DNA of 64,000 nucleotides. It comes from Deltaproteobacteria bacterium. GTDB lineage: Bacteria; Myxococcota_A; UBA9160; SZUA-336. The notes beneath the pieces are model-generated. The model ran no database searches and was not told where the DNA came from. It saw nothing but the letters and a program-made list of their open reading frames with translations. Positions within the stretch are counted from its first letter, which is position 1, and every line of letters starts with the position of its first letter. The stretch spans positions 2,936 to 66,935 of the forward strand of contig VGRW01000005.1 in the NCBI GenBank assembly GCA_016875225.1, written 5' to 3'. The position numbers and the translations under genes were made by a program. This document shows, one piece after another, positions 1 to 64,000 of the stretch.

Positions 1-342
1 CAGCAGATCGAACTTCAGCACGCGATTGCAGGCGATGCACGGAATCGGCGTGCGCCCTGCGGCGTACTCGGAGGCGAACGGCTCGATCACGGCCTCGCGG
101 AACTCGGCCCGGTAGTTCGCGGTGTAGTGGCGGATGCCGAGTGTCCTCGCGACGGCGCGCGCGTCCTCGGCGTCGGGCAGGCCGCAACACTTCTTCGCCG
201 AGCGCGGGACGACGTCTCGCGCCGAGCCCTCGCCCAGATCCATCGTGACGCCGACGACCTCGTGCCCCGCACGCGCGAGGATCGCCGCGGCGACGGAGGA
301 GTCGACGCCGCCGCTCATCGCGACCAGCCAGCGCTGGTTCAC
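1..342 (-). CDS. mnmA: tRNA-specific 2-thiouridylase MnmA, N-terminal part (truncated by window edge)
   Basis: Reverse translation of 1..342 gives VNQRWLVAMSGGVDSSVAAAIL...CCGLPDAEDARAVARTLGIRHYTANYRAEF...PCIACNRVLKFDLL. This carries the PP-loop SGGVDS and the CxxC typical of MnmA. The GTG start at 342 overlaps the upstream gene stop (GTGA). Confidence 0.85.
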   Translation of the reverse strand, partial: MNQRWLVAMSGGVDSSVAAAILARAGHEVVGVTMDLGEGSARDVVPRSAKKCCGLPDAEDARAVARTLGIRHYTANYRAEFREAVIEPFASEYAAGRTPIPCIACNRVLKFDLL

Positions 343-1496
343 GTCGCGCTCGCCTTGCGCGCGCGCTCGACCACACGCGGCAGGACCTCGAGCACGCGCG
401 CGATGGCCGCATCGTCGATTCCCGGCCCGAGGCTGAAGCGGATCGCGCTGGTGCCGAGCTCGCGCGACGAGCCCATGGCCTGGAGCACGTGCGACGGCTC
501 GGTGGAGCCCGCGTGACAGGCGGCTCCGGTCGCGACCGCGATCCCCTCCAGATCGAGCGCCTCGACCAGCGCTTCGCCCGAGGCGCCGGGAAACGAGACG
601 TTCAGCGTGTGAGCGAGCGTCTGCGCACGCGCGCCGTTGCGCACGGCATCCGGAAGCGCCCGCTGCAGCCCCTGCCAGAGCCGCTCGCGGAGCTGCTCGT
701 GCCGCGCGTGCGCCACCTCGAGCTCGGACTGCGCGGCCGCGCAAGCCGCGCCGAAGCCGGCGATGCCCGGCACGTTCTCGGTGCCGGGCCGTCGGCCCCG
801 CTCCTGCGATCCGCCGCGCAGGAGCGGCGTGAGCTCGACTCCGGGCCGGACGTAGAGCGCACCGACGCCCTTCGGCCCGCCGAGCTTGTGCGCCGAGAAC
901 GAGGCGTAGGCCACCGGAAGCGTTTCGAGCGCGAGCGGAAGCTTGCCGAGCGCCTGGACCGCGTCGGTGTGGAACGGCACGCCGCGCGAGGCGGCGCGCG
1001 CCGCGAGCTCCGCGATCGGCTGGAGCACGCCGGTCTCGTTGTTGGCCCACATCACCGAGGCGAGCCGCGTCGTCGGCGTGAGCGCGGCCTCGAAGCGCTC
1101 CGGATCGAGCCGACCGTCTCGTTCGACCGGCAGGATCGAGACGCGGCAGCCCTCGTCCGCGAGCGCGCGCAGCTCCTCGAGCACCGCCGGGTGCTCGGTC
1201 GCACAGCTCACGAGATGGACTTCGCCGCTCGAAGCCGCGTGCGCGGCGTGCCGCAGCACGGTGTTGTTCGCCTCGGTGGCGCCGCTGGTGAAGACGATCG
1301 ATTCGGGCGGCGCTCCCAGGGCGTCGGCCACCTGCTTGCGCGCTCTCGCGATCACTGCGCGCGCCGCGGCTCCGAAGCCGTGCGCGCTCGACGGATTTCC
1401 GTGTACGTGCGCGAGCACGTCGGCGATCGCACGCTGCGCCTCGGGGCGAACCGGCGCGGTGGCGTTGTAGTCCAGGTACACATCAGCCATGCGCAA
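339..1496 (-). CDS. iscS: cysteine desulfurase (NifS/IscS family, PLP-dependent)
   Basis: 385-aa ORF with SGATEANN, FSAHKLGGPKGVGALYVR (PLP lysine) and the active-site loop ATGAACHAGSTEPSHVL. It lies immediately upstream of mnmA with a 4-nt overlap (classic IscS-MnmA pairing). Confidence 0.9.
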   Translation of the reverse strand: MRMADVYLDYNATAPVRPEAQRAIADVLAHVHGNPSSAHGFGAAARAVIARARKQVADALGAPPESIVFTSGATEANNTVLRHAAHAASSGEVHLVSCATEHPAVLEELRALADEGCRVSILPVERDGRLDPERFEAALTPTTRLASVMWANNETGVLQPIAELAARAASRGVPFHTDAVQALGKLPLALETLPVAYASFSAHKLGGPKGVGALYVRPGVELTPLLRGGSQERGRRPGTENVPGIAGFGAACAAAQSELEVAHARHEQLRERLWQGLQRALPDAVRNGARAQTLAHTLNVSFPGASGEALVEALDLEGIAVATGAACHAGSTEPSHVLQAMGSSRELGTSAIRFSLGPGIDDAAIARVLEVLPRVVERARKASAT

Positions 1497-1687
1497 GACA
1501 GACTAGCGAGTTTCGGCCCTGGGTAGCCGACCTCCGCGATTCGCACCCGATCGGGCCTCCGTCGCCAGCGCGGCCCGCGCAGCGCGGCCGGCGCGCGGGG
1601 CACGCCGCTTGCTCCACCGTTGGCCCGGCTCGCGCGCCTCGACCGGACGCCCTCCTTGCCGTACCGGTCGGCAGACGCCGATCCGAC

Positions 1688-2077
1688 TCAACTCGGACTC
1701 CTTGCTCCACAGGCCGGATCCGGCTCCACCGCGAACAGGTGGGGTCGGATCCGGTCGATCGTTTTCGGCCCGATTCCCGGCACGCGCTGCGAGAGCGCCT
1801 CGAGCGAGGCGAACGCCCCGCCGCGCTCGCGCTCGGCGACGATCGCGCTCGCGCGCATCGGGCCGATTCCCGGCACGCGCTCGAGAACCTCGGCGCTCGC
1901 CGAGTTCAGCGCGCGCGGAAGACCGAGCGCCGCCCGGGCGTCGTCGGGGAGCTCCGAGCAGGCGCAGATCGGCGCGGCTCCCACCTCCGCGAGCCGGCAG
2001 GTGCCCGCGTCGCGAACCAGCGCGAGTCGGGCGGGCGCCGCGGGAGCGCGAACGCCGAGCAGCGTCGCCCCGGCCAT
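1688..2077 (-). CDS. comEA: ComEA-like helix-hairpin-helix DNA-binding protein
   Basis: C-terminal tandem HhH: NSASAEVLERVPGIGPMRASAIVAERERGGAFASLEALSQRVPGIGPKTIDRIRPHL. ATG at 2077 chosen because the long upstream extension is Arg-rich junk. The N-terminal region is weakly hydrophobic. Confidence 0.55.
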   Translation of the reverse strand: MAGATLLGVRAPAAPARLALVRDAGTCRLAEVGAAPICACSELPDDARAALGLPRALNSASAEVLERVPGIGPMRASAIVAERERGGAFASLEALSQRVPGIGPKTIDRIRPHLFAVEPDPACGARSPS

Positions 2078-2135
2078 CAGCGCCCACAGGAGCGCGCGTG
2101 CCGGCTTCGTCTCGGCGACGCGCGGATCCAAGCGG

Positions 2136-3374
2136 CTAGCCCGCTTCGGGCTCGGGCGCGGCCGCGCCGAGCTCGAACGCGTCGTGAAGCGCCCGACAGG
2201 CGAGCTCGGTGTACTTCTCATCGATCACGACGGAGATCTTGATCTCCGAGGTGCCGATCATCTGGATGTTCACGCCGTGCTCGGAGAGCACACGGAACAT
2301 CTTGCCGGCGACTCCGGCGTGGTCCTTCATGCCCAGACCGACGACGGAGACCTTGGAGATCCCGCCGTCCGACTTCACGCCCGCGGCGCCGAGCCCGCGC
2401 GCGATCCCCTCGACCAGCGCGAGCGCGCGCTGCATGTCGCCGCGCGCGACCGTGAAGGTCATGTCGGTGTGCCCCTGGGTCGAGACGTTCTGCACGATCA
2501 TGTCGACCACGATCCCCGCGTCGGAGAGCGGCACGAAGATCTTCGCCGCGATTCCCGGCACGTCGGGAACGCCGAAGATCGTCACCTTCGCCTCGTTGCG
2601 GTTGTAGGTCACGCTCGAGACGACCAGCCGCTCGATCACTTCGCTCTCCGGAACCACCCAGGTGCCCTCCTCGTCGCTGAACGTGCTGCGCACGTGGATC
2701 GGCACGCGGTACTTCATGCCGATCTTCGCCGAGCGCACGGCGAGCACCTTCGCGCCCAGGCTCGCCATCTCCAGGATCTCGTCGTAGGAGACGCGCGGAA
2801 GCTTGCGCGCGTTGGGAACGATGCGCGGATCGCTCGTGAACACGCCCGTTACGTCGGTGAAGATCTCGCACACGTCCGCGCGAAGCGCCGCCGCGAGCGC
2901 GACCGCGGTCGTGTCGGAGGCGCCGCGGCCCAGCGTCGTGATCTCGCCCTCGTCGGTCACGCCCTGGAAGCCGGGCAGGACCGGCACGCCGCCGCGCGCG
3001 AGCTCCTCGCGGATCCGCTCGGTGTCGATGCGCAGGATGCGCGCGCGCGCGTGGTCGTCGTCGGTCTGGACCTTCACCTGCGCGCTCGTGAAGCTCCGCG
3101 AGGGCACGCCGAGGCCCTGGATCGCCATCGCCGTGAGCGCGATCGTCTGCTGCTCGCCGGTCGAGACGAGCATGTCGTACTCGCGCGGATCGGGAGCAGG
3201 CGAGATCTCGCTTGCGTACGCGACGAGCTGATCGGTGACGCCGGCCATCGCCGAGACGACCACCACGACGTCGTTACCCTGCTTGCGCGTCTCGACCACG
3301 CGCCGCGCCACGTTGCGGATGCGCTCGACCCCCGCGACCGAGGTGCCGCCGAACTTCTGGACGATCAACGCCAT
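2136..3374 (-). CDS. lysC: aspartate kinase
   Basis: [13 protein letters not shown]..., [16 protein letters not shown]-terminal ACT domains. ATG at 3374 chosen over the junk extension to 3518. Confidence 0.92.
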
Positions 3375-3847
3375 CGCGCTTGCAGTTCCTCTTGGATCTT
3401 TGCCGCCCGCTCGCCCCGCGCTCGGATCCGGATCTGGCGCTCCTCTGCGCCTGGCCCCGGGTCGATTCGGATCTCGAGCCGGTCGCCGGGAAGCGCCTCC
3501 GGAAAGCGCTCGGGCCACTCGACGACCAGAACGCCGCTCTGGTCGCAGAGGTCGTCGAATCCGGCGTCGAGCAGGCGAGCGTAGCTTTCTACCCGATAGA
3601 AATCCGCGTGTCGAAGCCAGACTCGGGCCGGATACTCGGCCACGATTCCGAACGTCGGGCTCGTCACCACCACGCTAGGGTCGACGCCGAGCCCCTCGGC
3701 CAGCCCCTGCACCAGGCAGGTCTTGCCCGCGCCGAGCGGGCCCGTGAGCGCAACGACGTCGCCCGCGCGGAGCTGCTCGCCGAGGATCCGGCCCAGCCGC
3801 CGGGTCTGCTCCGGGCTACGGGAAGGAACGCAGAGTTCCCGGCTCAT
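3365..3847 (-). CDS. tsaE: tRNA threonylcarbamoyladenosine biosynthesis ATPase TsaE (YjeE)
   Basis: 160 aa with Walker [20 protein letters not shown]. Typical size and position next to nnr/acpS. Confidence 0.85.
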
Positions 3848-5420
3848 CGGGTCTCGCCTCGCGAACTAGAAGCGCCTGGCGTGCGCTCGGGATGCGACTC
3901 GCGAGCTCCGAGGCCAGCCCGCCCGAATCCGGACCGAGATCGCCGGCCAGCCCGTGCAGATAGGTCCCGATTCGCGCCGTGTCCCAGGCGCCGAGCCGCT
4001 GGGCCAGCAGCGCGCCGAGCAGCCCCGCGAGCACGTCACCCGATCCGCCGGCCGCAAGTCCCGGCCCACCGGTCGGGTTCACGCAGATCTCGCCGCCGGG
4101 AGCTGCGATCACGCTTCGCGCTCCCTTCAGCACCGTGATCGCGCCGCTCCGCGCGGCGATCGCGCGCGCGGCAGCCGGGCGATCGGAGCCGATCGCATCG
4201 ATCGAGGTGCCCAGCAGGCGAGCGGCCTCGCCGGGGTGCGGCGTCAGGATCCGCGGCGCCGTCGAGCGCAGGCGCTCGGGCTCGGCGGTGAAGGCGTTCA
4301 GCCCGTCGGCGTCGACGACGGCGGGCACGTTCGTTCGGGCGAGCAGCTCGCGCGCGAGCGCCGCGGAGCTCGCGTCCGTGCCCAGGCCGGGGCCGAGCAC
4401 GAGCGCGTCGCGGCTCGCGAGCTCGCGCACCAGTGCGTCGACATGCGCGGCGCCGAGCAGACCTGTCGGGTCTCCACCGGTCGAATCATCGAGCACGACG
4501 CACATCGCCTCGGCGAGTCGGCTGGCGTAGATCGAGAGCAGCGAGCGCGGCGAGGCGAGGCTCACGAGCCCCGCGCCGCCGCGCAGCGCGCCCTGCGCCG
4601 CGAGCAGGACGGCGCCGGTCTTGCCGGGAGAGCCGCCGACGACCAGCACGTGCCCGAAGCTTCCCTTGTGGCCCGCGAGCGGCCGGGCGGGCAGCAGCGC
4701 TCGCGCGGCCTCGCTCGAGAGCACGTGCGCGTGGACGTTCGCGCGCTCGACCGACTCGGCGGGCAGACCGATCTCCGCGACCAGAATTCGCGCGCGGGTC
4801 GGCAGCAGCGCGAGGCCGAGCTTCGCGTGCCCGAAGCTCACGATCAGATCCGCGTCGAGCGCGAGCCCGAGCGGCCGACCGGTCTCGCTCGAAAGGCCCG
4901 ACGGCAGGTCCACCGCGACGCAGGGCAAGCCGCTCGCGGCGAGCGCTCGCATGACCTCCGCGGTCCGGCCCTCCACCGGGCGGGTGAGCCCGGTCCCGAA
5001 GATGGCGTCGACGACGAGGTCGCAGGCCCCGAGCAGCTCCGAGAGCGCGCGCGGGCCGTCGGCAGGCTCGACCCGTACACCCGAGCTCTCGAGACGCTCG
5101 CGATTGCGCTTGGCCTCGGGGCTCTGCGAGCGGCTTCCGGCGAGATCGAGAACGACCGGAGCCACGCCGCGCCGCCGACCGGCCAGCACGCGCGCGGCGA
5201 CGTAGCCGTCTCCGCCGTTGTTGCCGCCGCCACAGACGACCAGCGGACTGCGCGCGTCGGGGAAGTGCCGAGCGATCGCCTCGGCGACCGCTCGGCCGGC
5301 CGTCTCCATCAGGTCTCCGGCGGGGATCCCCAGGCGCTCGATCGCGTCGCGCTCGATCGCGCGCATCTCCGCGCCCGTCGGGCACGGCCAGCTCCGCGCT
5401 CGCGGCGCCGCCGCGCTCAC
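3816..5420 (-). CDS. nnr: bifunctional NAD(P)H-hydrate repair enzyme Nnr (YjeF-N epimerase + carbohydrate-kinase-like dehydratase)
   Basis: N-terminal LVVCGGGNNGGDGYVAARVL and C-terminal GHKGSFGHVLVVGGSPGKTGAVLLAAQGALRGGAGLV. The start is uncertain: GTG at 5420 abuts acpS, an ATG at 5366 is the alternative. Confidence 0.85.
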   Translation of the reverse strand: MSAAAPRARSWPCPTGAEMRAIERDAIERLGIPAGDLMETAGRAVAEAIARHFPDARSPLVVCGGGNNGGDGYVAARVLAGRRRGVAPVVLDLAGSRSQSPEAKRNRERLESSGVRVEPADGPRALSELLGACDLVVDAIFGTGLTRPVEGRTAEVMRALAASGLPCVAVDLPSGLSSETGRPLGLALDADLIVSFGHAKLGLALLPTRARILVAEIGLPAESVERANVHAHVLSSEAARALLPARPLAGHKGSFGHVLVVGGSPGKTGAVLLAAQGALRGGAGLVSLASPRSLLSIYASRLAEAMCVVLDDSTGGDPTGLLGAAHVDALVRELASRDALVLGPGLGTDASSAALARELLARTNVPAVVDADGLNAFTAEPERLRSTAPRILTPHPGEAARLLGTSIDAIGSDRPAAARAIAARSGAITVLKGARSVIAAPGGEICVNPTGGPGLAAGGSGDVLAGLLGALLAQRLGAWDTARIGTYLHGLAGDLGPDSGGLASELASRIPSARQALLVREARPDEPGTLRSFP

Positions 5421-5794
5421 GCTTCCGCCTCGACCCAGACGCTGGCCAGCGCGAAGTCTGCGTCGTGCGTGATCGTGACGAAGAGCTCGAGCGCCGCTCC
5501 CGCGAGCGGATCCCGCAGCCGAAGCCGCGGCTCGCCGCTTCGCCGCCGCGTGACCTCGAGCCCGCCGAGCGGGAGCGCCCGGCCGAGCACGCCGCGCAGG
5601 GCTGCGCGTCCGGCGCACTTCGCGGCGAAGCGCGCGGCGAGGTTCTGCTCGCCCGATCTCTTGCGCCGCGCGTACTCGAGCTCGGCGGGGCTGAACAGGC
5701 GCGCGAGCATGCGCTCGCCCCGCCGCTCGAGCGCGGCGCGGAAGCGCGGGACCTCGACCAGAGCCAGCCCGACGCCCCTAAGCGTGTCCGACAA
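5417..5794 (-). CDS. acpS: holo-[acyl-carrier-protein] synthase
   Basis: 125 aa: GVGLALVEVPRF..., FAAKCAGRAALRGVLG, TITHDADFALASVWVE. Follows pdxJ as in many bacteria. Confidence 0.85.
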   Translation of the reverse strand: MSDTLRGVGLALVEVPRFRAALERRGERMLARLFSPAELEYARRKRSGEQNLAARFAAKCAGRAALRGVLGRALPLGGLEVTRRRSGEPRLRLRDPLAGAALELFVTITHDADFALASVWVEAEA

Positions 5795-6497
5795 TCTGCT
5801 TCATCTCGCGCACGGCCCGCTCCATGCCGACGTAGATCGCGCGCGACACGATCGCGTGTCCGATCGAGAACTCGTCGATCAGGTCGTTCTCCGCGAGCTT
5901 GCCGACGTTTCCGTAGTCGATCCCGTGCCCGACGCCGATCTCGAGCTTGAGCTTCGCGGCGAGCCGGACCGCGTCCTCGATCCGCCGCAGCACCTCGTCG
6001 TGGTCCGGACCGCGCTCGCCGTAGCGTCCGGCGTGGAGCTCGACCGCGCGCGCCCCGACGCGATGCGCGGCCTTCACCTGCTCGAGATCGGGGTCGATGC
6101 AGAGTCCGGCCCGGATGCCCGACTCGTGCAGCGCGCGGGCGATCTCGCCGATCTCGCCGATGCGGCTCTGGACGTCGAGACCGCCCGCGCTGGCGAGCTC
6201 CTCGGGCCGTTCCGGCACGAGCGTCACCGAATCCGGGCGCACGTCGAGCGCAAGCTTCAACATCTCCTGCGTGGCCGCCATCTCCAGGCAGAGGCGGCCG
6301 TGGATCGTCTGACGCAGCACGCGCAGATCGCGATCCTGGACGTGGCGGCGGTCCTCGCGGAGATGGACGGCGATGCCGTCGGCGCCGGCGAGCACGGCGA
6401 GCGTCGCGGCCGTGACCGGATCCGGCTCCACGCCCGATCGGGTCTGCCGCACGGTGGCGACGTGATCGAGATTCACCACGAGCCGCCGCTCCGTCAT
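5778..6497 (-). CDS. pdxJ: pyridoxine 5'-phosphate synthase
   Basis: 239 aa: LVVNLDHVATVRQTRSGVEPDP, DGIAVHLREDRRHVQDRD, EIGVGHGIDYGNV. Confidence 0.92.
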   Translation of the reverse strand: MTERRLVVNLDHVATVRQTRSGVEPDPVTAATLAVLAGADGIAVHLREDRRHVQDRDLRVLRQTIHGRLCLEMAATQEMLKLALDVRPDSVTLVPERPEELASAGGLDVQSRIGEIGEIARALHESGIRAGLCIDPDLEQVKAAHRVGARAVELHAGRYGERGPDHDEVLRRIEDAVRLAAKLKLEIGVGHGIDYGNVGKLAENDLIDEFSIGHAIVSRAIYVGMERAVREMKQIVGHA

Positions 6498-7874
6498 CTA
6501 GCTGTTCTCCCCGATCTCGCGCTCGATCAGCGCGCAGAGCTCCAATGCCATCGTCTCGATCTCGACGCGGTCGTCACCCTCGAGCATCACGCGCGCGACC
6601 GGCTCCGTGCCGGAATAACGAACCAGCAGCCGCCCGCGACCCGCGAGCTTGCGCTCGACGCGCGCGAGCGCGGTCGAAAGCGCGGGCAGGGACTCGAGCT
6701 CCGGCTTGCTGCGCACGCGCACGGCGTGCAGCACCTGCGGCGTGCGCTCCATGACGCGAGCCAGCTCCGAGAGCGGCCGATCCTCGCGGCGCATCAGCCC
6801 CAGCACCTGAAGCGCCGTGAGCATTCCGTCTCCGGTGGTGTTCTGGTCCAGGAACACGACGTGACCGGACTGCTCGCCGCCCAGGTTGATCTTCTCGCGA
6901 AGCATCGCCTCGACGACGTAGCGATCGCCGACGTCGGCCCGCACCAGCGCCAGGCCCATTCCCGCGAGCGCCCGCTCGAGCCCGAGGTTGCTCATCACCG
7001 TTCCGACGACCGCGTCCCGCGAGAGCGCCTGGCGTCGCTTCATGTCGAGCGCGCACATGGCGAGCACCTGCTCGCCGTCCACGATCTCGCCGCGCTCGTC
7101 CACCAGCACCACGCGATCGGCGTCTCCGTCCACGGCGATCCCGACGTCCGCGCGCGACTGGCGCGCGACCGCGGCCACGTGCTCCGGGTGCATCGCGCCG
7201 CAGCCGGCGTTGATGTTGGTTCCGTCCGGCTGCCGGCCGACCGCCACGACCTCGGCGCCGAGCTCCTCGAGCACGGTGGGCGCGACCTTGTAGGCGGCGC
7301 CGTTCGCGCAGTCGATCGCGACTCTGAGCCCCTCGAGCGTGTGCTGGCGCGGGAAGGTCTTCTTCAGGAAGACGATGTAGCGGCCGGAGGCGTCGTCGAT
7401 CCGGCGCGCGCTGCCGATCTCCGCGCCGAGCGCGCGGTGCGCGTCGAGCTCGGGCGCGCCCATCAGCTCCTCGATCCGGGCCTCGGCATCGTCGGGAAGC
7501 TTGAAGCCGTCGCGCGAGAAGAACTTGACGCCGTTGTCCTCGAAGGGGTTGTGCGAGGCCGTGATCATCGCGCCCGCGTCGCAGCGCATGTCGACGGTCA
7601 GGAAGGCGAGCCCGGGCGTCGGAATCGGCCCGACCTGCAGCACGTTCACGCCCATCGAGCACAGCCCCGCGGCGAGCGCGTCCTCGAGCATGTAGCCGGA
7701 GCGGCGCGTGTCCTTGCCGATCAGAACGCGCGGCGCGCGTCCGCCGGTCGGGCCGAGCCGGAACACCAGCGCCAGCGCCCTCCCGAGCTGCAGCATGACC
7801 TCCCCGGTCATCGGGTGGACGTTCGCGCGACCGCGAATCCCGTCCGTTCCGAAGAGCTTTCGCGAAGCCGCCAT
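6498..7874 (-). CDS. glmM: phosphoglucosamine mutase
   Basis: 458 aa: FGTDGIRGRAN, active-site TASHNPFEDNGVKFF, GDGDADR. Confidence 0.95.
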   Translation of the reverse strand: MAASRKLFGTDGIRGRANVHPMTGEVMLQLGRALALVFRLGPTGGRAPRVLIGKDTRRSGYMLEDALAAGLCSMGVNVLQVGPIPTPGLAFLTVDMRCDAGAMITASHNPFEDNGVKFFSRDGFKLPDDAEARIEELMGAPELDAHRALGAEIGSARRIDDASGRYIVFLKKTFPRQHTLEGLRVAIDCANGAAYKVAPTVLEELGAEVVAVGRQPDGTNINAGCGAMHPEHVAAVARQSRADVGIAVDGDADRVVLVDERGEIVDGEQVLAMCALDMKRRQALSRDAVVGTVMSNLGLERALAGMGLALVRADVGDRYVVEAMLREKINLGGEQSGHVVFLDQNTTGDGMLTALQVLGLMRREDRPLSELARVMERTPQVLHAVRVRSKPELESLPALSTALARVERKLAGRGRLLVRYSGTEPVARVMLEGDDRVEIETMALELCALIEREIGENS

Positions 7875-7889
7875 TCGAGTCCTCCCGCT

Positions 7890-8555
7890 TCAGCCGCCCT
7901 CGATCGGGTCGGGCGACGGCTCGATCTCGAGCTTGATACGGATCGGCGTGGCGCTCCTATCCTTGCGCCAGACGTGCGGGGTGCCGAGCAGCACCGGGCT
8001 CTCGAGCGTCGCGGACTCGCGCAGGCCCGACAGGTCGATGCGATCGGTGACGACCTCGCGCAGGTTGCGGATCGCGCTCCTGGCGCCCGCGATCGCGAGG
8101 TCCTTGGGCTCGATGGCGACGCGCTTCAGCTTGAAGCCTGGCGGAGGCTCGCCAACGAGGTCGGCGCGGACGGGCACCAGCTTCGAGCCCACCGGCTCGA
8201 GCGCGTAGACCAGCGTCGACGGCGAGCTCGCGACGATGCGCGCGCCGCGCGGCAGCGCGATCTGCTCCTTGTTGACTGCCAGGCGCGCCTCGCCCGCCTT
8301 CGCGCCGTCGAACGACACCGAGTAGTGCGGCGCGTTCTTCGCCACCTGTCGCAGCGCCGCGCGGCTTCCCATCACACGCAGGTTGATCTCGTGCGCCGAT
8401 TCCTCGACGACCACCAGCTCCTCCGGGACGCCCTCGACCTGGATCGGAATGTCGAAGCTCTGCTCTGCGTCGGTGACGCCCTGGGCGGAGGCCCAGAGGA
8501 CGCATGCGATCAGGAGCGCCACGATCTTGTAGAGCAGATGGTCGAAGATCCACAT
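7890..8555 (-). CDS. cdaR: CdaR (YbbR-domain regulator of the c-di-AMP cyclase)
   Basis: N-terminal TM helix followed by YbbR-like repeats. It sits between cdaA and glmM, the conserved cdaA-cdaR-glmM arrangement. Confidence 0.8.
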   Translation of the reverse strand: MWIFDHLLYKIVALLIACVLWASAQGVTDAEQSFDIPIQVEGVPEELVVVEESAHEINLRVMGSRAALRQVAKNAPHYSVSFDGAKAGEARLAVNKEQIALPRGARIVASSPSTLVYALEPVGSKLVPVRADLVGEPPPGFKLKRVAIEPKDLAIAGARSAIRNLREVVTDRIDLSGLRESATLESPVLLGTPHVWRKDRSATPIRIKLEIEPSPDPIEGG

Positions 8556-8563
8556 CGCGACCC

Positions 8564-9415
8564 TCAGGTCTCCAGAGCGCGCGCCGGATCGGCGACCACG
8601 TCCTTCTCGGGCGGCGTCTCGACGCTCGGCTCGCCACCCGTGAGCTCGAGCAGCGCCTGGCGCAAGCGCGGCCCGTCCAGGTCGGCGCGGATCTCTCCGC
8701 CGGCGACCAGCGCGATCCTCCCGGACTCCTCCGATACGACCACGACGAGCGCGTCGGTCTCCTCGGTGAGCCCGACCGCCGCACGGTGGCGCGTGCCGAA
8801 CGCGCTCGGGAGGTCACCGCGCGTCGCGAGCGGCAGGATGCAGCCCGCGGAGAAGACGCGGCCCCGGCGCACCACGACCGCGCCGTCGTGGAGCGGGGAG
8901 TACGGCAGGAAGAGCGAGATCAGCAGGTCGCGCGAGAGCTCGGCGTCCAGCACCGTCCCGTCCTCGACGAACTCGTCGGTCTGCAGCTCGCGCTCGATCG
9001 CGATCAGCGCCCCGACGCGGCGCTGCGCGAGCGCCTGACAGGCGCGCACGATCTCCTCGATCGCGTGGGCCTGGTGCATTCGCGCCGGCGCGAACAGCCC
9101 GCGACCGACGCGCGTCAGCGCGCGGCGCACGTCCGCCTGGAAGATCACGATCAGGATCAGCAGGCCCGAGGACAGGAAGTTGTCGAGCAGGAACGAGACG
9201 GTGGCGAGCTCCAGCAGGTCCGAGAGCCGCCAGGCGAGGACCAGCACCAGCAGGCCGAGCGCCATCTGCGCGGCGCGCGTGCCCTTGATGCGCATCAGCA
9301 GCCAGTACACGCACCACGCGACCACGAGGATGTCGAGCGAATCGCGCAGCGGCTGGAAGTTCTCGGCAAAGCTCTCCCAGCGCTCGAGCAGCCAGGTGTA
9401 GACGAGCCAGGTCAA
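8564..9415 (-). CDS. cdaA: diadenylate cyclase CdaA (DisA_N/DAC domain, membrane-anchored)
   Basis: Three N-terminal TM helices, then DAC motifs HDGAVVV, GTRHRAAVGLTEETDALVVVVSEESGRIAL. 4-nt overlap with folP. Confidence 0.9.
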   Translation of the reverse strand: MTWLVYTWLLERWESFAENFQPLRDSLDILVVAWCVYWLLMRIKGTRAAQMALGLLVLVLAWRLSDLLELATVSFLLDNFLSSGLLILIVIFQADVRRALTRVGRGLFAPARMHQAHAIEEIVRACQALAQRRVGALIAIERELQTDEFVEDGTVLDAELSRDLLISLFLPYSPLHDGAVVVRRGRVFSAGCILPLATRGDLPSAFGTRHRAAVGLTEETDALVVVVSEESGRIALVAGGEIRADLDGPRLRQALLELTGGEPSVETPPEKDVVADPARALET

Positions 9416-10272
9416 TTGCGCTCCGGCGCGCGGGCGGCGCGGATCGCGCTCGCCACGTCGACGGCCTGTCGCGTCTCGGCCACGTCGTGGGCCCGCACGG
9501 CGCGCGCGCCGGCGAGCACCGCCGCCACGGCCGCGGCCAGCGACCCGTGCAGACGCCGCGACACGGGCGCCCCGGTGAGCGCGCCGATGAACTGCTTTCG
9601 CGAGGCGCCGACCAGAATCGGGTAGCCGGTGGCGACGATCTCGTCCAAGCGGCCGAGCAGCGGCAGGTTGTGTCGCAGCGGGTGCTTGCCGAAGCCGAGG
9701 CCGGGGTCGAGCCAGATGCGCTCACGCGCGACGCCGGCGCGCTGCGCCAGCGAAGCCTCCGCGAGCAGCTCGTCGCGCACCTCGCGGACCACGTCCCCGT
9801 ACACGGGATCGTGTTGCATGCTCGCGGGCTCGCCGCGAATGTGGTTCAGCACCAGGGTGGCGCCGTGCTCCGCGCAGACCGCGGCCAGCTCGGCATCGCG
9901 CAGCCCCACCACCGCATTCACGATCCGAGCGCCGGCCGCGAGCGCCGCGGCCGCCACGGCGGCGCGTCGGGTGTCGATCGAGATCGGCGTCTCGGTGCGC
10001 TTGGCGAGCCCCTCGATCACCGGAAGCACCCGCTCGCGCTCCTCGGCCTCGGAGACGGGCCGGGAGCCCGGCCGCGTCGACTCGCCGCCGACGTCGAGCC
10101 AATCCGCGCCCTCCGCGACGAGCGCAAGCCCGTGCTCGATTGCGGCCTCGGCGCAGGGAAACCGCCCACCGTCCGAGAACGAATCGGGCGTCACGTTCAC
10201 GATCCCCATCACGAGCACGCGCGGGGAAGCGCTCGGCGCGCCGGAGGGCGTTTCCGGCCGCGGCTCCTGCAT
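9412..10272 (-). CDS. folP: dihydropteroate synthase
   Basis: VLVMGIVNVTPDSFSDGG, DVGGESTRPG, LVGASRKQFIG. ATG at 10272 sits 4 nt after the ftsH stop. The annotated ORF start at 10389 would overlap ftsH. Confidence 0.9.
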   Translation of the reverse strand: MQEPRPETPSGAPSASPRVLVMGIVNVTPDSFSDGGRFPCAEAAIEHGLALVAEGADWLDVGGESTRPGSRPVSEAEERERVLPVIEGLAKRTETPISIDTRRAAVAAAALAAGARIVNAVVGLRDAELAAVCAEHGATLVLNHIRGEPASMQHDPVYGDVVREVRDELLAEASLAQRAGVARERIWLDPGLGFGKHPLRHNLPLLGRLDEIVATGYPILVGASRKQFIGALTGAPVSRRLHGSLAAAVAAVLAGARAVRAHDVAETRQAVDVASAIRAARAPERN

Positions 10273-10276
10273 GCGC

Positions 10277-12244
<1,968 letters not shown>

Positions 12245-12274
12245 ACGCTCGGATTCTCTTGCAATCTAGCAACT

Positions 12275-13678
12275 TCACCTCGGGCTTGGAAGGCACACGG
12301 CGCGAAGCTCGCGCCCGCCCTCGCCGTCCCGCGTTGCCTCGCTGCGAAACAGACCTGGCACCCAGACGATCTCTCCATCCCGCTCGACGACCACCGCTCG
12401 CGCCCGCGCCTGTCTGGACCATCGGGCGCTGGCGAACGCCTCCTTGAGCGGACGCTCGCGACCCCTCGAGAGAATCCGATCGTCGGCGCTCGGACTCCGT
12501 GCGATCAGTGCGAGCTGCGGACGAGCGGGAAGGCGAAGCAGGCGACGCGGGGGATCCGGTGCGGTGCACGGGTGCCAGCTGAGACGGAGGCCTCGATCGG
12601 GGAATTCGAGCGAGCCCTCGAGCGGAACCTCGACGCGGAGCGGAGCGGGAGGACTCGGTCCGATCGACGGGCCGAGCCAGAGCCGCTGTCGATCTCGGAG
12701 CAGCTTGAAACCGCAGGGGAGCGAGAGCTCACGGCCGGTCTCGCCGCGCGCGACGAACGCGTCGATCCGCTCGACGTGCGCGCGGGAGAGCGCCGCGTCC
12801 AGCCCCTCGCGGGCGGCCAGCGCGTGCAGCGCGCGCCGTCTCTGGCCGACCTCGAGCGCGGCGAGCTTCGCAGCGTCGAGCCAGAGTCCGCCGTCGCCGC
12901 GGCTGGAGAGCTGCTCGAGGCGCTCGCCCAGCGCTCCGATCAGCGCCGCGTCCTGCTCCGCCGCCAGCTCCGCAAGCGACGCCAGCCGCTCGCTCGCGCC
13001 CGGGTGCATCGAGTCGAGCGCCGGCAGGATCTCCAGGCGCAGGCGATTCCTCGGGGTCGCCGGGTCCCCGTTGGTCGCATCCTCGCGGAACGAGAGCCCA
13101 CGCTCGGCGAGATAGCGGCGCAGCTCCGCACGTCGCGTCGCGAGCAGCGGGCGAAGCACGCGACCGCCATCCAGGCTCGGACGGATCGCTGCGAGCCCGC
13201 CGATCCCGGTTCCGCGCACCGCGCGGAGCAGCACGGTCTCGGCCTGATCGTCGAGGTGGTGCGCCGTCGTCAGGTGCGCGTGATGCCCGGCCACTCGGAT
13301 CCGCTCGAGCGCCTCGTAGCGGAGCGAGCGCGCGCGCGCCTCCGGGGACCGGCCATCGCGCGCCGACGCATCGACCCTCTCGAAGGCGAATGGCACCCCC
13401 AGCGATCGCGACAGCTCCGCCACGAACGCGAGGTCGGCGTCCGCCTCGCGCCCGCGCAGCCCGTGGTGGACGTGCGCCGCGGCAACGCGCTGGCCGATGC
13501 CGAGCAGCGCGTGCAGGAGCGCGACCGAGTCGGCCCCGCCCGAGACCGCCACGAGCACGCGGGCATCGCGCCGCACCCCGTGGGCGCGGAGAAATCGAGC
13601 CAGCTCCCGATGGATCGGATCCACGGCGACAGAGTACGGATCCGACCGTCGCCGCCAAGCTCCCGGGGCCCTAAACAA
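12275..13678 (-). CDS. tilS: tRNA(Ile)-lysidine synthetase
   Basis: PP-loop VLVAVSGGADSVALL. Conserved tilS-ftsH adjacency. 467 aa with C-terminal tRNA-binding extension. Confidence 0.9.
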   Translation of the reverse strand: MFRAPGAWRRRSDPYSVAVDPIHRELARFLRAHGVRRDARVLVAVSGGADSVALLHALLGIGQRVAAAHVHHGLRGREADADLAFVAELSRSLGVPFAFERVDASARDGRSPEARARSLRYEALERIRVAGHHAHLTTAHHLDDQAETVLLRAVRGTGIGGLAAIRPSLDGGRVLRPLLATRRAELRRYLAERGLSFREDATNGDPATPRNRLRLEILPALDSMHPGASERLASLAELAAEQDAALIGALGERLEQLSSRGDGGLWLDAAKLAALEVGQRRRALHALAAREGLDAALSRAHVERIDAFVARGETGRELSLPCGFKLLRDRQRLWLGPSIGPSPPAPLRVEVPLEGSLEFPDRGLRLSWHPCTAPDPPRRLLRLPARPQLALIARSPSADDRILSRGRERPLKEAFASARWSRQARARAVVVERDGEIVWVPGLFRSEATRDGEGGRELRAVCLPSPR

Positions 13679-13746
13679 GGTTCTGCCGCGGGCCGAAGAC
13701 TCCTCTGACGCGCCGTGCAGCGCGAGGCGGGGGGGAGCGGCTTCTC

Positions 13747-15840
13747 TTGACGGAGATCGCCTGGATCGAGCGCGTCCTGGGATCGCTGACCCGGCTTTCG
13801 GCCGGCTTCGACTGGACGGTCGGCGCGGCGCTCGCCGCCGCGGCGGCCCTGCTCGTCGTCCTGTTGGCCTGGCGGCTGCGCCGTGACAAGTCGAGCCGCG
13901 GAGGCGCTCCCGTCGACGCCGAGGTCGAGTACCGGAAGCTCGTCGAGCAAGGCGAGTTCGAGCGCGCGGCAGATCTGCTGGTCGAGCGACAGCAGGTCGC
14001 GCGGGCTCTGCCGCTCTACGAGCGCGCCGGCGCGAAGCCGAAGCTCGCTCGCGCGCTGCTTTTGGCGAAGCAGCCCGCGCGAGCCGCGCGCGTCTATTCC
14101 GAGCTCGGCCGGCACGCCGAGGCCGCGCATCACTTCCAGAGCGCGGGCCTCTGGCGCGAAGCCGGCGAGGCGCTGCTTCTCACGGGCGAGGAGCGCGAGG
14201 CCGCCGAGCTCTTCGAGCGCGCCGGCGATCTAGAACGGGCCGCGCAGCTGCACCGGCGGCTCGGCGATGCGGAGAGCGCCTCGCGGCTGTTTGCCCGCGC
14301 GGGCCTGGGCATCGCGGCCGCGGAGACGCTGCTCGAATCGCGCGGCCGCACACCGCGCTGGCTGCGCCGCGCCGCCGAGCTCTACGAGTCCGCCTCCGAA
14401 TGGGATCAGGCGGCGGGCTGCTACGCGGAGGCCGGCGATCCGCGCCAGGCGGCGGAGCTGTACGAGAAGGTCGGCCAGCAGGAGCAGGCGGCCCGCGCCT
14501 ACGAGCGCGCGGGCGTCCACGAGCGCGCCGCGAGCTGCTTCGAGCGGGCGGGCAAGCGATCGGAGGCGCGCGCCTGCTGGGAGCGCGCGGGCGACCGCCT
14601 GCGCGCGGCGGAGATGGCGCTCGAGGACGGCGATCACCTCGCCGCGGGCCGCGCATTCTACGAGCTGGGCTCCTACGAGCGCGCCGTCGACACACTTTCG
14701 CGTATCCCGTCGGGCGCGGCCGGAGCGCGCGACGCCTCGCGGCTGCTCGCCAGGATCTTCCTCGAGAAGGGCCTGATCGACCGCGCCAGGGAGAAGCTCG
14801 ATGCGTCGGCCGGGGGAAGCGGCTACACGAAGGACGATCTGGAGCTTCTGCTCCTGCTCGCGACCGCGTTGGAGCGGATCGGCGACGTGGCGGGTGCAGT
14901 CGGCACGCTCGAGCGCATCGCGCAGGTCGATTCGCGCTACGCCGACATCGAGGCTCGAATCGAACGGCTCGCCGAGCGCGCGCCCGGCAACGCCACGGCT
15001 CCGTCGCTCGCGACGTCGGCCGACGACCGCTACGAGCTTCGCGACGAGATCGGGCGCGGCGGGATGGGCATCGTCTATCTCGCGAGCGACCGGGAGCTCG
15101 GGCGCGCCGTCGCGATCAAATTCCTCCCCGGCGAGCTCGCCGCGAATCCGCAGGCCGTGCAGATGTTCCGCGCCGAGGCGCGCGCGGCGGCGGCGATGAA
15201 CCACCCCAACATCGTGCACATCTACGACGTCGCGGTGGTGAACGGCCAGCCGTGCATCGTGATGGAGTACGTGCAGGGTCGAACCGTGCGGGAGGTGATG
15301 CGGATCCGCGGCTCGAGCAGCCGCCAGCCGCTTCCGCCCCACCGCGTCGCGGAGATCGGGCGCGAGATCTGCCGCGCGCTCGGCTACGCGCACCGCTCCA
15401 ACGTGATCCACCGCGACGTGAAGCCGTCGAACATCCTGCTCACCGCCGACGGCAGCGCGAAGCTGATGGACTTCGGCATCAGCAAGGCGCTGGAGACCGG
15501 AAGCGAGGCGCTCACCGAGGCCCGCGGCACGCCGCAGTACATGCCGCCGGAGCAGATCCTCGGCCACGAGATCGACGGGCGCGCCGACCTCTACGCGCTC
15601 GGGATCTCGATGTTCGAGATGGCGACCGCCGAGCGCCCCTTCAGCGGCGAAGGCGTGGTCGACCAGCAGCTGCACGCGCCGCTTCCCGATCCGCGCCGGC
15701 TGCGCCCGGAGATCCCCGAGGGGCTGGTCGCGATCCTGAAGCGCGCCTGCCAGAAGGATCCGGACGGCCGCTTCGCGTCCGCGCACGAGATGGCCCAGGC
15801 GCTCGACGCGCTGCTGGAGAGCTCAGGGAAGCAGCGCTGA
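13747..15840 (+). CDS. membrane-anchored Hanks-type Ser/Thr protein kinase with N-terminal array of short alpha-helical (TPR-like) repeats
   Basis: TM helix AALAAAAALLVVLLAW with positive-inside RLRRDK. At least 8 tandem ~19-aa repeats of the form xAxELYERAGxxxxAA. C-terminal kinase domain with VAIKFL, HRDVKPSNILL, DFGIS, GTPQYMPPE. Confidence 0.85.
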   Translation: MTEIAWIERVLGSLTRLSAGFDWTVGAALAAAAALLVVLLAWRLRRDKSSRGGAPVDAEVEYRKLVEQGEFERAADLLVERQQVARALPLYERAGAKPKLARALLLAKQPARAARVYSELGRHAEAAHHFQSAGLWREAGEALLLTGEEREAAELFERAGDLERAAQLHRRLGDAESASRLFARAGLGIAAAETLLESRGRTPRWLRRAAELYESASEWDQAAGCYAEAGDPRQAAELYEKVGQQEQAARAYERAGVHERAASCFERAGKRSEARACWERAGDRLRAAEMALEDGDHLAAGRAFYELGSYERAVDTLSRIPSGAAGARDASRLLARIFLEKGLIDRAREKLDASAGGSGYTKDDLELLLLLATALERIGDVAGAVGTLERIAQVDSRYADIEARIERLAERAPGNATAPSLATSADDRYELRDEIGRGGMGIVYLASDRELGRAVAIKFLPGELAANPQAVQMFRAEARAAAAMNHPNIVHIYDVAVVNGQPCIVMEYVQGRTVREVMRIRGSSSRQPLPPHRVAEIGREICRALGYAHRSNVIHRDVKPSNILLTADGSAKLMDFGISKALETGSEALTEARGTPQYMPPEQILGHEIDGRADLYALGISMFEMATAERPFSGEGVVDQQLHAPLPDPRRLRPEIPEGLVAILKRACQKDPDGRFASAHEMAQALDALLESSGKQR

Positions 15841-16689
15841 GGCGGCTCCGACGCTGACGATCGTTCGCTTGGCGTCGTCCTTCTCGACCCAGATCTCGTA
15901 CTCGCGCCGCGTGAACGCGCCTTCTGCGTTCTCCGAGCGAAGTTTCGCGCGGGCGCGCACGCGCTCGCCGCCCCAGAGCACGTTCACGAGCTTCAGATCC
16001 ATGCGTCCACCCGCGAGCCAGCCCATGCCGTGCGCGTTGCCCATGACCTGCGAAGCGAGGCAGGTCGAGAGCATCCCCTGCACGACGACGTCGGGAAAGC
16101 CGAGCTTCTTCGCCTCGTCGGGGTCGGTGTGGTAGTTCCGCGCGGGCCCCGAGAAGCGCCAGCAGGTGGCGAGGTCGACCCGTAGCTCGACCGGCTCGAG
16201 CTCGGGGCCGTCGCCCTCCCCGACCGCGCGCCGCTCTTTCTTCTCCGCCGAGGCGCGGTCCACGACGTACGCGCCGTCCGCCTGCGGCAGCTCGGCGAGG
16301 AACGACTGGTGCGTTCGCGAACGCACCAGGAGCCTCCCGCTCTCGTCGCAGTAGTCGACCTCGTTCACGACGAAGTCGCGGTCGCGCTTGCGATAGCGCT
16401 CGATCACGGTCGAGCGGGTGCGCACCGTCGAGCCGGCGCGGATCGGCGCGAAGAGCAGCCACTCCTGGCGCGCGTGCAGGTTTCCGACCAGGTTGCGCAG
16501 GTACCAGCGCTCCAGGTGCGCGTAGACCTCGCTGTGGTAGAGCAGCGGCGGCGCGACGCCCTCGCGCGCGTACACCGAATTGCTGTCGGCGAAGGTGTCG
16601 CAGTAGAACGCGATCACCTGCGGCGAGATCGCGCGCTCCGCCTGGTGGACGAGATCTCCGACTCGAACCGGCTGGCCTTTGAGGTTCAC
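15823..16689 (-). CDS. MaoC-like (R)-specific enoyl-CoA hydratase/dehydratase, double hot-dog
   Basis: 288 aa. C-terminal hydratase-2 motif region RNYHTDPDEAKKLGFPDVVVQGM. Convergent with the kinase gene, overlapping it by 18 nt. Confidence 0.7.
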   Translation of the reverse strand: MNLKGQPVRVGDLVHQAERAISPQVIAFYCDTFADSNSVYAREGVAPPLLYHSEVYAHLERWYLRNLVGNLHARQEWLLFAPIRAGSTVRTRSTVIERYRKRDRDFVVNEVDYCDESGRLLVRSRTHQSFLAELPQADGAYVVDRASAEKKERRAVGEGDGPELEPVELRVDLATCWRFSGPARNYHTDPDEAKKLGFPDVVVQGMLSTCLASQVMGNAHGMGWLAGGRMDLKLVNVLWGGERVRARAKLRSENAEGAFTRREYEIWVEKDDAKRTIVSVGAASALLP

Positions 16690-16720
16690 GCCGCGATTCT
16701 GTCACACTCGGGCCACCGCC

Positions 16721-18202
16721 ATGCGCCGCGATCCAGGGCCAGAAGCAAACGTCGGGACCTGGCTCGCCGCCCACGCCGACGCCCGAGGCGACCACCCCGC
16801 GCTCGTCGTCGAGGCGAGCGGGGAGCGCATCTCGTACGCGGAGCTCGAGGCGCGCGTGAACCGCGCGGCCGCGGCCCTCTCGGCGCTCGGCGTCGTCGCG
16901 GGCGATCGGGTCGCACTCGCGCTCCCGAGCGAGCCTCTGTACCTGGAGCTGTATTTCGCAAGCGCGCTGCTCGGCGCGATCCTGATTCCGCTGAACACCC
17001 GGCTCACCGCGGCCGAGCTCGGCTTCCAGATCGAAGATTCCGAGCCGCGCTTGGTGGTGAGAGAGGGGGCGATCGAGATTCCCTACCGGTCCGGCACGCA
17101 CCAGCTCGCTCCCGACGAGCTCCGCGCGCGCATGCCCGGTCGCGCCGAGCGTCCCGCCGCCGCGCCCGGCGGCGAGAGCCCGCAGGCGATCCTCTACACC
17201 AGCGGCACGACCGGGCGACCCAAAGGCGCCGTGCTTCCGCACCGCAAGACCTACTGGAACTCGCGCAACGCCGAGCGCTACTTCGAGCTCGTGGGCGACG
17301 ACGTCGTCGTGGTGCCGATCCCGCTGTTCCACTCCTTCGGCCTGAAGATCCTCTCGGTTCCCGCGCTCTTCGCCGGCGCGACGGCCGTGCTCGTCGACCG
17401 CTTCGATCCGATCGGGCTTGCGGACTGCATCGCGCGGGAGCGAGCGACCCTGCTCGGCGCGGTGCCCGTGATGTACGAGCGCATGCTCGCCGCGGGGCTC
17501 GAGCCGGCCAAGCTCGAAACGCTGCGCTTCGCGTTCAGCGCGGGAGCCGCGCTCGGCGTCGAGACGATCGAGCGCTACGCGCGGCTGGGAATCCGCCTGA
17601 AGCAGGGCTACGGCCAGACCGAGACATCGATCCTGTGCTGTCTGGACGCGGCAGACGCGCTTCGCAAGGCCGGCTCGGTCGGAAGACCGGTCGCCTTCGG
17701 CGAGGTGCGCATCGCCGACGAGAACGGGCGGGACGTTCCGCGCGGCACCCGCGGCGAGATCGTCGTGCGCGGCCCGATCGTGATGACCGGCTACTGGCGC
17801 CGTCCGGAGGAGACCGAGCAGAGCCGGATCGACGGCTGGCACCGCACCGGCGATCTCGGCGTGATGGATGACGAGGGGATCATCACGCTCGTCGGCCGTC
17901 TGAAGGAGCTCTACATCAGCGGCGGAGAGAACGTGTACCCGGCCGAGGTGGAGCGGGTGCTCGGCCAGCACCCGCAGGTCGCCGAGGTCGCGGTCGTGGG
18001 CGTGCCCGACGAGACCTGGGGCGAGGCCGGTCGCGCCTACGTGGTCGCGGCGAGCGCCGAGCTCGATGCGAGCGCCCTGCTCGCCTGGGCGGGACGGCGC
18101 CTGGCGCGCTACAAGCTCCCGCGAGAGGTGGTCGTGGTCGCCGAGCTCCCGCGCACGGCCTCGGGGAAGGTGCAGAAGCATGCGCTCCTGGCTCGCTCTT
18201 AG
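16721..18202 (+). CDS. acyl-CoA synthetase / AMP-dependent ligase
   Basis: AMP-binding motifs ILYTSGTTGRPKGAVLPH, GYGQTETS, GDLGVMDDEGIITLVGRLKELYISGGENVYPAEVE, LPRTASGKVQKHAL. The start is either M at 16721 or 16679. Confidence 0.85.
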   Translation: MRRDPGPEANVGTWLAAHADARGDHPALVVEASGERISYAELEARVNRAAAALSALGVVAGDRVALALPSEPLYLELYFASALLGAILIPLNTRLTAAELGFQIEDSEPRLVVREGAIEIPYRSGTHQLAPDELRARMPGRAERPAAAPGGESPQAILYTSGTTGRPKGAVLPHRKTYWNSRNAERYFELVGDDVVVVPIPLFHSFGLKILSVPALFAGATAVLVDRFDPIGLADCIARERATLLGAVPVMYERMLAAGLEPAKLETLRFAFSAGAALGVETIERYARLGIRLKQGYGQTETSILCCLDAADALRKAGSVGRPVAFGEVRIADENGRDVPRGTRGEIVVRGPIVMTGYWRRPEETEQSRIDGWHRTGDLGVMDDEGIITLVGRLKELYISGGENVYPAEVERVLGQHPQVAEVAVVGVPDETWGEAGRAYVVAASAELDASALLAWAGRRLARYKLPREVVVVAELPRTASGKVQKHALLARS

Positions 18203-18938
18203 CGCAACCGGGCTGCTGCTCTCGGGCTGCGTGCTGGTCGAGTGGATCGGCGGCCCGGCTCCGGCGTCGAAGCCGGCCCTCGACGCAGATCTGGTGCAGC
18301 GCGGCGCAGCCCTGTTCGCGGATCGGAGGCTCTCCGGCGACGGCACGCGAAGCTGCGCCAGCTGCCATCCGGGCGGCGGCGAGGATCGCAAGGTCTACTT
18401 GGACGGAGAGAGCGTCGAGCCGGGCACGCCCGGAGGCCTGCGCACGCCGAGCCTGCGCGGGCTCTGGCAGACGGCGCCCTACCTCTGGGATGGCTCGGCG
18501 ACGACGCTTCGGGCTGCGACGGACCGAATGCTCGCGCTAGAGATGCGCGGCGGGTCGCTGTCGGGCCGGGACGCGGACGCCCTCGAGTCCTATCTGCTCT
18601 CGCTTGCGCCCTTCGATCGCGGTCGCATCCAGCCCGATGGAGCGCCCGTCGAGCCGGTGAACCTGACCGCGCGAAAGGGGTTCGCGGTCTTCGCCGAGGC
18701 GGGCTGCGCGGACTGCCACCCAGCGCCCGCGTTCGCGCGCGCGCGGACGAGCGACGTGGGTACGGGTGGTCGGTTCTCGGTCCCGACGCTGCGCGGCGTG
18801 GCGACGCGCGGCCCCTGGGGTCACGACGGGCGGTTTGCGGATCTGGAGTCGGCCGTTCGCGCCGTCGCGGCCGGAAGCGGCGTCGAGCTCGGAAGCGACC
18901 AGATGTCCCAGCTGCTGGCCTACCTCGCGCTCCTGTAG
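18180..18938 (+). CDS. di-heme cytochrome c peroxidase-family lipoprotein (CCP/MauG-like, short form)
   Basis: Lipobox signal MRSWLALSATGLLLSGC. Two CxxCH motifs (CASCH, CADCH). 252 aa. The start overlaps the acyl-CoA synthetase 3' end by 23 nt. Confidence 0.75.
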   Translation: MRSWLALSATGLLLSGCVLVEWIGGPAPASKPALDADLVQRGAALFADRRLSGDGTRSCASCHPGGGEDRKVYLDGESVEPGTPGGLRTPSLRGLWQTAPYLWDGSATTLRAATDRMLALEMRGGSLSGRDADALESYLLSLAPFDRGRIQPDGAPVEPVNLTARKGFAVFAEAGCADCHPAPAFARARTSDVGTGGRFSVPTLRGVATRGPWGHDGRFADLESAVRAVAAGSGVELGSDQMSQLLAYLALL

Positions 18939-18981
18939 CAGCCGCGCGCGGGTCCGGTTAGTGTTCTGCGCCCGCGAGTCT

Positions 18982-21442
<2,461 letters not shown>

Positions 21443-21532
21443 TCGCGGCTCAGTCGGAATCGGGTCCGAGCGCCCCGAGCGCGCGCAGATCGGACTCGAA
21501 GCGCTCGGTGAGAGCGCCGAGCGCGGCGTGAG

Positions 21533-21940
21533 CTACTCCCAGGCCCGTGCGCGCCGCCGCGCACCAGGGCAGCAGGTAGCGGGGAGCACGTCGTCCTCGC
21601 GGTCGATCGCGGCCGCGAGAGCCTCGCAGCTCGGCGCGAGGTGGTCCGGCGGGAGCGCCTGCTCCTGCCAGCGCAGACCGAGAAAGTGGAGCACGCGCAT
21701 CCACTCCTCGCGCGCGTGCCCGCCCTCGAGGCCGAGCGCGGCGTGCAGCAGGAGCGGAACGCTGGGCCGCGGCGAGCCGACGTGGAACGCGGCCCAGTAC
21801 GCGGGCTCGAGGTCGGCGAAGCGTCCGGGCAGACCGAGCGCGTCCCACGCTTCGTCGCGAAGCTCGCGCGAGGCGAGCGGACTCCAGATCCGCGCCCAGC
21901 CGACGAACGGCAGCGCCCGCGCGCGCGATGCCGCGCTCAC
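21533..21940 (-). CDS. TorD/NarJ-family redox-enzyme maturation chaperone (delta subunit) of the molybdoenzyme operon; apparently truncated or frameshifted near 21580
   Basis: GTG at 21940 overlaps the gamma stop (GTGA). Contains the family signature EPAYWAAFHVGSPRPSVP...ALPPDHLAPSCEALAAA (E-x-[FY]-x-x-F-x-G...E-P-P-D-H). The frame terminates 30 aa after the PDH motif, but the +1 frame continues with RYLLPWCAAARTGLGVAHAALGALTERFESDL to 21450. Confidence 0.45.
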   Translation of the reverse strand: MSAASRARALPFVGWARIWSPLASRELRDEAWDALGLPGRFADLEPAYWAAFHVGSPRPSVPLLLHAALGLEGGHAREEWMRVLHFLGLRWQEQALPPDHLAPSCEALAAAIDREDDVLPATCCPGARRRARAWE

Positions 21941-22485
21941 GCCGCGATCTCGAGCCACCCGGAAGAGACCGACTTCAGACCGCCGCGATCGTTCTGCGCT
22001 CCCTGCCACACCGCGATCGCGAGCTTGCGCTGCGCTTCGAGCAGCGCCCAGCCCTCGAGCTCGAACAAGAGCCGCCAGCGTCCGCTCTTCCACTCCGCGC
22101 TCGCGCGCCAGCCCGCCGGCGCCGCCGCGCGCGTGACGGTTCCGAGGCCTTGGGCGCTCACACCGAAGAGCGGCTCGCGATCGGCGCGCCAGAGCGCCCC
22201 CTCGACGGATTTCCCTGGCGCGCCCATCGTGAGCCACGGCGCATCGGCGACCGACGGCGCGAGAACCGCCGCCGCGTCGGTGAATCGATCGACGTCGTCG
22301 GCGAGCGCGCGCGGCTCTTGCGCGCAGGCCCAGACCAGCTCGACCCGCCACAGACTCCCGGACTTCGAGGTCTCGAGCTCGACGACCGGGGTTCGCGGCG
22401 CGTCTCGCCCCACGTAGGCGACCGGGACGTACCCGCCGGGAGACATCCCCGTCGGCGCAGCGATCAGCGAGACCTTGCGGCGCAT
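21937..22485 (-). CDS. candidate gamma subunit (EB_dh / ethylbenzene-dehydrogenase-gamma-like haem-b protein) of the type II molybdoenzyme
   Basis: 182-aa non-junk, Trp-rich ORF in operon position after beta. ATG shares its A with the beta TGA stop. Possible haem ligand residues (WLTMGAPGK, K near the C-terminus). No convincing own signal peptide. Assigned by position and composition only. Confidence 0.5.
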   Translation of the reverse strand: MRRKVSLIAAPTGMSPGGYVPVAYVGRDAPRTPVVELETSKSGSLWRVELVWACAQEPRALADDVDRFTDAAAVLAPSVADAPWLTMGAPGKSVEGALWRADREPLFGVSAQGLGTVTRAAAPAGWRASAEWKSGRWRLLFELEGWALLEAQRKLAIAVWQGAQNDRGGLKSVSSGWLEIAA

Positions 22486-23513
22486 CAGAGCACCTCCCGC
22501 TTGCGCGGGCCGAGCGCGAAGTTCTGGTTCCAGTCGTAGGCGATCAGAAGATCCATGAGCTCGCTCGGCTCTCCGCTGCGGCGTTTGGCCCGCTCGGCTT
22601 CGAGCGTCGCGAGCACCTCCGGCACGCGCTCGCCGAACAGGCTCACCAGGTAGCGGGTCGGAATTCGCGGCTCGTCGGTGGGACGCCCCTGCGCATCGAG
22701 CTTGGGCGGGCTCATCGGCATGACGTAGAAGACGTTCGGGCCGAGCTCGAACTCGGGGTGCAGCGGAAGCGCAACGCGGTGCTTGTGGACGAGCTTCCAG
22801 ATCGGCCCGGCTTCGTCGTCGAGATAGCCGACGAAGCGCAGTCGCCCCGGGCACTGCCGCGCGCACGCCGGCGCGACGCCCTCCTCGATTCGCGGCAGAC
22901 AGAAGATGCACTTGGTCGAGACCTGCCGCAGCGGATCGAAGTAGACCTTCTTGTACGGGCACGCTTCGACGCAGAAGCGGTAGCCGTGGCAGCGATCCTG
23001 ATCGACCAGCACGATTCCGTCCTCGTCGCGCTTCTCGATCGCATGACGCGGACAGGCGTCGAGGCAGGCCGGGTGCGTGCAGTGGTTGCACAGGCGCGGC
23101 AGGTAGAAGTAGTGGTTGTCCTGCGGGTACTCGCCGGCGCCGCGATCCTCGTCCCAGTTCGCGCCCCAGTGGGGCTTCTCGTTCGGGCGCAGCCACGGCT
23201 TGCCCTCGCCCTCGCCTGCGCGCTTTCGCACCTCGTCGTGATTGAAGGTCCAGGCGCGCCCGTAGTCGTCGTCGAGCGTCGGGATCCGGCCCGCCTTCAC
23301 TCCGCCGTCGGGCGTGCGGCCGCCGCTCTCGCCCCAACCGCGCGGATAGCCGGCGCCGGGGAGCGTCTCGACGTTGTTCCAGTACGCATAGCCCGTGCCG
23401 GTGTCCTTGTTCCAGAGCTTCTTGCAGGCGATCGTGCACGTCTGGCAGCCGATGCACTTGTTCAGGTCGAGCACCATCGCGATCTGTCGCTTCACCGGAT
23501 TCGCGTTCGCCAT
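22485..23513 (-). CDS. molybdoenzyme beta (electron-transfer) subunit, 4x[Fe-S] NarH/EbdB-type
   Basis: MANANPVKRQIAMVLDLNKCIGCQTCTIACK (NarH-like N-terminus). Four cysteine clusters: CIGCQTCTIAC, CNHCTHPACLDACP, CHGYRFCVEACP, CIFCLPRIEEGVAPACARQCP. 342 aa, the size of the EbdB/SerB/ClrB/DdhB/PcrB class rather than the 510-aa NarH. Confidence 0.9.
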   Translation of the reverse strand: MANANPVKRQIAMVLDLNKCIGCQTCTIACKKLWNKDTGTGYAYWNNVETLPGAGYPRGWGESGGRTPDGGVKAGRIPTLDDDYGRAWTFNHDEVRKRAGEGEGKPWLRPNEKPHWGANWDEDRGAGEYPQDNHYFYLPRLCNHCTHPACLDACPRHAIEKRDEDGIVLVDQDRCHGYRFCVEACPYKKVYFDPLRQVSTKCIFCLPRIEEGVAPACARQCPGRLRFVGYLDDEAGPIWKLVHKHRVALPLHPEFELGPNVFYVMPMSPPKLDAQGRPTDEPRIPTRYLVSLFGERVPEVLATLEAERAKRRSGEPSELMDLLIAYDWNQNFALGPRKREVL

Positions 23514-23515
23514 GG

Positions 23516-26485
23516 CTAGGACTCCTGCGCCGCGCGGATCGCATCGACCGCGTCGGCCCTTCGTGGACGGATCGCGACCCGCGTGTCCTGCACCTGCGTG
23601 CCCGGCGCCCAGACGCCGAAGCGCCAGCGCAGCTGGCCCTCGCCGCCCGCGAAGTGGAGCGGGTTCATCAGCCCAGGCGTCACGAACTTGTAGCTCTCGT
23701 GCTTCGGAAACTGGTGCGGCTCCCAGGCGTGGAAGTAGTAGGCGACCCCCGGCCGGACCATCGACGAGTGCTTCACGCGCATGAACACCAGCCCGAAGCG
23801 GTTCTCGAGCTCGGCCCATTCGCCGTCGGCGATCCCGAGCCGCTCCGCGTCGCGCGGGTTCAGGTAGAGCGCCGGCTCGCCGCGCTGCAGTCGCAGAAGC
23901 ATGGGATCGTCGCGCCAGACGCTGTGGATGCTCCAGCGCGCGTGACACGAGATCAGCTGGAACGGCAGGTCCCCCCCCGCCTTCGGGCTCTCGATGTGGG
24001 ACGGGAGCGCCTCCCCGGCCTGCAGGAACCAGGGATGATCGACGTAGAACTGCTGTCGACCGGTGCGCGTGGGCCAGGGCCACTTCTCTTCGGTGAAGTG
24101 GGTGCAGGCGCGCAGCACGCCGTCGCCCTTCCAGGAGTCGTTCCAGAGCTGCGCCTGACCGCCCGGTCCGCCCGCGCCCTTGAACTTCTCGACGCCGGTG
24201 CGCTCGAGCCCCGCGACGGTCATGCCCTGGGTCGTGCCCGAGCTGTCGAGGATGTGCTGCATGACCTTGTCGGTGTCTTTGGGGCCGAACTCGCCATGGT
24301 ACGAGAAGCGATCACCGATCGTGGTGAGATCGACCTCGAGCTTCCCGCAGCCGGGCAACACCGGCGTTCCGCGCTCTCGCGCGACCCGCTGCACCTGCTG
24401 CGCCAGACGCCAGAAGATCTCCCACTCGTCCTTCGAGTCGCCGACCGGCGGCACCGCGGCGTCGCAGTAGTGGAGGTAGGGGATGTAAGCGACGGTGTAC
24501 TTGATGCCGCGCTTCTCGTAGTAGCCGGCGGCGGGCAGCAGGTAGTCGGCGTGCATTCCGGTGAACGTGAACTTGGGATTCACGTCGACCACCAGGTCCA
24601 GCGCGGGCCAGAGGTGCTCGAGCGAGCGCTGCGGAAGATTGGAGCGGCGAAGCACGTTGTTGCCGCCGGTCACCCAGGCGCGGGCCGCCTTGGTCGGGAA
24701 GCGCGGCATCCAGCCCTTCTCGCGCGCCTCGCGGTCGTAGTCGGTGAGCGGACGCGGATAGAGGTTCGCCTGCTCGCGGTCGAGATCTCCGGCGATTCCC
24801 TGGTAGCCGAGATTCAGGCTCGCGGCGTTTCCCACGCACGCCAGCTCCTCGGTCATCTCCGCGGCGAGGTCCCAGACGGCGAGCTGCGTGCTGATCCGAC
24901 CGCGCACGCGCTCGACCGCGAGGTCGAAGAGCGTGCTCATGTCGAGGTGCATGAAGAGCTCGAGCCGCCCGCGCATGCCGGTGTGCGACCCGATGCCGAG
25001 CCCGCCCGTCTCGATCCAGCCCGTGGAGTGGTAGCCCGAGCCCTTCCGTCCCACCGCGCCCTTCAGCGACAGGCAGAGGATCTTCGCGCGGTTCATCTGG
25101 TCGGAGTGGAAGAAGCGGTTCGAGCCCCAGCTCGACAGCACCATCGGCCGCTTCGCGCGCGCGAAGCCCTCGGCGAACTTCTCGATCTGCTCGGGGGCGA
25201 GTCCGGTCACTTCTGCGCTGGCCTCGAAGCTCCACGGCTCGAGGTGCTCGCGGAGCAGAGAGCCGACGGGAACGACCACGGTCTCGCTGCCATCGCGAAG
25301 CTTCACGCTGAAGCGGCCCTCGATCGGCGGAGCGAGCGCGCCGCCGCCGAGCCGCGGCTGATCCGTGTTGGTCGGAGCGCCCGGGGCGGCGACCGGAGCG
25401 CCCGCCTTCGCGTCCCAGACGTACACCAGCTCGCGTCGCCCGGCCTCGAGCAGATCCGCCTCGTTCAGGAAGCGGCCGGTGTCCAGTCGCACCAGGATCG
25501 GCAGGTCGGTCTGCTCGCGGACGTAGTCCAGATCGATGCGGCCGGTGTTCCAGATGTGCCGCGCGGTCGCCAGCGCCAGGGCCGCGTCGGCCCCGGGCCG
25601 GATCGGAATCCATTGATCCGCGTGCACGGCGGTGGCGCTGTACTGCGGATCGATCACCACCAGCTCGGCGCCGTTGTACTTCGCCTCGAACAGGAAGTGA
25701 GCGTCGGGGATCTGAGTCACGGCCGGGTTCATCATCCAGACGACGAGATAGTCGGAGAGGAACCACTCGTCGGAGCTTCCGCCGACGTGGGGAAAGCCGA
25801 ACGTGATCGTAGCGCCGTGGTTCAGATCGCCGATCTCCGCCCAGTCGTCGGAGAGCGTGGCTCCGGCCAGGCCGAAGAAGCGCACCCGCCCGGCGGTGGT
25901 CGGGCCCTGGTCGAAGTGGGGGCCGAGATCGTGGATGATGCTGTCGGTGCCGTCCTTCTCGGCGATCGTCACCAGCTTCTCCGCGATCTCGCGCAGCGCG
26001 TCGTCCCAGGAGATCTGCTGCCACTGACCGCCGCCGCGCGGGCCTACGCGCTTCAGCGGAACGGTGAGTCGGCTCGGGCCGTACATGACCTCGGTGTAGC
26101 AGGCGCCCTTCTGACAGCCGCGCGGATTGAAATCGGGAACACCGGGCTCCGAGGCGGTGTAGCTCGCGGTCTGCTCCTCGCGGACGACGATCCCGTCCTT
26201 CACGTACAGGTCGAAGTTGCACGCGCTGCGGCAGTTCAGCCAGCCGTGCGTTCCCTTCGCGACGTGGTCCCAGCTCCAGCGCTGCCGGTAGAGATCCTGC
26301 CAGCTGCCGAGCTTGGTCGGATCGCGCGCGACGCTTCCCGCCGGGAGCTCGGCCGCGATCGCCTCTTCGCGGAGATGCAGGAGCGGAAGTCCGCCCACCG
26401 CGGTCGCGGCCGCCGCCATGCCGGAGAGCTTCAGGAAGCGGCGTCGGTCGAGCCACGTGAAGCGCGAGCCACTGGCGACGGTCAT
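23516..26485 (-). CDS. molybdopterin (Mo-bisPGD) oxidoreductase alpha subunit, type II DMSO reductase family, Tat-exported
   Basis: 989 aa. Twin-arginine signal LDRRRFLKLSGMAAAATAVGG. N-terminal FS0-type motif HGWLNCRSACNFDLYVKDGIVVREEQ (H-x-C-x3-C as in NarG/EbdA). Ends 3 nt before beta. Confidence 0.92.
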   Translation of the reverse strand: MTVASGSRFTWLDRRRFLKLSGMAAAATAVGGLPLLHLREEAIAAELPAGSVARDPTKLGSWQDLYRQRWSWDHVAKGTHGWLNCRSACNFDLYVKDGIVVREEQTASYTASEPGVPDFNPRGCQKGACYTEVMYGPSRLTVPLKRVGPRGGGQWQQISWDDALREIAEKLVTIAEKDGTDSIIHDLGPHFDQGPTTAGRVRFFGLAGATLSDDWAEIGDLNHGATITFGFPHVGGSSDEWFLSDYLVVWMMNPAVTQIPDAHFLFEAKYNGAELVVIDPQYSATAVHADQWIPIRPGADAALALATARHIWNTGRIDLDYVREQTDLPILVRLDTGRFLNEADLLEAGRRELVYVWDAKAGAPVAAPGAPTNTDQPRLGGGALAPPIEGRFSVKLRDGSETVVVPVGSLLREHLEPWSFEASAEVTGLAPEQIEKFAEGFARAKRPMVLSSWGSNRFFHSDQMNRAKILCLSLKGAVGRKGSGYHSTGWIETGGLGIGSHTGMRGRLELFMHLDMSTLFDLAVERVRGRISTQLAVWDLAAEMTEELACVGNAASLNLGYQGIAGDLDREQANLYPRPLTDYDREAREKGWMPRFPTKAARAWVTGGNNVLRRSNLPQRSLEHLWPALDLVVDVNPKFTFTGMHADYLLPAAGYYEKRGIKYTVAYIPYLHYCDAAVPPVGDSKDEWEIFWRLAQQVQRVARERGTPVLPGCGKLEVDLTTIGDRFSYHGEFGPKDTDKVMQHILDSSGTTQGMTVAGLERTGVEKFKGAGGPGGQAQLWNDSWKGDGVLRACTHFTEEKWPWPTRTGRQQFYVDHPWFLQAGEALPSHIESPKAGGDLPFQLISCHARWSIHSVWRDDPMLLRLQRGEPALYLNPRDAERLGIADGEWAELENRFGLVFMRVKHSSMVRPGVAYYFHAWEPHQFPKHESYKFVTPGLMNPLHFAGGEGQLRWRFGVWAPGTQVQDTRVAIRPRRADAVDAIRAAQES

Positions 26486-26579
26486 GTTCGCTTCTCCCGC
26501 CGCATCGAGGTGCGGATCTTCTTCGCGGATTCTGAACGACCCGCTCGCTCGGGTCGAGCGCGCGAGCGACGCCGCAGAC

Positions 26580-27224
26580 TCAGACGCCCTTCGTCTCCGC
26601 GCCCCAGACGTACTTGTGGACCTGCAGATTGAGCCGCACCCAGAGTCCGTCCTCCTGGATCCAGCCGGCGAGGTCCCGAGGATCGAGCACGCCGTGCACC
26701 GGCGAGAGGTTGACCGGCACGCGATTCTCCAGCCGATGGGCGCGGATCAGCTGCACCGCCCAGTCGTAGTCCGCGCGATCCCGGAGCACGAACTTCAGCT
26801 CGTCACCGGCGCGAAGTCGAGTGAGATTCCCGAGATCGTTTCGCGCGACCATCCCGCTGCCGGGCGTCTTCACATCGACGATCGCGTGCGCGCGGGGGTC
26901 GAGCACCGAGATGTCGTGGTGTCCGCCGGTCTCGATCAGCACCGTGTAGCCCGCGTCGCAGAGCTGCCGGACCAGCTCCGGCACGGCCTTCTGCAGCAGC
27001 GGCTCCCCGCCGGTGAGCTCGACCATTCTCGTCCCGAGCCCCGCCACGCGCGCCAGCACGACGTCGATCTCGAGCAGGTCTCCGCCGCTGAACGCCTGCG
27101 GCTCGTCGCAGTAGCTGCAGCGGATGTCGCAGCCCGACGTGCGCACGAAGACGCACGGCCAGCCCTCGCGGGTCGATTCGCCCTGGATCGAGCGGTAGAT
27201 CTCCTTGACGCGAAGCGCCGGCAC
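26580..27224 (-). CDS. queE: 7-carboxy-7-deazaguanine synthase QueE (radical SAM)
   Basis: VPALRVKEIYRSIQGESTREGWPCVFVRTSGCDIRCSYCD (QueE N-terminus with the CxxxCxxC cluster), C-terminal LQVHKYVWGAETKGV. GTG start at 27224 sits 5 nt after the upstream gene stop. Confidence 0.88.
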   Translation of the reverse strand: MPALRVKEIYRSIQGESTREGWPCVFVRTSGCDIRCSYCDEPQAFSGGDLLEIDVVLARVAGLGTRMVELTGGEPLLQKAVPELVRQLCDAGYTVLIETGGHHDISVLDPRAHAIVDVKTPGSGMVARNDLGNLTRLRAGDELKFVLRDRADYDWAVQLIRAHRLENRVPVNLSPVHGVLDPRDLAGWIQEDGLWVRLNLQVHKYVWGAETKGV

Positions 27225-27229
27225 GGAGC

Positions 27230-29905
27230 CTAGCCGTAGAGAACGGAGCGATGGCGCACGATCTCGCCGATCAGCGTCTCGAATCGCTCCGGGTGCTCCG
27301 GCAGGCCGTCGATCCGCGCGCGGCCGATCCGATCGCCCCCGCTCTTCGGAATCACCCAGGGCTGGTGCTGGCCGACGGCGTCGATCAGGCCCGAGACGTT
27401 CAGCGGCCGTTTCTCGTCGTTGCAGGACAGCACCACGAGGTCGTCGCCCTCGACCGTCGCGAGCGACAGCCGCGCGCCGGTGCGCAGGCGCAGCCGGCGG
27501 CCGATCTCGCCCGGATCGAGGTGGGACGGCACGCGCGCCACCGCGAGCTGGTACTCGCCGAAGTGCACCATTCGCGGGTCGTTCTCCGCGACCCAGTCCG
27601 TCTCGGCGCGATAGACGTCCGGAGCCGAGGGCAGGTCGGTCGGCTTGCCGTTCAGCACGGCGACGATCTCGGCACGGTGCTCGCCGGGAGTCTCGGCCAG
27701 GCGCTTGATCAGCGCGATCACTCGGTTGCCCCATTTCTGCATGTCGGTCTCGGAGAGCCGGCGCGCGGAGAGGTCGACCAGCTTGTCGGTGAAGCGGCTG
27801 CGCCGCTCGGTCACCTCGCAGACCGCCCCCAGCGGGCTCGTCGCGTTCTCCTCGATCACGATCGAGTCGCGGCCGAGCACCGCTCGCAGGCGCACCAGAT
27901 CCTCGATCGCCCACTCGTGGTGGTCGAACCACTGCAGCCGTCCGCGGAACAGCTCCGCGGTGTCGAGGACCTCCTTCGGACGCGGCTGCGCGCTGTAGCC
28001 GACGACCAGCACGTCGACGTTGTCTGCGATGTCCGTCGCCGGTCCCTTGAAGAAGTCCATCAGGCCTTCTTGCGGCGCGACCCGGAACGACACGATCGTG
28101 CGTCGGTCGCGCGCCAGGACGAGCGCGGCCAGGATCGAGTCCGGGTCGTCGCGCACGAGGATTGCGGCGCGCTGTCGGCGCGCACGCGGCGGAGACACCT
28201 CGACCGGCTCCGCGGCCGGACCGGTCTCCGATTCTTCCTCACCCTGCGCGAGGGTCGCCTCCATGTCGCTCGAGAGCGCCTCGTCGGGAGCCGGCGCCTC
28301 GCCCGGCTCGAGCTCCTCGCCGCCGAATGCCCGCGCTTCGCCGTCGCTGCCAGCCTCGCGCGACTCCAGCGCCTCGGAGTCGGCTTCCGCCCGCTCTCCG
28401 GACACGATCCGCGCGCCTCTTCGGCCGCCTCGGCGTCTTCGGCCGCGCCGTCCGCGCCGAGGCTCCAAACCGTCCGATTCCTCCCCGGCCGCGCGAGTCT
28501 CTGCATCGGCCTCGGGCTCGAGCTCGGCCTCGAACGGCGCGCGGGAATCGAGCTCTCCTTCCGCGGCCGGCTCGGCTTCGGTCGATTCGCCGCGCAGCTC
28601 CGCCGCGCGGCGCGCCTCGCGACGGGCATTGCGCTCTTCCTCCGCGCTGGCCGCGTCGTACACGCGCGCCGACGACTCGGCTGTCCCTCGATCGCCGCCG
28701 CGGCCGCGGCGTCGCCCCCGCCGCCGACCGCCCCGACGCTCGGATCGACCGACGTCCTCACGCAGATCCTCGGAATCGAGCGCTGTCTCGGCCTCCGGCA
28801 GCGTCTCGCTCGCATAGGCGCGCATCGGCTCGGTCGGAAGGCGGCGCTCCCCGATCGGACCCGCGACGGCCTCGAGGATCTCGCGCGCCTCGTCCGAGAT
28901 CGAGTCGCTCGAGACGAAGATTCGCGGATCCCCGACCGCGCCCGGGCTCCAGACCTCGCGCTCGAGGTCGAGCAGATGCCAGCCAGCGATCAACCCCGGG
29001 ACGTCCGCTACGTCGAGGCTCGGCCGGATGGCACCGACGACGGGCCGGCCCGCGATGTCGATGCCCACCCAATCGATCGCGTCGCTGCCCTCCTCGTTCC
29101 ACGGCAGCCAGCGCGCCGTGACTCCCGCGTGCGCCTCGTCCGCGCAGCTCTCGACCAGCGCATCGCGCCGCGCTGCGGCGCCCTCGAGCAGGCTCGGGTC
29201 GTCCGCGAGTCGCACGACCCATTCATATAGATCCGCTCCGATCCGGGCGAAGCTCGCGTCGTTCGCGCGAATCGTTCGCCGCTCGGGAAGCGCGACGGAG
29301 ATCACGACCTCATCGCCTTCGACGCTGACCCGGGCAGCCCGCTCGCCGCGCACGTAGAAGAGATGATCCGGGCCGGCCGGGCGCACGCCGGCGGCGCCCG
29401 AGACGGCGGCCGCCCCCTCCAATACCCGCAACACCCGCGCCAGCACACTCGTGCTGCCGCCGATCAGTGACGGCCTGGCCGGAGCCGGGTGGCTCTCGAG
29501 CTGACAGGCACCACCGTCCTCGGCGAGCGCGGGCAGCGTCAGCAGATGCACCGACGGACCGCGCTCCGCCGCCCGCGACGCGGCGCGACGGGTGCGCTCG
29601 GAGAACTCCGGCGCCGCGATCAGGACCTCGGCGAGGCTGCGCCCTGCGCCCGCGCGCCGCGCGGCGATCCGCGCCCAGCCGAGCAGGTCGAGACCCTCCC
29701 GGCGGCTCGCCAGCAGCGCGATCGGGCGGCTGCCCTGCCAGCGGGCTGCACCGGCCTCGAGATGCTCGGGAAGCTCGTCGAAGTTCTCGAGCTCGCGAAC
29801 CTCGCGCAGATCGACACCGTGCAGATTGCGAAGCCGATCGAGCAGACTGCCGTTGTTGCTGCTCCGACCGAACCAGCGACCGGCTCCCCAGCCTCGCTTC
29901 CTCAA
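27230..29905 (-). CDS. large hypothetical protein: folded N-terminal region, ~250-aa Arg/Gly- and Glu/Asp-rich low-complexity linker, C-terminal DHH/DHHA1-like phosphoesterase motifs
   Basis: 891-aa ORF with high GC3, whereas the antisense ORFs are His/Arg/Asp junk. The central stretch SERRGGRRRGRRRGRGGDRG...EPRRGRRGRRRRGGRRGARIV is interleaved with acidic runs. The C-terminus has DDPDSILAALVLA (motif I-like), VDVLVVGYSA, WFDHHEW (DHH), KSGGDRIG (GGGH-like). Confidence 0.7.
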   Translation of the reverse strand: MRKRGWGAGRWFGRSSNNGSLLDRLRNLHGVDLREVRELENFDELPEHLEAGAARWQGSRPIALLASRREGLDLLGWARIAARRAGAGRSLAEVLIAAPEFSERTRRAASRAAERGPSVHLLTLPALAEDGGACQLESHPAPARPSLIGGSTSVLARVLRVLEGAAAVSGAAGVRPAGPDHLFYVRGERAARVSVEGDEVVISVALPERRTIRANDASFARIGADLYEWVVRLADDPSLLEGAAARRDALVESCADEAHAGVTARWLPWNEEGSDAIDWVGIDIAGRPVVGAIRPSLDVADVPGLIAGWHLLDLEREVWSPGAVGDPRIFVSSDSISDEAREILEAVAGPIGERRLPTEPMRAYASETLPEAETALDSEDLREDVGRSERRGGRRRGRRRGRGGDRGTAESSARVYDAASAEEERNARREARRAAELRGESTEAEPAAEGELDSRAPFEAELEPEADAETRAAGEESDGLEPRRGRRGRRRRGGRRGARIVSGERAEADSEALESREAGSDGEARAFGGEELEPGEAPAPDEALSSDMEATLAQGEEESETGPAAEPVEVSPPRARRQRAAILVRDDPDSILAALVLARDRRTIVSFRVAPQEGLMDFFKGPATDIADNVDVLVVGYSAQPRPKEVLDTAELFRGRLQWFDHHEWAIEDLVRLRAVLGRDSIVIEENATSPLGAVCEVTERRSRFTDKLVDLSARRLSETDMQKWGNRVIALIKRLAETPGEHRAEIVAVLNGKPTDLPSAPDVYRAETDWVAENDPRMVHFGEYQLAVARVPSHLDPGEIGRRLRLRTGARLSLATVEGDDLVVLSCNDEKRPLNVSGLIDAVGQHQPWVIPKSGGDRIGRARIDGLPEHPERFETLIGEIVRHRSVLYG

Positions 29906-29986
29906 ACTGTGTCCTCCCGCATAGCGGCGCCAACTCTATCCGCCACGACGACCGCCGCCAGGGCGCCGTCCATGGCGCGAGCGCGT

Positions 29987-31084
29987 CTAGACGTGGGTGT
30001 GTGGGTCGAAGAGCCGATCGTGCTCGTCCATCGCGAAGCGGTCCGTCATCCCGGCCACGTAATCCACGATCGCGCGCTCCTCCGGCTCGCCTCGCGCGCG
30101 GTCGAGCACGTGCGGCGGCAGCTGGCGGGGGTCCGCCGCGTACGCGCGCCACAGGTCCCCCAGGATCCGCTCGGCCTTCGCTGCCATTCGCACCACTCGG
30201 TGGTTCCGGTAGAAGTTCTCGAGCAGGTAGCGCGCGAGCTCGCGCTTCTCGGCGGCGATCTCGCGCGAGAGTCCGATCAGCGGCTCGGCTGCGGCGCAGG
30301 CCTCCGCCGAGGATCTCGGCGCCGCTCGCTCGATCCGCTCGGCGCTGGACTCGATCAGATCGCTCACCAGCAGGTCGATCAGGATCACCGTGACCCGGGG
30401 GCGGAGCGTCCGCTCCGCGGCGTCGTCTTCGTCGCGGAGCAGCCGGCTCGCCCGGCGGAACAGCGCGAGCCCCGCGAGCCCGTCCCAGTCCAGCAGATCC
30501 GCGCGAAGACCGTCGTCGAGGTCGTGGGTGTGATAGGCGATCTCGTCGCAGACGTTCGCGATCTGCGCCTCCACGGTCGGCCCGACTCCCAGGTCCGGCA
30601 GCGGCACGGGGTGCGCGTAGCGGGGGAAATTCGAGCCGTGCTTCAGGATGCCCGCGCGCGTCTCGGCGGTGAGATTCAGCCCCGGGTAGCGCTCCGAGCG
30701 GTCCTCGAGCCAGTCGACGACGCGCAAGCTCTGGCGGTTGTGCTCGAAGCCGCCGTGCCCCTTCAACAGGTCGTGGAGCACCCGCTCACCCGCATGGCCG
30801 AAGGGCGGATGACCGAGGTCGTGCGCGAGCACGATCGCCTCGACGAGGTCCTCGTTGGCTCCGAGCGCTCGCGCGACCGTGCGCGCGATCTGCGCGACCT
30901 CGAGGGTGTGTGTGAGGCGGTTCCGGAAGTGATCGCCCTCGTGGTACGGGAAGACCTGCGTCTTGTACTGAAGCCGACGGAACGCCCGCGCGTGAAGGAC
31001 GCGATCGCGGTCGCGCTGGAAGACGGTGCGATACGGGTGCTCCGGCTCGGGCTCGATCCGGCCGCGCGAGTCGCGCGCGCGCAC
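29987..31084 (-). CDS. dgt: dGTP triphosphohydrolase-like HD-domain protein
   Basis: RTVFQRDRDRVLHARAFRRLQYKTQVF, HTLEVAQIART, HDLGHPPFGHAGE, D...D of the HD domain. 365 aa. Confidence 0.9.
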   Translation of the reverse strand: MRARDSRGRIEPEPEHPYRTVFQRDRDRVLHARAFRRLQYKTQVFPYHEGDHFRNRLTHTLEVAQIARTVARALGANEDLVEAIVLAHDLGHPPFGHAGERVLHDLLKGHGGFEHNRQSLRVVDWLEDRSERYPGLNLTAETRAGILKHGSNFPRYAHPVPLPDLGVGPTVEAQIANVCDEIAYHTHDLDDGLRADLLDWDGLAGLALFRRASRLLRDEDDAAERTLRPRVTVILIDLLVSDLIESSAERIERAAPRSSAEACAAAEPLIGLSREIAAEKRELARYLLENFYRNHRVVRMAAKAERILGDLWRAYAADPRQLPPHVLDRARGEPEERAIVDYVAGMTDRFAMDEHDRLFDPHTHV

Positions 31085-31146
31085 CGCATACGGAGCGAGG
31101 CTCTCGTTTTCCCGAGCCTCGATCGCGCTCCTGGTCCGCGGAATCG

Positions 31147-31446
31147 CTATGGCGCCCTCGTCTTCTCCTCGACCAATCGATCGAGCTTTGCGCGCTCCGC
31201 CGCGCTGAACTGCTCCGCGGCGCGCTCCGGAGGCGCCGTCGACACTGGAGGCGGCTCGGAGCCGACACCGGCGACGCGTTCGGCGGCCTTGCCGCCGAGT
31301 GTGCGCGCCGTCGCCTGCACGCCCTTCACGAGCTCCGCCGCCGTGCGAACGCGCAGGCTGAGCGTGCGCGTGTTCGCTTCCCAGCGCGTCTCGACGAGAA
31401 GGAAGGCCGCTCCCAGCAGGACGAGCAGGAACAGGAGGCGGAACAC
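31147..31446 (-). CDS. small membrane-anchored hypothetical protein
   Basis: 99 aa with N-terminal TM helix MFRLLFLLVLLGAAFLLV, between HIT and dgt. Confidence 0.5.
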   Translation of the reverse strand: MFRLLFLLVLLGAAFLLVETRWEANTRTLSLRVRTAAELVKGVQATARTLGGKAAERVAGVGSEPPPVSTAPPERAAEQFSAAERAKLDRLVEEKTRAP

Positions 31447-31493
31447 TCGAATCGACCTCGCGGCGTACGCGCCGAGGCCAGTCTAGGTCAGGG

Positions 31494-31844
31494 CTATCCG
31501 GGCGGCCAGCCGAACGTGCGCCCGCCGAGCAGGTGCAGATGAAGGTGATACACGGTCTGTCCGGCCGCGCCGCCCGTGTTCATGACGAGCCGGTAGCCCG
31601 CATCGGCGAAGCCGAGCTCGCGAGCCAGGCCCGTCGCGGTCTGCACCAGTTCACCGACGAGGGCGTGATCATCCGCACCGATCTCGAGGGTGCTCGCGAT
31701 GTGCTTGCGCGGAATCAGCTGCACGTGCGCCGGCGCCTGCGGGTGGATGTCCTCGAAGGCCACGATGCGCTCGCTCTCGAAGACGATTCGCGCCGGCAGC
31801 TCCCGGGCGGCGATCCGGCAGAACAGACAGTCTCGCTTCATCAC
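31494..31844 (-). CDS. HIT-family (histidine triad) nucleotide hydrolase
   Basis: CLFCRI...HIHPQAPAHVQLIPRKHI...GQTVYHLHLHLLGG (HxHxHxx motif). Confidence 0.9.
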   Translation of the reverse strand: MMKRDCLFCRIAARELPARIVFESERIVAFEDIHPQAPAHVQLIPRKHIASTLEIGADDHALVGELVQTATGLARELGFADAGYRLVMNTGGAAGQTVYHLHLHLLGGRTFGWPPG

Positions 31845-31879
31845 GCCCTCGCTGGAGTGCGCGCGAGTATACTCGCCCC

Positions 31880-32977
31880 GTGCGCCATCTCGAAATGCCG
31901 GAGCGCCTGCTTCTCGGTCCCGGACCGAGCAACGTGAGCGAAGAGGTGCGCGCGGCGCTCGCGCTTCCGCTCGTCGGCCATCTCGATCCCGCCTTTCTGG
32001 ACCTGCTCGACGAGGTGCAGCGACAGCTGCTCGCGCTGTTCCGCGCGCCCGACGGCGCGCTCGCGCTGCCGATCTCGGGAACCGGCAGCGCGGGAATGGA
32101 GGCGTGCCTGGTCAACCTGCTCGAGCCGGGCGACGGCCTGCTCGTCGCGGTGAACGGGGTCTTCGGCGAGCGGCTGGCCGCGATCGGCGAGCGCTGCGGC
32201 GCGCGGCTGCTGCGCGTCGAGGCGGAGATGGGCGAGATCGTTGCGCCAGAGCGGATCATCGCGGCGATCGAGGCGCACCGCCCCGAGGTCGTCGCGCTCG
32301 TCCACGCCGAGACGTCCACCGGAGTCGCGCAGCCCGTGAAGGAGGTTGCCGCTGCGGCGCGGGCGTCCGGTGCGCTAGTCGTCCTCGATTGCGTCACTTC
32401 GCTCTCCGGCATGGACGTTCGCATGGACGAATGGCAGATCGACGCCGCCTACTCGGCGACACAGAAGTGTCTCGCCTGTCCGCCCGGCCTGTCCCCGCTC
32501 GCGATCGGCCCGCGCGCGATCGCGCGCCTGGAGCGCAGACGGCGGCCGGTGCAGAGCTGGTATCTCGATCTCTCCCTGATCGGACGCTACTTCGGAGCGC
32601 GGCGCGTCTATCACCACACCGCGCCGATCTCGATGATCTTCGCGCTGCACGCCGCGCTGTCACGCGTGTTCGCGGAAGGGCTCGAGCAGCGCTTCGCGCG
32701 CCACGCCTCGGCGCACGCCCGTCTGGTCGCCGGGCTCGAGCCGATGGGTTTTCGGATGCTGGTTCCCGCTCGGTACCAGCTTCCGATGCTCTCCGCCGTG
32801 CTGCCGCCGTTCGACGACGAGTCGGCGGCGCGCCGGCGGCTTCTCGACGAACACGGCATCGAGATCGGGGGCGGGCTCGGTAAGCTCGCGGGAAGGATCT
32901 GGCGCATCGGCCTGATGGGCGAGAACGCGCGGCCGGAGGTCGTGGACCGACTGCTCGCCGCGCTGAGCCGGCTCTAG
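31880..32977 (+). CDS. class V aminotransferase (alanine-glyoxylate / serine-pyruvate aminotransferase family)
   Basis: GPGPSNV, PISGTGSAGMEA, YSATQKCLACPPGLSP (PLP Lys region). 365 aa. The start may be the M at 31895. Confidence 0.9.
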   Translation: MRHLEMPERLLLGPGPSNVSEEVRAALALPLVGHLDPAFLDLLDEVQRQLLALFRAPDGALALPISGTGSAGMEACLVNLLEPGDGLLVAVNGVFGERLAAIGERCGARLLRVEAEMGEIVAPERIIAAIEAHRPEVVALVHAETSTGVAQPVKEVAAAARASGALVVLDCVTSLSGMDVRMDEWQIDAAYSATQKCLACPPGLSPLAIGPRAIARLERRRRPVQSWYLDLSLIGRYFGARRVYHHTAPISMIFALHAALSRVFAEGLEQRFARHASAHARLVAGLEPMGFRMLVPARYQLPMLSAVLPPFDDESAARRRLLDEHGIEIGGGLGKLAGRIWRIGLMGENARPEVVDRLLAALSRL

Positions 32978-35004
32978 AAGGACGGGGCCAGCGTGATGCC
33001 CGCGTCGGAGCTGCGGTGCGGCGCCGCGGAGATGCCGTCCAGACCCACGGCCAGTCTCGCCTCGACAGGGAAGTAGCGCGAGATGCCGAGCCAGCGCGCG
33101 AAGGGAATCACGAGCGAGGCGCGCGGACCGAACGTTCCGACCTCGACGGCGACGCGGGCGTGGTCGAGGCTCGCGCGCGCGCCGATGCCAAGCTCGCCAT
33201 CCGCATCGCCGTTCGCGTAGAACATCGGGTCGTAATCGCGACGGATCTCGATGCACGGCGTCTCGGGCGGACAGGAAAGGCTCTCGCCTCCGAGCGCACG
33301 CTCGGCCAGGAAGCTCTCCTCGCGACGCTCGAGCTCGACCGCGCCAGCCATGTGCGAGCGTTGCCCGTCCACCAGCGCCGCTTGGAACGCGTCGGCTCCG
33401 GACGCGAGCTCGACGCGCCAGGGGCGCGCGACGAGCGACCGCCCTGCCCGGACCCGCGCGTCCATCCGCCGCAGATGGCCCAGGACCCCGCCCGCGCTCT
33501 CGCCGCGGGCCGAGAGCGTCGCGTCCTCGATGCCGCTCGCCAGACCCGCCAGAAGCGCGAGCGATCGGGCCGTCGGTATTCGCGAGCCCGCTTCGACCGG
33601 CCGACCCGATTCGGTGTCGAGCGAGATCAGGAATGCCGCGGCGTCGGAAGTAAGCCCGTCCAGCAGCTCCGGCGCCGCTCCTTCGAGCGCCGCGCGCGCG
33701 ACCACGACTCGCGTCGCAGCGAGGCGCGTCCACGCCGTCTTCGAGTGCGGCAGCACCAGGACTCCATCCTGGAACGCCGCGGCGCGCGGGCGGCTCCGCT
33801 CCTGGGCAGCGAGCGATTCGAGGCACGACGCCGCTTCGGCCGCCCGTTCGCCCTCGGGAGCGAGCTCGAGGTAGCGCCGCGCCGCGCTGCCAAGCGCGCG
33901 GCCCTCGGGCTGCCAGGAGCGCCAGGCCCGCGCCGGCGCATCGATCACCAGATTCGCCGGGCTCAGGGCCGCGCGCCAAGCCCGATACGACTCGCGCCAG
34001 GCTTCGAAGCCGTCGCGACTCAGCGCGAGCGCATCCGTCGCCGAGGGCACGGCCGTGGTGGAGAGCTCCTCTCCACCCACCCAACCGAGCGCGCGACGAG
34101 TCCGATACAGGTCGAGCTCGGTCTCGAACGCGGCATCCGGATCCACGCTCGGATCGACGAGCCACTCCGACGCGAGCTTCGCGGCCCGATCGCGTCCACG
34201 CGCGATGCGCCTCAGTTCGTCGAGGGCGCGATCGCGATCGCCGCGGAGATGGCGCGCCGCCGCGCGGGCCAGAGCGGCATCGCTGGAATCGATCGGTCCC
34301 AGCTCCTGCGCGCGCGCGAGGTCGTCGAGGAGCAGCGCGGTCCCGAGCTGAACCTCCCAGGCCGCGATCGAGAATTCCGAAGCAACCGCCTCCGACTCCG
34401 CCTGCTCGTCCAGCAGCGCGCGCCATTCCTGCTCGTCGATCTCGTCGAGCAGGCGGTCCGCGCGCGTCGAGCCGGGCTCGAGCGCGAGCGCGCGGTCGAC
34501 GGTTCGGCGCGTGCGCCGGAGATCACCGGCTCCGAACGCGCGTTCGGCCTCGGAGAGCAGCTCCGCGACGCGAGCCTCGCTCTCGCGCCGCTCCAGGCGC
34601 GTGAAGAGCGCGAGGCTCGCGGCGTCGAGCTCGCCGCTGCGAGCGCCGGGCCCGAGCAGAACCATCGCCTCGTCTTCCGCCAGGCTCCGGTCATCCCAGT
34701 CGCGCAAGCCACGCCCGACCCGCCCGACAGAGCGCAGCAGCTTGAGCGGCGAGACTTGTAGCGATGCGTGGATCCCGAGGTCGACGATCTCCGCGGAGAG
34801 ATCTGCGAATTTCCTGCGACGCTCGGCCGCGAGCAGCTCCGAGGCCTCGCTGGCGCGCGCCTGGTCGCTGCGAAGCTCGGGCGCGAGGAGCAGACTCGCC
34901 GCCTCCTCGCCGACATCGAGCTCGCCCGCGCGGCTGCTCGAGCCGGACGCGAGCGAGAGCACGAGCACGGCGATCGCCAGCGCGATGCGCGGATCAGTGC
35001 GCAT
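32974..35004 (-). CDS. secreted hypothetical protein, helical N-terminal region and C-terminal beta-rich segment ending in Phe (outer-membrane-protein-like)
   Basis: Signal peptide MRTDPRIALAIAVLVLSLASG. 676 aa. The C-terminal ~100 aa have alternating hydrophobic residues and a terminal F (ITLAPSF). Confidence 0.65.
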   Translation of the reverse strand: MRTDPRIALAIAVLVLSLASGSSSRAGELDVGEEAASLLLAPELRSDQARASEASELLAAERRRKFADLSAEIVDLGIHASLQVSPLKLLRSVGRVGRGLRDWDDRSLAEDEAMVLLGPGARSGELDAASLALFTRLERRESEARVAELLSEAERAFGAGDLRRTRRTVDRALALEPGSTRADRLLDEIDEQEWRALLDEQAESEAVASEFSIAAWEVQLGTALLLDDLARAQELGPIDSSDAALARAAARHLRGDRDRALDELRRIARGRDRAAKLASEWLVDPSVDPDAAFETELDLYRTRRALGWVGGEELSTTAVPSATDALALSRDGFEAWRESYRAWRAALSPANLVIDAPARAWRSWQPEGRALGSAARRYLELAPEGERAAEAASCLESLAAQERSRPRAAAFQDGVLVLPHSKTAWTRLAATRVVVARAALEGAAPELLDGLTSDAAAFLISLDTESGRPVEAGSRIPTARSLALLAGLASGIEDATLSARGESAGGVLGHLRRMDARVRAGRSLVARPWRVELASGADAFQAALVDGQRSHMAGAVELERREESFLAERALGGESLSCPPETPCIEIRRDYDPMFYANGDADGELGIGARASLDHARVAVEVGTFGPRASLVIPFARWLGISRYFPVEARLAVGLDGISAAPHRSSDAGITLAPSF

Positions 35005-35905
35005 GGCCCTTCACTTCCTCGTGGACGGCGAGCAGCGCCTCGATCCGCGTCCGCGCCTCGCGGCGGAGCGCGGGCTTGTGGTCCTCGCCCGCCAGCTCGT
35101 AGGCCGAGAACGCCTGATCGAGGAGCGAGTCGTATCGCTCGACGTCGAGATTCGCGATTCGCGCCCTCGCCCGCACCCGCTCGCGCCGCGCCGCATCCGC
35201 GTACAGATCGCCGAGTCGCAGCAGGTGCTTGCCGAAGAGCTTCGATTCGCGATGCGTCTCGATCAACGTCCGGCAGGCGCCGATCGCGTCGACGAGTCTG
35301 CCGGCGCGCTCCAGCCCGTCGACGCGCAGGACCTCCCAGCTCTCCGCCTCCTCGCGGGCCAACGGCTCCTGCGGAGTCCCCCGTACGTCGAGCGAGAGGC
35401 TTCGCCAGACCGCGAGTCGGCCTTCGACGAAGAGCAGCTCCTCCTCCGCGCTCGCGAAGGGTCGCTCGGGCGCGGCGGAAGCGGCGGCGAATTTCTCGAT
35501 GCTCTCCAGCCGCTCCGCGGCCGCATCGCCCAGCAGCGACCCGGACTCCTTCACGCGCGAATACGCGCGCGCCGCGTCCTGGTAGCGGCGCAGTCGTTCG
35601 AGCGCCTTGCCGCGGGCGAACTCGATCACGTAGTCGGCGTTCTGCCATTCGGATTCGGCGCGCGCTCGCTGCGCCGCGAGACGATCGAGCTTCCAGAGCG
35701 CGACGGAGTAGACGTCGTTGCCACCGGGTCCGACCGCTCGATCGAAGCGGTACGTGTCGTCTTGCATGTGCATCTTCAGCTGCGAGACGACCGCCGTCAG
35801 CGAGTCGTGCGCGCCGGCGGCGTCGCGTTCGCGCTCGCTCTGCGAAGCGCTCGCGCAGCCGACGAGCCAGCCGAGAACCGGGGCCACGAGCGCGATCTGT
35901 CGCAT
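34994..35905 (-). CDS. hypothetical lipoprotein
   Basis: ATG at 35905 gives MRQIALVAPVLGWLVGCASAS (lipobox LVGC). 303 aa, helical. 11-nt overlap with the downstream secreted-protein gene. Confidence 0.6.
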   Translation of the reverse strand: MRQIALVAPVLGWLVGCASASQSERERDAAGAHDSLTAVVSQLKMHMQDDTYRFDRAVGPGGNDVYSVALWKLDRLAAQRARAESEWQNADYVIEFARGKALERLRRYQDAARAYSRVKESGSLLGDAAAERLESIEKFAAASAAPERPFASAEEELLFVEGRLAVWRSLSLDVRGTPQEPLAREEAESWEVLRVDGLERAGRLVDAIGACRTLIETHRESKLFGKHLLRLGDLYADAARRERVRARARIANLDVERYDSLLDQAFSAYELAGEDHKPALRREARTRIEALLAVHEEVKGHAH

Positions 35906-36101
35906 GCGTCCCACGCCGTCACGAGGCTGCAGCTGTCGTGCCGGAGATCGGGAATCGGCAGCTCGCAGGCAGCTCCCGACGCAACCCGGCCCGGCTCGAT
36001 ACGGGAATCGCGCCTCGCCGACCGCTACTGCGAAGCGGCGTGCGCGGGGCGAAGCGGGGCGCACGTCCGAGTTGCGCGGATGCTGCGGATCCGCCGCCGG
36101 A

Positions 36102-36596
36102 TCAGCGCTCCAGCCAGTCCTCCGGCACGCCTGCAAGCGACGCCTCGACCCTCAGGTCTCGCAATCGCTGGCGCGAGGCTTCGAGCGACTGGCGATCGCG
36201 GCGCAGCTGAGCCCGGAGCTTCAGGACCTCCGGATCGGTCGCCTCGCCCCCGGCCGGGGAGTAGTTCCAATCCCCCGCCGTCGTCTTGCGCAGTCGCTGC
36301 TGACCGACCTCTACCTTCGACTCGAGATCGGTCACCTCGTAGTTCGCGCGCTCGAACGCGTCGCGCCATTCGGCGCGGTCACGGCCCCCGTAGCGGGGCT
36401 CCGCCGAAGGAGCGTCGCTCATGCTTCCCGGCGGCCGGAGCAGCCGCTCCAGATCGAGCGGCGGGGATGGCTCGTGCTGCGGCGCCGGGGACACGTCCTC
36501 GGGACCGATGTCGCCCCCGGGCGGTGGCGCCGATTGCGCCCACCCGTAGCCAGGGCAGATCAGCAGGAGCAGCAGGCAGAGTCGGGCGGAGTGCAT
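36102..36596 (-). CDS. small secreted hypothetical protein (Pro-rich N-terminal region, coiled-coil C-terminus)
   Basis: MHSARLCLLLLLICPGYGWAQS signal peptide. 164 aa. This is the only non-junk part of the 893-aa antisense ORF. Confidence 0.5.
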   Translation of the reverse strand: MHSARLCLLLLLICPGYGWAQSAPPPGGDIGPEDVSPAPQHEPSPPLDLERLLRPPGSMSDAPSAEPRYGGRDRAEWRDAFERANYEVTDLESKVEVGQQRLRKTTAGDWNYSPAGGEATDPEVLKLRAQLRRDRQSLEASRQRLRDLRVEASLAGVPEDWLER

Positions 36597-36713
36597 CCTC
36601 GGCCGAGTATAGGACAGGGCCGCGGCAGCTCCCATCAAGCGCGGATCAGGCGCGGCCGAAGCAGTGGGAGACGCGCGCGACGGCGGCTCGACGCGCGAGG
36701 GCGGGACCCCAAA

Positions 36714-37853
36714 ATGGATCGAGAGCGACTCCATCGACTGCTGCGGCTGGGCTTCGAAAAGGGCGCATCCGACATCCACTTCCAGGTCGGATACCTGCCG
36801 CTCTATCGCTTCAACGGCGAGCTGGTCGAGCTGAAGTACAAGATCCTGACGATGGCCGACACCGAGGCCATCGCGCGCCTGCTCATGGAGTTCGATCCGT
36901 CCAAGACGCTCGACGGCGTGTCCGAGATCGACATGGCCTACGAGATCGCCGGCGAGGGACGCTTCCGCGTCAACATCTCGCGCGAGCGCAAGGCCTACAA
37001 CATCGTGCTTCGCGTCGTGCCGCTCTCGATCAAGTCCTTCGAGGAGCTGAACCTGCCCTCGGTGCTGCGGACGATCGCGTCGGTGCAGCGCGGGCTGGTC
37101 CTCGTGACGGGCGCGACTGGAATGGGCAAGTCGACCACGCTCGCGACGATGCTCCAGGAGATCAACCGGGCGCTGAAGTGCAAGATCGTGACGATCGAGG
37201 ATCCGGTCGAGTTCATCTTCACGCACGAGCATTCGATCATCACCCAGCGCGAGATCGGCACCGACACGCCGAGCTTTCCCGCCGCGCTTCGAGCCGCGCT
37301 GCGACAGGATCCGGACGTGATCATGGTGGGCGAGATCCGCGATGCGGAGACCGTCGACACGGCGCTGAAGGCGGCCGAGACCGGGCATGCGGTGTTCTCC
37401 TCGATCCACACCAACGACGTCGTGACCACGCTGCGGCGGGTGGTGTCGTTCTTCCCGGTCGAGGAGCACCAGCAGGTCCGGGAGCGCCTGGCGGAGAACC
37501 TGCAGTCGATCGTCTCGCTGCGTCTGCTCCCGAACAAGAAGGGCACCGGACGCGTGCCCGCCGTCGAGGTCCTGCGCACGACCCGCTCGATCCGCGAGTG
37601 CATCCGCGATCCGAACCGCGCGGTGGAGATCCGCGATCACATCGAGAAGGGGCATTCGGACATGGAGATGCAGACCTTCGATCAGCACCTCCTCGAGCTC
37701 TACCAGGCGAACAAGATCAAGCTCGAGACCGCTCGCGACGCCGCGTCGAATCCGCGCGACTTCGCGACCAAGCTCGCGCTCGAGGGCGACTCGTCCTACA
37801 CGCAGGAGAGCCCGGGATCGCTCTCCGGCGGAAGCGACGAAGGTCGCTTCTAG
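36714..37853 (+). CDS. pilT: type IV pilus retraction ATPase PilT (twitching motility)
   Basis: Walker A GATGMGKSTT, IVTIEDPVEF, His box AVFSSIHTND, typical PilT C-terminus. 379 aa. Confidence 0.92.
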   Translation: MDRERLHRLLRLGFEKGASDIHFQVGYLPLYRFNGELVELKYKILTMADTEAIARLLMEFDPSKTLDGVSEIDMAYEIAGEGRFRVNISRERKAYNIVLRVVPLSIKSFEELNLPSVLRTIASVQRGLVLVTGATGMGKSTTLATMLQEINRALKCKIVTIEDPVEFIFTHEHSIITQREIGTDTPSFPAALRAALRQDPDVIMVGEIRDAETVDTALKAAETGHAVFSSIHTNDVVTTLRRVVSFFPVEEHQQVRERLAENLQSIVSLRLLPNKKGTGRVPAVEVLRTTRSIRECIRDPNRAVEIRDHIEKGHSDMEMQTFDQHLLELYQANKIKLETARDAASNPRDFATKLALEGDSSYTQESPGSLSGGSDEGRF

Positions 37854-37859
37854 ACCGCC

Positions 37860-39089
37860 ATGGAGATCCTCGCGCTCTACACCTCGCCCGATACGCTTCC
37901 CTCGGCGCTCGCCGCTGGCGCGCGCCATCTCGCCGCCGCGCTGCAGGGCTTCGCGCTGGTCTATCGCGCGACGCACGTCGCGGCCGAGCCCGACGGCTGG
38001 GCCGGCTTCACCTGTGCGAAGGACGCGCAGGTCGCGGGCGAGGAGCTCGACGACTTCGTCCGCCAGACGCTGGCATCCGAACGGCCGCTGCGAACCGACT
38101 CGCCCGAGGGCAGCCCGCGCATCTGGAGCCGAGCGGCGGGCGGGATCTACGGCTTTCCGATTCGCCACAACGGGCAGGTGCGCGGCGTTGCGCTGCTCGG
38201 CTGTCCGGGGCCGTGGCCGCGCGTGCAGAACGCGGGGATCGAGTCGATCCTTCGGCAGATCGCGCTGGTCCTGGATCACCATGCGGTGTCGAGCAGCCCC
38301 GCGGTCGAAGCCGAGCCGTCCGACGAGCTGCTGCGGCTCTCCGAGCAGCTGCTCGCCCAGGACATCGAGCTGATCAAGCGCGAGGAGCGGCTCACGCTCG
38401 TCGAGCGCCTGAAGGCGGATCTGATCGAGACGATGTCCTACGAGCTCCGCCAGCCGCTGAACAGCATGATCGAGCGCATGATCTCGGTGCTCGCGAACGA
38501 GCACGAGGCGCTCTCGGTATCGGGACGCGATTCGCTGCGCGGCGTGCTCGCCGACGGCAACACGCTGATGCAGATGCTCCAGAACATCCTCGACCTGTGG
38601 CGTCTGAAACAGGGCGAGGTTTCGATCGACATCCAGGACGTGAACCTGGCCGAGGTGATCGAAGAGGCGATCTTCAACGTTCGCGACACGCTGCAGCCCG
38701 ACGTCGTCTTCGAGAAGCGGATCCCGTCGGCCCTGCCGAAGATCCGCACGGACCTCGGCAAGCTGAATCAGATCCTCTTCCACCTGCTCGACAATGCCGC
38801 GAAGTTCACGCGGCGCGGGCGGATCGCGCTCGAGCTCGGGCTAGAGGACGGGCAGCTGGTCTGCAGCGTGACGGACACGGGAATCGGGATCGCCCCGGAC
38901 GATCAGGAGCAGATCCTCGACGAGTTCTACCGGGTCGATTCGTCGCCCGACAGCCGGCACCGCGGCGCCGGCCTGGGTCTCACGCTCGCGCGCGGATTGA
39001 TCGAGAAGCTCGGCGGGTCGCTCTCGCTCCAGAGCGAGATCGGTCAGGGCTCGCGCTTCAGCTTCGCGTTGCCCGTCACCATCTGCTAG
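37860..39089 (+). CDS. cytoplasmic GAF-like / HisKA / HATPase_c histidine-kinase-like protein whose H-box histidine is replaced by Tyr
   Basis: The dimerisation/phosphoacceptor box reads IETMSYELRQPLNSM where the consensus is SHELRTPL. N, G1, G2 boxes are present (LLDNAAKFT, DTGIGI, GAGLGL). No TM segment. Starts 7 nt after pilT. Confidence 0.85.
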   Translation: MEILALYTSPDTLPSALAAGARHLAAALQGFALVYRATHVAAEPDGWAGFTCAKDAQVAGEELDDFVRQTLASERPLRTDSPEGSPRIWSRAAGGIYGFPIRHNGQVRGVALLGCPGPWPRVQNAGIESILRQIALVLDHHAVSSSPAVEAEPSDELLRLSEQLLAQDIELIKREERLTLVERLKADLIETMSYELRQPLNSMIERMISVLANEHEALSVSGRDSLRGVLADGNTLMQMLQNILDLWRLKQGEVSIDIQDVNLAEVIEEAIFNVRDTLQPDVVFEKRIPSALPKIRTDLGKLNQILFHLLDNAAKFTRRGRIALELGLEDGQLVCSVTDTGIGIAPDDQEQILDEFYRVDSSPDSRHRGAGLGLTLARGLIEKLGGSLSLQSEIGQGSRFSFALPVTIC

Positions 39090-39099
39090 CCGCAGACGG

Positions 39100-39309
39100 T
39101 CAGTGCTGGGCGGCGTCGCCCTCGAGGTCGGGTGCGACGTAGCCGGCCGCGACCTCGCGCAGCGCGTTCACGACTGCCTTGTTCTCGGTCGTCTTCACCA
39201 GCCCGCGAGCTCCCCGCATGATCTGCTTGGCCCGGACAGAGACCATGACGACCAGGGCGAATCGGTTTCCCGCCCGCTCGGTGCAGTCCTCGATCGTGAT
39301 TCTGGCCAA
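39100..39309 (-). CDS. rpoZ: DNA-directed RNA polymerase subunit omega
   Basis: 69 aa: MARITIEDCTERAGNRFALVVMVSVRAKQIMRG. Confidence 0.9.
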   Translation of the reverse strand: MARITIEDCTERAGNRFALVVMVSVRAKQIMRGARGLVKTTENKAVVNALREVAAGYVAPDLEGDAAQH

Positions 39310-39361
39310 GGGGAACTCCTTCTCGTTGCGCGGCCGATCCTAGGATCTGGTCTTCGCCGGC

Positions 39362-39403
39362 GCAAGAAAGAAGAAGCCCCCGTCGCTTCGCAGCGACGGG
39401 GGC
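39362..39403 (-). terminator. putative intrinsic terminator after the 40-aa basic micro-ORF
   Basis: Minus-strand RNA: GCCCCCGUCGC-UGCGAA-GCGACGGGGGC (11-bp GC stem) followed by UUCUUCUUUCUU. Confidence 0.5.
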
Positions 39404-39429
39404 CTTCTATGGAATCAGAATGCGAGGCC

Positions 39430-39552
39430 TCAGACGGCCTTCTTGCGGCGGCGTGTGGCCTTCTTACGGCCAGCCTTCTTCTTTCCGCCCTTCTTCGCAC
39501 CCTTCTTCCGCCGCGTTGCCTTCTTGCTCGCGGCTTTCTTCCGAGCTGCCAT
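39430..39552 (-). CDS. 40-aa extremely basic Lys/Arg/Ala-rich micro-protein (histone-H1-like / nucleoid- or ribosome-associated candidate)
   Basis: ATG preceded by GGGGGTGAGAG (RBS-like). Translation MAARKKAASKKATRRKKGAKKGGKKKAGRKKATRRRKKAV. Hairpin terminator immediately downstream. Below the 60-aa cutoff of the ORF track. Confidence 0.45.
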   Translation of the reverse strand: MAARKKAASKKATRRKKGAKKGGKKKAGRKKATRRRKKAV

Positions 39553-39799
39553 TTGCTCTCACCCCCATTTGCGTTTTTGTTCACCGTGCTCGCGTTGCGA
39601 CCGCTCCGCTTGCGCTTCGGGGAGCAATTCGTGCACGACCGAGAGGACCCTGATTTGCGATTCCTCTCGCGTCACGTATCGGACTCGATCTTCCGAACTT
39701 GACGCGAGCACCGTTGTTTCACGTCTGGAAACGCGCGGTTCCCGTTCTCGGTTGCGCACACAGTAAGCATTGAGCGGCGAAAGTGTCAACGGAAGCGCC

Positions 39800-39836
39800 A
39801 AAAAAAACGCACCGATGTGTTCCATCGGTGCGTTTG
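39800..39836 (-). terminator. strong rho-independent terminator (acts on minus strand; A8 on plus / U8 on minus)
   Basis: Plus strand AAAAAAAA-ACGCACCGATG-TGTTC-CATCGGTGCGT-TT, a perfect 11-bp stem. On the minus strand it is followed by 8 U, directly downstream of the bS22-like ORF. Confidence 0.75.
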
Positions 39837-39870
39837 GATCGTGTCGACAGGAGGCCGAACGCGATCGACG

Positions 39871-39966
39871 TCAGCGCTTGTTGCGCTTGTGTCTCTGCTT
39901 CGCGCGAAGCTTCTTGTACTTGTGCTTGCGCATCTTCTTGCGCCGCTTCTTGATCACGCTGCCCAC
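39871..39966 (-). CDS. bS22-like ribosomal micro-protein candidate (31 aa)
   Basis: GTG-initiated ORF translating (M)[30 protein letters not shown]. Near-identical in pattern to mycobacterial bS22 ([21 protein letters not shown]...). GGAGG lies ~12 nt upstream, and a strong terminator follows. Confidence 0.55.
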   Translation of the reverse strand: [31 protein letters not shown]

Positions 39967-40024
39967 GGAAAACCCGGCCTCCACCGTCGAGTGGCGGCCG
40001 AAGTTATCCGTGGGAGGGTGCTTG

Positions 40025-40516
40025 TCAAGCACCCTGCGCGCGAGAGAGCACCCAGGCCGCGCGTCCGAGCATGCGCGCCTGGACTCGCCCGAGCAGCCGA
40101 TTCAGGGCATGCCCGCGCGGCAGGAAGCGGATCGGCGGCCTGCGCCGGATGCCGAGATCGGCGAGGCGCTTGTGCACCGACGCGTTTTCGGGATCCACCA
40201 TCAGCGCCCTGCGCAGGAAGCGGATCGCGTCGGCCTTGAAGTCGAACGCCAGATAGATGCGGGCGAGGTTCTGATAGAGGTCCGGGTTGTAGAACTCCTG
40301 CCGCACCGCGGCACGCGCCAGCTCCACCCCGCCGAGGAACTGACCGCGCACGAGCGCGAGCGCGAGCGCATACGAGGAGCGGAAGCGCGCGTTCTGCGGG
40401 TCGATCAGATAGGCGCGAGAGAGGTGCTCGAACGCCTCGTGGCCGTGACCGGCCTCGAGAAGCGCGAAGCCGCGGCGATGGTGTTCTTCGGGCGTGAACT
40501 CGGTCTTCTGCTGCAT
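40025..40516 (-). CDS. small TPR-repeat protein
   Basis: 163 aa: MQQKTEFTPEEHHRRGFALLEAGHGHEAFEHLSRAYLIDPQNA...YQNLARIYLAFDFKADAIRFLRRALMVDPENA (TPR-like helices). It is the C-terminal in-frame tail of a longer junk ORF. ATG at 40516 with AGGTGG upstream. Confidence 0.7.
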   Translation of the reverse strand: MQQKTEFTPEEHHRRGFALLEAGHGHEAFEHLSRAYLIDPQNARFRSSYALALALVRGQFLGGVELARAAVRQEFYNPDLYQNLARIYLAFDFKADAIRFLRRALMVDPENASVHKRLADLGIRRRPPIRFLPRGHALNRLLGRVQARMLGRAAWVLSRAQGA

Positions 40517-40620
40517 GGGGTCTGCCACCTGTTCCCTTCTGCCCCCCTGAGCGCCCTTATCGGCCGCGGGAGCCGCCAGATGAGTGGCGCAAGCGACGCC
40601 GCGAACGCGGCCAGGGCTGC

Positions 40621-42357
40621 CTACGCGCGAAGAGGCAGGCGCACCACGAACTCGACCGTTCCGGCGAAGGGAAGCTCCGCCCAGGCGCGGCCGCCGTGCA
40701 GCTCGGCGATCGCGCGGACCAGGTTCAGCCCCAGCCCGACACCGCCATACTTCCTGGAGTACGAGCCATCGCGTTGCACGAAGCGCGCGAAGATCCGTTC
40801 GAGATCCTGCGGGCCGAGCTCGTGGGACGGATTGCGCACGCGAAGTTCGACGGCTTGGTCGTCGTGACCGGTGGAGACCCTCACCCGCGCGCCTCGCTGG
40901 CTGAACTTCAGCGAGTTCTCCAGCAGGTTCAGGACCACCTGCTTGATCCGGTCCGGGTCGAGCTCGGCGAGCGGCAAGGCGGGGTCGAGCGCCAGATCGA
41001 CCGCGAAGCCCGCCTCGTCGAGTCTCGGCTTCAGGATCTGAAGGCATTCGTGGACGATCGCTCCGAGCGCGGCCGGCCGTCGCGCGAGCGCGACACCGCC
41101 TGCCTCGATGTTCGAGAGCTCGAGCAGGCCGCGGATCAGCTCGGTCATGCGGGAAGCCTCGCGCTCGACCAGGCCGAGAAACTCCGCACGCTGGACGGTG
41201 GAGAGCCGCGCTCCCCCGGCGATCTCGGCCGCGACGTCCCTGCGAAGCAGCGTCGCGAATCCCTTGATGCTGGTGAGCGGCGTCGTGAGCTCGTGGCTGA
41301 CGTTGGCGAGGAACTCGGATTTCATCCGATCGGAGTCCACGATCCGCTCGTTCTGCAGTCGCAGCTGCTCGTTGCGCTCGCCGAGCTCTCGCTCCAGACG
41401 CAGCCGCTCCGTCACGTCGCGCGCGATGCACACCAGCGAGTTCGAGCTCGCGGAGACGCGAGCCGAGACCTCGATCGTCGCCGATCCGCTGCGCGTGCGC
41501 GCCTCGAGGCGGATGCCGCTCAGCGCGCCGACCTCGAAGAGCCGCGGCACCAGCTGCCGGATCACGTCCCACGAGGCATCGTCGAGCAGCCCCTGCACGG
41601 ACTGTCCGCGCAGCTCGGCGAGGCTCATCGAGGTGAAGCGCAGCGCGGCGCGGTTCGCGTCCAGAACCATCAGCTGGCGATCGAAGACCAGGATGATGTC
41701 CGGCACTTCGTCCATGAAACGGCGGACGCGCTGCAGGTCGTGCAGGTCGGCGACCCCGTCGCTTGGCTCCGTACCTCCTCGCTCGACCGCTTCGCGTCCT
41801 TCGAGCTCGGCTTGCAGCAGGCTCGCCTCGCGCAGCGCACGCTCGTGTCGAACGTCGCGACAGGGAATCCAGCCCTTCACTTCGAAACAGCAGCGACTGC
41901 CGCCGTCGCTGCTGCACTCGACCTGAGAGACCACCACCGGCTCCTCGCCGGAGCAGCTCGACAGGAGCGAGCGCATGGCGCCGAGACGGAACTCGCACTC
42001 GCTGACCTCGGTCGGGAAGCCGGGCTCGTTGGTCCAGAACAGTCGCGCGTCGCGCTCTCCAGAGCGGACCTCCACGCTCGAGTGCCGGTCGAGGAACCGC
42101 GCCCAGATCGGGAGTTCGGCCAGGAGGACGCTGGGATCCTGAGCGAGCTCGGCGAACGCCCGCAGCCAGGGCTCGGCGACCTCCCAGACGCGCATGCCTG
42201 CGGTGAACGCGTTGTCGCGCTCCGCGAAGATCTCGAGCAGCTCCGCGCGCGGGATCCAGAGCGCCCGAACCGCGCGCTCTTCGACGCTTGGCGCGCCCGT
42301 GACCCCGCCCTTGATCGCGACCTGGAACAGCGCACTGCGACGAGCGCGCTCGCTCAC
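40621..42357 (-). CDS. cytoplasmic sensor histidine kinase with N-terminal Cys-rich V4R-like domain and PAS domain
   Basis: N-terminal EVSECEFRLGAMRSLLSSCSGEEPVVVSQVECSSDGGSRCCFEVKGW (4-vinyl-reductase-like). PAS region. Intact H box ANVSHELTTPLTSIKG. HATPase N/G boxes LLENSLKFS, GGVGLGLNLV. Confidence 0.9.
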   Translation of the reverse strand: MSERARRSALFQVAIKGGVTGAPSVEERAVRALWIPRAELLEIFAERDNAFTAGMRVWEVAEPWLRAFAELAQDPSVLLAELPIWARFLDRHSSVEVRSGERDARLFWTNEPGFPTEVSECEFRLGAMRSLLSSCSGEEPVVVSQVECSSDGGSRCCFEVKGWIPCRDVRHERALREASLLQAELEGREAVERGGTEPSDGVADLHDLQRVRRFMDEVPDIILVFDRQLMVLDANRAALRFTSMSLAELRGQSVQGLLDDASWDVIRQLVPRLFEVGALSGIRLEARTRSGSATIEVSARVSASSNSLVCIARDVTERLRLERELGERNEQLRLQNERIVDSDRMKSEFLANVSHELTTPLTSIKGFATLLRRDVAAEIAGGARLSTVQRAEFLGLVEREASRMTELIRGLLELSNIEAGGVALARRPAALGAIVHECLQILKPRLDEAGFAVDLALDPALPLAELDPDRIKQVVLNLLENSLKFSQRGARVRVSTGHDDQAVELRVRNPSHELGPQDLERIFARFVQRDGSYSRKYGGVGLGLNLVRAIAELHGGRAWAELPFAGTVEFVVRLPLRA

Positions 42358-42377
42358 CGTGGCCGCGATTCCCGGGC

Positions 42378-42611
42378 TCAGTTCTCGATGATCTCGAGGA
42401 TGTACCGCTTGTTCTCCTTGCCGCTCGCGGCCGCGAGGATGGTGCGTATCGCGGACGCGTGCGCGCCGCCCTTGCCGATCACCTTGCCGAGATCCTCTTT
42501 GGCGACCGAAAGCTCGATCACATAGGCATGGTTTCCCTTGATCTCGCTGATCTGCACGGCCTCCGGCCGGTCCACGAGAGCCTTCACGATCATCTCGACC
42601 AGCTCTTTCAT
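42378..42611 (-). CDS. khpA: KH-domain RNA-binding protein (KhpA / UPF0109 family)
   Basis: 77 aa: MKELVEMIVKALVDRPEAVQISEIKGNHAYVIELSVAKEDLGKVIGKGGAHASAIRTIL with GxxG loop. AGGAG sits 7 nt upstream of the ATG at 42611. Confidence 0.8.
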   Translation of the reverse strand: MKELVEMIVKALVDRPEAVQISEIKGNHAYVIELSVAKEDLGKVIGKGGAHASAIRTILAAASGKENKRYILEIIEN

Positions 42612-42735
42612 GTCCAACTCCTGAACCGAACCGAAGGCGACCGGCAGGTGATTCGGGTGAGCGACGCGATTCAGTGTCTCACCCCGTTCGGAAAGGGTCA
42701 ACCATGCAACTCCACGGAGAAGCGCTCGAACCGCT

Positions 42736-43350
42736 TCAGCTACCCGCTTTCGTGTAGCCGGCGTTCGCCAGGTAGCGGAACACGTACTTGCCGAGCACGT
42801 CGAGCTCGAGGTTCACGGCCATCCCCGGCTCGAGCCGTCCCAGGGTCGTCGCGGCGAGCGTGTGCGGGATCAGCGCCACGGAGAAGCCGCGCTCGTCCGG
42901 ATCGACCACCGTGAGCGAGACTCCCTCGACCGCAACCGACCCCTTGGGAACGATCTGCAGCGCCAGATCCGTCGGGCAGTCGATCCGCACCAGGCGATCG
43001 GCGCCCTCCCGCTGCACGGAGCAGATGGCGCCCGTGCCATCGACGTGCCCCTGGACGATGTGCCCATCGAGGCGGGCATCGGCGCGCATCGCGCGCTCGA
43101 GATTCACTTCGTCCCCCGCCCTTCTCGCTCCGAGCGACGTGCGCCGGAGCGTCTCTGGCACCGCGTGAAACGAGAGTCTCGCCCCGCGGATCTCGACCAC
43201 GGTGAGACAGCAGCCCGAGATCGCGATGCTGTCCCCGAGCTTGACCTCGCTCGCCAGATCCGCGCCGGCCTCGATCTCGAGCTCCGCGCGTCCGGCGGCG
43301 GGCTCGACCCGCAGAATCCTCGCGACCCTCTCGACGATCCCCGTGAACAC
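42736..43350 (-). CDS. ribE: riboflavin synthase (alpha chain)
   Basis: MFTGIVE...GDSIAISGCCLTV / second lumazine-binding repeat HIVQGHVDGTG...GSVAVEGVSLTV. 204 aa. Confidence 0.92.
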   Translation of the reverse strand: MFTGIVERVARILRVEPAAGRAELEIEAGADLASEVKLGDSIAISGCCLTVVEIRGARLSFHAVPETLRRTSLGARRAGDEVNLERAMRADARLDGHIVQGHVDGTGAICSVQREGADRLVRIDCPTDLALQIVPKGSVAVEGVSLTVVDPDERGFSVALIPHTLAATTLGRLEPGMAVNLELDVLGKYVFRYLANAGYTKAGS

Positions 43351-43359
43351 CGGCTCGCC

Positions 43360-44316
<957 letters not shown>

Positions 44317-44336
44317 GTCCTGTTTCCCCTTGTCCT

Positions 44337-45689
44337 CTAGAAGCGCTTTTCGATCTGCCGGTAGATCTCGCTTCGCACCGCGTCGTAGCGCGCTGGAAGC
44401 ACGATCGGAGGGTTTGCCAGTCCCGAGTCTATTCCCGCGAGGATCGACTGGTGATAGCGAACCTTGAAATCGGTGAACTTGAGACCGTGCGCGGTCGAGA
44501 CGACCACCACGCGCTCGTCCTTCCGGATCTGCCCGCGCCCGAGCAGCTTCTTCAGCGCCGCGAGCGCCACTGCGGTGTGGGGACAGGTGAAGAGACCGGT
44601 GAGATCCGCCTCGGCCGCGGCCGCGGCGATCTCGTTCTCGGACGCCTGCTCGACGATCCCGTCGAAGCGCCGCAGCGTCGCCACCGCGCGGTCGAACGAG
44701 ACGGGATTGCCGATCTGGATCGCCGACGCGAGCGTCGGCCGCGCCTGCATGGGCTCGAACTTCTCGAAGCCGCCCAGGTAGCTCTGGTAGAGCGGATTGG
44801 CGTTCTCGGCCTGGGCGCAGCAGATGCGCGGCAGCCGGTCGATGATGCCGAGCTCGAGCCACTCGAGCAGTCCCTTGCCGAGCGCCGAGACGTTGCCGAG
44901 GTTGCCGCCCGGAATCACGATCCAGTCGGGAACCTCCCAGTCGAACTGCTGAACGATCTCCATCCCCAGCGTCTTCTGCCCCTCGATGCGCAGGCTGTTC
45001 ATCGAGTTGGCCAGGTAGATTCCGTCGCGCTCCGCGATCTGCTTCACGATCGCCATGCATCCGTCGAAGTCGGTCTCGAGCGAGAGCGTGATCGCGCCGT
45101 TCGCGAGCGGCTGCACCAGCTGGGCGATCGACACCTTGTCCTTCGGGAGCAGCACGATCGCGGGAATTCCGGCGTACGCCGCGTAGGCGGAGAGCGCGGC
45201 CGAGGTGTCACCGGTCGAAGCGCACGCGACCGCGCGCACGTCCTTGCCGGTCTTGATCATCTGGTTCACGACCGAGACCAGCACGGTCATGCCCAGGTCC
45301 TTGAAGCTGCCGGTGTGCGTGTTGCCGCACAGCTTCACCCAGAGGTCCTCGATGCCGAGCTTCGCGCCGAGTCGCTTGGCCCAGAACAGATTGGTGTGCC
45401 CCTCGAACATCGAGACCACGTTGTCCTGGTCGACGGTCGGGCAGATCAGCTCCGATTTGCCCCAGACGCCGGAGCCGTACGGCCACTCGGTGCTGTGGGA
45501 GCGGGTGTCGAAGAGCTTCATCCACTTCTGCGGCGGAGTGCGCTTGAGCCGCTCCATGTCGTGCTGCACCGTGAGCAGGCCCTCGCAGTGCGGGCAGCGG
45601 TAGATCACCTCGGTGAGCTCCCAGCGCCCCGCGCAGCCGCGCGCGCACTCGAACCAGGCGTCGTACTTGGGCGAGCGCTTCGGCGGCAT
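44337..45689 (-). CDS. thrC: threonine synthase
   Basis: ATG at 45689 gives 450 aa: PLP Lys region [27 protein letters not shown]. hom-thrC adjacency. Confidence 0.93.
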
Positions 45690-45691
45690 CT

Positions 45692-46999
45692 CTACAGCTC
45701 CCGTTCGATCCGGATCGACTGCGCGGGCGCGACCACTTCGCGCATCCGCGCGATCTCGCCGAGCGCCGCGTCGAGATCGGCCTGGCGCGATTCGTGGGTG
45801 GTGATCACGATCGGCACCGCGCGAGACTCGTGTCGCTCCTCCTGCAGGACGCTCGCGATGCTGATGCCGCGCGCGCCGAGCGCTCCGGTGATGCGCGAGA
45901 GCACCCCGGGCGAGTCGTGCGCGGTGAAGCGCACGTAGAACTCGCCCCGCTGGTCGCCAGGCGCGCAGAGCGCGGCCATGCCCGGCTCGGGCGTGCCGAA
46001 CGGCGGCACTCGCCCCGAGGCTCCGCTGCGCCGAGCGCGCGCGAGCTCCATCAGATCTGCGAGCACGGCGCTCGCGGTCGGCGCGGCGCCCGCGCCCGCG
46101 CCGTAGTACAGCGTCGGCCCCGAGAGCTCTCCGCGCACCTCGATCGCGTTCATCGAGCCGTCGACGCCGGCCAGCACGCTCTTGCGCGGGATCATCGTCG
46201 GGTGCACGCGCGCCTGGATTCCGTGCGCGTTTCGCTTGGCGACGGAGAGCAGCTTCACGCGGAAGCCGATCCGGCTGGCGTACTCGATGTCGGCCGGGAC
46301 GATGTGCCGGATGCCCTCGATCGGAAACGCCGTGGGTGCGAGGTAGACGCCGAACGCGAGCCCGGCGAGGATCGATAGCTTGTTCGCCGAATCGATTCCG
46401 TCGATGTCCGAGCTGGGATCGGCCTCGGCGTAGCCGAGATCCTGCGCGCGCTTCAGACAGGCCTCGTACGGCTCGCCGGTCGCCTCCATCTCGGTGAGGA
46501 TGTAGTTGCAGGTTCCGTTCACGATCCCGTGCAATGCGAGCACGCGATCCGCGCACAGACCCTCGCGCAGCGCGCGTAGCACCGGGATCGTCCCGCCCAC
46601 GCTCGCCTCGAAAGCGATCTCGCTCCCTTTCGCGGCCGCGAGCGCGAAGACCTCGCGCCCGTGCTTTGCGAGCAGCGCCTTGTTCGCCGTGACGACGTGC
46701 TTGCCCGCGTCGAGCGCCGCGAGCACGAGCTCGCGCGCGACGCCGGTGCCGCCGACGAGCTCGACGATCAGATCGATCGATGGGTCGTCCACGATCTCGC
46801 GCCAGTCGCGCGAGAGCCGGTAGCCGCCGAGATCCACGCCGCGCTCGCGCTCGAGATCGACGTCCGCGATCCGGGCCAGCTCGAGCGGGAAGCCCAGCCG
46901 TTCGGCGATCAGCGCGCCGTGGGACTGGAGCGCGCGCACGACGCCGGTCCCGATCGTGCCCAGGCCCACCAGCCCCACGCGAATCGCCCGCTCAGCCAT
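45692..46999 (-). CDS. hom: homoserine dehydrogenase
   Basis: [13 protein letters not shown] (NAD-binding), [17 protein letters not shown]-terminal ACT domain. Confidence 0.93.
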
Positions 47000-48170
47000 C
47001 GCGCAGGAGCCGCCTCATGTTGCGCACCGCCTGACGGATGCGGTGCGTGTTCTCGACCAGCGCGAAGCGCACGAAGCCCTCTCCCGCGGGGCCGAAGCCG
47101 ATTCCGGGCGCGACAGCGACGTCGGCCTTCTCCAGCAGGAGCTTCGAGAACTCGAGCGACCCGAGCGCGGCATGGCGCTCCAGCAGAGGCGCCCAGACGA
47201 ACATGGTCCCGAGCGGCTTCTCGATCTTCCAGCCCGCCTGATCGAGGCCGTCGACCAGCGCGTTGCGGCGCTCCCGGTAGTCCTCGACGATCTCGGCGAC
47301 GAAATCCTGCGGGCCGTCGAGCGCGACGATCGTGGCGATCTGGATCGGCTGGAAGGTTCCGTAGTCGAGGTAGCTCTTCACGCGCGAGAGCATGCGCACG
47401 TACTCCTCGTTTCCCGCGCCGAACCCGACCCGCCAGCCGGCCATCGCGTGCGACTTCGAGAGCGACGTGAACTCGATCGTGCAGTCGAGCGCTCCCGGCA
47501 CCTGCAGCGCGCTCGGCGGCCGGTAGCCGTCGTAGCAGATCTCTGCGTAGGCCAGGTCGTGCACGAAGATCAGGTCGTGACGCCGGCAGAAATCGACCAG
47601 CCGCGCCAGGAACGGCAGGTCGACCGTCGCGGTGGTCGGGTTGTGGGGGAACGAGGCGATCATCATCTTGGGCCGCGGCCAGCTGGCCTGCGTGGCCTCC
47701 TCGAGGCGCTCGATCAGGCCGTCGAGCGGGAGCAGCGGCACGCGCCGGATGTCGCCGCCCGCGATCAGCACCGAGAAGCTGTGGATCGGGTAGCAGGGAT
47801 CTGGACACAGAACCGTGTCGCCACGCGAGATCGCCGCCAGCACGAAGTGGGAAAGCCCCTCCTTGGCGCCGATCGTCGAGATCACCTGCGTCTCGGGATC
47901 GAGTTCGACCGAGAAGTTCCGCGCGTACCAGCGACTCATGGCGCGGCGCAGGTTGGGCAGGCCGCGCGAGGCGGAATAGTGGTGGTTCCGCGGGTCGCGG
48001 GCGGCCTCGACCAGCTTCTCGACCACGTGCGCCGGCGCGCCGTGGTTGGGGTTTCCGAACCCGAGATCGACGACGTCCTCGCCGGCGCGGCGCGCCTTCA
48101 GCTTCAGGTCGTTCACGATCGCCAGTACGTACGGCGGCAGTCGGTCGAGCTTCTCGAACTTCGTCATCAC
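46992..48170 (-). CDS. PLP-dependent aminotransferase class I/II (AlaT/AspC-like)
   Basis: 392 aa: HHYSASRGLPNLRRA, FPHNPTTAT, SLSKSHAMAGWRVGF (PLP Lys). Confidence 0.9.
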   Translation of the reverse strand: MMTKFEKLDRLPPYVLAIVNDLKLKARRAGEDVVDLGFGNPNHGAPAHVVEKLVEAARDPRNHHYSASRGLPNLRRAMSRWYARNFSVELDPETQVISTIGAKEGLSHFVLAAISRGDTVLCPDPCYPIHSFSVLIAGGDIRRVPLLPLDGLIERLEEATQASWPRPKMMIASFPHNPTTATVDLPFLARLVDFCRRHDLIFVHDLAYAEICYDGYRPPSALQVPGALDCTIEFTSLSKSHAMAGWRVGFGAGNEEYVRMLSRVKSYLDYGTFQPIQIATIVALDGPQDFVAEIVEDYRERRNALVDGLDQAGWKIEKPLGTMFVWAPLLERHAALGSLEFSKLLLEKADVAVAPGIGFGPAGEGFVRFALVENTHRIRQAVRNMRRLLRDG

Positions 48171-49087
48171 GGACCTTCGCGGGGGGAGAGTAGATCAACG
48201 AGCGTGTCGGCGCGGAACGAGCTGCGAACCAGCGGGCCGCTCTCGACGTGGCGGAAACCCAGACCGACGGCGAAGTCGCGAAGTTCCGCGAACTCGGCCG
48301 GCTCGAGGAAGCGCTGCACCGGAAGGTGGCGGAGCGTCGGTCGCAGATACTGGCCTAGCGTCAGGCAGTCCACGCCCACGTCGCGCAGATCCCGCATCAG
48401 CTCGACCAGCTCGCGGCGGGTCTCGCCGAGCCCGAGCATGACGCCGGACTTCGTGAGCAGATCCGGGCGCCGCTGCTTGATCCGCGCGAGAAGCGACAGC
48501 GAGCGCCGGTAGCGCGCGCCGATGCGCACGGTCGGATACAGGCGCGATACCGTCTCGAGATTGTGGTTGTAGACCTCCGGCGCGGCGTCGGCCACGCGAT
48601 CGATGCAAGACTCGTCGCCGCGGAAGTCCGGCGTCAGGACCTCGATGCTCGCCTCCGGCGAGAGCGCCCGAATCTCGCTGATCGTGTTTGCGAACTGATT
48701 CGAGCCCTGGTCGGGCAGATCGTCGCGATTCACGCTGGTCAACACCACATGGCGTAAGCCGAGCGCGCGCGACGCCTCGGCCACCCGGTGCGGCTCATCG
48801 GGATCGACCGGTCGGCCCAGCCCCGTCGCGACGTGGCAGAAGCGGCAGGCGCGCGTGCAGACGTCGCCGAGCAGCATGAACGTGACGGTCCCGCGGCCGA
48901 AGCAGTCCGACAGGTTCGGGCAGCGAGCTTCCTCGCAGACCGAGGCGAGGCCGCGCTCGCGCAGCATCCGCTTCATCGCGAACACCGCGGGCGTGGGCCG
49001 CGACACGCTCCGACAGTGCGGCGGCAGGCGCAGGGATGCCTTCGGCGAAAGCGCGGAGATGCGCGACTGGCCTAGGGAATCAGCCAT
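48167..49087 (-). CDS. lipA: lipoyl synthase (radical SAM)
   Basis: VCEEARCPNLSDCF (auxiliary cluster), CTRACRFC (radical-SAM CxxxCxxC), RSSF C-terminal motif. Confidence 0.93.
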   Translation of the reverse strand: MADSLGQSRISALSPKASLRLPPHCRSVSRPTPAVFAMKRMLRERGLASVCEEARCPNLSDCFGRGTVTFMLLGDVCTRACRFCHVATGLGRPVDPDEPHRVAEASRALGLRHVVLTSVNRDDLPDQGSNQFANTISEIRALSPEASIEVLTPDFRGDESCIDRVADAAPEVYNHNLETVSRLYPTVRIGARYRRSLSLLARIKQRRPDLLTKSGVMLGLGETRRELVELMRDLRDVGVDCLTLGQYLRPTLRHLPVQRFLEPAEFAELRDFAVGLGFRHVESGPLVRSSFRADTLVDLLSPREGP

Positions 49088-49144
49088 GGGCCGGCAGGAT
49101 ATTCGAGCCCGCGCGCCCCTGCCAGCGAGCGCGCGCGGACCGTC

Positions 49145-51490
49145 TCAGGCGACCGACCCCAGGACCAGCCGCGCACCCCAGCGGCGCTCGACCGCTGCTC
49201 GCAGCGCGGGCATCCGACGCAGCTCCGGATCGCCCTCGAGCAGGCTCGCCGCGGCGCGGCGCGCGGCCTCCAGCGTGTCGCCGTGGCGGACCAGATCGGC
49301 CATGCGCAGCTCCGGCAGGTGGCCCGCCTGCCGGGTTCCGAGCCATTCTCCCGCGCCGCGAATGCGCAGGTCCTCTTCGGCGATCTCGAAGCCGCTGTGG
49401 CTTCGCTCGAGGATCGCGAGCCGCTGCATGCCCTCGGCGGTGGTCGGATCGGCGATCAGGATCGCCTGCCCCGGCTTCTCGCCACGGCCCACCCGTCCGC
49501 GCAGCTGGTGGAGCTGCGCCAGCCCGAAGCGCTCCGCGTGCTGCACGATCAGCAGCGTCGCGTTCGGAACGTCCACTCCGACCTCGATCACGGTGGTCGC
49601 GACCAGGATCCGGACCCGCCCCTCGGCGAAGTCGGCCATCGCGCGCTGGCGCTCTCGCGCGTCCATGCGCCCGTGGATCAGCGCGGCCGGAACCCCGGGG
49701 AGCGCCTTGCCGATGCGCTCGAAGCCGCGCGTCGCGTCCTTCAGGTCCTGCTTCTCGGACTCGTCCACGAGCGGGTAGACGACGAAGGCCTGCTCGCCGC
49801 GGCGAAGCGTCTCGTGCAACGCGTCCATGACCGCGCGGCCGGCGGACGGCCCGACCAATCGCGTCGACACCGGCGCGCGCCCGGGCGGACGCTCGCGCAG
49901 GACGGAGTGCTCGAGGTCGCCGAAGACGGTGAGCGCGAGCGAGCGCGGGATCGGCGTCGCCGACATCGCGAGCAGGTGCGGAGTGCCCGCCTTTCGCGCC
50001 AGCGCCCTGCGCTGCTCGACGCCGAAGCGGTGCTGCTCGTCGATCACCGCCAGTCCGAGCCGAGGCAGCTCGACCGACTCCGAGAGCAGCGCGTGCGTGC
50101 CGACCACGACGTGCAGGGCGCCGTCTTCGAGCCAGCGCTCGAGCCGGCGGCGATCCCCGGCCGGAGTCGAGCCGGTCAACAGCGCGGTACGCAGCCCGAG
50201 CGCGCCGCCCAGTCGCGCGAAGCTGTGCAGGTGCTGCTCGGCCAGGATCTCGGTGGGTGCGAGCACCGCGGTGGTGCGGTCCGCTGCGTGGGCCGCCACG
50301 GCCGCAAGCAGTGCGAGCACCGTCTTGCCGCTTCCCACGTCGCCGATCAGCATGCGGTTCATCGGCGTCGAGCGCGCGAGGTCCGCGCGGATCTCCGCCC
50401 AGGCCCGGAGCTGATCCGCGGTGAGCGGAAACGGCAGCGCCGCGATCGCGCGCGCAGCGGCCTCGTCGTCGATCGGCAGCGCCGCGGTGTGCCGGCGCAA
50501 CAGCGCCCGCTTGCGCAGTCCCAGGCCGATCTGCAGCAGGTACAGCTCCTCCGCGACGAGCCGCAGGTGATAGGGCGTGCTGCGCTCGCGCAGCAGGTTC
50601 GGATCGAGCTGGGTTCCGGGCAGGTGGACCTCGCGAAGCGAGGCCCCGACGCCGGCGAGGCCGAGCTCGGCGACCGCGCTCGCGGGCAGGAATCCGTCCA
50701 CCAGGTCGGCCGCGCAGCGAACCGCGGACTCGACCACCCTGCGCAGGCTTCGCGGCGCGAGCCCCTCGACCGCGCTGTAGGTCGCGACGATCCGCGGCAG
50801 CTCGCCGACCGAAGTCTCCGCCGAGAGCGGCTCGACGTCGGGGTGGTGAAGCTCCTTCGCGTAGCGGAAGCGCCGGACCTCGCCCGCGACCAGCACGCGC
50901 GTGCCCGGAGCGAGGCGGTTCTCGAAGTGCGCGACCCCGCGGAACCACTTGAGCTGCACCGCGCCCGTTCCGTCCGAGACGATCGCCTCGAAGAAGCGGC
51001 GGCCGTTGCGAAGCGGGACGACACCGGATCGCGTCACGGTCCCGGCGAAGCACGCGAAGCGGCCGACCTCGAGCTTCTCGATGCTCGAGATCTCGCGCCG
51101 GTCTTCGTAGGCGCGCGGCAGGAAGAAGAGCAGATCCTCGACCGTCGCGATCTCTTTTCGCGCCAGCGCCTGCGCCGTCTTCGGACCGACTCCGGGCACT
51201 CGCGAGGCGGGCTGCGCCAGCATCCGCGCGGGGAACTCCGGGTCGAGAAGCGGCGCCAGGCGCTTTGCGATCCAGGCGAGCCCCGCGGGATCGGCGCCGC
51301 CCTCGAGCCGCTCTGCCGCCTCGCAGAGGCGCTTCCTCGCCTCCGGCGGGATCCAGAGCTGCGAAGCCGCGAGCAGCGCAGCGCGCAGCGTCCCTTGGAG
51401 ATCGTGGACGCTGGCCGCCGCCTCGTCGCCGCGCAGCGCGAACGACAGCGGTCGGCGGATCGCGTCGGCGGCTTCGCGGAAGCTCGTCAT
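49145..51490 (-). CDS. recG: ATP-dependent DNA helicase RecG
   Basis: 781 aa: wedge domain, Walker A GDVGSGKT, DEQHRFGV, VATTVIEVGVDVPNATLLIV, QLRGRVGRG. Confidence 0.95.
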   Translation of the reverse strand: MTSFREAADAIRRPLSFALRGDEAAASVHDLQGTLRAALLAASQLWIPPEARKRLCEAAERLEGGADPAGLAWIAKRLAPLLDPEFPARMLAQPASRVPGVGPKTAQALARKEIATVEDLLFFLPRAYEDRREISSIEKLEVGRFACFAGTVTRSGVVPLRNGRRFFEAIVSDGTGAVQLKWFRGVAHFENRLAPGTRVLVAGEVRRFRYAKELHHPDVEPLSAETSVGELPRIVATYSAVEGLAPRSLRRVVESAVRCAADLVDGFLPASAVAELGLAGVGASLREVHLPGTQLDPNLLRERSTPYHLRLVAEELYLLQIGLGLRKRALLRRHTAALPIDDEAAARAIAALPFPLTADQLRAWAEIRADLARSTPMNRMLIGDVGSGKTVLALLAAVAAHAADRTTAVLAPTEILAEQHLHSFARLGGALGLRTALLTGSTPAGDRRRLERWLEDGALHVVVGTHALLSESVELPRLGLAVIDEQHRFGVEQRRALARKAGTPHLLAMSATPIPRSLALTVFGDLEHSVLRERPPGRAPVSTRLVGPSAGRAVMDALHETLRRGEQAFVVYPLVDESEKQDLKDATRGFERIGKALPGVPAALIHGRMDARERQRAMADFAEGRVRILVATTVIEVGVDVPNATLLIVQHAERFGLAQLHQLRGRVGRGEKPGQAILIADPTTAEGMQRLAILERSHSGFEIAEEDLRIRGAGEWLGTRQAGHLPELRMADLVRHGDTLEAARRAAASLLEGDPELRRMPALRAAVERRWGARLVLGSVA

Positions 51491-51492
51491 CG

Positions 51493-54676
<3,184 letters not shown>

Positions 54677-54684
<8 letters not shown>

Positions 54685-55809
54685 GCGTGGACTCCACGAG
54701 CTCGCGGAAGCGGCGGAAGAGGTACGCAGTGTCGTGTGGACCCGGCGAGGCCTCGGGGTGGTACTGCACGGAGAAGAGCGGCAAGCGGCGATGCCGCAGC
54801 CCCTCGATCGTGTCGTCGTTCAGGTTCACGTGCGTGACTTCGACGTCTTGCGCCTTCGCGAGCGCCGCGGCATCGACCGCGAAGCCGTGGTTCTCCGAGG
54901 CGATCATCACGCGCCGGCTCTGCTCGTCGCGCGCGGGCTGGTTGGCGCCGTGGTGGCCGAAGCGGAGCTTGCGCGTCGTGCCGCCCAGCGCCAGGCCGAG
55001 GATCTGGTGGCCGAGGCAGATCCCGAAGATCGGGACTCGCGCGGCGATCAGCTCGCGCACGATCGGAATCGCGTAGCTCACCGCGGCCGGATCGCCCGGG
55101 CCGTTGGAGAGGAAGACGCCGTCCGGCGCTAGCGCGAGCGCTTCGCGGGCGGGCGTATCGGCCGGCACGACGGTCACGTCGAAGCCCGCGTTCACCAGCT
55201 CGCGCAGGATGTTCCGCTTGATCCCGTAGTCGTACGCGACGACGCGGCGGCGCGGGCCGGTCGCGGCCGCGTGCAGCGTCCACTCGGTGCCTTCGCGCCA
55301 CTCGTACGGCTTCTTGCAGGTGACCCCGTCGACGAGATTCAGCCCCGCCATCGATGGAAGGGCTCCCGCGCGGGAGCGCAGCGCTTCCAGGTCGAACGGC
55401 GCATGCGCGACGATGCCGTTCATCGCGCCGGCCGTGCGCAGCCGGCGCACCAGCGCGCGCGTGTCGATGCCCGAGATGCCCGGGACGCGATGCCGGACCA
55501 GGAACTCCTGGAGCGATTCGCGGCTGCGCCAGTTCGACGGGAAGTCCACGTGATCGCGCACCACGAAGCCGCGCAGGAACACGCCGCTCGATTCGTCGTC
55601 CAGCGGGTTGCAGCCGGTGTTGCCGATCTCGGGATAGGTCATGGCGACGATCTGCCCGGCGTAGGACGGATCGGTGAGGATCTCCTGGTATCCGCTCATT
55701 CCGGTGTGGAAGACCACCTCGCCCGCGCCTTCCATCCGCGCGCCGAATCCGGTGCCGCGGTACACGGTCCCGTCCGAGAGCACGAGCACCGCCTCGGATT
55801 TCCCCTCGC

Positions 55810-55813
<4 letters not shown>
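54677..55813 (-). CDS. carA: carbamoyl-phosphate synthase small (glutaminase) subunit
   Basis: GICLGHQ catalytic Cys, HH..N triad region. 378 aa. Overlaps carB by 8 nt. Confidence 0.95.
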
Positions 55814-57098
<1,285 letters not shown>

Positions 57099-57102
<4 letters not shown>

Positions 57103-58010
57103 CGTCCGCCTCCGGTCAGCAGGTAGAGCACCGCCATGCGCACCGCCACTCCGTTGGTCACCTGGTCGAGGATCCGCGACGGCTCTGCGTCGGCGATGTC
57201 GCTCGCGATCTCGACGCCGCGGTTGATCGGGCCGGGATGCAGCACGATCGCCTCGGGCTTGGCGAGCGCGAGCGTGCGCGCATTCAGCCCGAAGGTGCCC
57301 GCGTACTCGCGAACCGAGGGGAACAGCGCGCCGGCCAGGCGCTCCTGCTGGATCCGCAGCATCACGATCACGTCGGCTCCGGGCAGCGCTTCGGCCATCG
57401 AGTAGCAGGGCTTCACGCCCATCCCCTCGATTCCCGCGGGCATCATCGTCGGCGGCGCGGCGACGCGAACCTCGGCGCCCAGCTTGGTGAAGCAGTGGAT
57501 GTCGGAGCGCGCCACGCGGCTGTGCGAGATGTCCCCCACGATCGCCACGACCCGTCCTTCGAGCGAGCCGAGCGACTGGCGCAGCGTGAAGGCGTCGAGC
57601 AGCGCCTGGGTCGGATGCTCGTGGCAGCCGTCGCCCGCATTCACGACCGGCACCCGAACGCGCTCGGCCAGCATGTGCGGCACGCCCGCCACCGAGTCGC
57701 GCACGACGAGCACGTCGGCGCTCATCGCGGCGAGATTCCTCGCCATGTCCGCGAGGGTCTCCGCCTTCGAGAGACTCGACCCGGAGCGGGTCACGTTGAT
57801 CGCGTCGGCCGAGAGCCGCTTGGCCGCGATCTCGAAGCTCACGCGCGTGCGCGTCGACGACTCGAGGAAGACGTTGATCACGGTCCGTCCGCGCAGCGTC
57901 GGAACCCGCTTGATCTCGCGCTGCGAGATCTCGAGCATCGCCTCCGACGTCTCGAGCACGCGCTCGATCTCGTCGCGGCTCATCTCCTCGATGCCGAGCA
58001 AGTGCCTCAT
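57099..58010 (-). CDS. pyrB: aspartate carbamoyltransferase catalytic subunit
   Basis: [15 protein letters not shown], carbamoyl-phosphate/aspartate binding motifs. 303 aa. Confidence 0.95.
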
Positions 58011-58597
58011 ACGACCACGACCTCGAGCTCGCCGTCCGCCCGCTTGCGCAGCACGACCTGCTCCGCGCGCGCGGTCGGGATGTTCTTGCCCACGAAGTCG
58101 ACCTTGATCGGCAGCTCGCGGTGGCCGCGATCGACCAGCGTCGCCACTTGGATCGAGGCCGGCCGTCCGAAGTCGAGCACCGCGTCCATGGCCGCGCGGA
58201 TGGTGCGGCCGGTGAACATCACGTCGTCGACCAGCACGACGCGCTTCCCGTCGACGGAGAACGGCATTCGCGTCGGCCGGGGCATGGGGCGCACTCCGCG
58301 CGCGACGACGTCGTCGCGGTAGAGCGTGATGTCGAGCGCGCCGAGCGGAATCGTCCGCGTCGAGAGCTGCTCGAGGCGCGCGGTCACGAGCTTGGCGACC
58401 GGCTCGCCGCCTCTAACGATCGCGACGACGACGAGCTCCGAGACGTCCGGCTGGCTCTCGAGGATCTCGTGCGCGATCCGGGTCGTGGCGCGCTGGATTC
58501 CCGCGGCGTCGAGGACGACACGGCCCTTGGCGAGCTCTCGCTCGGGTCCGCGCTCGGCCGCGGTCTGGGATCCTGCCGGAGTCTCCGGGTTGCTCAT
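58007..58597 (-). CDS. pyrR: bifunctional pyrimidine operon regulator / uracil phosphoribosyltransferase PyrR
   Basis: [78 protein letters not shown]. Only an ATG is available at 58597 (22-aa N-terminal extension). Confidence 0.93.
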
Positions 58598-58645
58598 TTC
58601 CGCCTTTGCCCACCTCTCGGGATGGGTTTAAAAGGAGTCGGCGCG
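58598..58645 (-). promoter_or_regulatory. PyrR-binding RNA hairpin in the pyrR leader, overlapping the RBS
   Basis: Minus-strand RNA ...UUUUAAACCCA-UCCCGAGAGG-UGGGCAAAGGCGGAA-AUG. The stem CCCA/UGGG presents UCCNGAGAGG in the loop (compare consensus ARUCCNGNGAGG and B. subtilis UCCAGAGAGGCUUGCAAGG). It is preceded by a hairpin plus a U-run after the lepB stop. Confidence 0.55.
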
Positions 58646-58671
58646 AAGCCTATCCGACGCGCTCCGGAGCG

Positions 58672-59478
58672 TCAATCTGCCGGGCCGCCGACCTTGCTCC
58701 CGATGCGGCCCCAGCGGATCTCCTCGACTTGGAACGTCACCACTCGCCAGAGCGTGAAGAACAGATCGCCGATGAAGCTGCGCGGCGCCTGCTCCGCCGA
58801 GGCGACGACCCAGGACCAATGGATCAGAAACGCGCGGCCCTTGATCTGCTCCGGCGAGACGAACGGGTGATCCCAGAGCCGGCTGTCGCGGGAGTTGTCG
58901 CGGTTGTCGCCCATCATGAAGTAGTGGCCTTCCGGGACGAGCCATGGCCCGCGCCGGTCGGCGGGTCCGGCGATCTGCCCCGGGGCCTGCAGGACCGTGT
59001 ACTCCAGGCCCTCGGGATTCCGCTCCCGGTAGCGTGCGGCCGAGCCCGGACTCGAAGATCCGTCCGACGGCATCGCGTACGCGCCCTCGTCGATGCGATC
59101 GACGAGCTGGCCGTTCAGCCAGAGCCTGCGGTCGATGATCTGGATCCGGTCGCCGGGCAATCCGATCACGCGCTTGATGTAGTCCTGGCTCGGATCGTCG
59201 GGCCAGCGGAACACGACCACGTCCCCGCGCGAGGGCGGACGCTCGCCGAAGAGCAGCGTGCCGGTGATCGGCAGGCGCACGCCGTAGGAGAACTTGTTCA
59301 CCAGCACGTAATCGCCGACCAGAAGCGTGGGGATCATCGATCCGGACGGGATCTTGAACGGCTCGACCACGAAGGAGCGAATCGCCAGCGCGATCAGCGC
59401 AGCCCAGAGAATCGCGCGCAGCGTCTCGAAGCGCGGCTTCGCGGGCGCGCCGGCTTCGGTCGATTCGGATTTCGCCAC
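58672..59478 (-). CDS. lepB: signal peptidase I
   Basis: TM anchor, catalytic IPSGSMIPTL (Ser) and RVIGLPGD (Lys box), GDNRDNSRDSR. Confidence 0.93.
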   Translation of the reverse strand: MAKSESTEAGAPAKPRFETLRAILWAALIALAIRSFVVEPFKIPSGSMIPTLLVGDYVLVNKFSYGVRLPITGTLLFGERPPSRGDVVVFRWPDDPSQDYIKRVIGLPGDRIQIIDRRLWLNGQLVDRIDEGAYAMPSDGSSSPGSAARYRERNPEGLEYTVLQAPGQIAGPADRRGPWLVPEGHYFMMGDNRDNSRDSRLWDHPFVSPEQIKGRAFLIHWSWVVASAEQAPRSFIGDLFFTLWRVVTFQVEEIRWGRIGSKVGGPAD

Positions 59479-59488
59479 GCTGCCCCGC

Positions 59489-61290
<1,802 letters not shown>

Positions 61291-61294
<4 letters not shown>

Positions 61295-62238
61295 GCTTTG
61301 GAACGTCCGAGCTCGGCCTCGAAATAGGGCAGCGTCCGGCGCAGGCCCTCGTCGGGCGTGACCGCGGGCTCCCAGCCGAGCACGCGCCGCGCCAGGCTGA
61401 TGTCGGGCCGGCGCACCTTCGGATCGTCGGGCGGCAGGTCGCGGTGCACCACGCTCGCGCTCACGCCCGCGATCTTGGCGATCCGCTCCGCGACCTCGAG
61501 CACGGTCATCTCCTGGGGATTTCCGATGTTGACCGGACCGACGTAGTCGCAGGCGAGCAGGCGCACGATGCCCTCGACCAGGTCCGAGACGTAGTTGATG
61601 CTTCGCGTCTGCTGGCCGTCGCCGAAGACCGTGAGATCCTCGCCGCGCAGCGCCTGGCTGAAGAACGCGGGAATCATGCGGCCGTCGTCGGGCCGCATTC
61701 CGGGTCCGTAGGTGTTGAAGATGCGCACGATGCGGACGTCGACGCCGTGATAGCGGTGGTAGGCCATCGTCATCGCCTCGGCGAAGCGCTTGGCCTCGTC
61801 GTAGACGCCGCGGATGCCGACCGGGTTCACGTTTCCCCAGTACGTTTCCGGCTGCGGGTTCACCTCCGGATCGCCGTAGCACTCCGAGGTCGAGGCCAGC
61901 AGGAAGCGCGCGCCCTTCTCCTTGGCGACGCCGAGCGCGTTGTGCGTGCCGAGCGCGCCGACCTTCAGGATCTGGATCGGAAGTCGCTCGAAGTCGATCG
62001 GGCTCGCGGGCGATGCGAAGTGCAGCACCGCGTCGAGCGGCCCGGGAACGTGGATGAAGTTCGTCACGTCGTGCTTCACGAAGCGGAAGCGATCCTGGCC
62101 GAACAGGTCCTCGATGTTCCGGAGCCGGCCGGTGAGCAGATTGTCCATGCACACGACTTCCCAGCCGTCGGCGAGGAAACGCCGGCACAGGTGCGAGCCG
62201 ATGAAGCCGGAGCCTCCCAGGATCAGCGCCCTACGCAT
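61291..62238 (-). CDS. NAD-dependent sugar-nucleotide decarboxylase/epimerase, UDP-glucuronate decarboxylase (UDP-xylose synthase)-like
   Basis: [19 protein letters not shown] (Rossmann), YDEAKR (YxxxK catalytic), 315 aa. Typical UXS/ArnA-C-terminal-like sequence. Confidence 0.88.
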
Positions 62239-63139
62239 CCCGTCCCTCCCGTTCCGCGTCGAGGTATCCCCCGAGCGCCTCGCGCCAGTGTGGCAGCGAA
62301 AGACCCAGCCCCCGCGCCCGCTCGAGCCCGAGCACGCCGTACGCCGGCCGCGCGGCCGGCCGCGGCATCTCGCGGCTCGGGATCGCGAGCACCTCGACGC
62401 GCGGATTCAATCCGCGTCGAGCACCCTCGTCGACGACCGCGCGCGCGAAATCGAACCACGATGCCACTCCCTCGCAGGCGAGATGGAGTCGCCCGCGGGC
62501 GCCGACCTCGACCGCTCGGAAGATCGCGCGTGCCAGCGCCGTCGTCCACGTCGGCCGGCCGAGCTGATCCTCGACCACGCGAAGCGGTCCGCCCTGCGCC
62601 GCGGCGCGCAGGATCGTCCGAACGAAGTTCGGCCCCGGCCCGAAGACCCACTGGGTACGGACGACCAGAAACTCGCCGCCGGCGCGGGCGACCGCTCGTT
62701 CGCCCTCGAGCTTGCTGCGCCCGTACACGCCGGCAGGTGCGGTCCGGGCGTTCTCGGGAATCGGCTTGTGTGCGCGGCCGCCGAACACGTAGTCCGTCGA
62801 GACGTGCACGAGCAGCGGCCCGCCCGCGCAGGCGGCAGCGAGCACCTCGGGCCCGACGGCGTTGGCCCGCCGCGCGGTCTCCGGCTCGCTCTCGCAGCGA
62901 TCGACGGCGGTGAACGCAGCGCAGTTCAGGACCACGTCGGGACGAAGCCGCACTAGCGCAGCCTTCACCGACGCAGCATCCGCGATGTCGAGCTCGTCGT
63001 GGCGTGCGCCCAGCGCGCAGATCCGGTTCGCGCCCGCGAGCGCCAGGACTGCGCGGCCCAGCTGGCCGCCCGCCCCCGTCACGAGCCAACGCGAAGCCGG
63101 CGTCGCGTCGGCTGGCGAGCTCTCGGCCATCCGACTCAC
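62231..63139 (-). CDS. rmlD: dTDP-4-dehydrorhamnose reductase
   Basis: [43 protein letters not shown]. 302 aa. Confidence 0.85.
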
Positions 63140-63807
63140 TCCGATGTCGCCCAGGTATCGAAGCCGACGCCACGCAAACGCTTGGCGAGATCCTCCGAGC
63201 TCTCTCCCGTGCCGGGCCGGACGCGCACGCGGAAGCGGCCGTTCTGGGCCGCAGGCTGGCTCACGTACGCGTCGAAGCCGCTGCCCCCGAGCTTTGCGAC
63301 CAGCTCCTCGGCCGGCTTGCGCTCGACGAACGAGGCGACCTGCACGACGGCGCTCTGCGGCCGCGGAGCAGCCGGTGGCTCGGCAGGATCGCCGGCAGGC
63401 ACGGGTGGCGGCTCGGCGACAGGAGCTGCGGCGACTGGCGGCGCAGGCTCGAGCTCGGCGGGGGGAACCCGCTCGGGCGGCGGCTCGAGCTCTGGCTCCG
63501 GCTTCGCTTCGGCAGGCTCGCCCGAGGGCTTCGGCCGTTTGCCCTCTTGCAGCTCTCCGAAGCGCTCCAGCGGAGCGCTCGCCGCGGATCCCGCCGCCTT
63601 CGCGGGGGCGGGCGTGCCGAGCTCGACCGTCTCGACCGGCCCGCGCAGCCGCTCGAGCAGAAGTCGCGGCGTCTCGGTGAGCGAGCCGATCACGATTCCG
63701 AGGCAGGCGCCCAATGCGATCAGCCCGGCACCGTAGGCGAAGCGCAGCAGCAGAGCGCCGGTCGGCCGGCCGCGAGTCCCGCGCTCCTCGTCGTCGTGTC
63801 TGGGCAT
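63136..63807 (-). CDS. SPOR-domain protein (septal peptidoglycan-binding, DedD/FtsN-like)
   Basis: N-terminal TM LLLRFAYGAGLIALGACLGIVIG, Pro/Glu/Ala-rich linker, C-terminal SPOR VVQVASFVERKPAEELVAKLGGSGFDAYV...GRFRVRVRPG. Confidence 0.75.
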   Translation of the reverse strand: MPRHDDEERGTRGRPTGALLLRFAYGAGLIALGACLGIVIGSLTETPRLLLERLRGPVETVELGTPAPAKAAGSAASAPLERFGELQEGKRPKPSGEPAEAKPEPELEPPPERVPPAELEPAPPVAAAPVAEPPPVPAGDPAEPPAAPRPQSAVVQVASFVERKPAEELVAKLGGSGFDAYVSQPAAQNGRFRVRVRPGTGESSEDLAKRLRGVGFDTWATSE

Positions 63808-63810
63808 CCG

Positions 63811-64000
63811 CTACATCCTCTCCGGCGCCTCGATGCCGAGCAGCCCGAGGCCGCTGGCGAGCGCAATTCGCACCGCCGAAACCAGGGCGAGCCGAGCGCT
63901 CGACAGCTCGCGGTCCTGTGACACCACCCGGTGCCGCTTCCCGTCCGAGACGTAGGTGTTGAAGCCGTTCGCGAGCTCGAGCAGGTAGCGCGCGATCTCC
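63811..64000 (-). CDS. argS: arginine--tRNA ligase, C-terminal fragment (window edge)
   Basis: Reverse translation ends ...EIARYLLELANGFNTYVSDGKRHRVVSQDRELSSARLALVSAVRIALASGLGLLGIEAPERM*, matching the conserved ArgS C-terminus (...LLGI.APE.M). Confidence 0.85.
   Translation of the reverse strand, partial: EIARYLLELANGFNTYVSDGKRHRVVSQDRELSSARLALVSAVRIALASGLGLLGIEAPERM

What the first reader, a model, noticed from the sequence alone, without database searches (positions are those of the whole stretch)
21450..26485. Four-gene periplasmic type-II DMSO-reductase-family molybdoenzyme operon (Tat-alpha / 4xFeS-beta / EB_dh-like gamma / TorD-like delta) of unknown substrate
The alpha subunit is 989 aa with an SRRxFLK-type Tat signal and an H-x-C-x3-C FS0 motif. 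The beta subunit is the short 342-aa EbdB/SerB/ClrB/DdhB/PcrB type rather than the 510-aa NarH. A Trp-rich 182-aa third gene and a TorD/NarJ-motif fourth gene follow with 1-nt and 4-nt overlaps (alpha-beta-gamma-delta order, as in ebdABCD). This clade contains enzymes with very different chemistry: ethylbenzene, p-cymene and steroid C25 hydroxylases, selenate, chlorate and perchlorate reductases, DMS dehydrogenase and nitrite oxidoreductase. Substrate cannot be inferred from sequence, and nothing in the neighbourhood (thiC, msrA, queE) hints at it. It is the only clearly accessory respiratory or catabolic module in the window, and the best candidate here for an uncharacterised enzyme system.
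Basis: partly seen in the sequence, partly recalled or inferred. Interest (0 to 1): 0.7.

Follow-up and report, generated by a model that had tools for sequence, protein, structure and literature searches.

The report
Steroid-C26-dehydrogenase-like molybdenum hydroxylase operon
This is a real four-gene operon for a periplasmic molybdenum enzyme whose closest studied relative (56% identical) adds an oxygen atom from water to steroid side chains without O2; it belongs to a large unstudied sister branch, so its enzyme class is known but its exact substrate is not.

Summary
The operon is real and lies on the minus strand: alpha 23516-26485, beta 22485-23513, gamma 21937-22485, delta from 21940.

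Alpha is 56% identical over its full length to the alpha subunit of steroid C26 dehydrogenase 1 (S26DH1, WP_154715926) of Sterolibacterium denitrificans. Beta is 70%, gamma 44% and delta 42% identical to the genes of that cluster. EbdA and PcrA are only about 30-36% identical.

In a neighbour-joining tree alpha falls in a 98-sequence branch (Myxococcota, marine and soil Gammaproteobacteria, alkane degrader HdN1). That branch is sister to the 82-sequence branch holding S26DH1-3. At the EbdA-His192 position the two branches differ: His in 98/98 against Asn in 78/82.

Close relatives sit beside TetR regulators and lipid or isoprenoid catabolic genes. None sits beside chlorite dismutase.

Best reading: an O2-independent, water-dependent C-H hydroxylase for a hydrophobic, probably isoprenoid-type substrate that is not yet identified.

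In this genome delta carries a unique 16-nt frameshifting deletion, and the TetR gene found upstream in relatives is missing.

Verdict: new member of a known kind, moderate interest.

The parts
23516..26485 (-). Alpha subunit, 989 aa: Mo-bis-PGD catalytic subunit. Features: Tat signal (RR at residues 14-15), FS0 ligands H80/C85/C89/C124, Mo ligand Asp220 (codon 25826-25828), His190 at the EbdA-His192 position (codon 25916-25918), Arg457 at the EbdA-Lys450 position.
   Evidence: PF00384 and PF01568 hit. TIGR03479 scores 808.7, the best model but below its cutoff of 984.75. 56% identical to S26DH1 alpha, P0289 = WP_154715926. Residue mapping onto EbdA and PcrA. Conservation. AF2 model pLDDT 86.3; best PDB match is EbdA 2ivf_A at TM 0.85.
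22485..23513 (-). Beta subunit, 342 aa: ferredoxin-like electron-transfer subunit with four Cys groups (three 4Fe-4S and one 3Fe-4S type, CHGYRFCVEAC).
   Evidence: TIGR03478 scores 496.6, above its cutoff of 480.7; PF13247 E = 5e-31. 70% identical to S26DH1 beta. Cys motifs read directly from the translation.
21937..22485 (-). Gamma subunit, 182 aa: EB_dh-type haem b subunit. Putative axial ligands are Met87 and Lys171. It has no N-terminal signal peptide.
   Evidence: EbdC (2ivf_C) E = 1.7e-12, with TMG and GLKS aligned to the EbdC haem-ligand motifs. Both motifs are invariant in relatives. TIGR03477 scores 75.2, below its cutoff. 44% identical to S26DH1 gamma.
21533..21940 (-). Delta, a TorD/NarJ-type maturation chaperone as encoded: 135 aa, of which the last ~14 are frameshifted nonsense.
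   Evidence: PF02613 scores 20.2 against a cutoff of 22.2. 11 of 18 family members hit PF02613, best E = 5.8e-7. A profile search of the PDB puts two TorD chaperones on top, weakly (E = 0.15 and 0.5). 42% identical to the gene after gamma in the S26DH1 cluster. Frameshift shown.
21450..21584 (-). Out-of-frame remnant of the delta C-terminus (RYLLPWC...FESDLRALGALGPDSD*), lying downstream of a 16-nt deletion whose junction is at about 21583/21584.
   Evidence: Protein and DNA alignments with L002, L065, L004, L005, L001, L006 and L009. All of these keep the 16 nt.
26486..26579 (-). 94-nt spacer between the queE stop and the alpha ATG. This is the position where relatives carry a TetR-family regulator gene; no remnant of it is present here.
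   Evidence: The syntenic contig L065 (79-84% DNA identity over 22 kb) has 880 nt with a TetR gene at this position. TetR lies directly upstream of alpha in 11 related loci.

Best explanation
The operon encodes a periplasmic alpha-beta-gamma molybdoenzyme of the EbDH / S25DH / S26DH group, the 'alkyl-chain hydroxylases' of the type II DMSO reductase family.

Proposed maturation and export (inferred):
- Alpha receives Mo-bis-PGD and FS0 in the cytoplasm with help from the TorD-like delta.
- Alpha is exported by Tat, carrying beta and the signal-less gamma with it.

Proposed reaction, by analogy with EbDH, S25DH and S26DH (PMC6153880, PMC7411048):
- Mo(VI)=O, held by Asp220, removes a hydride or H atom from a C-H bond of a hydrophobic substrate.
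- A water-derived OH is returned to the carbon.
- The two electrons pass through FS0, then the four FeS clusters of beta, then the Met/Lys-ligated haem b of gamma, to a periplasmic acceptor, probably a c-type cytochrome encoded elsewhere.

The substrate is most likely an isoprenoid-type or other branched lipid side chain. It is probably not the same one used by S26DH1/2, because the gene lies in a sister branch that keeps the EbDH-type His at the active site.

Shown here: gene structure, cofactor-binding motifs, homology and phylogenetic placement, and the gene neighbourhoods of relatives. Inferred: the reaction type, the electron path, export by hitch-hiking, and the substrate class.

In this particular genome the chaperone gene is frameshifted and the TetR regulator is absent. 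Activity may therefore depend on another chaperone copy, or may be lost.
For: - Homology to a characterised enzyme. Alpha is 56% identical and 72% similar over 985 aa to S26DH1 alpha. That accession is the purified enzyme (PMC7411048, PMC11061730). Beta is 70%, gamma 44% and delta 42% identical, with the same gene order, as the S26DH1 cluster in L081.
- Clustering. In a library clustered at 50% identity, the query's relatives fall into one cluster; the next clusters are at most 45% identical. EbdA is 31% and PcrA 36% identical.
- Tree. In the NJ tree the 180-sequence clade joins the EbdA group before PcrA.
- Fold. The best PDB match is EbdA, TM 0.85 against 0.81 for PcrA.
- Active-site residues. 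Asp220 and Arg457 are invariant. His190, equivalent to EbdA His192, is present in 98/98 sequences of the query's branch.
- Haem ligands of gamma are conserved.
- Neighbourhoods of close relatives. TetR lies directly upstream in 11 loci. Nearby genes include acyl-CoA dehydrogenase pairs, enoyl-CoA hydratases, thiolase, MMPL and MFS transporters, P450, a SnoaL/LEH-like protein, SDR, ThDP enzymes, a TonB receptor, CtmAB-like flavoproteins and a carotenoid-type gene.
- Hosts include hydrocarbon or sterol degraders: HdN1, Ketobacter, Sterolibacterium, Denitratisoma.
- Selection. dN/dS is 0.12-0.29 for all four genes.
Against: - No enzyme of the His-type branch has been assayed, and 56% identity does not fix a substrate.
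- In the window itself the flanks are housekeeping genes: thiC, msrA, queE.
- The tree is neighbour-joining, has no support values, and lacks S25dA1-4, AhyA, CmdA, DdhA, SerA and ClrA, which I could not retrieve.
- No cytochrome c partner is encoded nearby.
- Delta is frameshifted and TetR is missing, so the locus may not be functional here.
- The alpha score is below the curated TIGR03479 cutoff.
Confidence: 0.65

Rival explanations
1. It is a functional orthologue of S26DH. [quoted passage not shown]
For: - S26DH1-3 are the closest characterised enzymes, at 56-57% identity.
- The four-gene layout is the same.
- An orphan alpha in the His-type branch, 74% identical to the query (L010), lies beside two CtmAB / delta-24-desaturase-like flavoproteins.
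Against: - The query lies in the sister branch, not inside the S26DH branch.
- The EbdA-His192 position is His in 98/98 sequences of the query's branch and Asn in 78/82 of the S26DH branch. Position 655 is Y against W.
- CtmAB-like flavoproteins flank 5 of 14 Asn-type loci but only 1 of 28 His-type loci.
- At least three MAGs (probably four) carry both types, which suggests distinct roles.
- No steroid-catabolic genes occur in the window.
Confidence: 0.15
2. It is an oxyanion reductase (chlorate, perchlorate, selenate or periplasmic nitrate) or a DMS dehydrogenase. Some relatives are auto-annotated that way.
For: - PcrA gives the highest phmmer score among PDB chains, 479 against 446 bits for EbdA.
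- The HdN1 homologue and one Pseudomonadales homologue are named 'dimethylsulfide dehydrogenase alpha' by their sources.
- The Asp ligand and the subunit set are common to all these enzymes.
Against: - The PcrA match is split in two and misses the central region, whereas EbdA aligns end to end.
- The PcrA gate residues F164 and Y165 are replaced by D and W.
- No chlorite dismutase appeared among the neighbour families recurring across 77 related loci or in any locus with called genes and Pfam tables.
- The neighbours are lipid-catabolic genes and TetR regulators.
- The clade contains the assayed hydroxylases S26DH1/2 and joins EbdA before PcrA.
- The 'Ddh' names are similarity-based labels with no experiment behind them.
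Confidence: 0.07
3. In this genome the module is a decaying or silent relic. The chaperone is truncated and the regulator is lost, so no active enzyme is made.
For: - A 16-nt deletion unique to the window removes the conserved last ~40 aa of delta.
- The chaperone was reported as essential for active S25DH production (PMC6016249).
- TetR is present in the syntenic L065 and in 10 other relatives but absent here.
Against: - Alpha, beta and gamma are intact.
- dN/dS is 0.12-0.29, including the first 120 codons of delta.
- Loss of a TetR repressor could just as well cause constitutive expression.
- S. denitrificans uses one chaperone for several enzymes, so another copy could substitute (PMC6016249, PMC7411048).
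- The deletion could be an assembly error; the related MFD assemblies L065 and L010 have broken alpha or beta ORFs consistent with indel errors.
Confidence: 0.13

Closest known systems
Steroid C26 dehydrogenases S26DH1-3 of Sterolibacterium denitrificans (alpha WP_154715926, WP_154715930-32 cluster, WP_154716405; PMC7411048, PMC11061730)
   Same: - Same alpha-beta-gamma-delta gene order and subunit sizes: 989/342/182 aa here against 1008/345/181 aa.
- Alpha is 56-57%, beta 70%, gamma 44% and the delta-like gene 42% identical.
- Shared features: Tat signal on alpha, signal-less gamma, Asp Mo ligand, Arg at the EbdA-Lys450 position, and the same FS0 spacing.
   Different: - It lies in the sister branch in the tree.
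- His replaces Asn at the EbdA-His192 position, and Tyr replaces Trp at position 655.
- There is no steroid-degradation context in the window.
- CtmAB / delta-24-desaturase-like neighbours are typical of the Asn-type branch, not of this one.
Ethylbenzene dehydrogenase EbdABCD of Aromatoleum aromaticum (PDB 2ivf)
   Same: - Same subunit set and gene order.
- Full-length alignment and the best structural match (TM 0.85).
- Asp223, His192 and the basic residue at 450 are all matched.
- The gamma Met/Lys haem-ligand motifs are conserved.
   Different: - Alpha is only about 31% identical. The NCBIfam EbdA equivalog scores 471 against a cutoff of 2000.
- FS0 spacing differs.
- Gamma lacks the ~23 N-terminal residues that EbdC has.
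- There are no ped or apc-type genes nearby.
Steroid C25 dehydrogenases S25DH1-4 (PMC6016249)
   Same: Same enzyme class, same cofactor set and a Tat signal. A chaperone is required.
   Different: - Their sequences were not recovered here.
- Their published N-termini (MQISRRQFIVGSA...) match none of the fetched proteins.
- The next-nearest cluster, which holds a JGI-labelled 'steroid C-25 hydroxylase alpha', is only 40-41% identical.
- S25DH is reported to lack the active-site His (PMC6153880), which this enzyme has.
Perchlorate reductase PcrAB (PDB 4ydd)
   Same: Type II DMSO reductase fold (TM 0.81) and Asp ligand.
   Different: - About 30-36% identical.
- The aromatic gate residues are absent.
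- The central insert (query residues 487-582) is not matched.
- There is no cld gene.

Membership tests
Type II DMSO reductase family (Asp-ligated Mo-bis-PGD alpha / FeS beta / haem b gamma / chaperone) | Alpha has the MopB fold, an N-terminal FS0 (His/Cys3) motif and an Asp Mo ligand | tested here: met
   PF00384 and PF01568 hit. H80/C85/C89/C124 and D220 align with the EbdA, PcrA and NarG ligands and are invariant in 120 homologues. Foldseek TM is 0.85 to EbdA and 0.81 to PcrA.
Type II DMSO reductase family (Asp-ligated Mo-bis-PGD alpha / FeS beta / haem b gamma / chaperone) | Curated NCBIfam subfamily cutoffs for the four subunits (TIGR03479, 03478, 03477, 03482) | tested here: inconclusive
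   Beta passes (496.6 > 480.7). Alpha scores 808.7 against 984.75, gamma 75.2 against 169.85 and delta 20 against 152.3. Each is the best-scoring model but falls below its cutoff.
Type II DMSO reductase family (Asp-ligated Mo-bis-PGD alpha / FeS beta / haem b gamma / chaperone) | Gamma is an EB_dh-type haem b protein with Met/Lys axial ligands | tested here: met
   EbdC 2ivf_C E = 1.7e-12. The TMG and LKS motifs align to the EbdC ligand motifs and are invariant in relatives. The Pfam EB_dh score is below its cutoff. Haem binding itself cannot be tested here.
Type II DMSO reductase family (Asp-ligated Mo-bis-PGD alpha / FeS beta / haem b gamma / chaperone) | A TorD/NarJ-family chaperone is encoded with the structural genes | tested here: inconclusive
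   11 of 18 family members hit PF02613 (best E = 5.8e-7). The top PDB profile hits are TorD chaperones, but weak (E = 0.15). The window copy scores 20.2 against 22.2 and is frameshifted.
EbDH / S25DH / S26DH alkyl-chain hydroxylase group | Groups phylogenetically with the assayed hydroxylases rather than with Ser/Clr/Ddh/Pcr/Nar | tested here: met
   It shares a 50%-identity cluster and a 180-sequence clade with S26DH1-3. The clade joins EbdA before PcrA. Caveat: the tree is NJ, has no support values, and lacks several reference enzymes.
EbDH / S25DH / S26DH alkyl-chain hydroxylase group | Water-dependent hydroxylation of a C-H bond with an artificial or cytochrome c acceptor | not testable with these tools
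   This needs an enzyme assay.
S26DH (steroid C26 dehydrogenase) proper | Falls inside the branch holding S26DH1-3 | tested here: not met
   The query is in the 98-sequence sister branch; S26DH1-3 are in the 82-sequence branch.
S26DH (steroid C26 dehydrogenase) proper | Active-site signature of the S26DH branch (Asn at the EbdA-His192 position, Trp at query position 655) | tested here: not met
   The query has His190 and Tyr655. The position is His in 98/98 of the query's branch and Asn in 78/82 of the S26DH branch.
S26DH (steroid C26 dehydrogenase) proper | Genomic association with anaerobic steroid side-chain genes (delta-24 desaturase, 25-hydroxysteroid kinase, AcmA/B) | tested here: not met
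   The window flanks are thiC, msrA, queE and other housekeeping genes. Only the 64-kb window could be inspected, not the whole genome.
(Per)chlorate reductase | Adjacent chlorite dismutase and the PcrA aromatic gate (F164, Y165, W461) | tested here: not met
   F164 and Y165 are replaced by D and W. No cld-like family recurs among the neighbours in 77 loci.
DMS dehydrogenase (DdhA) | Close relationship to Rhodovulum DdhA | not tested
   No DdhA sequence was available. The 'Ddh' names on relatives come from the data sources only.

The most novel reading that the evidence does not exclude
The His-type branch is a widespread, unassayed family of O2-independent hydroxylases acting on non-steroid hydrophobic substrates. 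Candidates are acyclic isoprenoids, carotenoid or quinone side chains, and alkanes or alkyl chains. The branch has 98 sequences in this sample, from Myxococcota, Binatia, Caulobacterales and many marine and soil Gammaproteobacteria. It could work as the first step of a two-enzyme pair with the Asn-type S26DH-like paralogue found in the same genomes. It could also be the missing anaerobic alkane-activating enzyme of strain HdN1, whose copy is labelled 'DMS dehydrogenase' and is not mentioned in the HdN1 paper.
Probability: 0.2. Interest if true: 0.7.

Novelty: new member of a known kind. Interest (0 to 1): 0.4.

Why it matters
Molybdenum hydroxylases of the EbDH / S25DH / S26DH group are the only known way, other than glycyl-radical enzymes, to functionalise unactivated C-H bonds without O2. 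They also have biotechnological value, for example in 25-hydroxyvitamin D3 synthesis.

If the reading here is right, a large sister branch of S26DH with an EbDH-like active-site His is common in Myxococcota and in hydrocarbon-degrading Gammaproteobacteria. That points to a reservoir of regio-specific anaerobic hydroxylases with unknown substrates. It also offers a concrete candidate for the unexplained anaerobic alkane activation in HdN1.

For the window itself the practical message is more modest. The operon should be annotated as an 'S25DH/S26DH-like molybdenum hydroxylase, substrate unknown; chaperone gene frameshifted'. It should not be called a DMS dehydrogenase or a generic DMSO reductase.

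Tried and rejected
- **S25dA1-4 sequences.** I tried to recover them to place them in the tree. Their published N-termini match none of the 480 fetched proteins. The last homologue search, seeded with the nearest outgroup representative P0122, returned only MAG proteins, one of them JGI-labelled 'steroid C-25 hydroxylase alpha'. The position of S25DH relative to the query therefore rests on the literature.
- **Naming the 50%-cluster representatives.** This gave only 'molybdopterin-dependent oxidoreductase' labels.
- **Reference sequences.** AhyA, CmdA, DdhA, SerA and ClrA could not be obtained. EbdA and PcrA were rebuilt from the PDB alignments; the PcrA copy lacks residues 456-509.
- **Promoter and terminator scan, and folding of the queE-alpha spacer.** Neither gave anything above background.
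- **(Per)chlorate reductase.** Considered and rejected: gate residues absent, no cld.
- **DMS dehydrogenase.** Considered and rejected: the label comes from annotation only.
- **NXR or NarG.** Considered and rejected: 18-21% structural identity and much larger proteins.
- **HdN1 paper (PMC3151549).** It does not mention this gene cluster.
- **ahyA paper (PMC7803848).** It does not include HdN1 or this clade.

Full report
**1. What is in the sequence**

The window has about 70% G+C. The operon is on the minus strand.

- Alpha runs from 26485 down to 23516 (989 aa).
- Beta runs from 23513 to 22485 (342 aa), starting 2 nt after the alpha stop.
- Gamma runs from 22485 to 21937 (182 aa), with a TGATG overlap.
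- Delta starts at a GTG at 21940, with a GTGA overlap.

- Alpha hits PF00384 and PF01568. Its best NCBIfam model is TIGR03479 'DMSO_red_II_alp' at 808.7 bits, below the cutoff of 984.75. The EbdA equivalog scores only 471 against 2000.
- Beta passes TIGR03478 (496.6 > 480.7).
- Gamma scores 75 bits on TIGR03477, 19.8 on EB_dh, and E = 1.7e-12 against EbdC of PDB 2ivf.
- Delta scores 20.2 bits on PF02613, whose cutoff is 22.2.

The Tat motif is DRRRFLK. The FS0 motif is H80-x4-C85-x3-C89-x34-C124. The Mo ligand is Asp220. All are invariant in 120 homologues.

The gamma Met87 (TMG) and Lys171 (GLKS) align with the EbdC haem-ligand motifs and are invariant. Gamma lacks the ~23 N-terminal residues of EbdC. 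It therefore probably has no signal peptide of its own and leaves the cytoplasm with the Tat-targeted alpha. That last point is inference.

**2.

*Delta is frameshifted.* The delta frame ends at 21533 after 135 codons. Relatives encode 159-168 aa. The cause is a 16-nt deletion with its junction near 21583/21584. Six close relatives keep those 16 nt. The first 120 codons are still under purifying selection (dN/dS 0.12). The lesion is therefore either recent or an assembly artefact.

*The TetR regulator is missing.* Contig L065 is syntenic with the window over 22 kb at 79-84% DNA identity. It carries an 880-nt stretch with a TetR-family gene between queE and alpha. The window has only 94 nt there, with no remnant of the gene. 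The same TetR gene lies directly upstream of alpha in 11 related loci found in other genomic contexts. Loss in the window lineage is therefore the simpler reading.

**3. What it is related to**

The closest proteins come from Myxococcota and 'Deltaproteobacteria' MAGs. Identities are 90% for L065, 86% for P0001, and then a continuum down to about 57%.

In a library clustered at 50% identity, the query's relatives fall into a single cluster with representative P0121. The next clusters are at most 45% identical.

A search seeded with a Sterolibacterium MAG member of the clade recovered two Sterolibacterium denitrificans proteins. Their accessions are WP_154715926 and WP_154716405.

- WP_154715926-8 are the alpha5, beta5 and gamma5 subunits of the purified steroid C26 dehydrogenase S26DH1 (PMC7411048).
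- WP_154715930-32 is S26DH2, which hydroxylates stigmastatrienone at C26.
- WP_154716403-5 is S26DH3 (PMC11061730).

The window alpha is 56% identical and 72% similar to S26DH1 alpha over 985 residues. Beta is 70%, gamma 44% and delta 42% identical to the corresponding genes of that cluster, which has the same gene order.

For comparison, identity to EbdA is 31% and to PcrA 36%. An AlphaFold2 model of alpha (pLDDT 86.3) matches EbdA best (TM 0.85), then PcrA (0.81), then NarG (0.74).

**4. Position inside the clade**

I built a neighbour-joining tree of 220 alpha sequences. EbdA and PcrA were rebuilt from the PDB alignments.

- The 180-sequence clade splits into two branches.
- One branch has 98 sequences and holds the query and the strain HdN1 protein.
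- The other has 82 sequences and holds S26DH1-3 and the Denitratisoma proteins.
- The clade then joins a few uncharacterised clusters, then the EbdA group, and only later PcrA.

The two branches differ at a catalytic-site position. The residue aligned with EbdA His192 is His in 98/98 sequences of the query's branch and Asn in 78/82 of the S26DH branch. Position 655 is Tyr, as in EbdA, against Trp, as in PcrA. His192 has been proposed to take part in OH rebound in EbDH, and S25DH is reported to lack it (PMC6153880).

At least three MAGs (probably four) carry one copy of each type. That argues for different roles.

Caveats: the tree has no support values, and I could not obtain S25dA1-4, AhyA, CmdA, DdhA, SerA or ClrA.

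**5. Genomic context**

In the window the operon lies between thiC and msrA on one side and queE on the other, among housekeeping genes. L065 shares this arrangement.

Only the roughly 5-kb module is shared with other relatives, and IS110 transposase genes lie nearby in L001, L002 and L004. The module therefore appears to move between genomes.

Neighbours in relatives are informative.

- L084 (80% identical alpha): thiolase, acyl-CoA dehydrogenase, an MMPL transporter, TetR and a carboxylesterase.
- L085 (81%): four acyl-CoA dehydrogenases, two enoyl-CoA hydratases, a SnoaL/LEH-like protein, a thioesterase, two MFS transporters and a P450.
- Gammaproteobacterial loci at 65-66%: ThDP enzymes plus an SDR directly upstream, with TetR and a TonB-dependent receptor.
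- L087 (61%): a second, more distant alpha-beta pair, a Caroten_synth protein, a CrtI-like oxidase and UbiU/V-like genes.

CtmAB / delta-24-desaturase-like flavoproteins flank 5 of 14 Asn-type loci but only 1 of 28 His-type loci. This fits the published pairing of the delta-24 desaturase with S26DH2. It also fits the reported taxonomic spread of desaturase homologues: Pseudomonadales, Halieaceae and Deltaproteobacteria.

No chlorite dismutase or other oxyanion-respiration marker recurs.

**6. Interpretation**

The operon encodes an S25DH/S26DH-like, EbDH-type molybdenum hydroxylase. The most likely reaction is O2-independent, water-dependent hydroxylation of a C-H bond in a hydrophobic substrate, probably an isoprenoid or branched alkyl chain. 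Electrons would leave through FS0, the beta FeS clusters and the gamma haem b to a periplasmic cytochrome. I put confidence in this enzyme class at about 0.65.

Strict S26DH function is less likely, about 0.15, because of the sister-branch position and the His/Asn and Tyr/Trp differences.

Oxyanion reductase or DMS dehydrogenase readings are unlikely, about 0.07.

Whether the enzyme is made in this organism is uncertain because of the delta frameshift and the missing TetR gene. Alpha, beta and gamma are nevertheless intact and under purifying selection.

**7. Novelty and score**

The enzyme kind is known and its nearest relatives have been purified. What is not described in the searchable literature is the large His-type sister branch and its substrates.

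I rate this a new member of a known kind, with interest 0.4. The most novel reading still open is a widespread family of anaerobic hydroxylases for non-steroid isoprenoids or alkanes, including the HdN1 enzyme. I give that a probability of about 0.2.

Noticed in passing
window 21450-21640 (-): A 16-nt deletion unique to this sequence frameshifts the TorD-like delta gene. Six relatives at about 70-79% DNA identity over this segment keep the 16 nt. It could be a real recent lesion or an assembly error.
   Followed up: yes
window 26486-26579: The TetR-family regulator gene lies directly upstream of alpha in 11 related loci, including the syntenic L065. It is absent here, and only a 94-nt spacer separates queE from alpha.
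   Followed up: yes
L003 / L045 10001-15081 (gamma proteobacterium HdN1, FP929140.1 about 2.50 Mb): The anaerobic alkane degrader HdN1 has an unknown alkane-activation mechanism. It carries a complete His-type alpha-beta-gamma-delta module (alpha 59% identical), annotated as 'dimethylsulfide dehydrogenase'. The HdN1 paper does not mention it.
   Followed up: partly
L087 8596-21070: A gammaproteobacterial locus combines several features: delta-alpha-beta-gamma (His type); a second, distant alpha-beta pair (P0125 type, about 40% identical); an extra EB_dh-like gene; a Caroten_synth (PF04240) gene; a CrtI-like oxidase; and a U32-peptidase pair plus an SCP2 gene that resemble the O2-independent ubiquinone hydroxylation genes UbiU/V/T.
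   Followed up: no
L082 1703-5019 and L083 5386-9986: In two gammaproteobacterial relatives, ThDP-dependent enzymes (up to three paralogues) and an SDR lie directly upstream of the operon. This suggests an alcohol-to-ketone-to-C-C-cleavage route after hydroxylation.
   Followed up: no
L010 9971-17648: A His-type alpha, 74% identical to the query, has no detectable beta, gamma or delta within 10 kb. It is followed by two 529-aa CtmAB / delta-24-desaturase-like flavoprotein genes. This recalls the orphan alpha genes of S. denitrificans that borrow beta and gamma from other clusters.
   Followed up: partly
L027, L018/L053, L044/L049, L035/L060 (pairs of loci from the same MAGs): At least three MAGs (probably four) carry both a His-type and an Asn-type (S26DH-like) alpha. 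This recalls the S25DH + S26DH enzyme pair needed for side-chain oxidation in Sterolibacterium.
   Followed up: partly
window 15823-18202: A MaoC-like hydratase gene (minus strand) and an acyl-CoA synthetase gene (plus strand) lie 3-5 kb from the operon, beyond msrA, thiC and a tRNA-Met gene (18981-19058). A link to the operon is unproven.
   Followed up: no
window 27230-29935 (-): A 901-aa ORF has strong coding-type codon bias, no Pfam hit, and a long Arg/Glu/Ala-rich low-complexity middle region. It is conserved in the syntenic L065.
   Followed up: no
PMC7411048 supplement, Tables 2 and 3: The paper's own labels are inconsistent. The N-terminus listed as 'alpha6' in the Tat-signal table is that of WP_154715926, which the mass-spectrometry table and both papers call alpha5 / S26DH1.
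   Followed up: partly

Follow-up and report, generated by a model that had tools for sequence, protein, structure and literature searches.

Gene organization of the locus

The window analyzed here, a stretch of 64,000 nucleotides from contig VGRW01000005.1, contains five co-directional genes on its minus strand, which encode a HIT-family protein, a small membrane protein, a dGTPase, a protein of 891 amino acids and a QueE-like radical SAM protein (Table 1). The initial annotation had described this string, and its gene order, the sequence strings it quoted and the two spacings it gave were all confirmed: the dgt stop lies 81 nt from the TTG start at 29905, and the TAG stop of the 891-aa ORF lies 5 nt from the queE GTG at 27224. 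The TTG start is preceded by GGGAGGA, 6 nt to its 5' side. The sigma-70-like promoter match is the sole one within positions 26300-32200 and no convincing terminator was found inside the five-gene string; together these sequence features are weak evidence that the string may form a single transcription unit.

The top NCBIfam match of the HIT gene is purine nucleoside phosphoramidase, with a score under the model cut-off, and TIGR04349 is by a wide margin the top match of the QueE-like gene, yet also below its cut-off. The dGTPase gives only 239 bits with the anti-phage dGTPase model, under the cut-off of 400, and the 99-aa protein has no match in Pfam, NCBIfam or PADLOC. Elsewhere in the window cdaA, cdaR and glmM are found at 6498-9415, with CdaA, whose presence in the genome had been noted, encoded at 8564-9415; the genome makes c-di-AMP.

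Table 1. Features of the five-gene string and of the 891-aa protein, in window coordinates.
Feature	Position	Strand	Basis or remark
Sigma-70-like promoter match, upstream of HIT gene	31866..31893	-	9/12 hexamer matches; shuffles expect 0.2
HIT-family (HinT-like) nucleotide hydrolase, 116 aa	31494..31844	-	Pfam HIT, E 2.5e-23
99-aa small protein, hydrophobic N-terminal segment	31147..31446	-	No family assigned
dGTP triphosphohydrolase (HD + HD_assoc), 365 aa	29987..31084	-	NF002326, 424 bits, cut-off 390
891-aa ORF, single gene, TTG start	27230..29905	-	GGGAGGA Shine-Dalgarno and conserved N-termini
Folded N-terminal module, residues ~20-355, three sub-domains	28841..29848	-	AlphaFold2 model, pLDDT 82.9
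Alpha+beta sandwich sub-domain, residues ~154-240, YjbR/frataxin/CyaY-like	29186..29446	-	
PD-(D/E)XK (NucS-like) nuclease-fold sub-domain, residues ~243-355, without canonical catalytic acid	28841..29179	-	
Disordered linker, residues 356-578, blocky polyampholyte	28172..28840	-	Composition and charge statistics
Poly-Arg/Gly tract 1, RRGGRRRGRRRGRGGDRG, residues 390-407	28685..28738	-	
Poly-Arg/Gly tract 2, RRGRRGRRRRGGRRGAR, residues 483-499	28409..28459	-	
DHH-like lobe and helical hinge, residues 579-777	27575..28171	-	Motif I, G636, D661-H662-H663, RRSRFTDK
DHHA1-like lobe, residues 778-891	27233..27574	-	GGDR (856-859) replaces GGGH
QueE-like radical SAM gene, 214 aa	26580..27224	-	TIGR04349, 260.6 bits, cut-off 300

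A conserved family of large proteins

Neither Pfam, NCBIfam nor PADLOC has a model that matches the 891-aa protein. In independent assemblies more than 55 homologues of full length were found, each read in a single frame through the N-domain, linker and C-domain, and among the 58 tabulated homologues, which have ~800-1020 aa (a few are truncated), the order of the three parts is unchanged. The gene is present in 194 species genomes, all of them MAGs and mostly labelled Myxococcota, and no plasmid or phage copies were found. Such a distribution, with no PADLOC match and a kept gene order, is that of a vertically inherited housekeeping gene, and the protein is a member of an unannotated, chromosomal family that is confined to uncultured Myxococcota.

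Long spurious ORFs are abundant in high-GC DNA and several overlap this locus, which raises the option that the ORF is itself spurious, or that it joins two genes through a frameshift or assembly error. The unbroken frame of so many independent homologues and the number of species genomes with the gene argue against such an artefact, as do a GC3 of 0.86, typical of real genes here, the high confidence with which both folded domains were modelled, and a start codon backed by the Shine-Dalgarno sequence and conserved N-termini. The artefact reading is effectively refuted, and the earlier view of a single conserved gene stands.

N-terminal module

The N-terminal region had been described as a fold of about 400 aa belonging to no recognized family. 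In the AlphaFold2 model, where confidence is low for residues 1-17, 142-151 and 361-372, the module is shorter and it does contain recognizable parts, namely NucS-like PD-(D/E)XK and YjbR/frataxin-like domains. Its top match is NucS, a mismatch and branched-DNA endonuclease. The NucS-like sub-domain carries an hDhhGxDxxGxPVV motif, which we take to resemble the pattern of the NucS catalytic domain. The first Asp (D278) is kept, the (D/E) position has no acid and Arg replaces the Lys. PD-(D/E)XK enzymes can relocate their catalytic acids, and the invariant D236 might be a stand-in for the missing one.

Disordered linker

The linker, ~220 residues long rather than the ~250 first estimated, consists of 18% R, 20% E, 12% G and no K, with a charged fraction of 0.43 and a net charge of -17. 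Its two poly-Arg/Gly tracts are interspersed with long runs of acidic residues, and the local charge segregation exceeds chance, being 4.5 standard deviations above 500 shuffles (z = 4.5), none of which reaches the observed value. The disordered, R/G-plus-acidic center that had been noticed in the window protein is conserved: poly-R/G blocks are present in 57/58 tabulated sequences, the exception being the truncated P0037, and almost every homologue has an equivalent of tract 1 just after its N-domain. Between homologues the linker varies from 167 to 316 aa, with conserved composition and no conserved sequence. The distant member P0136 carries its R/G-plus-acidic segment at the N-terminus instead, which suggests that selection may act on the property of the segment and not on its position.

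C-terminal domain and its active site

The C-terminal domain, previously delimited as 240 aa, comprises ~313 aa (579-891). Its model (pLDDT 90.9) shows a two-lobe DHH/DHHA1 fold, and the best 33 Foldseek matches of the 320-residue query are all DHH/DHHA1 proteins, with E values of 9e-8 to 5e-5 and alignments of 357-477 columns. Motif I is D587-P-D589, within DDPDSILAALVLA (residues 586-598). In the model strand 1 has this DxD at its C-terminal end and strand 4 ends with the DHH of WFDHHEW (659-665), the canonical positions of both motifs. The assignment of the C-terminus to the DHH superfamily thus holds for the fold and for these two motifs, but the catalytic signature is incomplete. Profile searches for DHH and DHHA1, the check that the initial annotation had itself proposed, gave no match, even with the isolated domain at E <= 10. 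Profile searches against PDB sequences gave nothing significant; the sole match is to motif I of 7bhi, and its E of 2.5 is not significant.

Motif II Asp is a metal ligand in DHH enzymes. It had been placed in VDVLVVG (630-636), where D631, which opens the strand, is conserved in just 35 of 56 members, and the structural equivalent is G636 at the strand end, a Gly in all 56. The DHH triad is kept in 47 of the 56; the other nine read DRQ, GRQ, DRR, DRA or DSG, and standalone relatives have SAR where DHH is expected. GGGH is described as common to all DHH-DHHA1 proteins (PMC9779919), but it is missing across the family, with GGDR (in SGGDRIG, 855-861, of the window protein) or DxDH in its place; 55 of the 56 members have Arg or His at position 859. 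The RRSRFTDK motif (701-708) is invariant except for T/S at 706, R803, R806, D858 and R862 of the DHHA1-like lobe are invariant, D707 is as well, and D661 is nearly so. When the standalone relatives and P0136 were added to the alignment, invariance was found at R599, F619, W659, W665, D669, G678, L709, W725 and A811, none of which is a canonical motif residue.

Gene neighborhood

It was proposed earlier that the linkage of the gene to dgt and queE should be traced in relatives, where it is indeed strongly conserved. In 79/80 loci the gene directly 3', on the same strand, is QueE-like, with an apparent spacing of -7 to +139 nt by tblastn, and dgt lies 5' in 57/58 loci with enough flank. The conserved string therefore runs from dgt, often through a ~390-aa uncharacterized gene, to the family gene and the QueE-like gene. 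The HIT gene is at the window position in just 13/58 related loci, and homologues of the 99-aa protein were detected at that position only in the closer clade. In the distant clade PlsX, TgpA and MoxR recur on the 3' side, and the radical SAM protein scores ~75 bits with QueE models and ~40-50 bits with glycyl-radical activase models. One genome (L084) keeps the family gene without queE beside it. The dgt/queE linkage alone does not show a shared pathway.

Discussion

The family joins NucS-like and RecJ/Cdc45-like folds through an arginine/acid-rich linker, and the canonical active sites of both nuclease folds are incomplete, which makes a scaffold more likely than a DHH enzyme. The explanation that we favor, with a probability of roughly 45%, is that the 891-aa protein serves as a nucleic-acid-binding scaffold, a Cdc45-like pseudo-nuclease. 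Such binding is inferred from the folds and the charge. The invariant arginines (the RRSRF motif, R803, R806 and R862) and the R/G tracts would contact the phosphate backbone of ssRNA or ssDNA. The acidic blocks would mask the R/G tracts intramolecularly, or bridge molecules, and this may lead to multivalent, regulated binding or to clustering, as described for the disordered RNase E C-terminus. The degenerate nuclease folds would serve for binding or docking, a role like that of Cdc45 and of the archaeal RecJ homologues that are inactivated, and DHH catalysis would not be required for the common function of the family. Some observations do not sit easily with the scaffold. The DHH triad is retained in most members at only ~40% identity, and this, together with the conservation of D661, D707 and D858, points to a constraint, perhaps metal binding or catalysis. 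In addition, a generic scaffold leaves the kept adjacency to queE and dgt unexplained.

Another option, which we consider possible though distinctly less probable, is an active, highly divergent DHH/DHHA1 phosphoesterase (a nanoRNase/dinucleotidase, a pAp phosphatase or a c-di-AMP phosphodiesterase) with a linker that concentrates RNA or localizes the enzyme. The fold fits, D587, D589 and D661-H662-H663 of the window protein occupy the strand ends where such residues are expected, D707 and D858 do not vary in the family, and the Arg or His at 859 might mimic the GGGH His. RLRLR at 804-808 resembles the RxRxR motif by which NrnA contacts the RNA backbone (PMC9779919), and a c-di-AMP supply exists in this genome. 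However, the profile searches were negative, motif II Asp and GGGH are missing, nine members without the His pair keep both gene and context, and SAR replaces DHH in the standalone relatives. With no profile match and an incomplete catalytic signature, the enzyme labels first proposed are unwarranted for the family and only possible for the window protein, in whose clade some metal-dependent phosphoesterase activity, residual or atypical, is possible.

The structural matches also bring to mind an accessory factor of DNA repair or replication, in which RecJ/Cdc45-like and NucS-like folds bind or process ssDNA and are tied to dNTP-pool control by the adjoining dGTPase. Cdc45, GAN, RecJ-Cdc45, RecJ and RecJ2 are among the top matches of the C-domain, NucS leads those of the N-domain, and dgt is almost always 5'. 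We regard this as improbable. NrnA, PAP phosphatase, PggH and TM1595, which are RNA or nucleotide enzymes, are equally good structural matches, so that the fold cannot tell a DNA ligand from an RNA one; the two nuclease sites are degenerate, the conserved core has no replication or repair gene, and R/G tracts more typically serve to bind RNA. The near-constant QueE-like neighbor could, in turn, indicate a partner of this radical SAM protein in deazapurine (queuosine/7-deazaguanine) metabolism, which would for example recruit QueE or deliver a substrate, either a nucleic acid or a nucleotide. The 5-nt gap in the window is compatible with translational coupling, and the adjacency persists where the flanking genes differ. 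Yet no other que or dpd gene is found among the called genes of the six annotated loci or the scanned ORFs of the window, the gene order of this lineage is generally conservative (as in the PlsX, TgpA and MoxR genes), L084 does without an adjoining queE, and the radical SAM protein of the distant clade scores low with QueE models and also matches glycyl-radical activase models. Of the functional roles weighed here it is the one that we find hardest to credit.

Comparison with known systems

The window protein resembles NrnA, Pde2, GdpP, PggH and pAp phosphatases in its DxD and DHH at the expected strand ends and in an arginine-rich stretch of the DHHA1 lobe. Unlike NrnA-type DHH-DHHA1 proteins, the family has no Pfam DHH or DHHA1 match, carries an invariant Gly for motif II Asp, lacks GGGH, and can dispense with DHH in part of its members. 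With NucS/EndoMS it shares the alpha-beta-beta-beta-alpha core and a conserved Asp on strand 2, but the acid of (D/E)xK is never present in the family, the Lys position is Arg, the NucS N-terminal domain was not identified in the 891-aa protein, and the nuclease fold is embedded in a three-sub-domain module found only in the present family.

RecJ homologues with inactivated DHH domains have been described (Makarova et al. 2012, PMC3307487). Cdc45 and the inactivated archaeal RecJ proteins (arCOG00428, arCOG00432, RecJdbd) share with the present family a gene kept in a conserved genomic context, which fits a structural or binding role (PMC3307487). Cdc45 (6cc2, 8q6o, 3jc6) and RecJ-Cdc45 (7bhi) are among the top structural matches of the C-domain, although profile methods detect no sequence similarity. 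The present family is bacterial (Myxococcota) and not archaeal or eukaryotic, an MCM or GINS context is not seen in it, and its protein is fused to a PD-(D/E)XK module via the 220-aa R/G-plus-acidic linker. This linker recalls the disordered C-terminus of RNase E, which scaffolds BR-bodies and, more generally, client proteins and RNA-dependent condensates (PMC13405055, PMC13616956). Both are long, low-pI disordered segments in which arginine-rich and acidic patches alternate. The 891-aa protein differs from RNase E in that it has no RNase E/G catalytic domain and its disordered segment is internal, held between two folded modules.

A single conserved gene family

The 891-aa ORF, which the initial annotation had treated as a single gene, has 58 homologues in a search of 5.8 billion proteins. 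Nearly all of them are 800-1020 aa long, all are hypothetical proteins of Myxococcota MAGs and none carries a precomputed Pfam domain. In the alignment the domain order is constant, with an N-terminal domain followed by a charged linker that cannot be aligned and then by a C-terminal domain. A reading as two genes or a frameshift is excluded, since the same order is found across the homologues and the gene is present in 194 genomes of a scan with one genome per GTDB species. The family also has a conserved MRRRxxRRRR N-terminus, which supports the TTG start. No model in Pfam, NCBIfam (searched with the whole ORF and with each half) or PADLOC matches the protein, and an exhaustive search of 1.84 billion cluster representatives with the C-terminal domain profile returned only 184 proteins at E <= 0.001.

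The 80 loci listed from these 194 genomes all come from uncultured assemblies (78 of the 80 have MAG in the title), mostly labelled Myxococcota or Deltaproteobacteria. Several species-representative MAGs (loci L035, L036, L040, L049, L052, L067, L069 and others) have titles that name Spirochaetales, Geobacter, Desulfobacterales or Gammaproteobacteria. They carry the family gene together with the synteny, and as these titles clash with the Myxococcota labels of close relatives, the names of the records can probably not be relied on. Inheritance of the gene is vertical. An origin from a mobile element or a defence system was rejected, based on the lack of any copy in the plasmid and phage collections, the vertical and syntenic distribution and the housekeeping type of the neighbouring dGTPase.

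More distant relatives were also found. Six standalone relatives of the C-terminal domain (P0175, P0179, P0180, P0185, P0187 and P0191, at loci L089 and L091-L095) are ~331 aa long, with E values of 1e-13 to 1e-16 and no Pfam family match. P0136, with which P0146 is grouped, is a distant family member of full length (968 aa) whose organism has a lower GC content. The gene context of the standalone relatives and of P0136, which consists of short contigs or unrelated housekeeping neighbourhoods, gave no functional hint.

Gene organization and synteny

ORF calling, together with Pfam and NCBIfam matches, gives five co-directional genes on the minus strand at 26580-31844, in agreement with the string that had been described from the sequence. 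The spacings reported there are both correct, with 81 nt from the dgt stop to the TTG at 29905 and 5 nt from the TAG stop of the ORF to the queE GTG, and all the peptide strings quoted are present in the 891-aa protein. A GGGAGGA sequence lies 6 nt 5' of the TTG. For the QueE-like gene, TIGR04349 is the best NCBIfam match by a wide margin, though its score is below the cut-off. The dGTPase is above the NCBIfam cut-off for the housekeeping model, while the anti-phage dGTPase model remains under its own cut-off. A promoter-like match 5' of the HIT gene is the sole one in the region scanned, and no convincing terminator was found within the five-gene string. Neither a riboswitch nor another RNA element was found in the string, and a tRNA is the sole Rfam match in the whole window. 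The 891-aa gene is apparently operonic with its neighbours.

The linkage of dgt, the family gene and queE, which the initial annotation had proposed to follow in relatives, was examined in six annotated loci and by tblastn in a survey covering 80 species-representative loci, and it was found to be strongly kept. In 79 of the 80 loci surveyed the next gene downstream, on the same strand, is QueE-like, and in 57 of the 58 whose flank is long enough dgt lies upstream. Of these 58 loci, 56 have a divergent class-V aminotransferase and only 13 have HIT. In the distant clade the QueE-like counterpart scores only ~75 bits. The outer flanks differ between clades, so that conservation is higher in the core than around it. 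L084 (CP070734.1, 31793-44758) is the sole locus of the 80 that lacks both dgt upstream and a QueE-like gene downstream of the family gene; in it the downstream PlsX, DUF58 and MoxR-type neighbours of the distant clade are apparently retained, as judged by eye from ORF translations.

In 41/58 loci a protein of ~390 aa (385-396 aa) that neither Pfam nor NCBIfam matches is encoded between dgt and the family gene. This gene has no copy anywhere in the window and is also missing from the window's closest relatives. The option that it is a detached part of the 891-aa ORF was rejected, as BLASTP shows no similarity. Some loci add a ~117-aa unknown gene or a CutA1 gene.

Other features of the window were recorded as well. 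Directly 3' of queE lies a gene for a 989-aa molybdopterin oxidoreductase, followed by an ORF whose translation has Cys clusters of the kind usual in a 4Fe-4S subunit; in the related locus L001 a TetR regulator separates queE from the oxidoreductase. Two ORFs of 676 and 380 aa sit beyond the divergent aminotransferase, where L001, L003 and L007 also have gene pairs of about this size. The earlier remark that the genome encodes CdaA is borne out by a canonical c-di-AMP synthesis string (6498-9415, minus strand) of cdaA, a YbbR-domain regulator and a phosphoglucosamine-mutase-type gene, upstream of which are FolP-like, FtsH and TilS genes. A tRNA-Met gene is immediately 5' of the ThiC gene, and no TPP riboswitch was found anywhere in the window at the Rfam gathering threshold.

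Coordinates of the genes and ORFs discussed (window positions, or positions in the named related locus)
Feature	Position	Strand	Remarks
HIT hydrolase	31494-31844	-	Pfam HIT, E 2.5e-23
99-aa protein, hydrophobic N-terminus	31147-31446	-	no family match
dGTP triphosphohydrolase (dgt)	29987-31084	-	NF002326, 424.2 bits against cut-off 390
891-aa ORF	27230-29905	-	TTG start, TAG stop
QueE-like radical SAM gene	26580-27224	-	TIGR04349, 260.6 bits against cut-off 300; GTG start
Molybdopterin oxidoreductase	23516-26485	-	twin-arginine-like N-terminus
ORF with Cys clusters	22485-24083	-	
676-aa ORF	32974-35004	-	coding-type GC3, no Pfam match
380-aa ORF	34994-36136	-	coding-type GC3, no Pfam match
cdaA	8564-9415	-	DAC plus CdaA_N; c-di-AMP string
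YbbR-domain regulator	7890-8555	-	c-di-AMP string
Phosphoglucosamine-mutase-type gene (glmM)	6498-7874	-	c-di-AMP string
tRNA-Met (CAT)	18981-19058	+	
ThiC gene	19193-21442	+	
~390-aa gene	L002:6322-7512, L003:6802-7989, L005:6477-7643, L006:6663-7850, L007:6751-7908		
P0136	L090:343-3249		

C-terminal domain

A match to a DHH or DHHA1 profile, by which the initial annotation had wished its proposal to be judged, is absent: Pfam gives no match for the whole protein at E <= 1 or for residues 574-891 alone at E <= 10, and NCBIfam gives none for the C-terminal domain. A profile of the domain searched against PDB sequences found only a chance myoglobin match and nothing significant. When the profile was widened, its sole contact was the RecJ-Cdc45 structure 7bhi at a non-significant E of 2.5, in an alignment that places ISHNDADGLSAAGVVARA against the motif I region, with D587-P-D589 opposite DADG of 7bhi. 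Comparison with E. coli RecJ in hhalign found no similarity (probability 0.7%), and the printed alignment is meaningless.

The predicted structure does support the DHH fold that had been guessed for the C-terminus. The AlphaFold2 model of residues 572-891 has a pLDDT of 90.9 and a pTM of 0.88, and its top Foldseek matches are 33 DHH/DHHA1 structures with E values of 9e-8 to 5e-5 and a probability of 1.00. These alignments extend over 357-477 columns for the 320-residue query with TM-scores of 0.3-0.44, low values that are probably the result of a different angle between the two lobes. Based on this model, the C-terminal domain is predicted to have the two-lobe fold, in which a parallel-sheet DHH lobe is connected by a helical hinge to a DHHA1 lobe.

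The series of DHH motifs that had been read from the sequence stands in part, with DxD and DHH at the expected strand ends and with neither the motif II Asp nor GGGH. Conservation was counted over the 56 members that have a C-terminal domain. Motif I, at the end of strand 1, is D587-P-D589, with an acidic residue at 587 in 56/56 and at 589 in 50/56, and D661-H662-H663 directly follows strand 4 (657-661); these are the places where motifs I and III canonically lie. The DHH triad is kept in 47/56, and the other nine have DRQ, GRQ, DRR, DRA or DSG. The motif II position, after strand 3 (631-635), is G636, which is Gly in 56/56, an equivalence drawn from secondary-structure order rather than from residue-level superposition. 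The Asp that had been assigned to motif II (in VDVLVVG) is D631, which opens strand 3 and is Asp in only 35/56. D707, in RRSRFTDK, is the motif IV candidate; it is invariant in 56/56 and is conserved neither in P0136 nor in the standalone relatives. The GGGH motif of DHHA1 is described as shared by all DHH-DHHA1 proteins (PMC9779919). At its position, where SGGDRIG had been considered GGGH-like, the window protein has G856-G857-D858-R859; its clade has GGDR, the distant clade D-x-D-H and the standalone relatives neither of the two.

Invariant in 56/56 of the core family are E668, D669, D707, D858 and the RRSRFxDK residues of the RRSRF(T/S)DK motif, and R803, R806 and R862 are invariant in all 55 sequences with a residue there. 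This arginine-rich signature is compatible with a putative phosphate or backbone binding. The standalone relatives keep a PDxDG motif I and have SAR at the DHH position; P0136 has DHV there and no RRSRF motif. With these sequences added to the alignment the invariant positions are R599, F619, W659, W665, D669, G678, L709, W725 and A811, none of the nine being a canonical catalytic residue. Judged from the alignment, the catalytic signature is further weakened by the more distant relatives.

N-terminal module and linker

The N-terminal region had been described as a fold of no recognised family, and its AlphaFold2 model (pLDDT 82.9, three sub-domains) leads to a different view, since it is predicted to contain a PD-(D/E)XK core (NucS-like), with the restriction-endonuclease-like alpha-beta-beta-beta-alpha fold. 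The segment IDWVGIDIAGRPVVGAIR (277-294) matches the pattern of NucS strands 2 and 3. D278 is kept in 52/56, the Lys position of (D/E)xK is Arg in 53/56, and at the (D/E) position, A292, the residues are A, V, S, L, T, F, I and M, none of them acidic. From these columns the catalytic D...(D/E)xK constellation of the module is incomplete. A profile search with the N-terminal module returned only fragments of the same family, and the module was found nowhere else.

The linker (356-578) is 223 aa long. Arg makes up 18% of it, Glu 20% and Gly 12%, and Lys is absent; the charged fraction is 0.43 and the net charge -17. Its two poly-R/G tracts (390-407 and 483-499) each lie within acidic stretches, and model confidence is low at the linker edges. 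The segregation of charge (z = 4.5) is above all 500 shuffles. The proposed disordered centre of R/G and acidic blocks is well founded, and it is conserved in kind: the linkers of the homologues, 167-316 aa long and non-alignable, have the same composition, and apart from the truncated P0037 each has one to six R/G blocks. P0136 instead has its R/G-plus-acidic segment at the N-terminus, with a short linker joining the two folded modules, so that the property and not its position appears to be under selection.

Discussion

Based on these results, we suggest that the 891-aa protein is a nucleic-acid-binding scaffold with a common function that would be independent of DHH catalysis, and we give this reading a probability of roughly 0.45. 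It is favoured by the two catalytically incomplete nuclease folds, the arginine signature, the blocky linker and the precedents of Cdc45 and RNase E. In such a mechanism two nuclease-derived folds, both with incomplete catalytic constellations, would be combined with the blocky R/G-plus-acidic linker, and the family as a whole would have no need of DHH catalysis. The firm part of the reading consists of the predicted folds, motif statistics, linker properties, distribution and synteny, to which nucleic-acid binding, charge-mediated self-association and a docking role are steps that we infer.

The leading alternative is that in the clade retaining DxD and DHH, the window protein included, the protein is an active phosphoesterase of an atypical kind. 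Its best argument is that both His are retained in 47/56 members at ~40% identity. The nine family members without an intact triad keep the gene and its genomic context; we consider an active enzyme unlikely. A QueE-linked role is highly improbable. In the gene calls of the six annotated loci and in the window ORFs that were scanned, no other que or dpd gene was seen. A role of the protein in DNA repair or replication seems rather improbable. The scaffold reading can also be taken further, to a Cdc45-type bacterial pseudo-nuclease scaffold whose linker would cause clustering that depends on RNA or ssDNA and would bring order to enzymes of nucleotides and nucleic acids, among them the co-transcribed dGTPase and QueE, as a new condensate class in bacteria unrelated to RNase E; this extension is doubtful.

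The DHH/DHHA1 and PD-(D/E)XK superfamilies are already known, and the family, its degenerate sites and its three-part architecture are unannotated in the libraries searched; literature searches returned no description of any of the three. If the scaffold reading holds, a previously unannotated protein family is carried by 194 species genomes, and the DHH/DHHA1 superfamily gains a branch in bacteria whose active site is degenerate and which is coupled to a disordered linker of blocky charge and a PD-(D/E)XK domain that is likewise degenerate. The results also carry a warning that motif strings alone are insufficient to annotate this family as c-di-AMP or nanoRNA phosphodiesterases. Since all carriers are uncultured, tests will need heterologous expression.

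The disordered C-terminus of RNase E is the scaffold of BR-bodies (PMC13405055, PMC13616956). The linker of the 891-aa protein is alike in being long, with segregated basic and acidic blocks, and the family is a candidate for studying organisation by disordered regions in bacteria outside RNase E. The family, with its unusual three-part architecture and its putative function, has an attractive parallel in Cdc45. Cdc45 and the archaeal RecJ homologues with inactivated DHH domains are its closest precedent; they are kept in conserved gene contexts as structural components and still have some catalytic residues (PMC3307487). If the reading is true, the 891-aa family would be the bacterial equivalent of what has happened repeatedly in archaea and eukaryotes, where RecJ nucleases were turned into structural proteins.

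Follow-up and report, generated by a model that had tools for sequence, protein, structure and literature searches.

The 64-kb window, that is, the whole stretch of DNA that was analysed, contains a pilT-like gene that stands alone in a housekeeping region, followed on the same strand by a gene for a histidine-kinase-like protein and then by a convergent rpoZ gene. The window also contains a cdaA gene. The features of the locus, with the basis of each assignment in parentheses, are:

36714-37853, + strand: pilT-like gene for a PilT-family hexameric ATPase, 379 aa (TIGR01420, Pfam T2SSE, PDB PilT matches)
37110-37136, + strand: PilT Walker A (motif located in the sequence)
37185-37214, + strand: PilT Asp box (motif located in the sequence)
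37308-37343, + strand: PilT Walker B (motif located in the sequence)
37383-37415, + strand: PilT His box (motif located in the sequence)
37587-37610, + strand: PilT SIRECIRD, AIRNLIRE-like (motif located in the sequence)
37779-37850, + strand: PilT C-terminal tail, a variable acidic/Ser-rich linker with a conserved C-terminal [DE]xRF (counts of RF ends)
37836-37850, + strand: DEGRF, the version of [DE]xRF in the window PilT (tail sequence)
37854-37859, + strand: spacer of 6 nt (ACCGCC) from the pilT stop to the ATG of the kinase-like gene (sequence)
37860-39089, + strand: gene for the histidine-kinase-like protein (putative pseudokinase), 409 aa, soluble, GAF-DHp-CA (Pfam, AlphaFold, Foldseek, dN/dS)
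39100-39309, - strand: rpoZ (RNA polymerase omega), boundary marker (Pfam RNA_pol_Rpb6, E 3.1e-15)
40621-42357, - strand: canonical orphan PAS-HisKA-HATPase kinase, 1.5 kb from the kinase-like gene (Pfam)

The product of the upstream gene scored 413.1 bits with the NCBIfam model TIGR01420 (pilT_fam), for which the cutoff is 319.1, and matched Pfam T2SSE with 157.7 bits (E 4.2e-46). Solved PilT proteins were its best PDB sequence matches (top E 2.7e-95), and all four motor motifs (Walker A, Asp box, Walker B and His box) are kept. The PDB PilT alignments end short of the acidic C-terminal tail. An RF sequence at the C-terminal end was present in 27 of 28 PilTs from related loci and in 117 of the 120 PilT homologues listed from the database, each at 69% identity or more. 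Several PilT paralogues are known in Myxococcota and their roles are only partly understood (PMC13584747). The window PilT is of the same PilT/PilU-family ATPase type as the paralogues of Myxococcus xanthus (PilT, PilU/MXAN_1995, MXAN_0415, MXAN_6705 and MXAN_6706); its subfamily is marked by the acidic [DE]xRF tail and by the putative pseudokinase encoded downstream.

The pilT reading frame closes with a TAG stop at 37851-37853, and the kinase-like gene starts with an ATG at 37860, directly after the ACCGCC spacer. The initial annotation had placed the second gene 7 nt later, which is correct for the first base of the ATG counted from the final base of the stop, but not for the gap itself, in which 6 nt intervene. 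A gap of 5-30 nt is usual. Among 32 related loci it lies between -1 and 30 nt in 29, and it is 10 nt in two further loci that were found starting from PilT homologues. A terminator scan detected no + strand terminator between the two genes, and a promoter scan of positions 36000-39800 returned no sigma-70-like site. The terminator-like matches that do occur within pilT are either on the wrong strand or weak. Because the two genes share one strand, with no intervening terminator and with a short gap across the related loci, their co-transcription, as originally proposed, is very likely on sequence grounds.

The order pilT followed by the kinase-like gene was found in 33 of 33 distinct genome loci. 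A convergent rpoZ lies directly downstream in 32 of them, the contig of the remaining locus (L015) ending inside the kinase-like gene, and the same arrangement was seen in two loci (L036 and L037) that were reached independently from PilT homologues. Long contigs are among those that bear the gene pair, for example CAVPRM010000002.1 (2.79 Mb), CAVQAY010000004.1 (3.04 Mb) and JAWKRW010000001.1 (1.47 Mb). In the window, the stop of rpoZ is 10 nt from that of the kinase-like gene. Since rpoZ is as syntenic as pilT, adjacency by itself says little about function. The ORFs scanned in the window and in the flanks of the related loci included no other pilus gene, and neither the window genes scanned nor the 8-10 kb on either side of the related loci contained a gene for a receiver domain or response regulator. 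The earlier proposal of a dedicated regulator of type IV pilus dynamics has the conserved linkage as its basis and is at most tentative. The divergent secreted trio upstream, which had been suggested as a possible part of the same module, is not an obligate member of it, being syntenic in the closer clade only; in the distant clade the trio is replaced by other genes (MotA/MotB-like, MFS), whereas pilT and the kinase-like gene are kept. The secreted genes matched no Pfam families, and an Rfam search over the whole window returned one tRNA only. There was no PilT-kinase fusion among the 120 homologues listed for either protein, and no paper was found that ties PilT to a pseudokinase or to a kinase gene downstream of pilT.

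The 409-aa product of the downstream gene, which contains DLIETMSYELRQPLNSM, was modelled with AlphaFold (pLDDT 85.5) and is laid out as follows:

37860-38294, + strand: N-terminal GAF-fold domain, residues 1-145 (structural similarity; unseen by Pfam)
38319-38609, + strand: DHp (HisKA-type) hairpin, residues 154-250, with helices at 154-214 and 220-250 (secondary structure of the model)
38439-38441, + strand: TAC codon of Tyr194, at the phospho-acceptor His position (aligned to HK853 and DivL)
38451-38453, + strand: CAG codon of Gln198, at the T/N position of HisKA phosphatases, His+4 (family alignment)
38622-39086, + strand: CA (HATPase_c) domain, residues 255-409 (Pfam HATPase_c, 91.8 bits, E 4.8e-26)
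38781-38810, + strand: N box HLLDNAAKFT, N312 (motif)
38874-38891, + strand: G1 box, D339-T-G-I-G343 (motif)
38925-38939, + strand: F box, F356 (motif)
38964-38981, + strand: G2 box, G369-A-G-L-G-L374 (motif)

A Foldseek search with the model gave HK853, DivL and RetS as the best structural matches (E 4.9e-20 for the canonical HisKA kinases, such as HK853). The best PDB sequence match of the full-length protein was a canonical HisKA kinase of the HK853 type (E 3.5e-31), and the kinase cores of RetS and GacS were among the closest matches in sequence and structure. In the model the N-terminal domain resembles solved GAF domains, which supports the GAF-like domain of the initial annotation as a predicted fold; none of 42 family members gave a Pfam GAF match at E <= 0.01. 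This fold begins at residue 1 and no membrane segment is predicted. The Pfam HisKA score of the window protein (22.1 bits, residues 185-252) lies below the gathering score of 26.9; HisKA was nevertheless matched at E <= 0.01 in 39 of the 42 members, so that homology is clear. The HATPase_c domain is complete, as had been stated, with the N, G1, F and G2 boxes all in place.

Tyr194 occupies the true acceptor position. In a phmmer alignment it stands opposite the acceptor His260 of HK853, in the sequence SHELRTPL, and it aligns with Tyr550 of DivL, in SYELRTPL; DivL (4q20) is also the best PDB match when the DHp region alone is the query. The His-to-Tyr replacement described at the outset is thereby upheld for the window protein, and a read error at this codon is excluded because TAC recurs in 13 independent assemblies of Tyr-bearing relatives. 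Tyr, encoded by TAC, is fixed across the window protein's own subclade (at least 72% identity). Family-wide, however, the orthologues behind pilT do not share this Tyr. Among 138 homologues 13 different residues occupy the site (Y77, H19, R10, C9, F6, N6, I2, W2, Q2, V2, S1, T1 and L1), with at least 24 parsimony changes, compared with 0-4 changes at each of E195, L196, R197, P199 and L200. E195, immediately beside the acceptor position, is approximately 98% conserved. The codons found at the site (TAC, CAC/CAT, TGC, CTC, AAC, CAG, TTC and CGC/CGG/CGA) are all one-step neighbours, and in the distant clade Arg is preserved through a synonymous change. Judged from these alignments, the conserved feature of the acceptor site is a loss of constraint and not a tyrosine.

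His215 was considered as the true acceptor of the family and rejected. In the model this residue is at the tip of the DHp hairpin, 21 residues from site 194, and it is invariant in the close clade but replaced by Asn or Asp in seven members, mostly of the distant clade.

The His+4 position behaves in a similar manner to the acceptor site, and 194 and 198 are the two fastest-changing positions of an otherwise near-invariant H box. The motif E/D-x-x-T/N is a recognised determinant of HisKA phosphatase activity (as quoted in PMC12963549); the window protein has the Glu (E195) and carries Gln198 in place of T/N. In the close family the residues at His+4 are A39, T33, Q17, S13 and M11, with 24 changes, and Thr is kept in many members, including the entire distant clade.

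The remainder of the protein is under tight constraint. N312, D339, G341, G343, F356 and G369-L374 show zero changes over the 138 sequences, and DHp helix 1 is conserved apart from a stripe formed by residues 194, 198 and 202. The dN/dS of the gene is 0.084-0.087 (measured against the related loci L003 and L004), and the DHp domain has the lowest values, 0.053-0.057. Across 42 diverse members 86 alignment columns are invariant, with identity in the family falling to about 45%; more than 100 database clusters show an unbroken reading frame. Strong purifying selection acts on the residues of the ATP pocket and on most of DHp helix 1. The canonical PAS-kinase encoded in the same loci served as an internal control and has kept both its His and its Thr in 15 of 15 cases (49-84% identity).

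All source genomes of the homologues are Myxococcota MAGs. In order to reach remote members, the GAF domain was used as a profile against 1.84 billion representatives. This yielded approximately 8-10 true clusters, mostly fragments, together with one frameshifted pilT read-through; the remaining matches were WD40-repeat proteins aligned over a short chance stretch and were discarded. Because the search added so few true clusters, the family is a narrow one and, on the sequences at hand, so far confined to uncultured Myxococcota. In databases its members are annotated as 'sensor histidine kinase' or 'HAMP domain-containing histidine kinase'. For most of them such labels are misleading.

Among characterised proteins, DivL of Caulobacter crescentus (4q20) resembles the window protein in having a HisKA-type DHp domain, a complete CA domain and a Tyr in place of the acceptor His, the H boxes reading SYELRTPL in DivL and SYELRQPL here. 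The H, N, G1, F and G2 boxes are all present in DivL, which nevertheless has neither kinase nor phosphatase activity; it binds ATP weakly and binds the phosphorylated response regulator DivK~P via its docking face (PMC4211667). An early claim had been that the Tyr of DivL is itself phosphorylated. The two proteins differ in that DivL is a 769-aa, multi-PAS, alphaproteobacterial protein with DivK and CckA as partners, whereas the window protein has 409 aa and a single GAF fold, comes from Myxococcota and is encoded with PilT. Furthermore, the acceptor Tyr of DivL is conserved (with one Ala exception), whereas the corresponding residue of the window family varies freely. Architecture, source lineage and the non-conserved Tyr all speak against the window protein being a DivL orthologue.

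The variable acceptor followed by a conserved H box is a signature shared with PsmA of Streptomyces, in the orthologues of which the acceptor residue varies (E, D, Q, V, Y) and the residues that follow are highly conserved; PsmA has no autokinase activity and acts by binding the cytoskeletal/polarity protein DivIVA (PMC12963549). PsmA differs in being hybrid-histidine-kinase-like, with PAS and receiver domains and an H box that lacks E/DxxT/N (XSLRGP). In the window family, by contrast, the Glu of this motif survives, frequently together with the Thr; its members carry a GAF domain but no receiver and are encoded with a pilus ATPase.

Canonical HisKA kinases, such as Thermotoga HK853 and the PAS-kinase of the window, have the fold and all CA motifs in common with the window protein; unlike them, it has no acceptor His, a HisKA score below gathering and no adjacent cognate response regulator. 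The presence of a histidine-kinase-type gene near a pilus gene is also reminiscent of PilS-PilR. PilS itself is membrane-anchored, has the acceptor His and is encoded beside pilA with its partner regulator PilR. A PilS-type identity was rejected in view of the soluble GAF fold, the missing acceptor His and the absence of an adjacent regulator.

The best explanation overall, to which we give a probability of roughly 60%, is that the gene encodes a soluble histidine pseudokinase of GAF-DHp-GHKL architecture, belonging to a lineage-specific family linked to a PilT paralogue. A histidine-kinase fold, a replaced acceptor His and a gene under purifying selection are found together here, as is expected of a pseudokinase. 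These sequence features make it likely that the protein is a pseudokinase standing outside any phosphorelay; the adjacent PilT can be named only tentatively as its client. Our reading is that this is a new family, comparable in kind to DivL and PsmA, whose members probably act by protein-protein contacts and not by phosphotransfer.

The invariant ATP pocket is a point against a pseudokinase, as it suggests that nucleotide binding, or catalysis on another substrate, has been selected, and it fits the term only loosely. The 19 of 138 family members that carry His might, from their sequences, be active kinases.

An improbable alternative is an active protein kinase with an intact GHKL ATP site and another acceptor, either Tyr194 or a Ser, Thr, Tyr or His in a partner protein (PilT or a second kinase, for instance). 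It would be comparable to SpoIIAB and RsbW, which are GHKL Ser kinases. Such an activity would account for ATP-binding residues that are all invariant in a family reaching approximately 45% identity, and the fixation of Tyr in the window subclade also fits. However, Tyr phosphorylation cannot be the function of the family because many members have Phe, Cys, Arg, Asn, Ile, Val or Leu at the site, and His215, remote at the hairpin tip and Asn or Asp in the distant clade, is a poor substitute. In addition, DivL has the same boxes, binds ATP weakly and is inactive (PMC4211667).

Also improbable is a dedicated phosphatase acting on a response regulator encoded elsewhere, for which the acceptor His would be dispensable. 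A residue selected for catalysis would not vary as His+4 does in the close family, and no response regulator is near in the scanned window genes or the related flanks; moreover DivL, with equal conservation of its boxes, is without phosphatase activity (PMC4211667). What speaks for this role is the near-complete conservation of E195, the conserved DHp docking face and CA domain, and the Thr kept at His+4 in many members and in the whole distant clade, E/DxxT/N being the recognised HisKA determinant (as cited in PMC12963549). The initial annotation had mentioned phosphatase action as a possibility for His-less proteins; the lack of His stands, and the phosphatase role is weakened by the Gln at His+4 here and by A, T, Q, S or M across the family.

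A third alternative, quite improbable, is that the protein modulates a genuine histidine kinase by heterodimer formation or docking, in the manner of RetS-GacS or DivL-CckA, and that its link to pilT is purely transcriptional. The PAS-kinase at 40621-42357 would be one such partner, as this canonical orphan kinase is syntenic in many clade-A loci, and the similarity to the RetS and GacS kinase cores is in keeping with the idea. Yet the PAS-kinase is missing from the flanks of several clade-A loci (L011, L023 and L025) and of all distant-clade loci, in which pilT and the kinase-like gene are kept, and in the window it is encoded on the other strand, with rpoZ and a TPR gene in between. Finally, a one-codon sequencing or assembly error or a drifting pseudogene, to which nothing but the sub-threshold HisKA score points, is ruled out for practical purposes by the recurrent TAC, a dN/dS of about 0.085 across the three domains, the invariant columns and the intact frames.

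If the protein is, as we prefer, a pseudokinase linked to PilT, it would run no His-Asp phosphorelay, and its dimer would serve as a protein-protein switch. A ligand bound to the GAF domain, nucleotide in the CA domain, or both may determine the state of the switch, and its output would be read through the conserved DHp docking surface. The gene linkage suggests that PilT may be regulated by this protein; the most likely client would be the co-translated PilT-family ATPase, perhaps engaged via its acidic [DE]xRF tail. Alternatively, a response-regulator-like protein encoded elsewhere might dock on the DHp domain, as DivK~P does on DivL. A more far-reaching version, which we regard as unlikely, makes the GAF-DHp-CA dimer a dedicated allosteric governor of pilus retraction, which would bind the PilT hexamer of the motor directly and would itself be gated by ATP, a ligand or both. 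The dimer would then, for example, capture the [DE]xRF tail of PilT, and a small molecule would switch retraction on or off, the catalytic core of a histidine kinase having been reused as a nucleotide-dependent clamp. If this were true, the protein would be the first pseudokinase known to control an ATPase of the secretion superfamily.

Characterised bacterial histidine pseudokinases are few, and for DivL and PsmA the target is the machinery of cell polarity. With a third independent family, always found behind the gene of a PilT-type motor, the pseudokinase theme would reach pilus dynamics. A variable acceptor and a variable His+4 within a frozen H box, combined with an ATP pocket that is frozen as well, can serve as a signature in searches for similar proteins. 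For the Myxococcota themselves, the kinase-like protein would be a concrete candidate controller of one of their several PilT paralogues (PMC13584747).

The initial annotation placed a histidine-kinase-like gene, with tyrosine at the phospho-acceptor position, directly behind pilT. The features concerned are:

36714-37853, + strand: PilT/PilU-family ATPase gene, 379 aa (Pfam T2SSE, E 4.2e-46)
37779-37850, + strand: PilT tail, variable and acidic/Ser-rich, ~20-25 residues after '...LALEGD', capped by [DE]xRF-COOH
37851-37853, + strand: TAG stop of pilT, six bases ahead of the ATG (37860) of the kinase-like gene
37860-39089, + strand: kinase-like gene, a 409-aa ORF
38439-38441, + strand: TAC codon of Tyr194, at the acceptor-His position
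39100-39309, convergent: rpoZ, its stop 10 nt from that of the kinase-like gene

In phmmer alignments Y194 pairs with the phospho-acceptor His of HK853 ('SHELRTPL'). When the region of the HisKA-type dimerisation hairpin (DHp) alone was the query, the top PDB match was DivL, with Y194 falling on the Tyr of 'SYELRTPL'. The His to Tyr change at the true phospho-acceptor is thus borne out. HATPase_c scored 91.8 bits in Pfam, and HisKA (residues 185-252) was sub-threshold at 22.1 versus 26.9 bits. An AlphaFold model with 42 family members as input (pLDDT 85.5) comprises an α/β domain (residues 1-145), a hairpin of helices 154-214 and 220-250, and an α/β sandwich (residues 259-405); Foldseek matched it in the PDB to HK853, DivL, RetS, GacS and bacteriophytochrome kinase modules. 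The ATP-binding boxes are whole: N box N312; G1 D339, G341 and G343; F box F356; G2 G369-L374. His215 was rejected as a replacement acceptor, since it sits at the hairpin tip in the model and, though fixed in the close clade, is Asn or Asp in seven members, mostly of the distant clade (~45% identical).

Among 5.8 billion clustered proteins, the search listed 120 homologues, none below 62% identity and almost all of ~409 aa; where the source gave a name, it was 'signal transduction histidine kinase'. The acceptor column of a 119-sequence alignment reads Y77, H15, C7, F5, N5, I2, W2, V2, S1, Q1, T1, R1, with near-fixed neighbours E195 (98%), L196 (99%), P199 and L200 (both 100%). With 19 proteins from genome loci added, distant clade included, the 138 sequences gave Y77, H19, R10, C9, F6, N6, I2, W2, Q2, V2, S1, T1, L1. 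Most relatives lack His at this position, but Tyr is not a fixed replacement.

On a neighbour-joining tree of this larger set the acceptor column changes at least 24 times. Sites 194 and 198 have 24 changes each, and sites 195, 196, 197, 199 and 200 have 0-4; the median per site is 8 in DHp helix 1 and 11 over the whole protein. Site 198 is His+4; HisKA kinases with phosphatase competence have T/N there (PMC12963549). The variable sites 194, 198 and 202 form a single i/i+4 stripe, the face on which real kinases have their catalytic residues, and N312, D339, G341, G343, F356 and G369-L374 show zero changes. Conserved too (6 and 3 changes) are the equivalents of His+7 and His+11, which are response-regulator specificity positions in work on EnvZ and HK853. 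The differences at site 194 are real substitutions: its codons are TAC, CAC/CAT, TGC, CTC, AAC, CAG, TTC and CGC/CGG/CGA, and in the distant clade Arg is preserved via a synonymous codon change.

Comparison of the window gene with its closest genome relatives gave dN/dS of 0.084-0.087 (GAF 0.094-0.109, DHp 0.053-0.057, ATP-binding CA domain 0.059-0.066), indicating that all three domains are maintained; the DHp is the most constrained despite the absent His. The control for acceptor constraint was a nearby kinase, compared across 15 of the same loci (49-84% identity):

40621-42357, - strand: orphan canonical histidine kinase (weak V4R-like N-terminus, PAS, HisKA, HATPase_c)

This PAS-kinase retained 'SHEL.TPL', with both His and Thr present in 15/15 loci. 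It is established that the protein has a kinase fold and has lost the acceptor, that the two catalytic H-box positions are under relaxed constraint, and that the ATP pocket and the surface of the DHp are frozen.

Scanning 185,579 species, at one genome each, yielded 33 loci with a kinase-like relative, all from MAGs and nearly all labelled Myxococcota, Deltaproteobacteria or Myxococcales. By tblastn, all 33 carry a PilT homologue directly upstream on the same strand (68-96% identity), and rpoZ is convergent downstream in every locus long enough. Of 32 loci measured, 29 have an intergenic gap of -1 to 30 nt and L016 has one of 176 nt; start calls were ambiguous in L032 and L033. Two PilT homologues, picked solely for long contigs, were looked up in reverse: in both, an HATPase_c gene of 410 or 417 aa starts 10 nt downstream, ahead of rpoZ and a TPR gene. 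The co-inheritance of this pilT subfamily with the kinase-like gene, in operon-like fashion, is established. When 1.84 billion representatives at 50% identity were searched with a profile of the GAF domain, only a handful of true clusters emerged; the family is narrow. In locus L024 (CAVPHD010000009.1, 4848-7228) both genes align as several shifted pieces, most simply explained as assembly indel errors rather than real pseudogenes; database homologue P0169 is a frameshifted pilT read-through.

The window PilT scores 413.1 bits on NCBIfam TIGR01420 (cutoff 319.1), and its closest solved structures are PilT of Thermus, Aquifex, Geobacter and Pseudomonas (top E 2.7e-95). Walker A, Asp box, Walker B, His box and an AIRNLIRE-like SIRECIRD are present. 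The [DE]xRF C-terminus, which looks like a short docking motif, recurs in 27/28 locus PilTs and in 117/120 database homologues (at least 69% identity, among the matches listed). Several PilT paralogues occur in Myxococcota, and their roles are incompletely defined (PMC13584747); the window PilT may be one of them or the main motor. The window is ~70% G+C. A terminator scan found none on the + strand between the two genes. The region's strongest terminator-like structure is a hairpin of 14 pairs plus a T-run (39374-39405, -), just upstream of rpoZ and after a 40-codon Lys/Ala-rich ORF of KKA-type repeats (39430-39552, -; MAARKKAASKKATRRKKGAKKGGKKKAGRKKATRRRKKAV). A 31-codon ORF with a GTG start (39871-39966, -; MGSVIKKRRKKMRKHKYKKLRAKQRHKRNKR) keeps 79-92% nucleotide identity, distant clade included, and may resemble bS22, a small actinobacterial ribosomal protein.

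Divergent from pilT lie three secreted-type genes in which Pfam found no families:

36102-36596, - strand: ~164 aa, signal peptide by eye
34994-35905, - strand: 303 aa, lipobox (LVGC) by eye
32974-35004, - strand: 676 aa, signal peptide by eye

Homologues of the two larger genes are syntenic only in the close clade; the distant clade has MotA/MotB-like or MFS genes upstream of pilT instead. The pilT unit therefore does not always include the trio, whose proposed membership of the same module is not obligatory.

The other ORFs scanned in the 64-kb window are of housekeeping or unrelated function, with no further pilus genes among them. They include aspartokinase, pdxJ, folP, ftsH, thiC, carAB, pyrB, pyrC, lepA, lepB, rml genes, recG, homoserine dehydrogenase, a molybdopterin oxidoreductase, a Ser/Thr kinase domain fused C-terminal to TPR repeats (13675-15840, +; 721-codon stop-to-stop ORF), and a string adjoining folP and ftsH (6498-9721, -) of cdaA (DAC domain, c-di-AMP synthase), a YbbR-domain gene and glmM (phosphoglucosamine-mutase-type). 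The presence of cdaA implies that c-di-AMP is probably made in the source organism; it is one candidate ligand class for the GAF domain. The sole tRNA gene (18982-19055, +; Rfam, 66.4 bits) lies at the start of the thiC-containing frame, and so the true thiC start is further downstream.

Histidine pseudokinases are already known, and His to Tyr has textbook precedent in DivL. Like the present protein, DivL combines an acceptor-position Tyr (Tyr550) with intact kinase boxes; it lacks kinase and phosphatase activity and binds DivK~P through its docking face (PMC4211667). PsmA orthologues resemble the family in their variable acceptor and conserved following residues, and PsmA, without autokinase activity, acts through DivIVA binding (PMC12963549). 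From these comparisons we conclude that the kinase-like protein is probably a new, lineage-specific histidine pseudokinase. It would signal via conformation-dependent protein-protein contacts, its inputs being a GAF-domain ligand and a nucleotide bound by the CA domain. Residual phosphatase activity, or phosphorylation of another substrate, is a less likely alternative. The PAS-kinase, which has no response regulator next to it, could be its partner; many genomes, though not all, share the synteny of this kinase with the pilT pair, so that it too is no fixed member of the unit. A response regulator could also dock on the kinase-like protein; no receiver domain turned up among the ORFs scanned in the window. 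The most economical inference is that the client may be the co-encoded PilT, at a probability of roughly 0.4; no paper linking PilT to a histidine-pseudokinase-type protein was found.

Overall, the novelty lies in the family, in its strict coupling to a PilT subfamily bearing a conserved C-terminal motif, and in a clear family-wide pattern in which the catalytic sites are relaxed and the ATP pocket is preserved.

Follow-up and report, generated by a model that had tools for sequence, protein, structure and literature searches.

A conserved gene for a lysine-rich, repeat-variable microprotein between a bS22-like gene and rpoZ in uncultured Myxococcota, with a candidate structured mRNA leader

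The locus and its transcription unit

Between a gene for a bS22-like protein and rpoZ, on the minus strand of the window (the whole 64,000-nucleotide stretch of DNA that was analyzed), lies a 40-codon open reading frame (ORF) whose product, MAARKKAASKKATRRKKGAKKGGKKKAGRKKATRRRKKAV, is a string of degenerate A-x-R-K-K pentapeptides. Lys and Arg account for 22 of its 40 residues (55%), acidic residues and aromatic or large hydrophobic residues are absent, and the net charge is approximately +22. A preliminary description of this DNA had read the same ORF from the ATG at 39552, and that reading is exact; its estimate of about 60% Lys plus Arg had the right direction but is slightly above the measured figure. 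Lys exceeds Arg in the microprotein although the genome has a G+C content of 70% and Lys-rich frames are otherwise almost absent. Across all six frames of the window (70.3% G+C), at least eight Lys per 25 amino acids are found in just three stretches: the LepA C-terminus, bS22, and the microprotein ORF. The features of the locus are listed here in the order in which they would be transcribed.

39966..39871, minus strand: bS22-like gene, 31 aa, GTG start; upstream neighbor
39835..39805, minus strand: terminator of the bS22-like gene
39784..39789, minus strand: predicted −35 hexamer, TTGACA
39760..39765, minus strand: predicted −10 hexamer, TACTGT (TAnnnT type), after an 18-nt spacer
39634..39753, minus strand: predicted leader domain 1, ~120 nt (RNAalifold on 10 close relatives and covariance model R1)
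39585..39637, minus strand: candidate leader domain 2, hairpin with CGUG/CACG closing pairs around a variable interior (group A consensus fold)
39584-39567, minus strand: A-rich linker before the Shine-Dalgarno sequence, predicted to be unpaired
39566..39556, minus strand: Shine-Dalgarno sequence GGGGGTGAGAG, ending 3 nt before the ATG
39552..39430, minus strand: microprotein coding sequence, 40 aa, stop codon included (ATG at 39552, TGA at 39432-39430)
39405..39364, minus strand: intrinsic terminator, stem GCCCCCGUCGC/GCGACGGGGGC and tail CUUCUUUCUU
39365..39337, minus strand: promoter-like TTGCGC-N17-TAGGAT ahead of rpoZ, directly after the microprotein terminator
39309..39100, minus strand: rpoZ, TTG start (TIGR00690, 52.7 bits); downstream neighbor

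The bS22-like ORF scores 32.8 bits against the Pfam model COX24_C (PF08213), for which the cutoff is 23, and 30.7 bits against the NCBIfam model ribo_bS22 (NF047430), which is under the cutoff of 34. Directly after the terminator of this gene, and ~200 nt upstream of the microprotein ORF, is a promoter of the form TTGACA-N18-TA[C/A]TGT. Its hexamers and their spacing are kept in 20 of 20 genome-derived sequences and in 50 loci overall, while the letters of the spacer vary. A consensus promoter scan did not flag this promoter, the −10 hexamer of which matches the consensus at three of six positions (T1, A2, and T6). Transcription is predicted to start near 39753, which would give the mRNA a leader of 201 nt.

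The ribosome binding site that had been reported upstream of the ATG is present as GGGGGTGAGAG, and its GGGGG(G)TGA motif is kept in all aligned loci. At the other end of the gene, the GC-rich hairpin and U-tract described as lying about 25 nt downstream were found 24 nt past the stop codon, where a 14-bp stem with 10 G–C pairs (39405..39374) is followed by CTTCTTTCTT. A stem of the form GCCCCCGUYGC/GCRACGGGGGC with a UUCUUCUUU tail follows the ORF in 34 of 34 loci examined, and in these loci the stop codon always falls just before the terminator. The U-tract is interrupted by C residues, and some read-through is possible. The terminator also drew 28.7 bits from the Rfam model ctRNA_p42d (cutoff 50), a hit that we dismissed as reflecting a generic hairpin with a U-tract.

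The picture of a separately terminated micro-gene between the bS22-like gene and rpoZ thus holds, as both small genes have their own terminators and the synteny is kept. The span originally assigned to the unit, 39362-39552, does contain the gene and its terminator but is too short, since the unit reaches back through the ~200-nt leader to the promoter at 39789-39760. In most loci, a TTGACG/TTGCGC-N17-TAnnnT element is found 30-40 nt before the rpoZ start codon, and rpoZ appears to have its own promoter. Taken together, the arrangement of these signals suggests that the microprotein gene is most likely monocistronic.

Recovery and conservation of the family

Similarity searches did not reveal relatives of the microprotein. 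A word-based homology search with the peptide returned 101 candidates, none of which scored, and phmmer found 0 matches among 1.84 billion representatives. An exact look-up of 10 family members in a 15-billion-protein collection found none of them, neither Pfam nor NCBIfam matched the 40-aa peptide at E ≤ 10, and a PDB sequence search gave no usable match. The bS22 profiles (NF047430 and PF08213) did not match the 40-aa peptide, and neither ribosomal-protein profiles nor the chains of solved ribosomes matched the microprotein. When long homologues were compared with curated profiles, HC2 reached 9 bits (cutoffs of 40 and 135) and NF038053 reached 12.5-14 bits (cutoff of 80). No description of the microprotein was found in the literature. 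The family appears to sit in a blind spot of HMMER- and word-based searches because these correct for, or filter out, biased composition, and it was recovered through synteny only.

We fetched related loci by way of the neighboring tetratricopeptide repeat (TPR) protein, which led to 19 species-level Myxococcota metagenome-assembled genomes (MAGs; GTDB species, TPR identity 67-94%) and to 36 metagenome loci, of which 30 were counted with the microprotein ORF. Three further loci were obtained through rpoZ homologues; the 120 best rpoZ homologues listed share 62% identity or more with the query, and the synteny recurs in the three that were looked up on long contigs. In the contigs shown for the exact 40-aa peptide, the gene order is KhpA, a PAS histidine kinase, the 163-aa TPR protein, bS22, the ORF, and rpoZ, beyond which lie a convergent gene for a HATPase protein and then one for a PilT-like ATPase. 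Every locus that extends far enough (~50 syntenic loci) has a Lys/Arg-rich ORF beginning with MA[AV]R[KR][KR] between bS22 and rpoZ.

The nucleotide sequences of these ORFs bear the marks of selection on a protein. The ATG and the first codons (ATG GCA GCN CGN) are kept across the aligned relatives, and within the first 17 codons of 11 species there are five variable sites, all five of which are third positions. In more distant members, third-position wobble is found in Ala, Thr, and Arg codons. Lys codons are AAG in 377 cases and AAA in 6. A frame kept through synonymous changes in related genomes had been proposed as a check on the ORF, and the ~50 loci and the exclusively third-position changes pass it. 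On this comparative evidence, the 40-codon ORF is a real, conserved gene, and it is very likely translated.

The expectation that standard ORF callers would never report the ORF proved wrong: gene calls for the exact peptide already exist in public assemblies (it is indexed in 70 blocks of the collection, from which 23 contigs were inspected). For its relatives, the callers are inconsistent, as the ORF was missed in one locus (L062) and a 218-aa antisense gene was called in its place in another (L065).

The clade with the gene comprises uncultured Myxococcota that are widespread in soil and sediment. All carriers are uncultured MAGs or metagenomes, and no cultured organism with the gene was found among the relatives located. 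In more distant TPR relatives (33-41% identity, L058-L061), both bS22 and the microprotein are absent from the two loci where the downstream sequence suffices (L059 and L060).

Two other coding assignments for this region were considered and rejected. An overlapping ORF of 129 aa in another frame (39584..39195) is unconserved, being shortened to 56, 31, or 29 aa in relatives, and the plus-strand ORFs across the region are likewise unconserved.

A candidate structured leader

Individual and group folds of the leader agree on a ~120-nt domain, a second hairpin, and then the A-rich linker. In domain 1, the closing helix P1 would form between nucleotides 2-8 of the transcript, as counted from the predicted start, and CUCUCGG ~110 nt downstream, so that P1 starts within 1-2 nt of the predicted 5′ terminus. 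Its inner helices enclose an invariant AAGU-N15-CCGAUA core; among 42 distinct leaders, 35 contain it with precisely 15 nt between the two motifs. The evidence for the domain 2 hairpin is weak: its closing pairs are invariant, and a few of its inner pairs are compensated.

The 10 closest leaders show almost no covariation, as their sequences are too similar to test the fold. In divergent lineages, the closing helix is kept with other sequences: CCGGGAUCGGAAC/GUUCGAUUCCGG in L018, GUUGGAAC/GUUCCAAC in L020, and GAUCG..AACUCC/GGAGUU..CGAUC in L050. The 5′ segments pair better with their cognate 3′ segments than with those of other leaders (permutation p ~ 0.01). The 10 closest leaders served to build the covariance model R1, which gave start-anchored, full-length matches to divergent lineages, with E-values ranging from 5e-7 to 0.56. 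In the resulting alignment, which is fitted to the model structure and is thus biased toward it, 87.5% of cells are paired, compared to 33-48% with slid partners. Compensatory changes occur in 22 of 35 pairs in this same structure-fitted alignment, compared to 3-10 with slid partners, and 0 of 500 shuffles reached the observed pairing values, which carry the same bias. With 20 divergent leaders aligned by plain MAFFT, RNAalifold returned 0 pairs, the alignment being too poor for this purpose. A hand-drawn 48-nt core structure (68% pairing and one clearly covarying pair) was discarded in favor of the covariance-model alignment.

Two lineages (L036 and L038) lack the core and retain just a 5′-terminal hairpin, which suggests that the core is dispensable in some lineages. 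A comparison with Rfam (4227 families) yielded no match to the leader, and within the whole window the only family to reach its gathering score was a single tRNA. On the minus strand, the leader has no Rfam match at E ≤ 10; the sole match at this threshold was a microRNA model on the opposite strand, at 15.8 bits.

In our reading, the leader is a genuine structured element. Its role is probably to stabilize the mRNA through the 5′-terminal stem, to adjust by feedback how much of a potentially toxic polycation is made, or both, and the invariance of the core suggests a candidate binding site, possibly for such feedback control. The autoregulatory leaders of r-protein genes and the ompA-type 5′ stabilizing stem-loop likewise consist of a long 5′ untranslated region with a helix at the 5′ end, ahead of a gene. 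As in such leaders, a fold supported by covariation appears to precede the strongly signaled gene for a small basic protein. Unlike them, the microprotein leader matches no Rfam family, and two lineages keep the terminal hairpin alone.

Repeat variation, proposed function, and known systems

The family comprises 38 distinct peptides of 35-127 aa, in which Lys and Arg make up 54-67% of the residues and Asp, Glu, aromatic, and large hydrophobic residues are essentially absent. The remaining residues are Ala, Thr, Gly, and Ser, with Pro accounting for 0.7% of the pooled residues, and the charge autocorrelation peaks at a period of five, that of A-x-R-K-K. Length differences arise in units of the repeat. 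In L050, a 15-nt unit is present in 22.9 copies at 92% identity, and L049 and L051, which have flanks that are 100% identical, differ solely by a 75-nt in-frame indel equivalent to five pentamers. This last difference may be either a real population polymorphism or an assembly collapse, and collapse in short-read assemblies could account for some of the other differences in repeat number. By comparison, the bS22-like protein encoded in the same loci is 29-32 aa long and nearly invariant. The microprotein lacks the fixed length and non-repetitive, conserved sequence that characterize ribosomal micro-proteins, and it has the H1-like trait of short, Lys/Ala-rich tandem repeats whose number varies between relatives.

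Single-sequence AlphaFold2 modeling of the 40-mer gave helices at residues 2-19 and 25-39, with a pLDDT of 81.5 and a pTM of 0.34. At most, this two-helix model would fit a peptide that becomes helical when bound to a polyanion, and it does not count as evidence for a fold. Foldseek found no match to the model in the PDB; the single-sequence prediction of a 40-aa helical hairpin is uninformative for a structure search.

Our preferred reading, which we hold with moderate confidence, is that the microprotein is a disordered polycation of one Myxococcota clade that binds polyanions by charge and without sequence specificity, and that is expressed from an mRNA with a structured leader. We propose electrostatic polyanion binding because the charge pattern is kept while the number of repeats varies freely (35-127 aa). 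In the mechanism envisaged, the sigma-70-type promoter TTGACA-N18-TACTGT would start transcription of the gene, and the transcript would run through the ~200-nt structured leader. The unpaired A-rich linker and the strong Shine-Dalgarno sequence would then drive translation of the 40 codons, and the intrinsic terminator would end the transcript ahead of rpoZ. The product would be a small, intrinsically disordered polycation, possibly becoming helical on binding, that neutralizes the charge of a cellular polyanion, or compacts it, by electrostatics. Nucleic acid, whether nucleoid DNA or RNA (including that of ribosomes), would be the most probable target. Protamines, the C-terminal tails of histone H1, chlamydial Hc2, and the KPAA tails of AlgP and PhaF act in this manner. 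This assignment of function rests on composition and analogy, as no homology to a characterized DNA- or RNA-binding family was found.

Two observations give a different emphasis. A Lys/Arg content of ~60% is far above that of bacterial H1-like proteins and matches that of rRNA-buried peptides such as bS22. The gene also keeps a constant place by bS22 and rpoZ, which may hint at the ribosome or RNA polymerase in place of the nucleoid.

The foremost alternative, which we regard as possible but doubtful, is that the microprotein is a ribosomal protein, or one associated with the ribosome, that is specific to this lineage. It would be buried in rRNA or draped over it in the way of bS22, eL41, bTHX, or bL37, or else be a basic hibernation or assembly factor, with the leader serving as an autoregulatory site of the r-protein type. 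In all loci, the gene does come directly after the bS22-like gene, yet it appears to be transcribed apart from it. Its Lys/Arg content (55-67%) is at the level of bS22 (61% in Borrelia bS22, PMC10618245), but its length varies 3.6-fold by pentamer copy number, possibly within one population, whereas known rRNA-buried peptides, the adjoining bS22 included, are fixed in both length and sequence. Its expression signals are of the consensus type, and many r-protein operons likewise have a long structured leader, although the core of this leader is absent from the two lineages noted above. The bent two-helix shape obtained with AlphaFold2 would also suit a ribosomal protein, and cryo-EM still reveals new tiny r-proteins in unannotated ORFs (PMC10618245, PMC5876184), but the ribosomal-protein profiles and solved ribosome chains that we searched gave no match. 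The suggestion of a ribosome-associated basic peptide in the preliminary description is thus weakened by the variation from 35 to 127 aa, as set against the nearly invariant bS22.

A clade-specific system is also conceivable, although we would not expect it. The microprotein could be a new polybasic subunit associated with rRNA or RNA polymerase and encoded between bS22 and omega, or a polycation that regulates its own synthesis by binding the invariant AAGU-N15-CCGAUA core of its leader. If such an autoregulated RNA–protein pair were real, the leader would be a new class of cis-regulatory RNA.

It is improbable, in our estimate, that the microprotein binds polyphosphate or another polyanion that is not a nucleic acid and serves to organize or neutralize stores of this kind. 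An extreme positive charge without a fold would fit such a role, and AlgP, which is similarly lysine-rich, repeat-variable, and disordered, is found on polyphosphate granules (PMC9239181). However, none of the listed neighbors is a ppk, ppx, or CHAD gene, and the synteny involves expression-machinery genes. Polyphosphate and nucleic acid are inseparable by electrostatics alone.

Two remaining readings are unlikely, each having a very slim chance of being correct. In one, the ORF would encode a regulatory leader peptide through which Lys/Arg-codon-dependent attenuation controls rpoZ via the terminator. The locus has what such a device would use: a short ORF dominated by two amino acids, a terminator 24 nt past it followed by rpoZ on the same strand, and a C-interrupted U-tract that may allow some read-through. 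Against this, the ORF ranges from 35 to 127 codons, its distance to rpoZ ranges from 99 to 375 nt across loci with insertions, and most loci have a promoter-like element after the terminator and ahead of rpoZ. Synonymous changes keep the amino acid pattern, which a codon sensor would not need, and the folds showed no alternative pairing that could act as an antiterminator. By these observations, the locus does not fit a leader-peptide attenuator, in which translating a short ORF decides between terminator and antiterminator folds that overlap, and the leader promoter is the only one serving the regulated gene. In the other, the region would be non-coding, as a structured RNA or a long rpoZ 5′ untranslated region, with the ORF a by-product of AAG/CGC-rich sequence; spurious long ORFs are indeed common at 70% G+C (the overlapping 129-aa ORF is an example) and the upstream leader is clearly constrained as RNA, but the conserved part of the ORF changes at third positions only, its ATG and Shine-Dalgarno sequence are invariant, its indels are multiples of 15 nt, its stop codon always falls just ahead of the terminator, and the alternative frame is unconserved.

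If the reading of the microprotein as a nonspecific polyanion binder is true, a minimal, stand-alone polycation joins the short list of bacterial H1-/protamine-like proteins. It would also expose a blind spot, in that a family can escape searches of billions of proteins and be called inconsistently by gene finders, and the leader would come with it as a candidate for a new structured mRNA element. With bS22 and omega encoded alongside, one may ask whether such peptides act on the nucleoid, the ribosome, or RNA polymerase. The finding, the functional side of which we infer, does not touch any long-standing open problem.

Several known systems offer points of comparison. Protamines are proteins of 30-50 aa that have no fold in isolation and condense DNA by charge neutralization. 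Among protamines and the C-terminal domain of histone H1, it is the protamines whose size and basic fraction are similar to those of the microprotein. However, protamines are Arg-dominated and eukaryotic, whereas the microprotein is Lys-dominated in most members and has no evolutionary link to them.

Among bacterial proteins, chlamydial Hc2 (HctB; PF07382, NF038052) is also rich in Lys, Ala, Arg, and Thr and of low complexity, with basic pentapeptide repeats. Hc2 binds DNA, and its length differs between strains through the number of lysine-rich pentamers (PMC2848022). It is longer than the microprotein (165-237 aa compared to 35-127 aa) and has a lower charge density than the 55-67% Lys plus Arg of the latter; it also comes from another phylum, the two are not connected by a significant profile match, and no developmental role is known for the microprotein. 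AlgP of Pseudomonas, the PhaF tail, and the Burkholderia H1-like protein (NF038053) likewise have disordered, lysine-rich repeats whose number varies between orthologues. The H1-like AlgP sits on polyphosphate granules (PMC9239181), and the lysines of the disordered KPAA-repeat tail of PhaF, in which the repeat number differs between species, bind RNA (mRNAs) (PMC12818456). Compared to these proteins, which have ~25% basic residues and an additional folded or N-terminal domain, the microprotein consists of the repeat only and has almost no proline, and the window peptide contains no KPAA motif. The likeness to H1-, AlgP-, and Hc1-type KKAA proteins that had been remarked on from the sequence therefore stands for composition but does not extend to family membership, as no profile reached its threshold.

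Micro-proteins of the bS22 type have ~60% Lys/Arg, are often unannotated, and are helical when bound to rRNA (PMC10618245). The microprotein is tiny and Lys/Arg-rich like bS22/eL41/mS38, bL37, and bTHX, and its gene adjoins the bS22-like gene of the clade. These proteins are fixed in length and non-repetitive, whereas the microprotein is variable and repetitive and has no profile or PDB match.

Overall, by its sequence, the microprotein falls outside every curated family and resembles the bacterial H1-/protamine-like class in composition and repeat behavior. Compared to that class, it appears to be minimal, stand-alone, and much more charged; a conserved, candidate structured leader precedes it, and its gene has a fixed position between those for bS22 and omega.

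A conserved leader RNA upstream of the microprotein gene

The gene for the 40-amino-acid Lys/Arg/Ala microprotein, which lies between the bS22-like gene and rpoZ, is preceded by a conserved, structured 5′ leader.

39553-39753, minus strand: microprotein 5′ leader, about 200 nt

Comparison of this stretch with related loci from Myxococcota genomes and metagenomes supports the leader fold by covariation, and an invariant AAGU-N15-CCGAUA core lies within it. A search of Rfam with the leader matched no family. We consider the leader a candidate new cis-regulatory RNA. It falls beyond the interval of the preliminary description (39362-39552).

Leader variants among relatives

In one sub-clade (L011, L012, L014, L025, and relatives), the leader differs at about nt 60-85. 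Approximately 30 nt are missing. Leaders of this sub-clade also carry a second copy of the 5′-end sequence AACCGAG beside CUCGGU, and the resulting local hairpin is in competition with the long-range helix closing the fold. The two pairings could be an alternative-structure switch. Two further lineages have short leaders of 87-97 nt.

L036:3254-3348: short leader
L038:1108-1192: short leader

Both consist of only the 5′-terminal hairpin and a linker, the AAGU/CCGAUA core being deleted; despite this deletion, the promoter, ribosome-binding site, microprotein ORF, and terminator are retained.

Gene calling and the rpoZ start

Gene calling is unreliable in relatives. At L065:1769-2425, the called ORF is a 218-amino-acid frame on the opposite strand that spans a 103-amino-acid microprotein gene. 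At L062:2065-2466, on a long-read contig at 3x, the repeat ORF is frameshifted into an Arg-rich frame, and no gene is called. ORFs of 600-1500 amino acids, rich in Arg, Ala, and Pro, overlap real genes on both strands around the locus; we rejected these as genes, including the one below, regarding them as by-products of 70% G+C.

34511-39142, plus strand: very long ORF region

Downstream of the microprotein gene, rpoZ starts with TTG, compared with ATG in most relatives, and a promoter-like sequence before it abuts the 3′ end of the upstream terminator's U-tract.

39307-39309, minus strand: rpoZ start codon, TTG
39337-39365, minus strand: promoter-like TTGCGC-N17-TAGGAT

The TPR-like and bS22-like genes

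40025-40516, minus strand: TPR-like protein, 163 amino acids
39871-40028, minus strand: bS22-like gene with upstream promoter region

The TPR-like protein is 67-94% identical across the clade, and its gene is always immediately 5′ of bS22. For distant TPR relatives (L058-L061, 33-41% identity), the available downstream sequence contains neither bS22 nor the microprotein. TTGACA-N16-TAACTT appears to be the bS22-like gene's own promoter, with a −35 hexamer (40028-40023) that overlaps the TPR stop codon. The terminator stem of the bS22-like gene, CGCACCGATG...CATCGGTGCG followed by T8, is kept in sequence even in distant relatives. The bS22-like start codon is GTG in the window and ATG in several relatives, and the protein scores 30.7 bits against the NCBIfam model ribo_bS22, just under the 34-bit cutoff.

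Follow-up and report, generated by a model that had tools for sequence, protein, structure and literature searches.

This locus raises the question of whether a minus-strand open reading frame (ORF) of only 31 codons is a gene and, if it is, what its product does. The window, meaning the whole stretch of DNA that was analysed, is 64,000 nucleotides from an uncultured soil bacterium of Myxococcota type, a MAG deposited as Deltaproteobacteria bacterium [GenBank accession VGRW01000005.1, positions 2,936 to 66,935]. A short ORF alone carries no meaning. Read on the minus strand from 39966 to 39871, this one is GTG GGC AGC GTG ATC AAG AAG ... AAG CGC TGA, and 18 of the 31 residues of the predicted product are Lys or Arg (11 Lys, 7 Arg). 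An earlier note on this DNA had described these codons as a bS22-like ribosomal micro-protein gene with a strong terminator of its own, invisible to ORF finders with a 60-aa cutoff. Direct reading of the sequence returned exactly the same coordinates and translation, and in the mechanical ORF list the frame appears solely as a 53-aa GTG ORF (39871..40032), visible only at a cutoff reduced to 25 aa.

The ORF proves to be a genuine gene, strongly conserved and coding for a micro-protein of 31 residues. It stands beyond chance because the peptide matches a curated family above threshold, because the match survives a shuffle control, and because the frame is kept in every testable related locus. 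The product is very probably a micro-protein of the bS22 / AURKAIP1-COX24 (PF08213) family, expressed from its own transcription unit and most likely inserted in the 30S subunit. The features on which the following sections draw are listed here, the two promoter boxes having been called on conservation.

39100..39309, minus: rpoZ, downstream of a 40-aa ORF
39800..39835, minus: putative intrinsic terminator (hairpin and U8), 35 nt past the stop codon of the micro-protein gene
39871..39966, minus: coding sequence for the bS22 / PF08213-type micro-protein, GTG start, 31 codons, TGA stop
39978..39982, minus: Shine-Dalgarno sequence GGAGG, 11 nt before the start codon, kept in close relatives
40001..40006, minus: predicted -10 box TAACTT, 16 nt past the -35 box
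40023..40028, minus: predicted -35 box TTGACA, overlapping the TGA stop codon (40027..40025) of the upstream 163-aa TPR gene
40025..40516, minus: TPR protein of 163 aa, from gene calls in related contigs and Pfam
40621..42357, minus: PAS/HisKA/HATPase histidine kinase of 578 aa, from gene calls in related contigs and Pfam, in a frame other than that of an overlapping 657-aa ORF

Homologues in the databases were sought with the in-frame 53-aa extension (39874-40032, minus) as the query. Gene calls on 13 public contigs include the identical protein, and all 13 share the gene order thrC, glpX, ribE, khpA, histidine kinase, TPR (163 aa), micro-ORF, 40-aa ORF and rpoZ. The synonymous-only differences seen in the ORF among the identical-protein contigs L001-L010 carry no weight because these contigs were retrieved by protein identity, which makes the comparison circular, and they were discarded as evidence.

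An independent test was made in which metagenome contigs were searched with no query other than the protein of the upstream TPR gene (40028-40516, minus). This gave 32 loci, in which the TPR protein ranges from 94% down to 51% identity, and one of them (L049) was left out as it has just 81 nt of sequence past the TPR gene. An intact ORF of 30-32 aa is present in all of the remaining loci (31/31), with TPR identity as low as 69%. It sits 46-139 nt after the TPR gene in 30 of them, and L042 also carries it intact. All lineage relatives of the window locus are from metagenomes or MAGs. The first 28 codons occur in 24 distinct nucleotide versions among the TPR-retrieved loci, with 9, 4 and 21 variable sites at codon positions 1, 2 and 3, respectively, and in one locus the Ser3 codon has changed from AGC to TCG with Ser retained. 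The mean pairwise pN/pS is ~0.12, a figure that is descriptive and not a formal test because the sequences are related to one another. On this pattern the reading frame is under purifying selection. The earlier note had asked whether it is the ORF, as opposed to the nucleotide sequence, that is conserved at syntenic loci, and the coding signature found there, with variation falling mostly at third codon positions, answers in favour of the ORF.

The start codon can be placed in the same way. The start is GTG in close TPR-linked loci, and in distant ones this codon is ATG. Some database proteins are called from further upstream; their N-terminal extensions are unlike one another, and in the alignment conservation begins abruptly at (M/V/L)GSVIKK. 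Because GTG and ATG share one codon and conservation sets in exactly there, the start is assigned to the GTG at 39966, as had been proposed.

Against Pfam, the peptide gave a single match, to PF08213 (COX24_C, AURKAIP1/COX24 domain, formerly DUF1713), at 32.8 bits (E = 6.2e-8) compared with a gathering score of 23, which is the Pfam threshold for membership. Residues 1-30 align with positions 1-30 of the 33 in the profile, and PF08213 is precomputed for 22 of the 22 database relatives. The sole NCBIfam match was NF047430 (ribo_bS22, '30S ribosomal protein bS22') at 30.7 bits (E = 2.5e-7), aligned over 1-30 of 31, and here the window protein falls 3.3 bits short of the equivalog cutoff of 34 bits. 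The search with bS22 profiles that had been suggested as a check thus places the protein in the Pfam family but does not give it the equivalog name. The same suggestion had treated RpsV as a synonym of bS22, which is a conflation. E. coli RpsV/Sra ('S22') is an unrelated 45-aa stationary-phase protein, and the Pfam and NCBIfam searches at E <= 10 gave only ribo_bS22 and COX24_C.

In a phmmer search of PDB chain sequences, the peptide aligned end to end (residues 1-30) with ribosome-bound bS22 from Mycobacterium (22 entries) and from Cutibacterium acnes. Identity to M. smegmatis bS22 is 18/30, including residues 1-10 and Lys16. The window protein has the size (30-33 residues), the strongly basic composition, the N-terminal motif and the Lys16 of bS22. 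The K6-K16 stretch is invariant among relatives within the lineage, and the C-terminal half is unlike the LLRRTRVQRRK of actinobacteria.

A composition control was run because query and profile are both rich in Lys and Arg. The profile used was built from nine out-of-lineage sequences, seven of them ORFs of named genomes in other phyla and the other two PDB chains. Against it the window peptide reached 45.5 bits, and none of 2000 shuffles of the peptide, which averaged -5.9 bits (sd 3.2), exceeded 13.0. The K-rich 40-aa ORF next to the gene, included as a control, scored -11.5 bits. Since shuffles reach at most 13.0 bits compared with 45.5, the match depends on the order of the residues and not on Lys/Arg composition. 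AlphaFold2, run on a 22-sequence alignment, predicted one helix over residues 3-30 with a pLDDT of 90; a lone helix fits bS22 and is not diagnostic. Foldseek of the predicted helix against the PDB gave no match. The bS22-like identity that had been recognised in the sequence is upheld by the PF08213 score above threshold, the alignment with bS22 in the PDB, the shuffle control and the independent conservation.

Among known systems, the bS22 proteins of M. smegmatis and M. tuberculosis (MSMEG_0945 and Rv0550B; PDB 5O5J, 5O61, 5XYU and others) and of C. acnes (8CRX) belong to the same Pfam family, PF08213. The window protein is 31 aa compared with 33 aa in mycobacterial bS22, and both are extremely basic. 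They have an identical N-terminus and share Met12, Lys14, Lys16, Lys19 and Leu20, but differ in the C-terminal half, which is LRRTRVQRRKLGK in actinobacterial bS22. The hosts of MSMEG_0945 and 8CRX are actinobacteria, whereas the window protein belongs to a Myxococcota-type MAG and is known from sequence alone.

A protein with a sequence nearly identical to that of the window protein is recorded in GenBank as 'AURKAIP1/COX24 domain-containing protein' [Desulfomonilaceae bacterium] [accession numbers HTY21957.1 and MGO9118812.1]. It is 29 aa long rather than 31 and scores 30.3 bits against NF047430. This is also under the cutoff of 34, which explains its generic name, and the same name is predicted for the window protein. 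The Desulfomonilaceae (Thermodesulfobacteriota) belong to a phylum other than that of the window, though likewise to a former 'deltaproteobacterial' lineage.

Two further bS22 proteins, from Borrelia burgdorferi (bb0822) and Flavobacterium johnsoniae (Fjoh_1533), are like the window protein in having ~30 aa and ~60% Lys/Arg. The B. burgdorferi gene was unannotated and has a GUG start (PMC10618245), so that the annotation problem is the same as that of the window gene. Both are structural counterparts with divergent sequence, and both are absent from the phmmer matches to PDB sequences at E <= 10, whereas the window protein is of the actinobacterial/PF08213 sequence type. The C-terminal domain of mitochondrial mS38 (AURKAIP1 / yeast Cox24) is also in the same Pfam family, and PDB chains of mS38 are weak phmmer matches to the window peptide (E = 0.012 to 6). 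In published structures mS38 occupies the position of bS22 at h44/h45 (PMC10618245, PMC10081302). Eukaryotic mS38 carries N-terminal extensions that bring it to ~110-200 aa or more, and cytosolic eL41 is a single unbent helix of ~25 aa.

From the function of homologous bS22 proteins (PMC10081302, PMC10618245, PMC10085706) we infer that the window protein is translated and incorporated into the ribosome. By homology with the solved bS22 structures, it would insert into a 30S pocket formed by helices h2, h27, h44 and h45 of 16S rRNA, beside the decoding centre, where its Lys and Arg side chains would contact the rRNA backbone, and it would make an extra inter-subunit contact with 23S rRNA. Lys16, which is conserved in the window protein, contacts the backbone of h44 in M. 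smegmatis; bS22 is non-essential in that species and its deletion raises sensitivity to aminoglycosides (PMC10081302).

It is unlikely that the peptide is real, translated and of the PF08213 family and yet not a stoichiometric ribosomal protein, serving instead as a nucleic-acid-binding protein, a nucleoid or transcription factor, or a secreted cationic antimicrobial peptide. The missed equivalog cutoff of NF047430 would fit such a role, as would conservation of the gene beside a Lys/Arg-repeat, histone-H1-like small ORF and rpoZ, and the bS22 of C. acnes, made synthetically, inhibits the growth of bacteria in vitro (PMC10085706). However, the N-terminal 20 residues, which are those that contact h44/h45 in the structures, are nearly identical to ribosome-bound bS22, Lys16 included, and neither a signal peptide nor an export gene is present. 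The neighbouring genes have promoters and terminators of their own, and their linkage therefore implies no co-function. Moreover, the synteny is lineage-specific, the TPR/rpoZ neighbourhood being absent from the relatives in named genomes of other phyla among the matches listed. Insertion in the 30S subunit remains the preferred reading.

The small ORF next to the micro-protein gene lies between its terminator and rpoZ (39430..39552, minus) and encodes a 40-aa product rich in Lys, Arg and Ala (MAARKKAASKKATRRKKGAKKGGKKKAGRKKATRRRKKAV). Its position is kept in most of the related loci that have sequence there (L019-L048). Its length is 35-40 aa in close relatives, and in the distant loci L041 and L043-L046 it extends to 80-130 aa made up of (A/G)(T/R)RKK pentapeptide repeats. 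A Pfam search with the 40-aa ORF gave no match, and the long forms have sub-threshold histone-H1-like matches (HC2, 13.3 bits; hist_H1_lk_Burk, 19 bits). The product may be a small nucleoid-associated protein. Sub-threshold Rfam matches (ctRNA_p42d at 28.7 bits, and others) cluster on the minus strand at 39362..39408, in the gap that separates the 40-aa ORF from rpoZ, and most likely represent one more hairpin of terminator type, in which case the 40-aa ORF would form its own unit, apart from rpoZ.

The lineage has, side by side, three genes for very basic small proteins, namely the bS22-like protein, the histone-H1-like protein with Lys/Arg pentapeptide repeats, and RpoZ. With this in mind, the (K/R)xRHKR subtype found in Myxococcota-labelled and Desulfomonilaceae MAGs might be viewed as a functionally shifted clade acting on the nucleoid or RNA polymerase beside or instead of the ribosome, a view given only a slight chance of being right. 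The bS22-like and histone-H1-like genes each show a conserved promoter and hairpin of their own. A weaker form of this view is that the subtype could be the first bS22 of a Pseudomonadati 'delta' lineage and, if that is true, the set of bacteria in which the ancestry of mitochondrial mS38 might be sought would grow.

As a bS22-type protein of the 30S subunit, the product would be made from a short unit of its own. This unit would consist of a sigma-70-type promoter, a ~28-nt leader with GGAGG, the GTG start, 31 codons and an intrinsic terminator, giving an mRNA of ~200 nt. In the window, the spacer between the TPR gene and the ORF is 58 nt and holds TTGACA-N16-TAACTT, which is probably the sigma-70-type promoter of the micro-ORF, with transcription predicted from the -10 box to start near 39994. 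TTGAC is invariant in an alignment of 25 distinct upstream spacers. The -10 box takes several forms in related loci (TAACTT, TAACAT, TATCTT, TACCAT and TACTCT), with T1, A2 and T6 kept, and the spacing is always 16 nt. TTGACA-N16-TAnnnT is kept in all of the related loci, even where the end of the TPR gene differs and the remainder of the spacer has diverged. A generic promoter scan reported no site at the micro-ORF promoter because the -10 box matches the consensus at only 3 of 6 positions, and the promoter call is therefore made on conservation only.

Leaders differ among the loci. In L043 and L045, an ATG is located only 9 nt past the -10 box (TAACAT CCCGCGCCA ATG), and the bS22-type mRNA would thus be essentially leaderless there, compared with the GGAGG leader of the window. 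A hairpin that sequesters the Shine-Dalgarno sequence was considered, but the predicted folds of the 5' UTR differ between loci and no such structure is proposed.

Downstream of the stop codon, a perfect 11-bp stem is formed by ACGCACCGATG (39833..39823) paired with CATCGGTGCGT (39817..39807) across a 5-nt loop. Two A-U pairs bring the stem to 13 pairs, 7 of them G-C (39835..39805), and eight T's are found at 39807..39800. A hairpin with a run of at least 7 T's is present 40-65 nt past the stop codon in 28/30 related loci with sequence there. L044 differs in its stem and has a T-tract ~89 nt past the stop that is weaker and interrupted, and in L042 the first 160 nt past the stop hold no T-run. 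The loops of the terminator vary; two pairs are changed in a compensatory way in L039, and one pair is G-U in L043. The element hence combines the G+C-rich hairpin, U-tract and conserved pairing expected of an intrinsic terminator, and is probably one. The perfect 11-bp hairpin and U8 that had been described as a strong terminator of this gene are confirmed in the sequence, and a hairpin with a U-tract is conserved in nearly all related loci.

The stem itself (CGCACCGATG/CATCGGTGCG; 39807..39833, minus) is almost invariant in loci where the TPR protein is ~70% identical, and the loop and flanks vary freely. On this comparison, conservation of the stem sequence exceeds what terminator pairing alone needs. 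A search of Rfam at the micro-ORF locus gave no match, even at E <= 1.

A second predicted promoter, TTGACA (39789..39784)-N18-TACTGT (39765..39760), is found on the minus strand directly past the U-tract of the micro-ORF. It is nearly invariant, reading CCGTTGACAC ... CTTACTGT in almost every related locus, and would leave a 5' leader of ~200 nt (39553..39753) ahead of the 40-aa ORF, in which Rfam found no family at E <= 1. Given a promoter and terminator of its own and this second promoter past the U-tract, the micro-ORF would be a self-contained monocistronic unit of ~200 nt and not a leader peptide of rpoZ.

A short ORF followed by a strong hairpin and U-tract, on the same strand and upstream of more genes, is also the arrangement of an attenuator, in which translation of a regulatory leader peptide or uORF would set how often transcription runs through the hairpin and, with it, how strongly the 40-aa ORF and rpoZ are expressed. 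This is very improbable here. The hairpin lies 35 nt past the stop codon in the window and at a varying distance in other loci, and with a separation this long and variable translating ribosomes could not modulate it. Alternative anti-terminator pairing was not seen, the folds of the 5' UTR are inconsistent between loci, and the nearly invariant TTGACA-N18-TACTGT sequence would serve the downstream unit. Likewise, strong purifying selection on the peptide, and a family that spans phyla in unrelated contexts, argue against an attenuator.

High-GC genomes hold many spurious ORFs, the peptide is of low complexity, and tblastn against plasmids and phages gave no match (uninformative, with the low-complexity filter as the probable cause). 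On these grounds the ORF could be a chance one, lying within a small RNA, a long TPR 3' UTR or some other conserved non-coding element and matching the family through its AAG/CGC Lys/Arg composition. This reading has next to no probability. It is effectively refuted by the shuffle control (at most 13 bits compared with 45.5) and the codon-position pattern, in which variation is dominated by third positions and a six-fold-degenerate Ser codon is switched in one locus, and is further opposed by start and stop positions conserved across phyla and by the lack of an Rfam match at E <= 1.

As a coding gene of the bS22 family, the window gene can be set against the known range of such proteins. Ribosome structures show bS22 in Actinobacteria (Mycobacterium and C. 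acnes), in Bacteroidota (F. johnsoniae and Porphyromonas gingivalis) and in B. burgdorferi, and the authors of the B. burgdorferi structure predicted bS22 in more bacteria (PMC10618245). A genome-contig search found at least 8 loci of other phyla. Among the matches listed, seven named genomes have intact ORFs of 30-31 aa with ATG, GTG or TTG starts, and these are MAGs of Anaerolineales, Anaerolineae, Chloroflexota, Dehalococcoidales, Acidimicrobiia, a member of the Bifidobacteriaceae and another 'Deltaproteobacteria bacterium' MAG. On NF047430, the score is 58.5 bits for the ORF of the 'Deltaproteobacteria' MAG, 42.5 for that of Acidimicrobiia and 40.7 for that of Anaerolineales, all three above 34. 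A literature search for a link between bS22 and Myxococcota, Deltaproteobacteria or Chloroflexi returned no relevant paper, and one for the assembly accessions returned none either.

The earlier note had suggested that the gene would extend the known range of bS22 if the genome is as proteobacterial as it otherwise looks. The look of the genome fits the old 'Deltaproteobacteria' label. In the close relative at locus L004 (GCA_040902485.1), RpoZ carries the label 'Myxococcota bacterium', and NCBIfam names for ten large proteins of the window were all of housekeeping type, with no marker of lineage among them. The extension is valid with respect to the structural literature (Actinobacteria, Bacteroidota and Borrelia) but not with respect to the sequence databases, which already hold such proteins. 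At the sequence level, bS22-type proteins range well past the three phyla with structures and are found in Myxococcota-type, Thermodesulfobacteriota and Chloroflexota genomes. The window gene is an ordinary member of a family that Pfam and NCBI already recognise in neighbouring lineages, and it leaves the understanding of that family unchanged.

The description of the gene as unannotated likewise holds in part. The identical protein is called on the 13 public contigs described above, and the gene is missed on two Logan contigs that carry the exact RpoZ of the window. A 31-codon, GTG-initiated gene of ribosomal type is thus called on some assemblies of the lineage and missed on others, and NF047430 narrowly fails to name the subtype, which is left with a generic name. 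In a clustered protein collection, neither the 31-aa nor the 40-aa peptide had an exact match. The RpoZ, CarB, homoserine dehydrogenase and GlmM of the window are identical to GenBank proteins MBM4334770, MBM4334782, MBM4334778 and MBM4334744, respectively. Seven accession numbers fall between those of RpoZ and homoserine dehydrogenase, compared with six ordinary genes and two micro-ORFs in the window, and the source record may therefore include one additional small CDS.

Two observations concern other parts of the window. The first involves thiC, a gene that often has a TPP riboswitch ahead of it.

19193..21442, plus: thiC ORF, with the ThiC domain from about residue 179

Rfam at E <= 1 found no TPP riboswitch ahead of this ORF (18900..19900, plus), the only match being a tRNA-Met at 18981..19058, and thiC here has either a divergent leader or a different regulation. 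The second concerns the 657-aa ORF at 40025..41998 on the minus strand, upstream of the micro-protein gene. This ORF was rejected as a high-G+C artefact, as gene calls in related contigs and Pfam show that other genes, those for the TPR protein and the histidine kinase, occupy the region.
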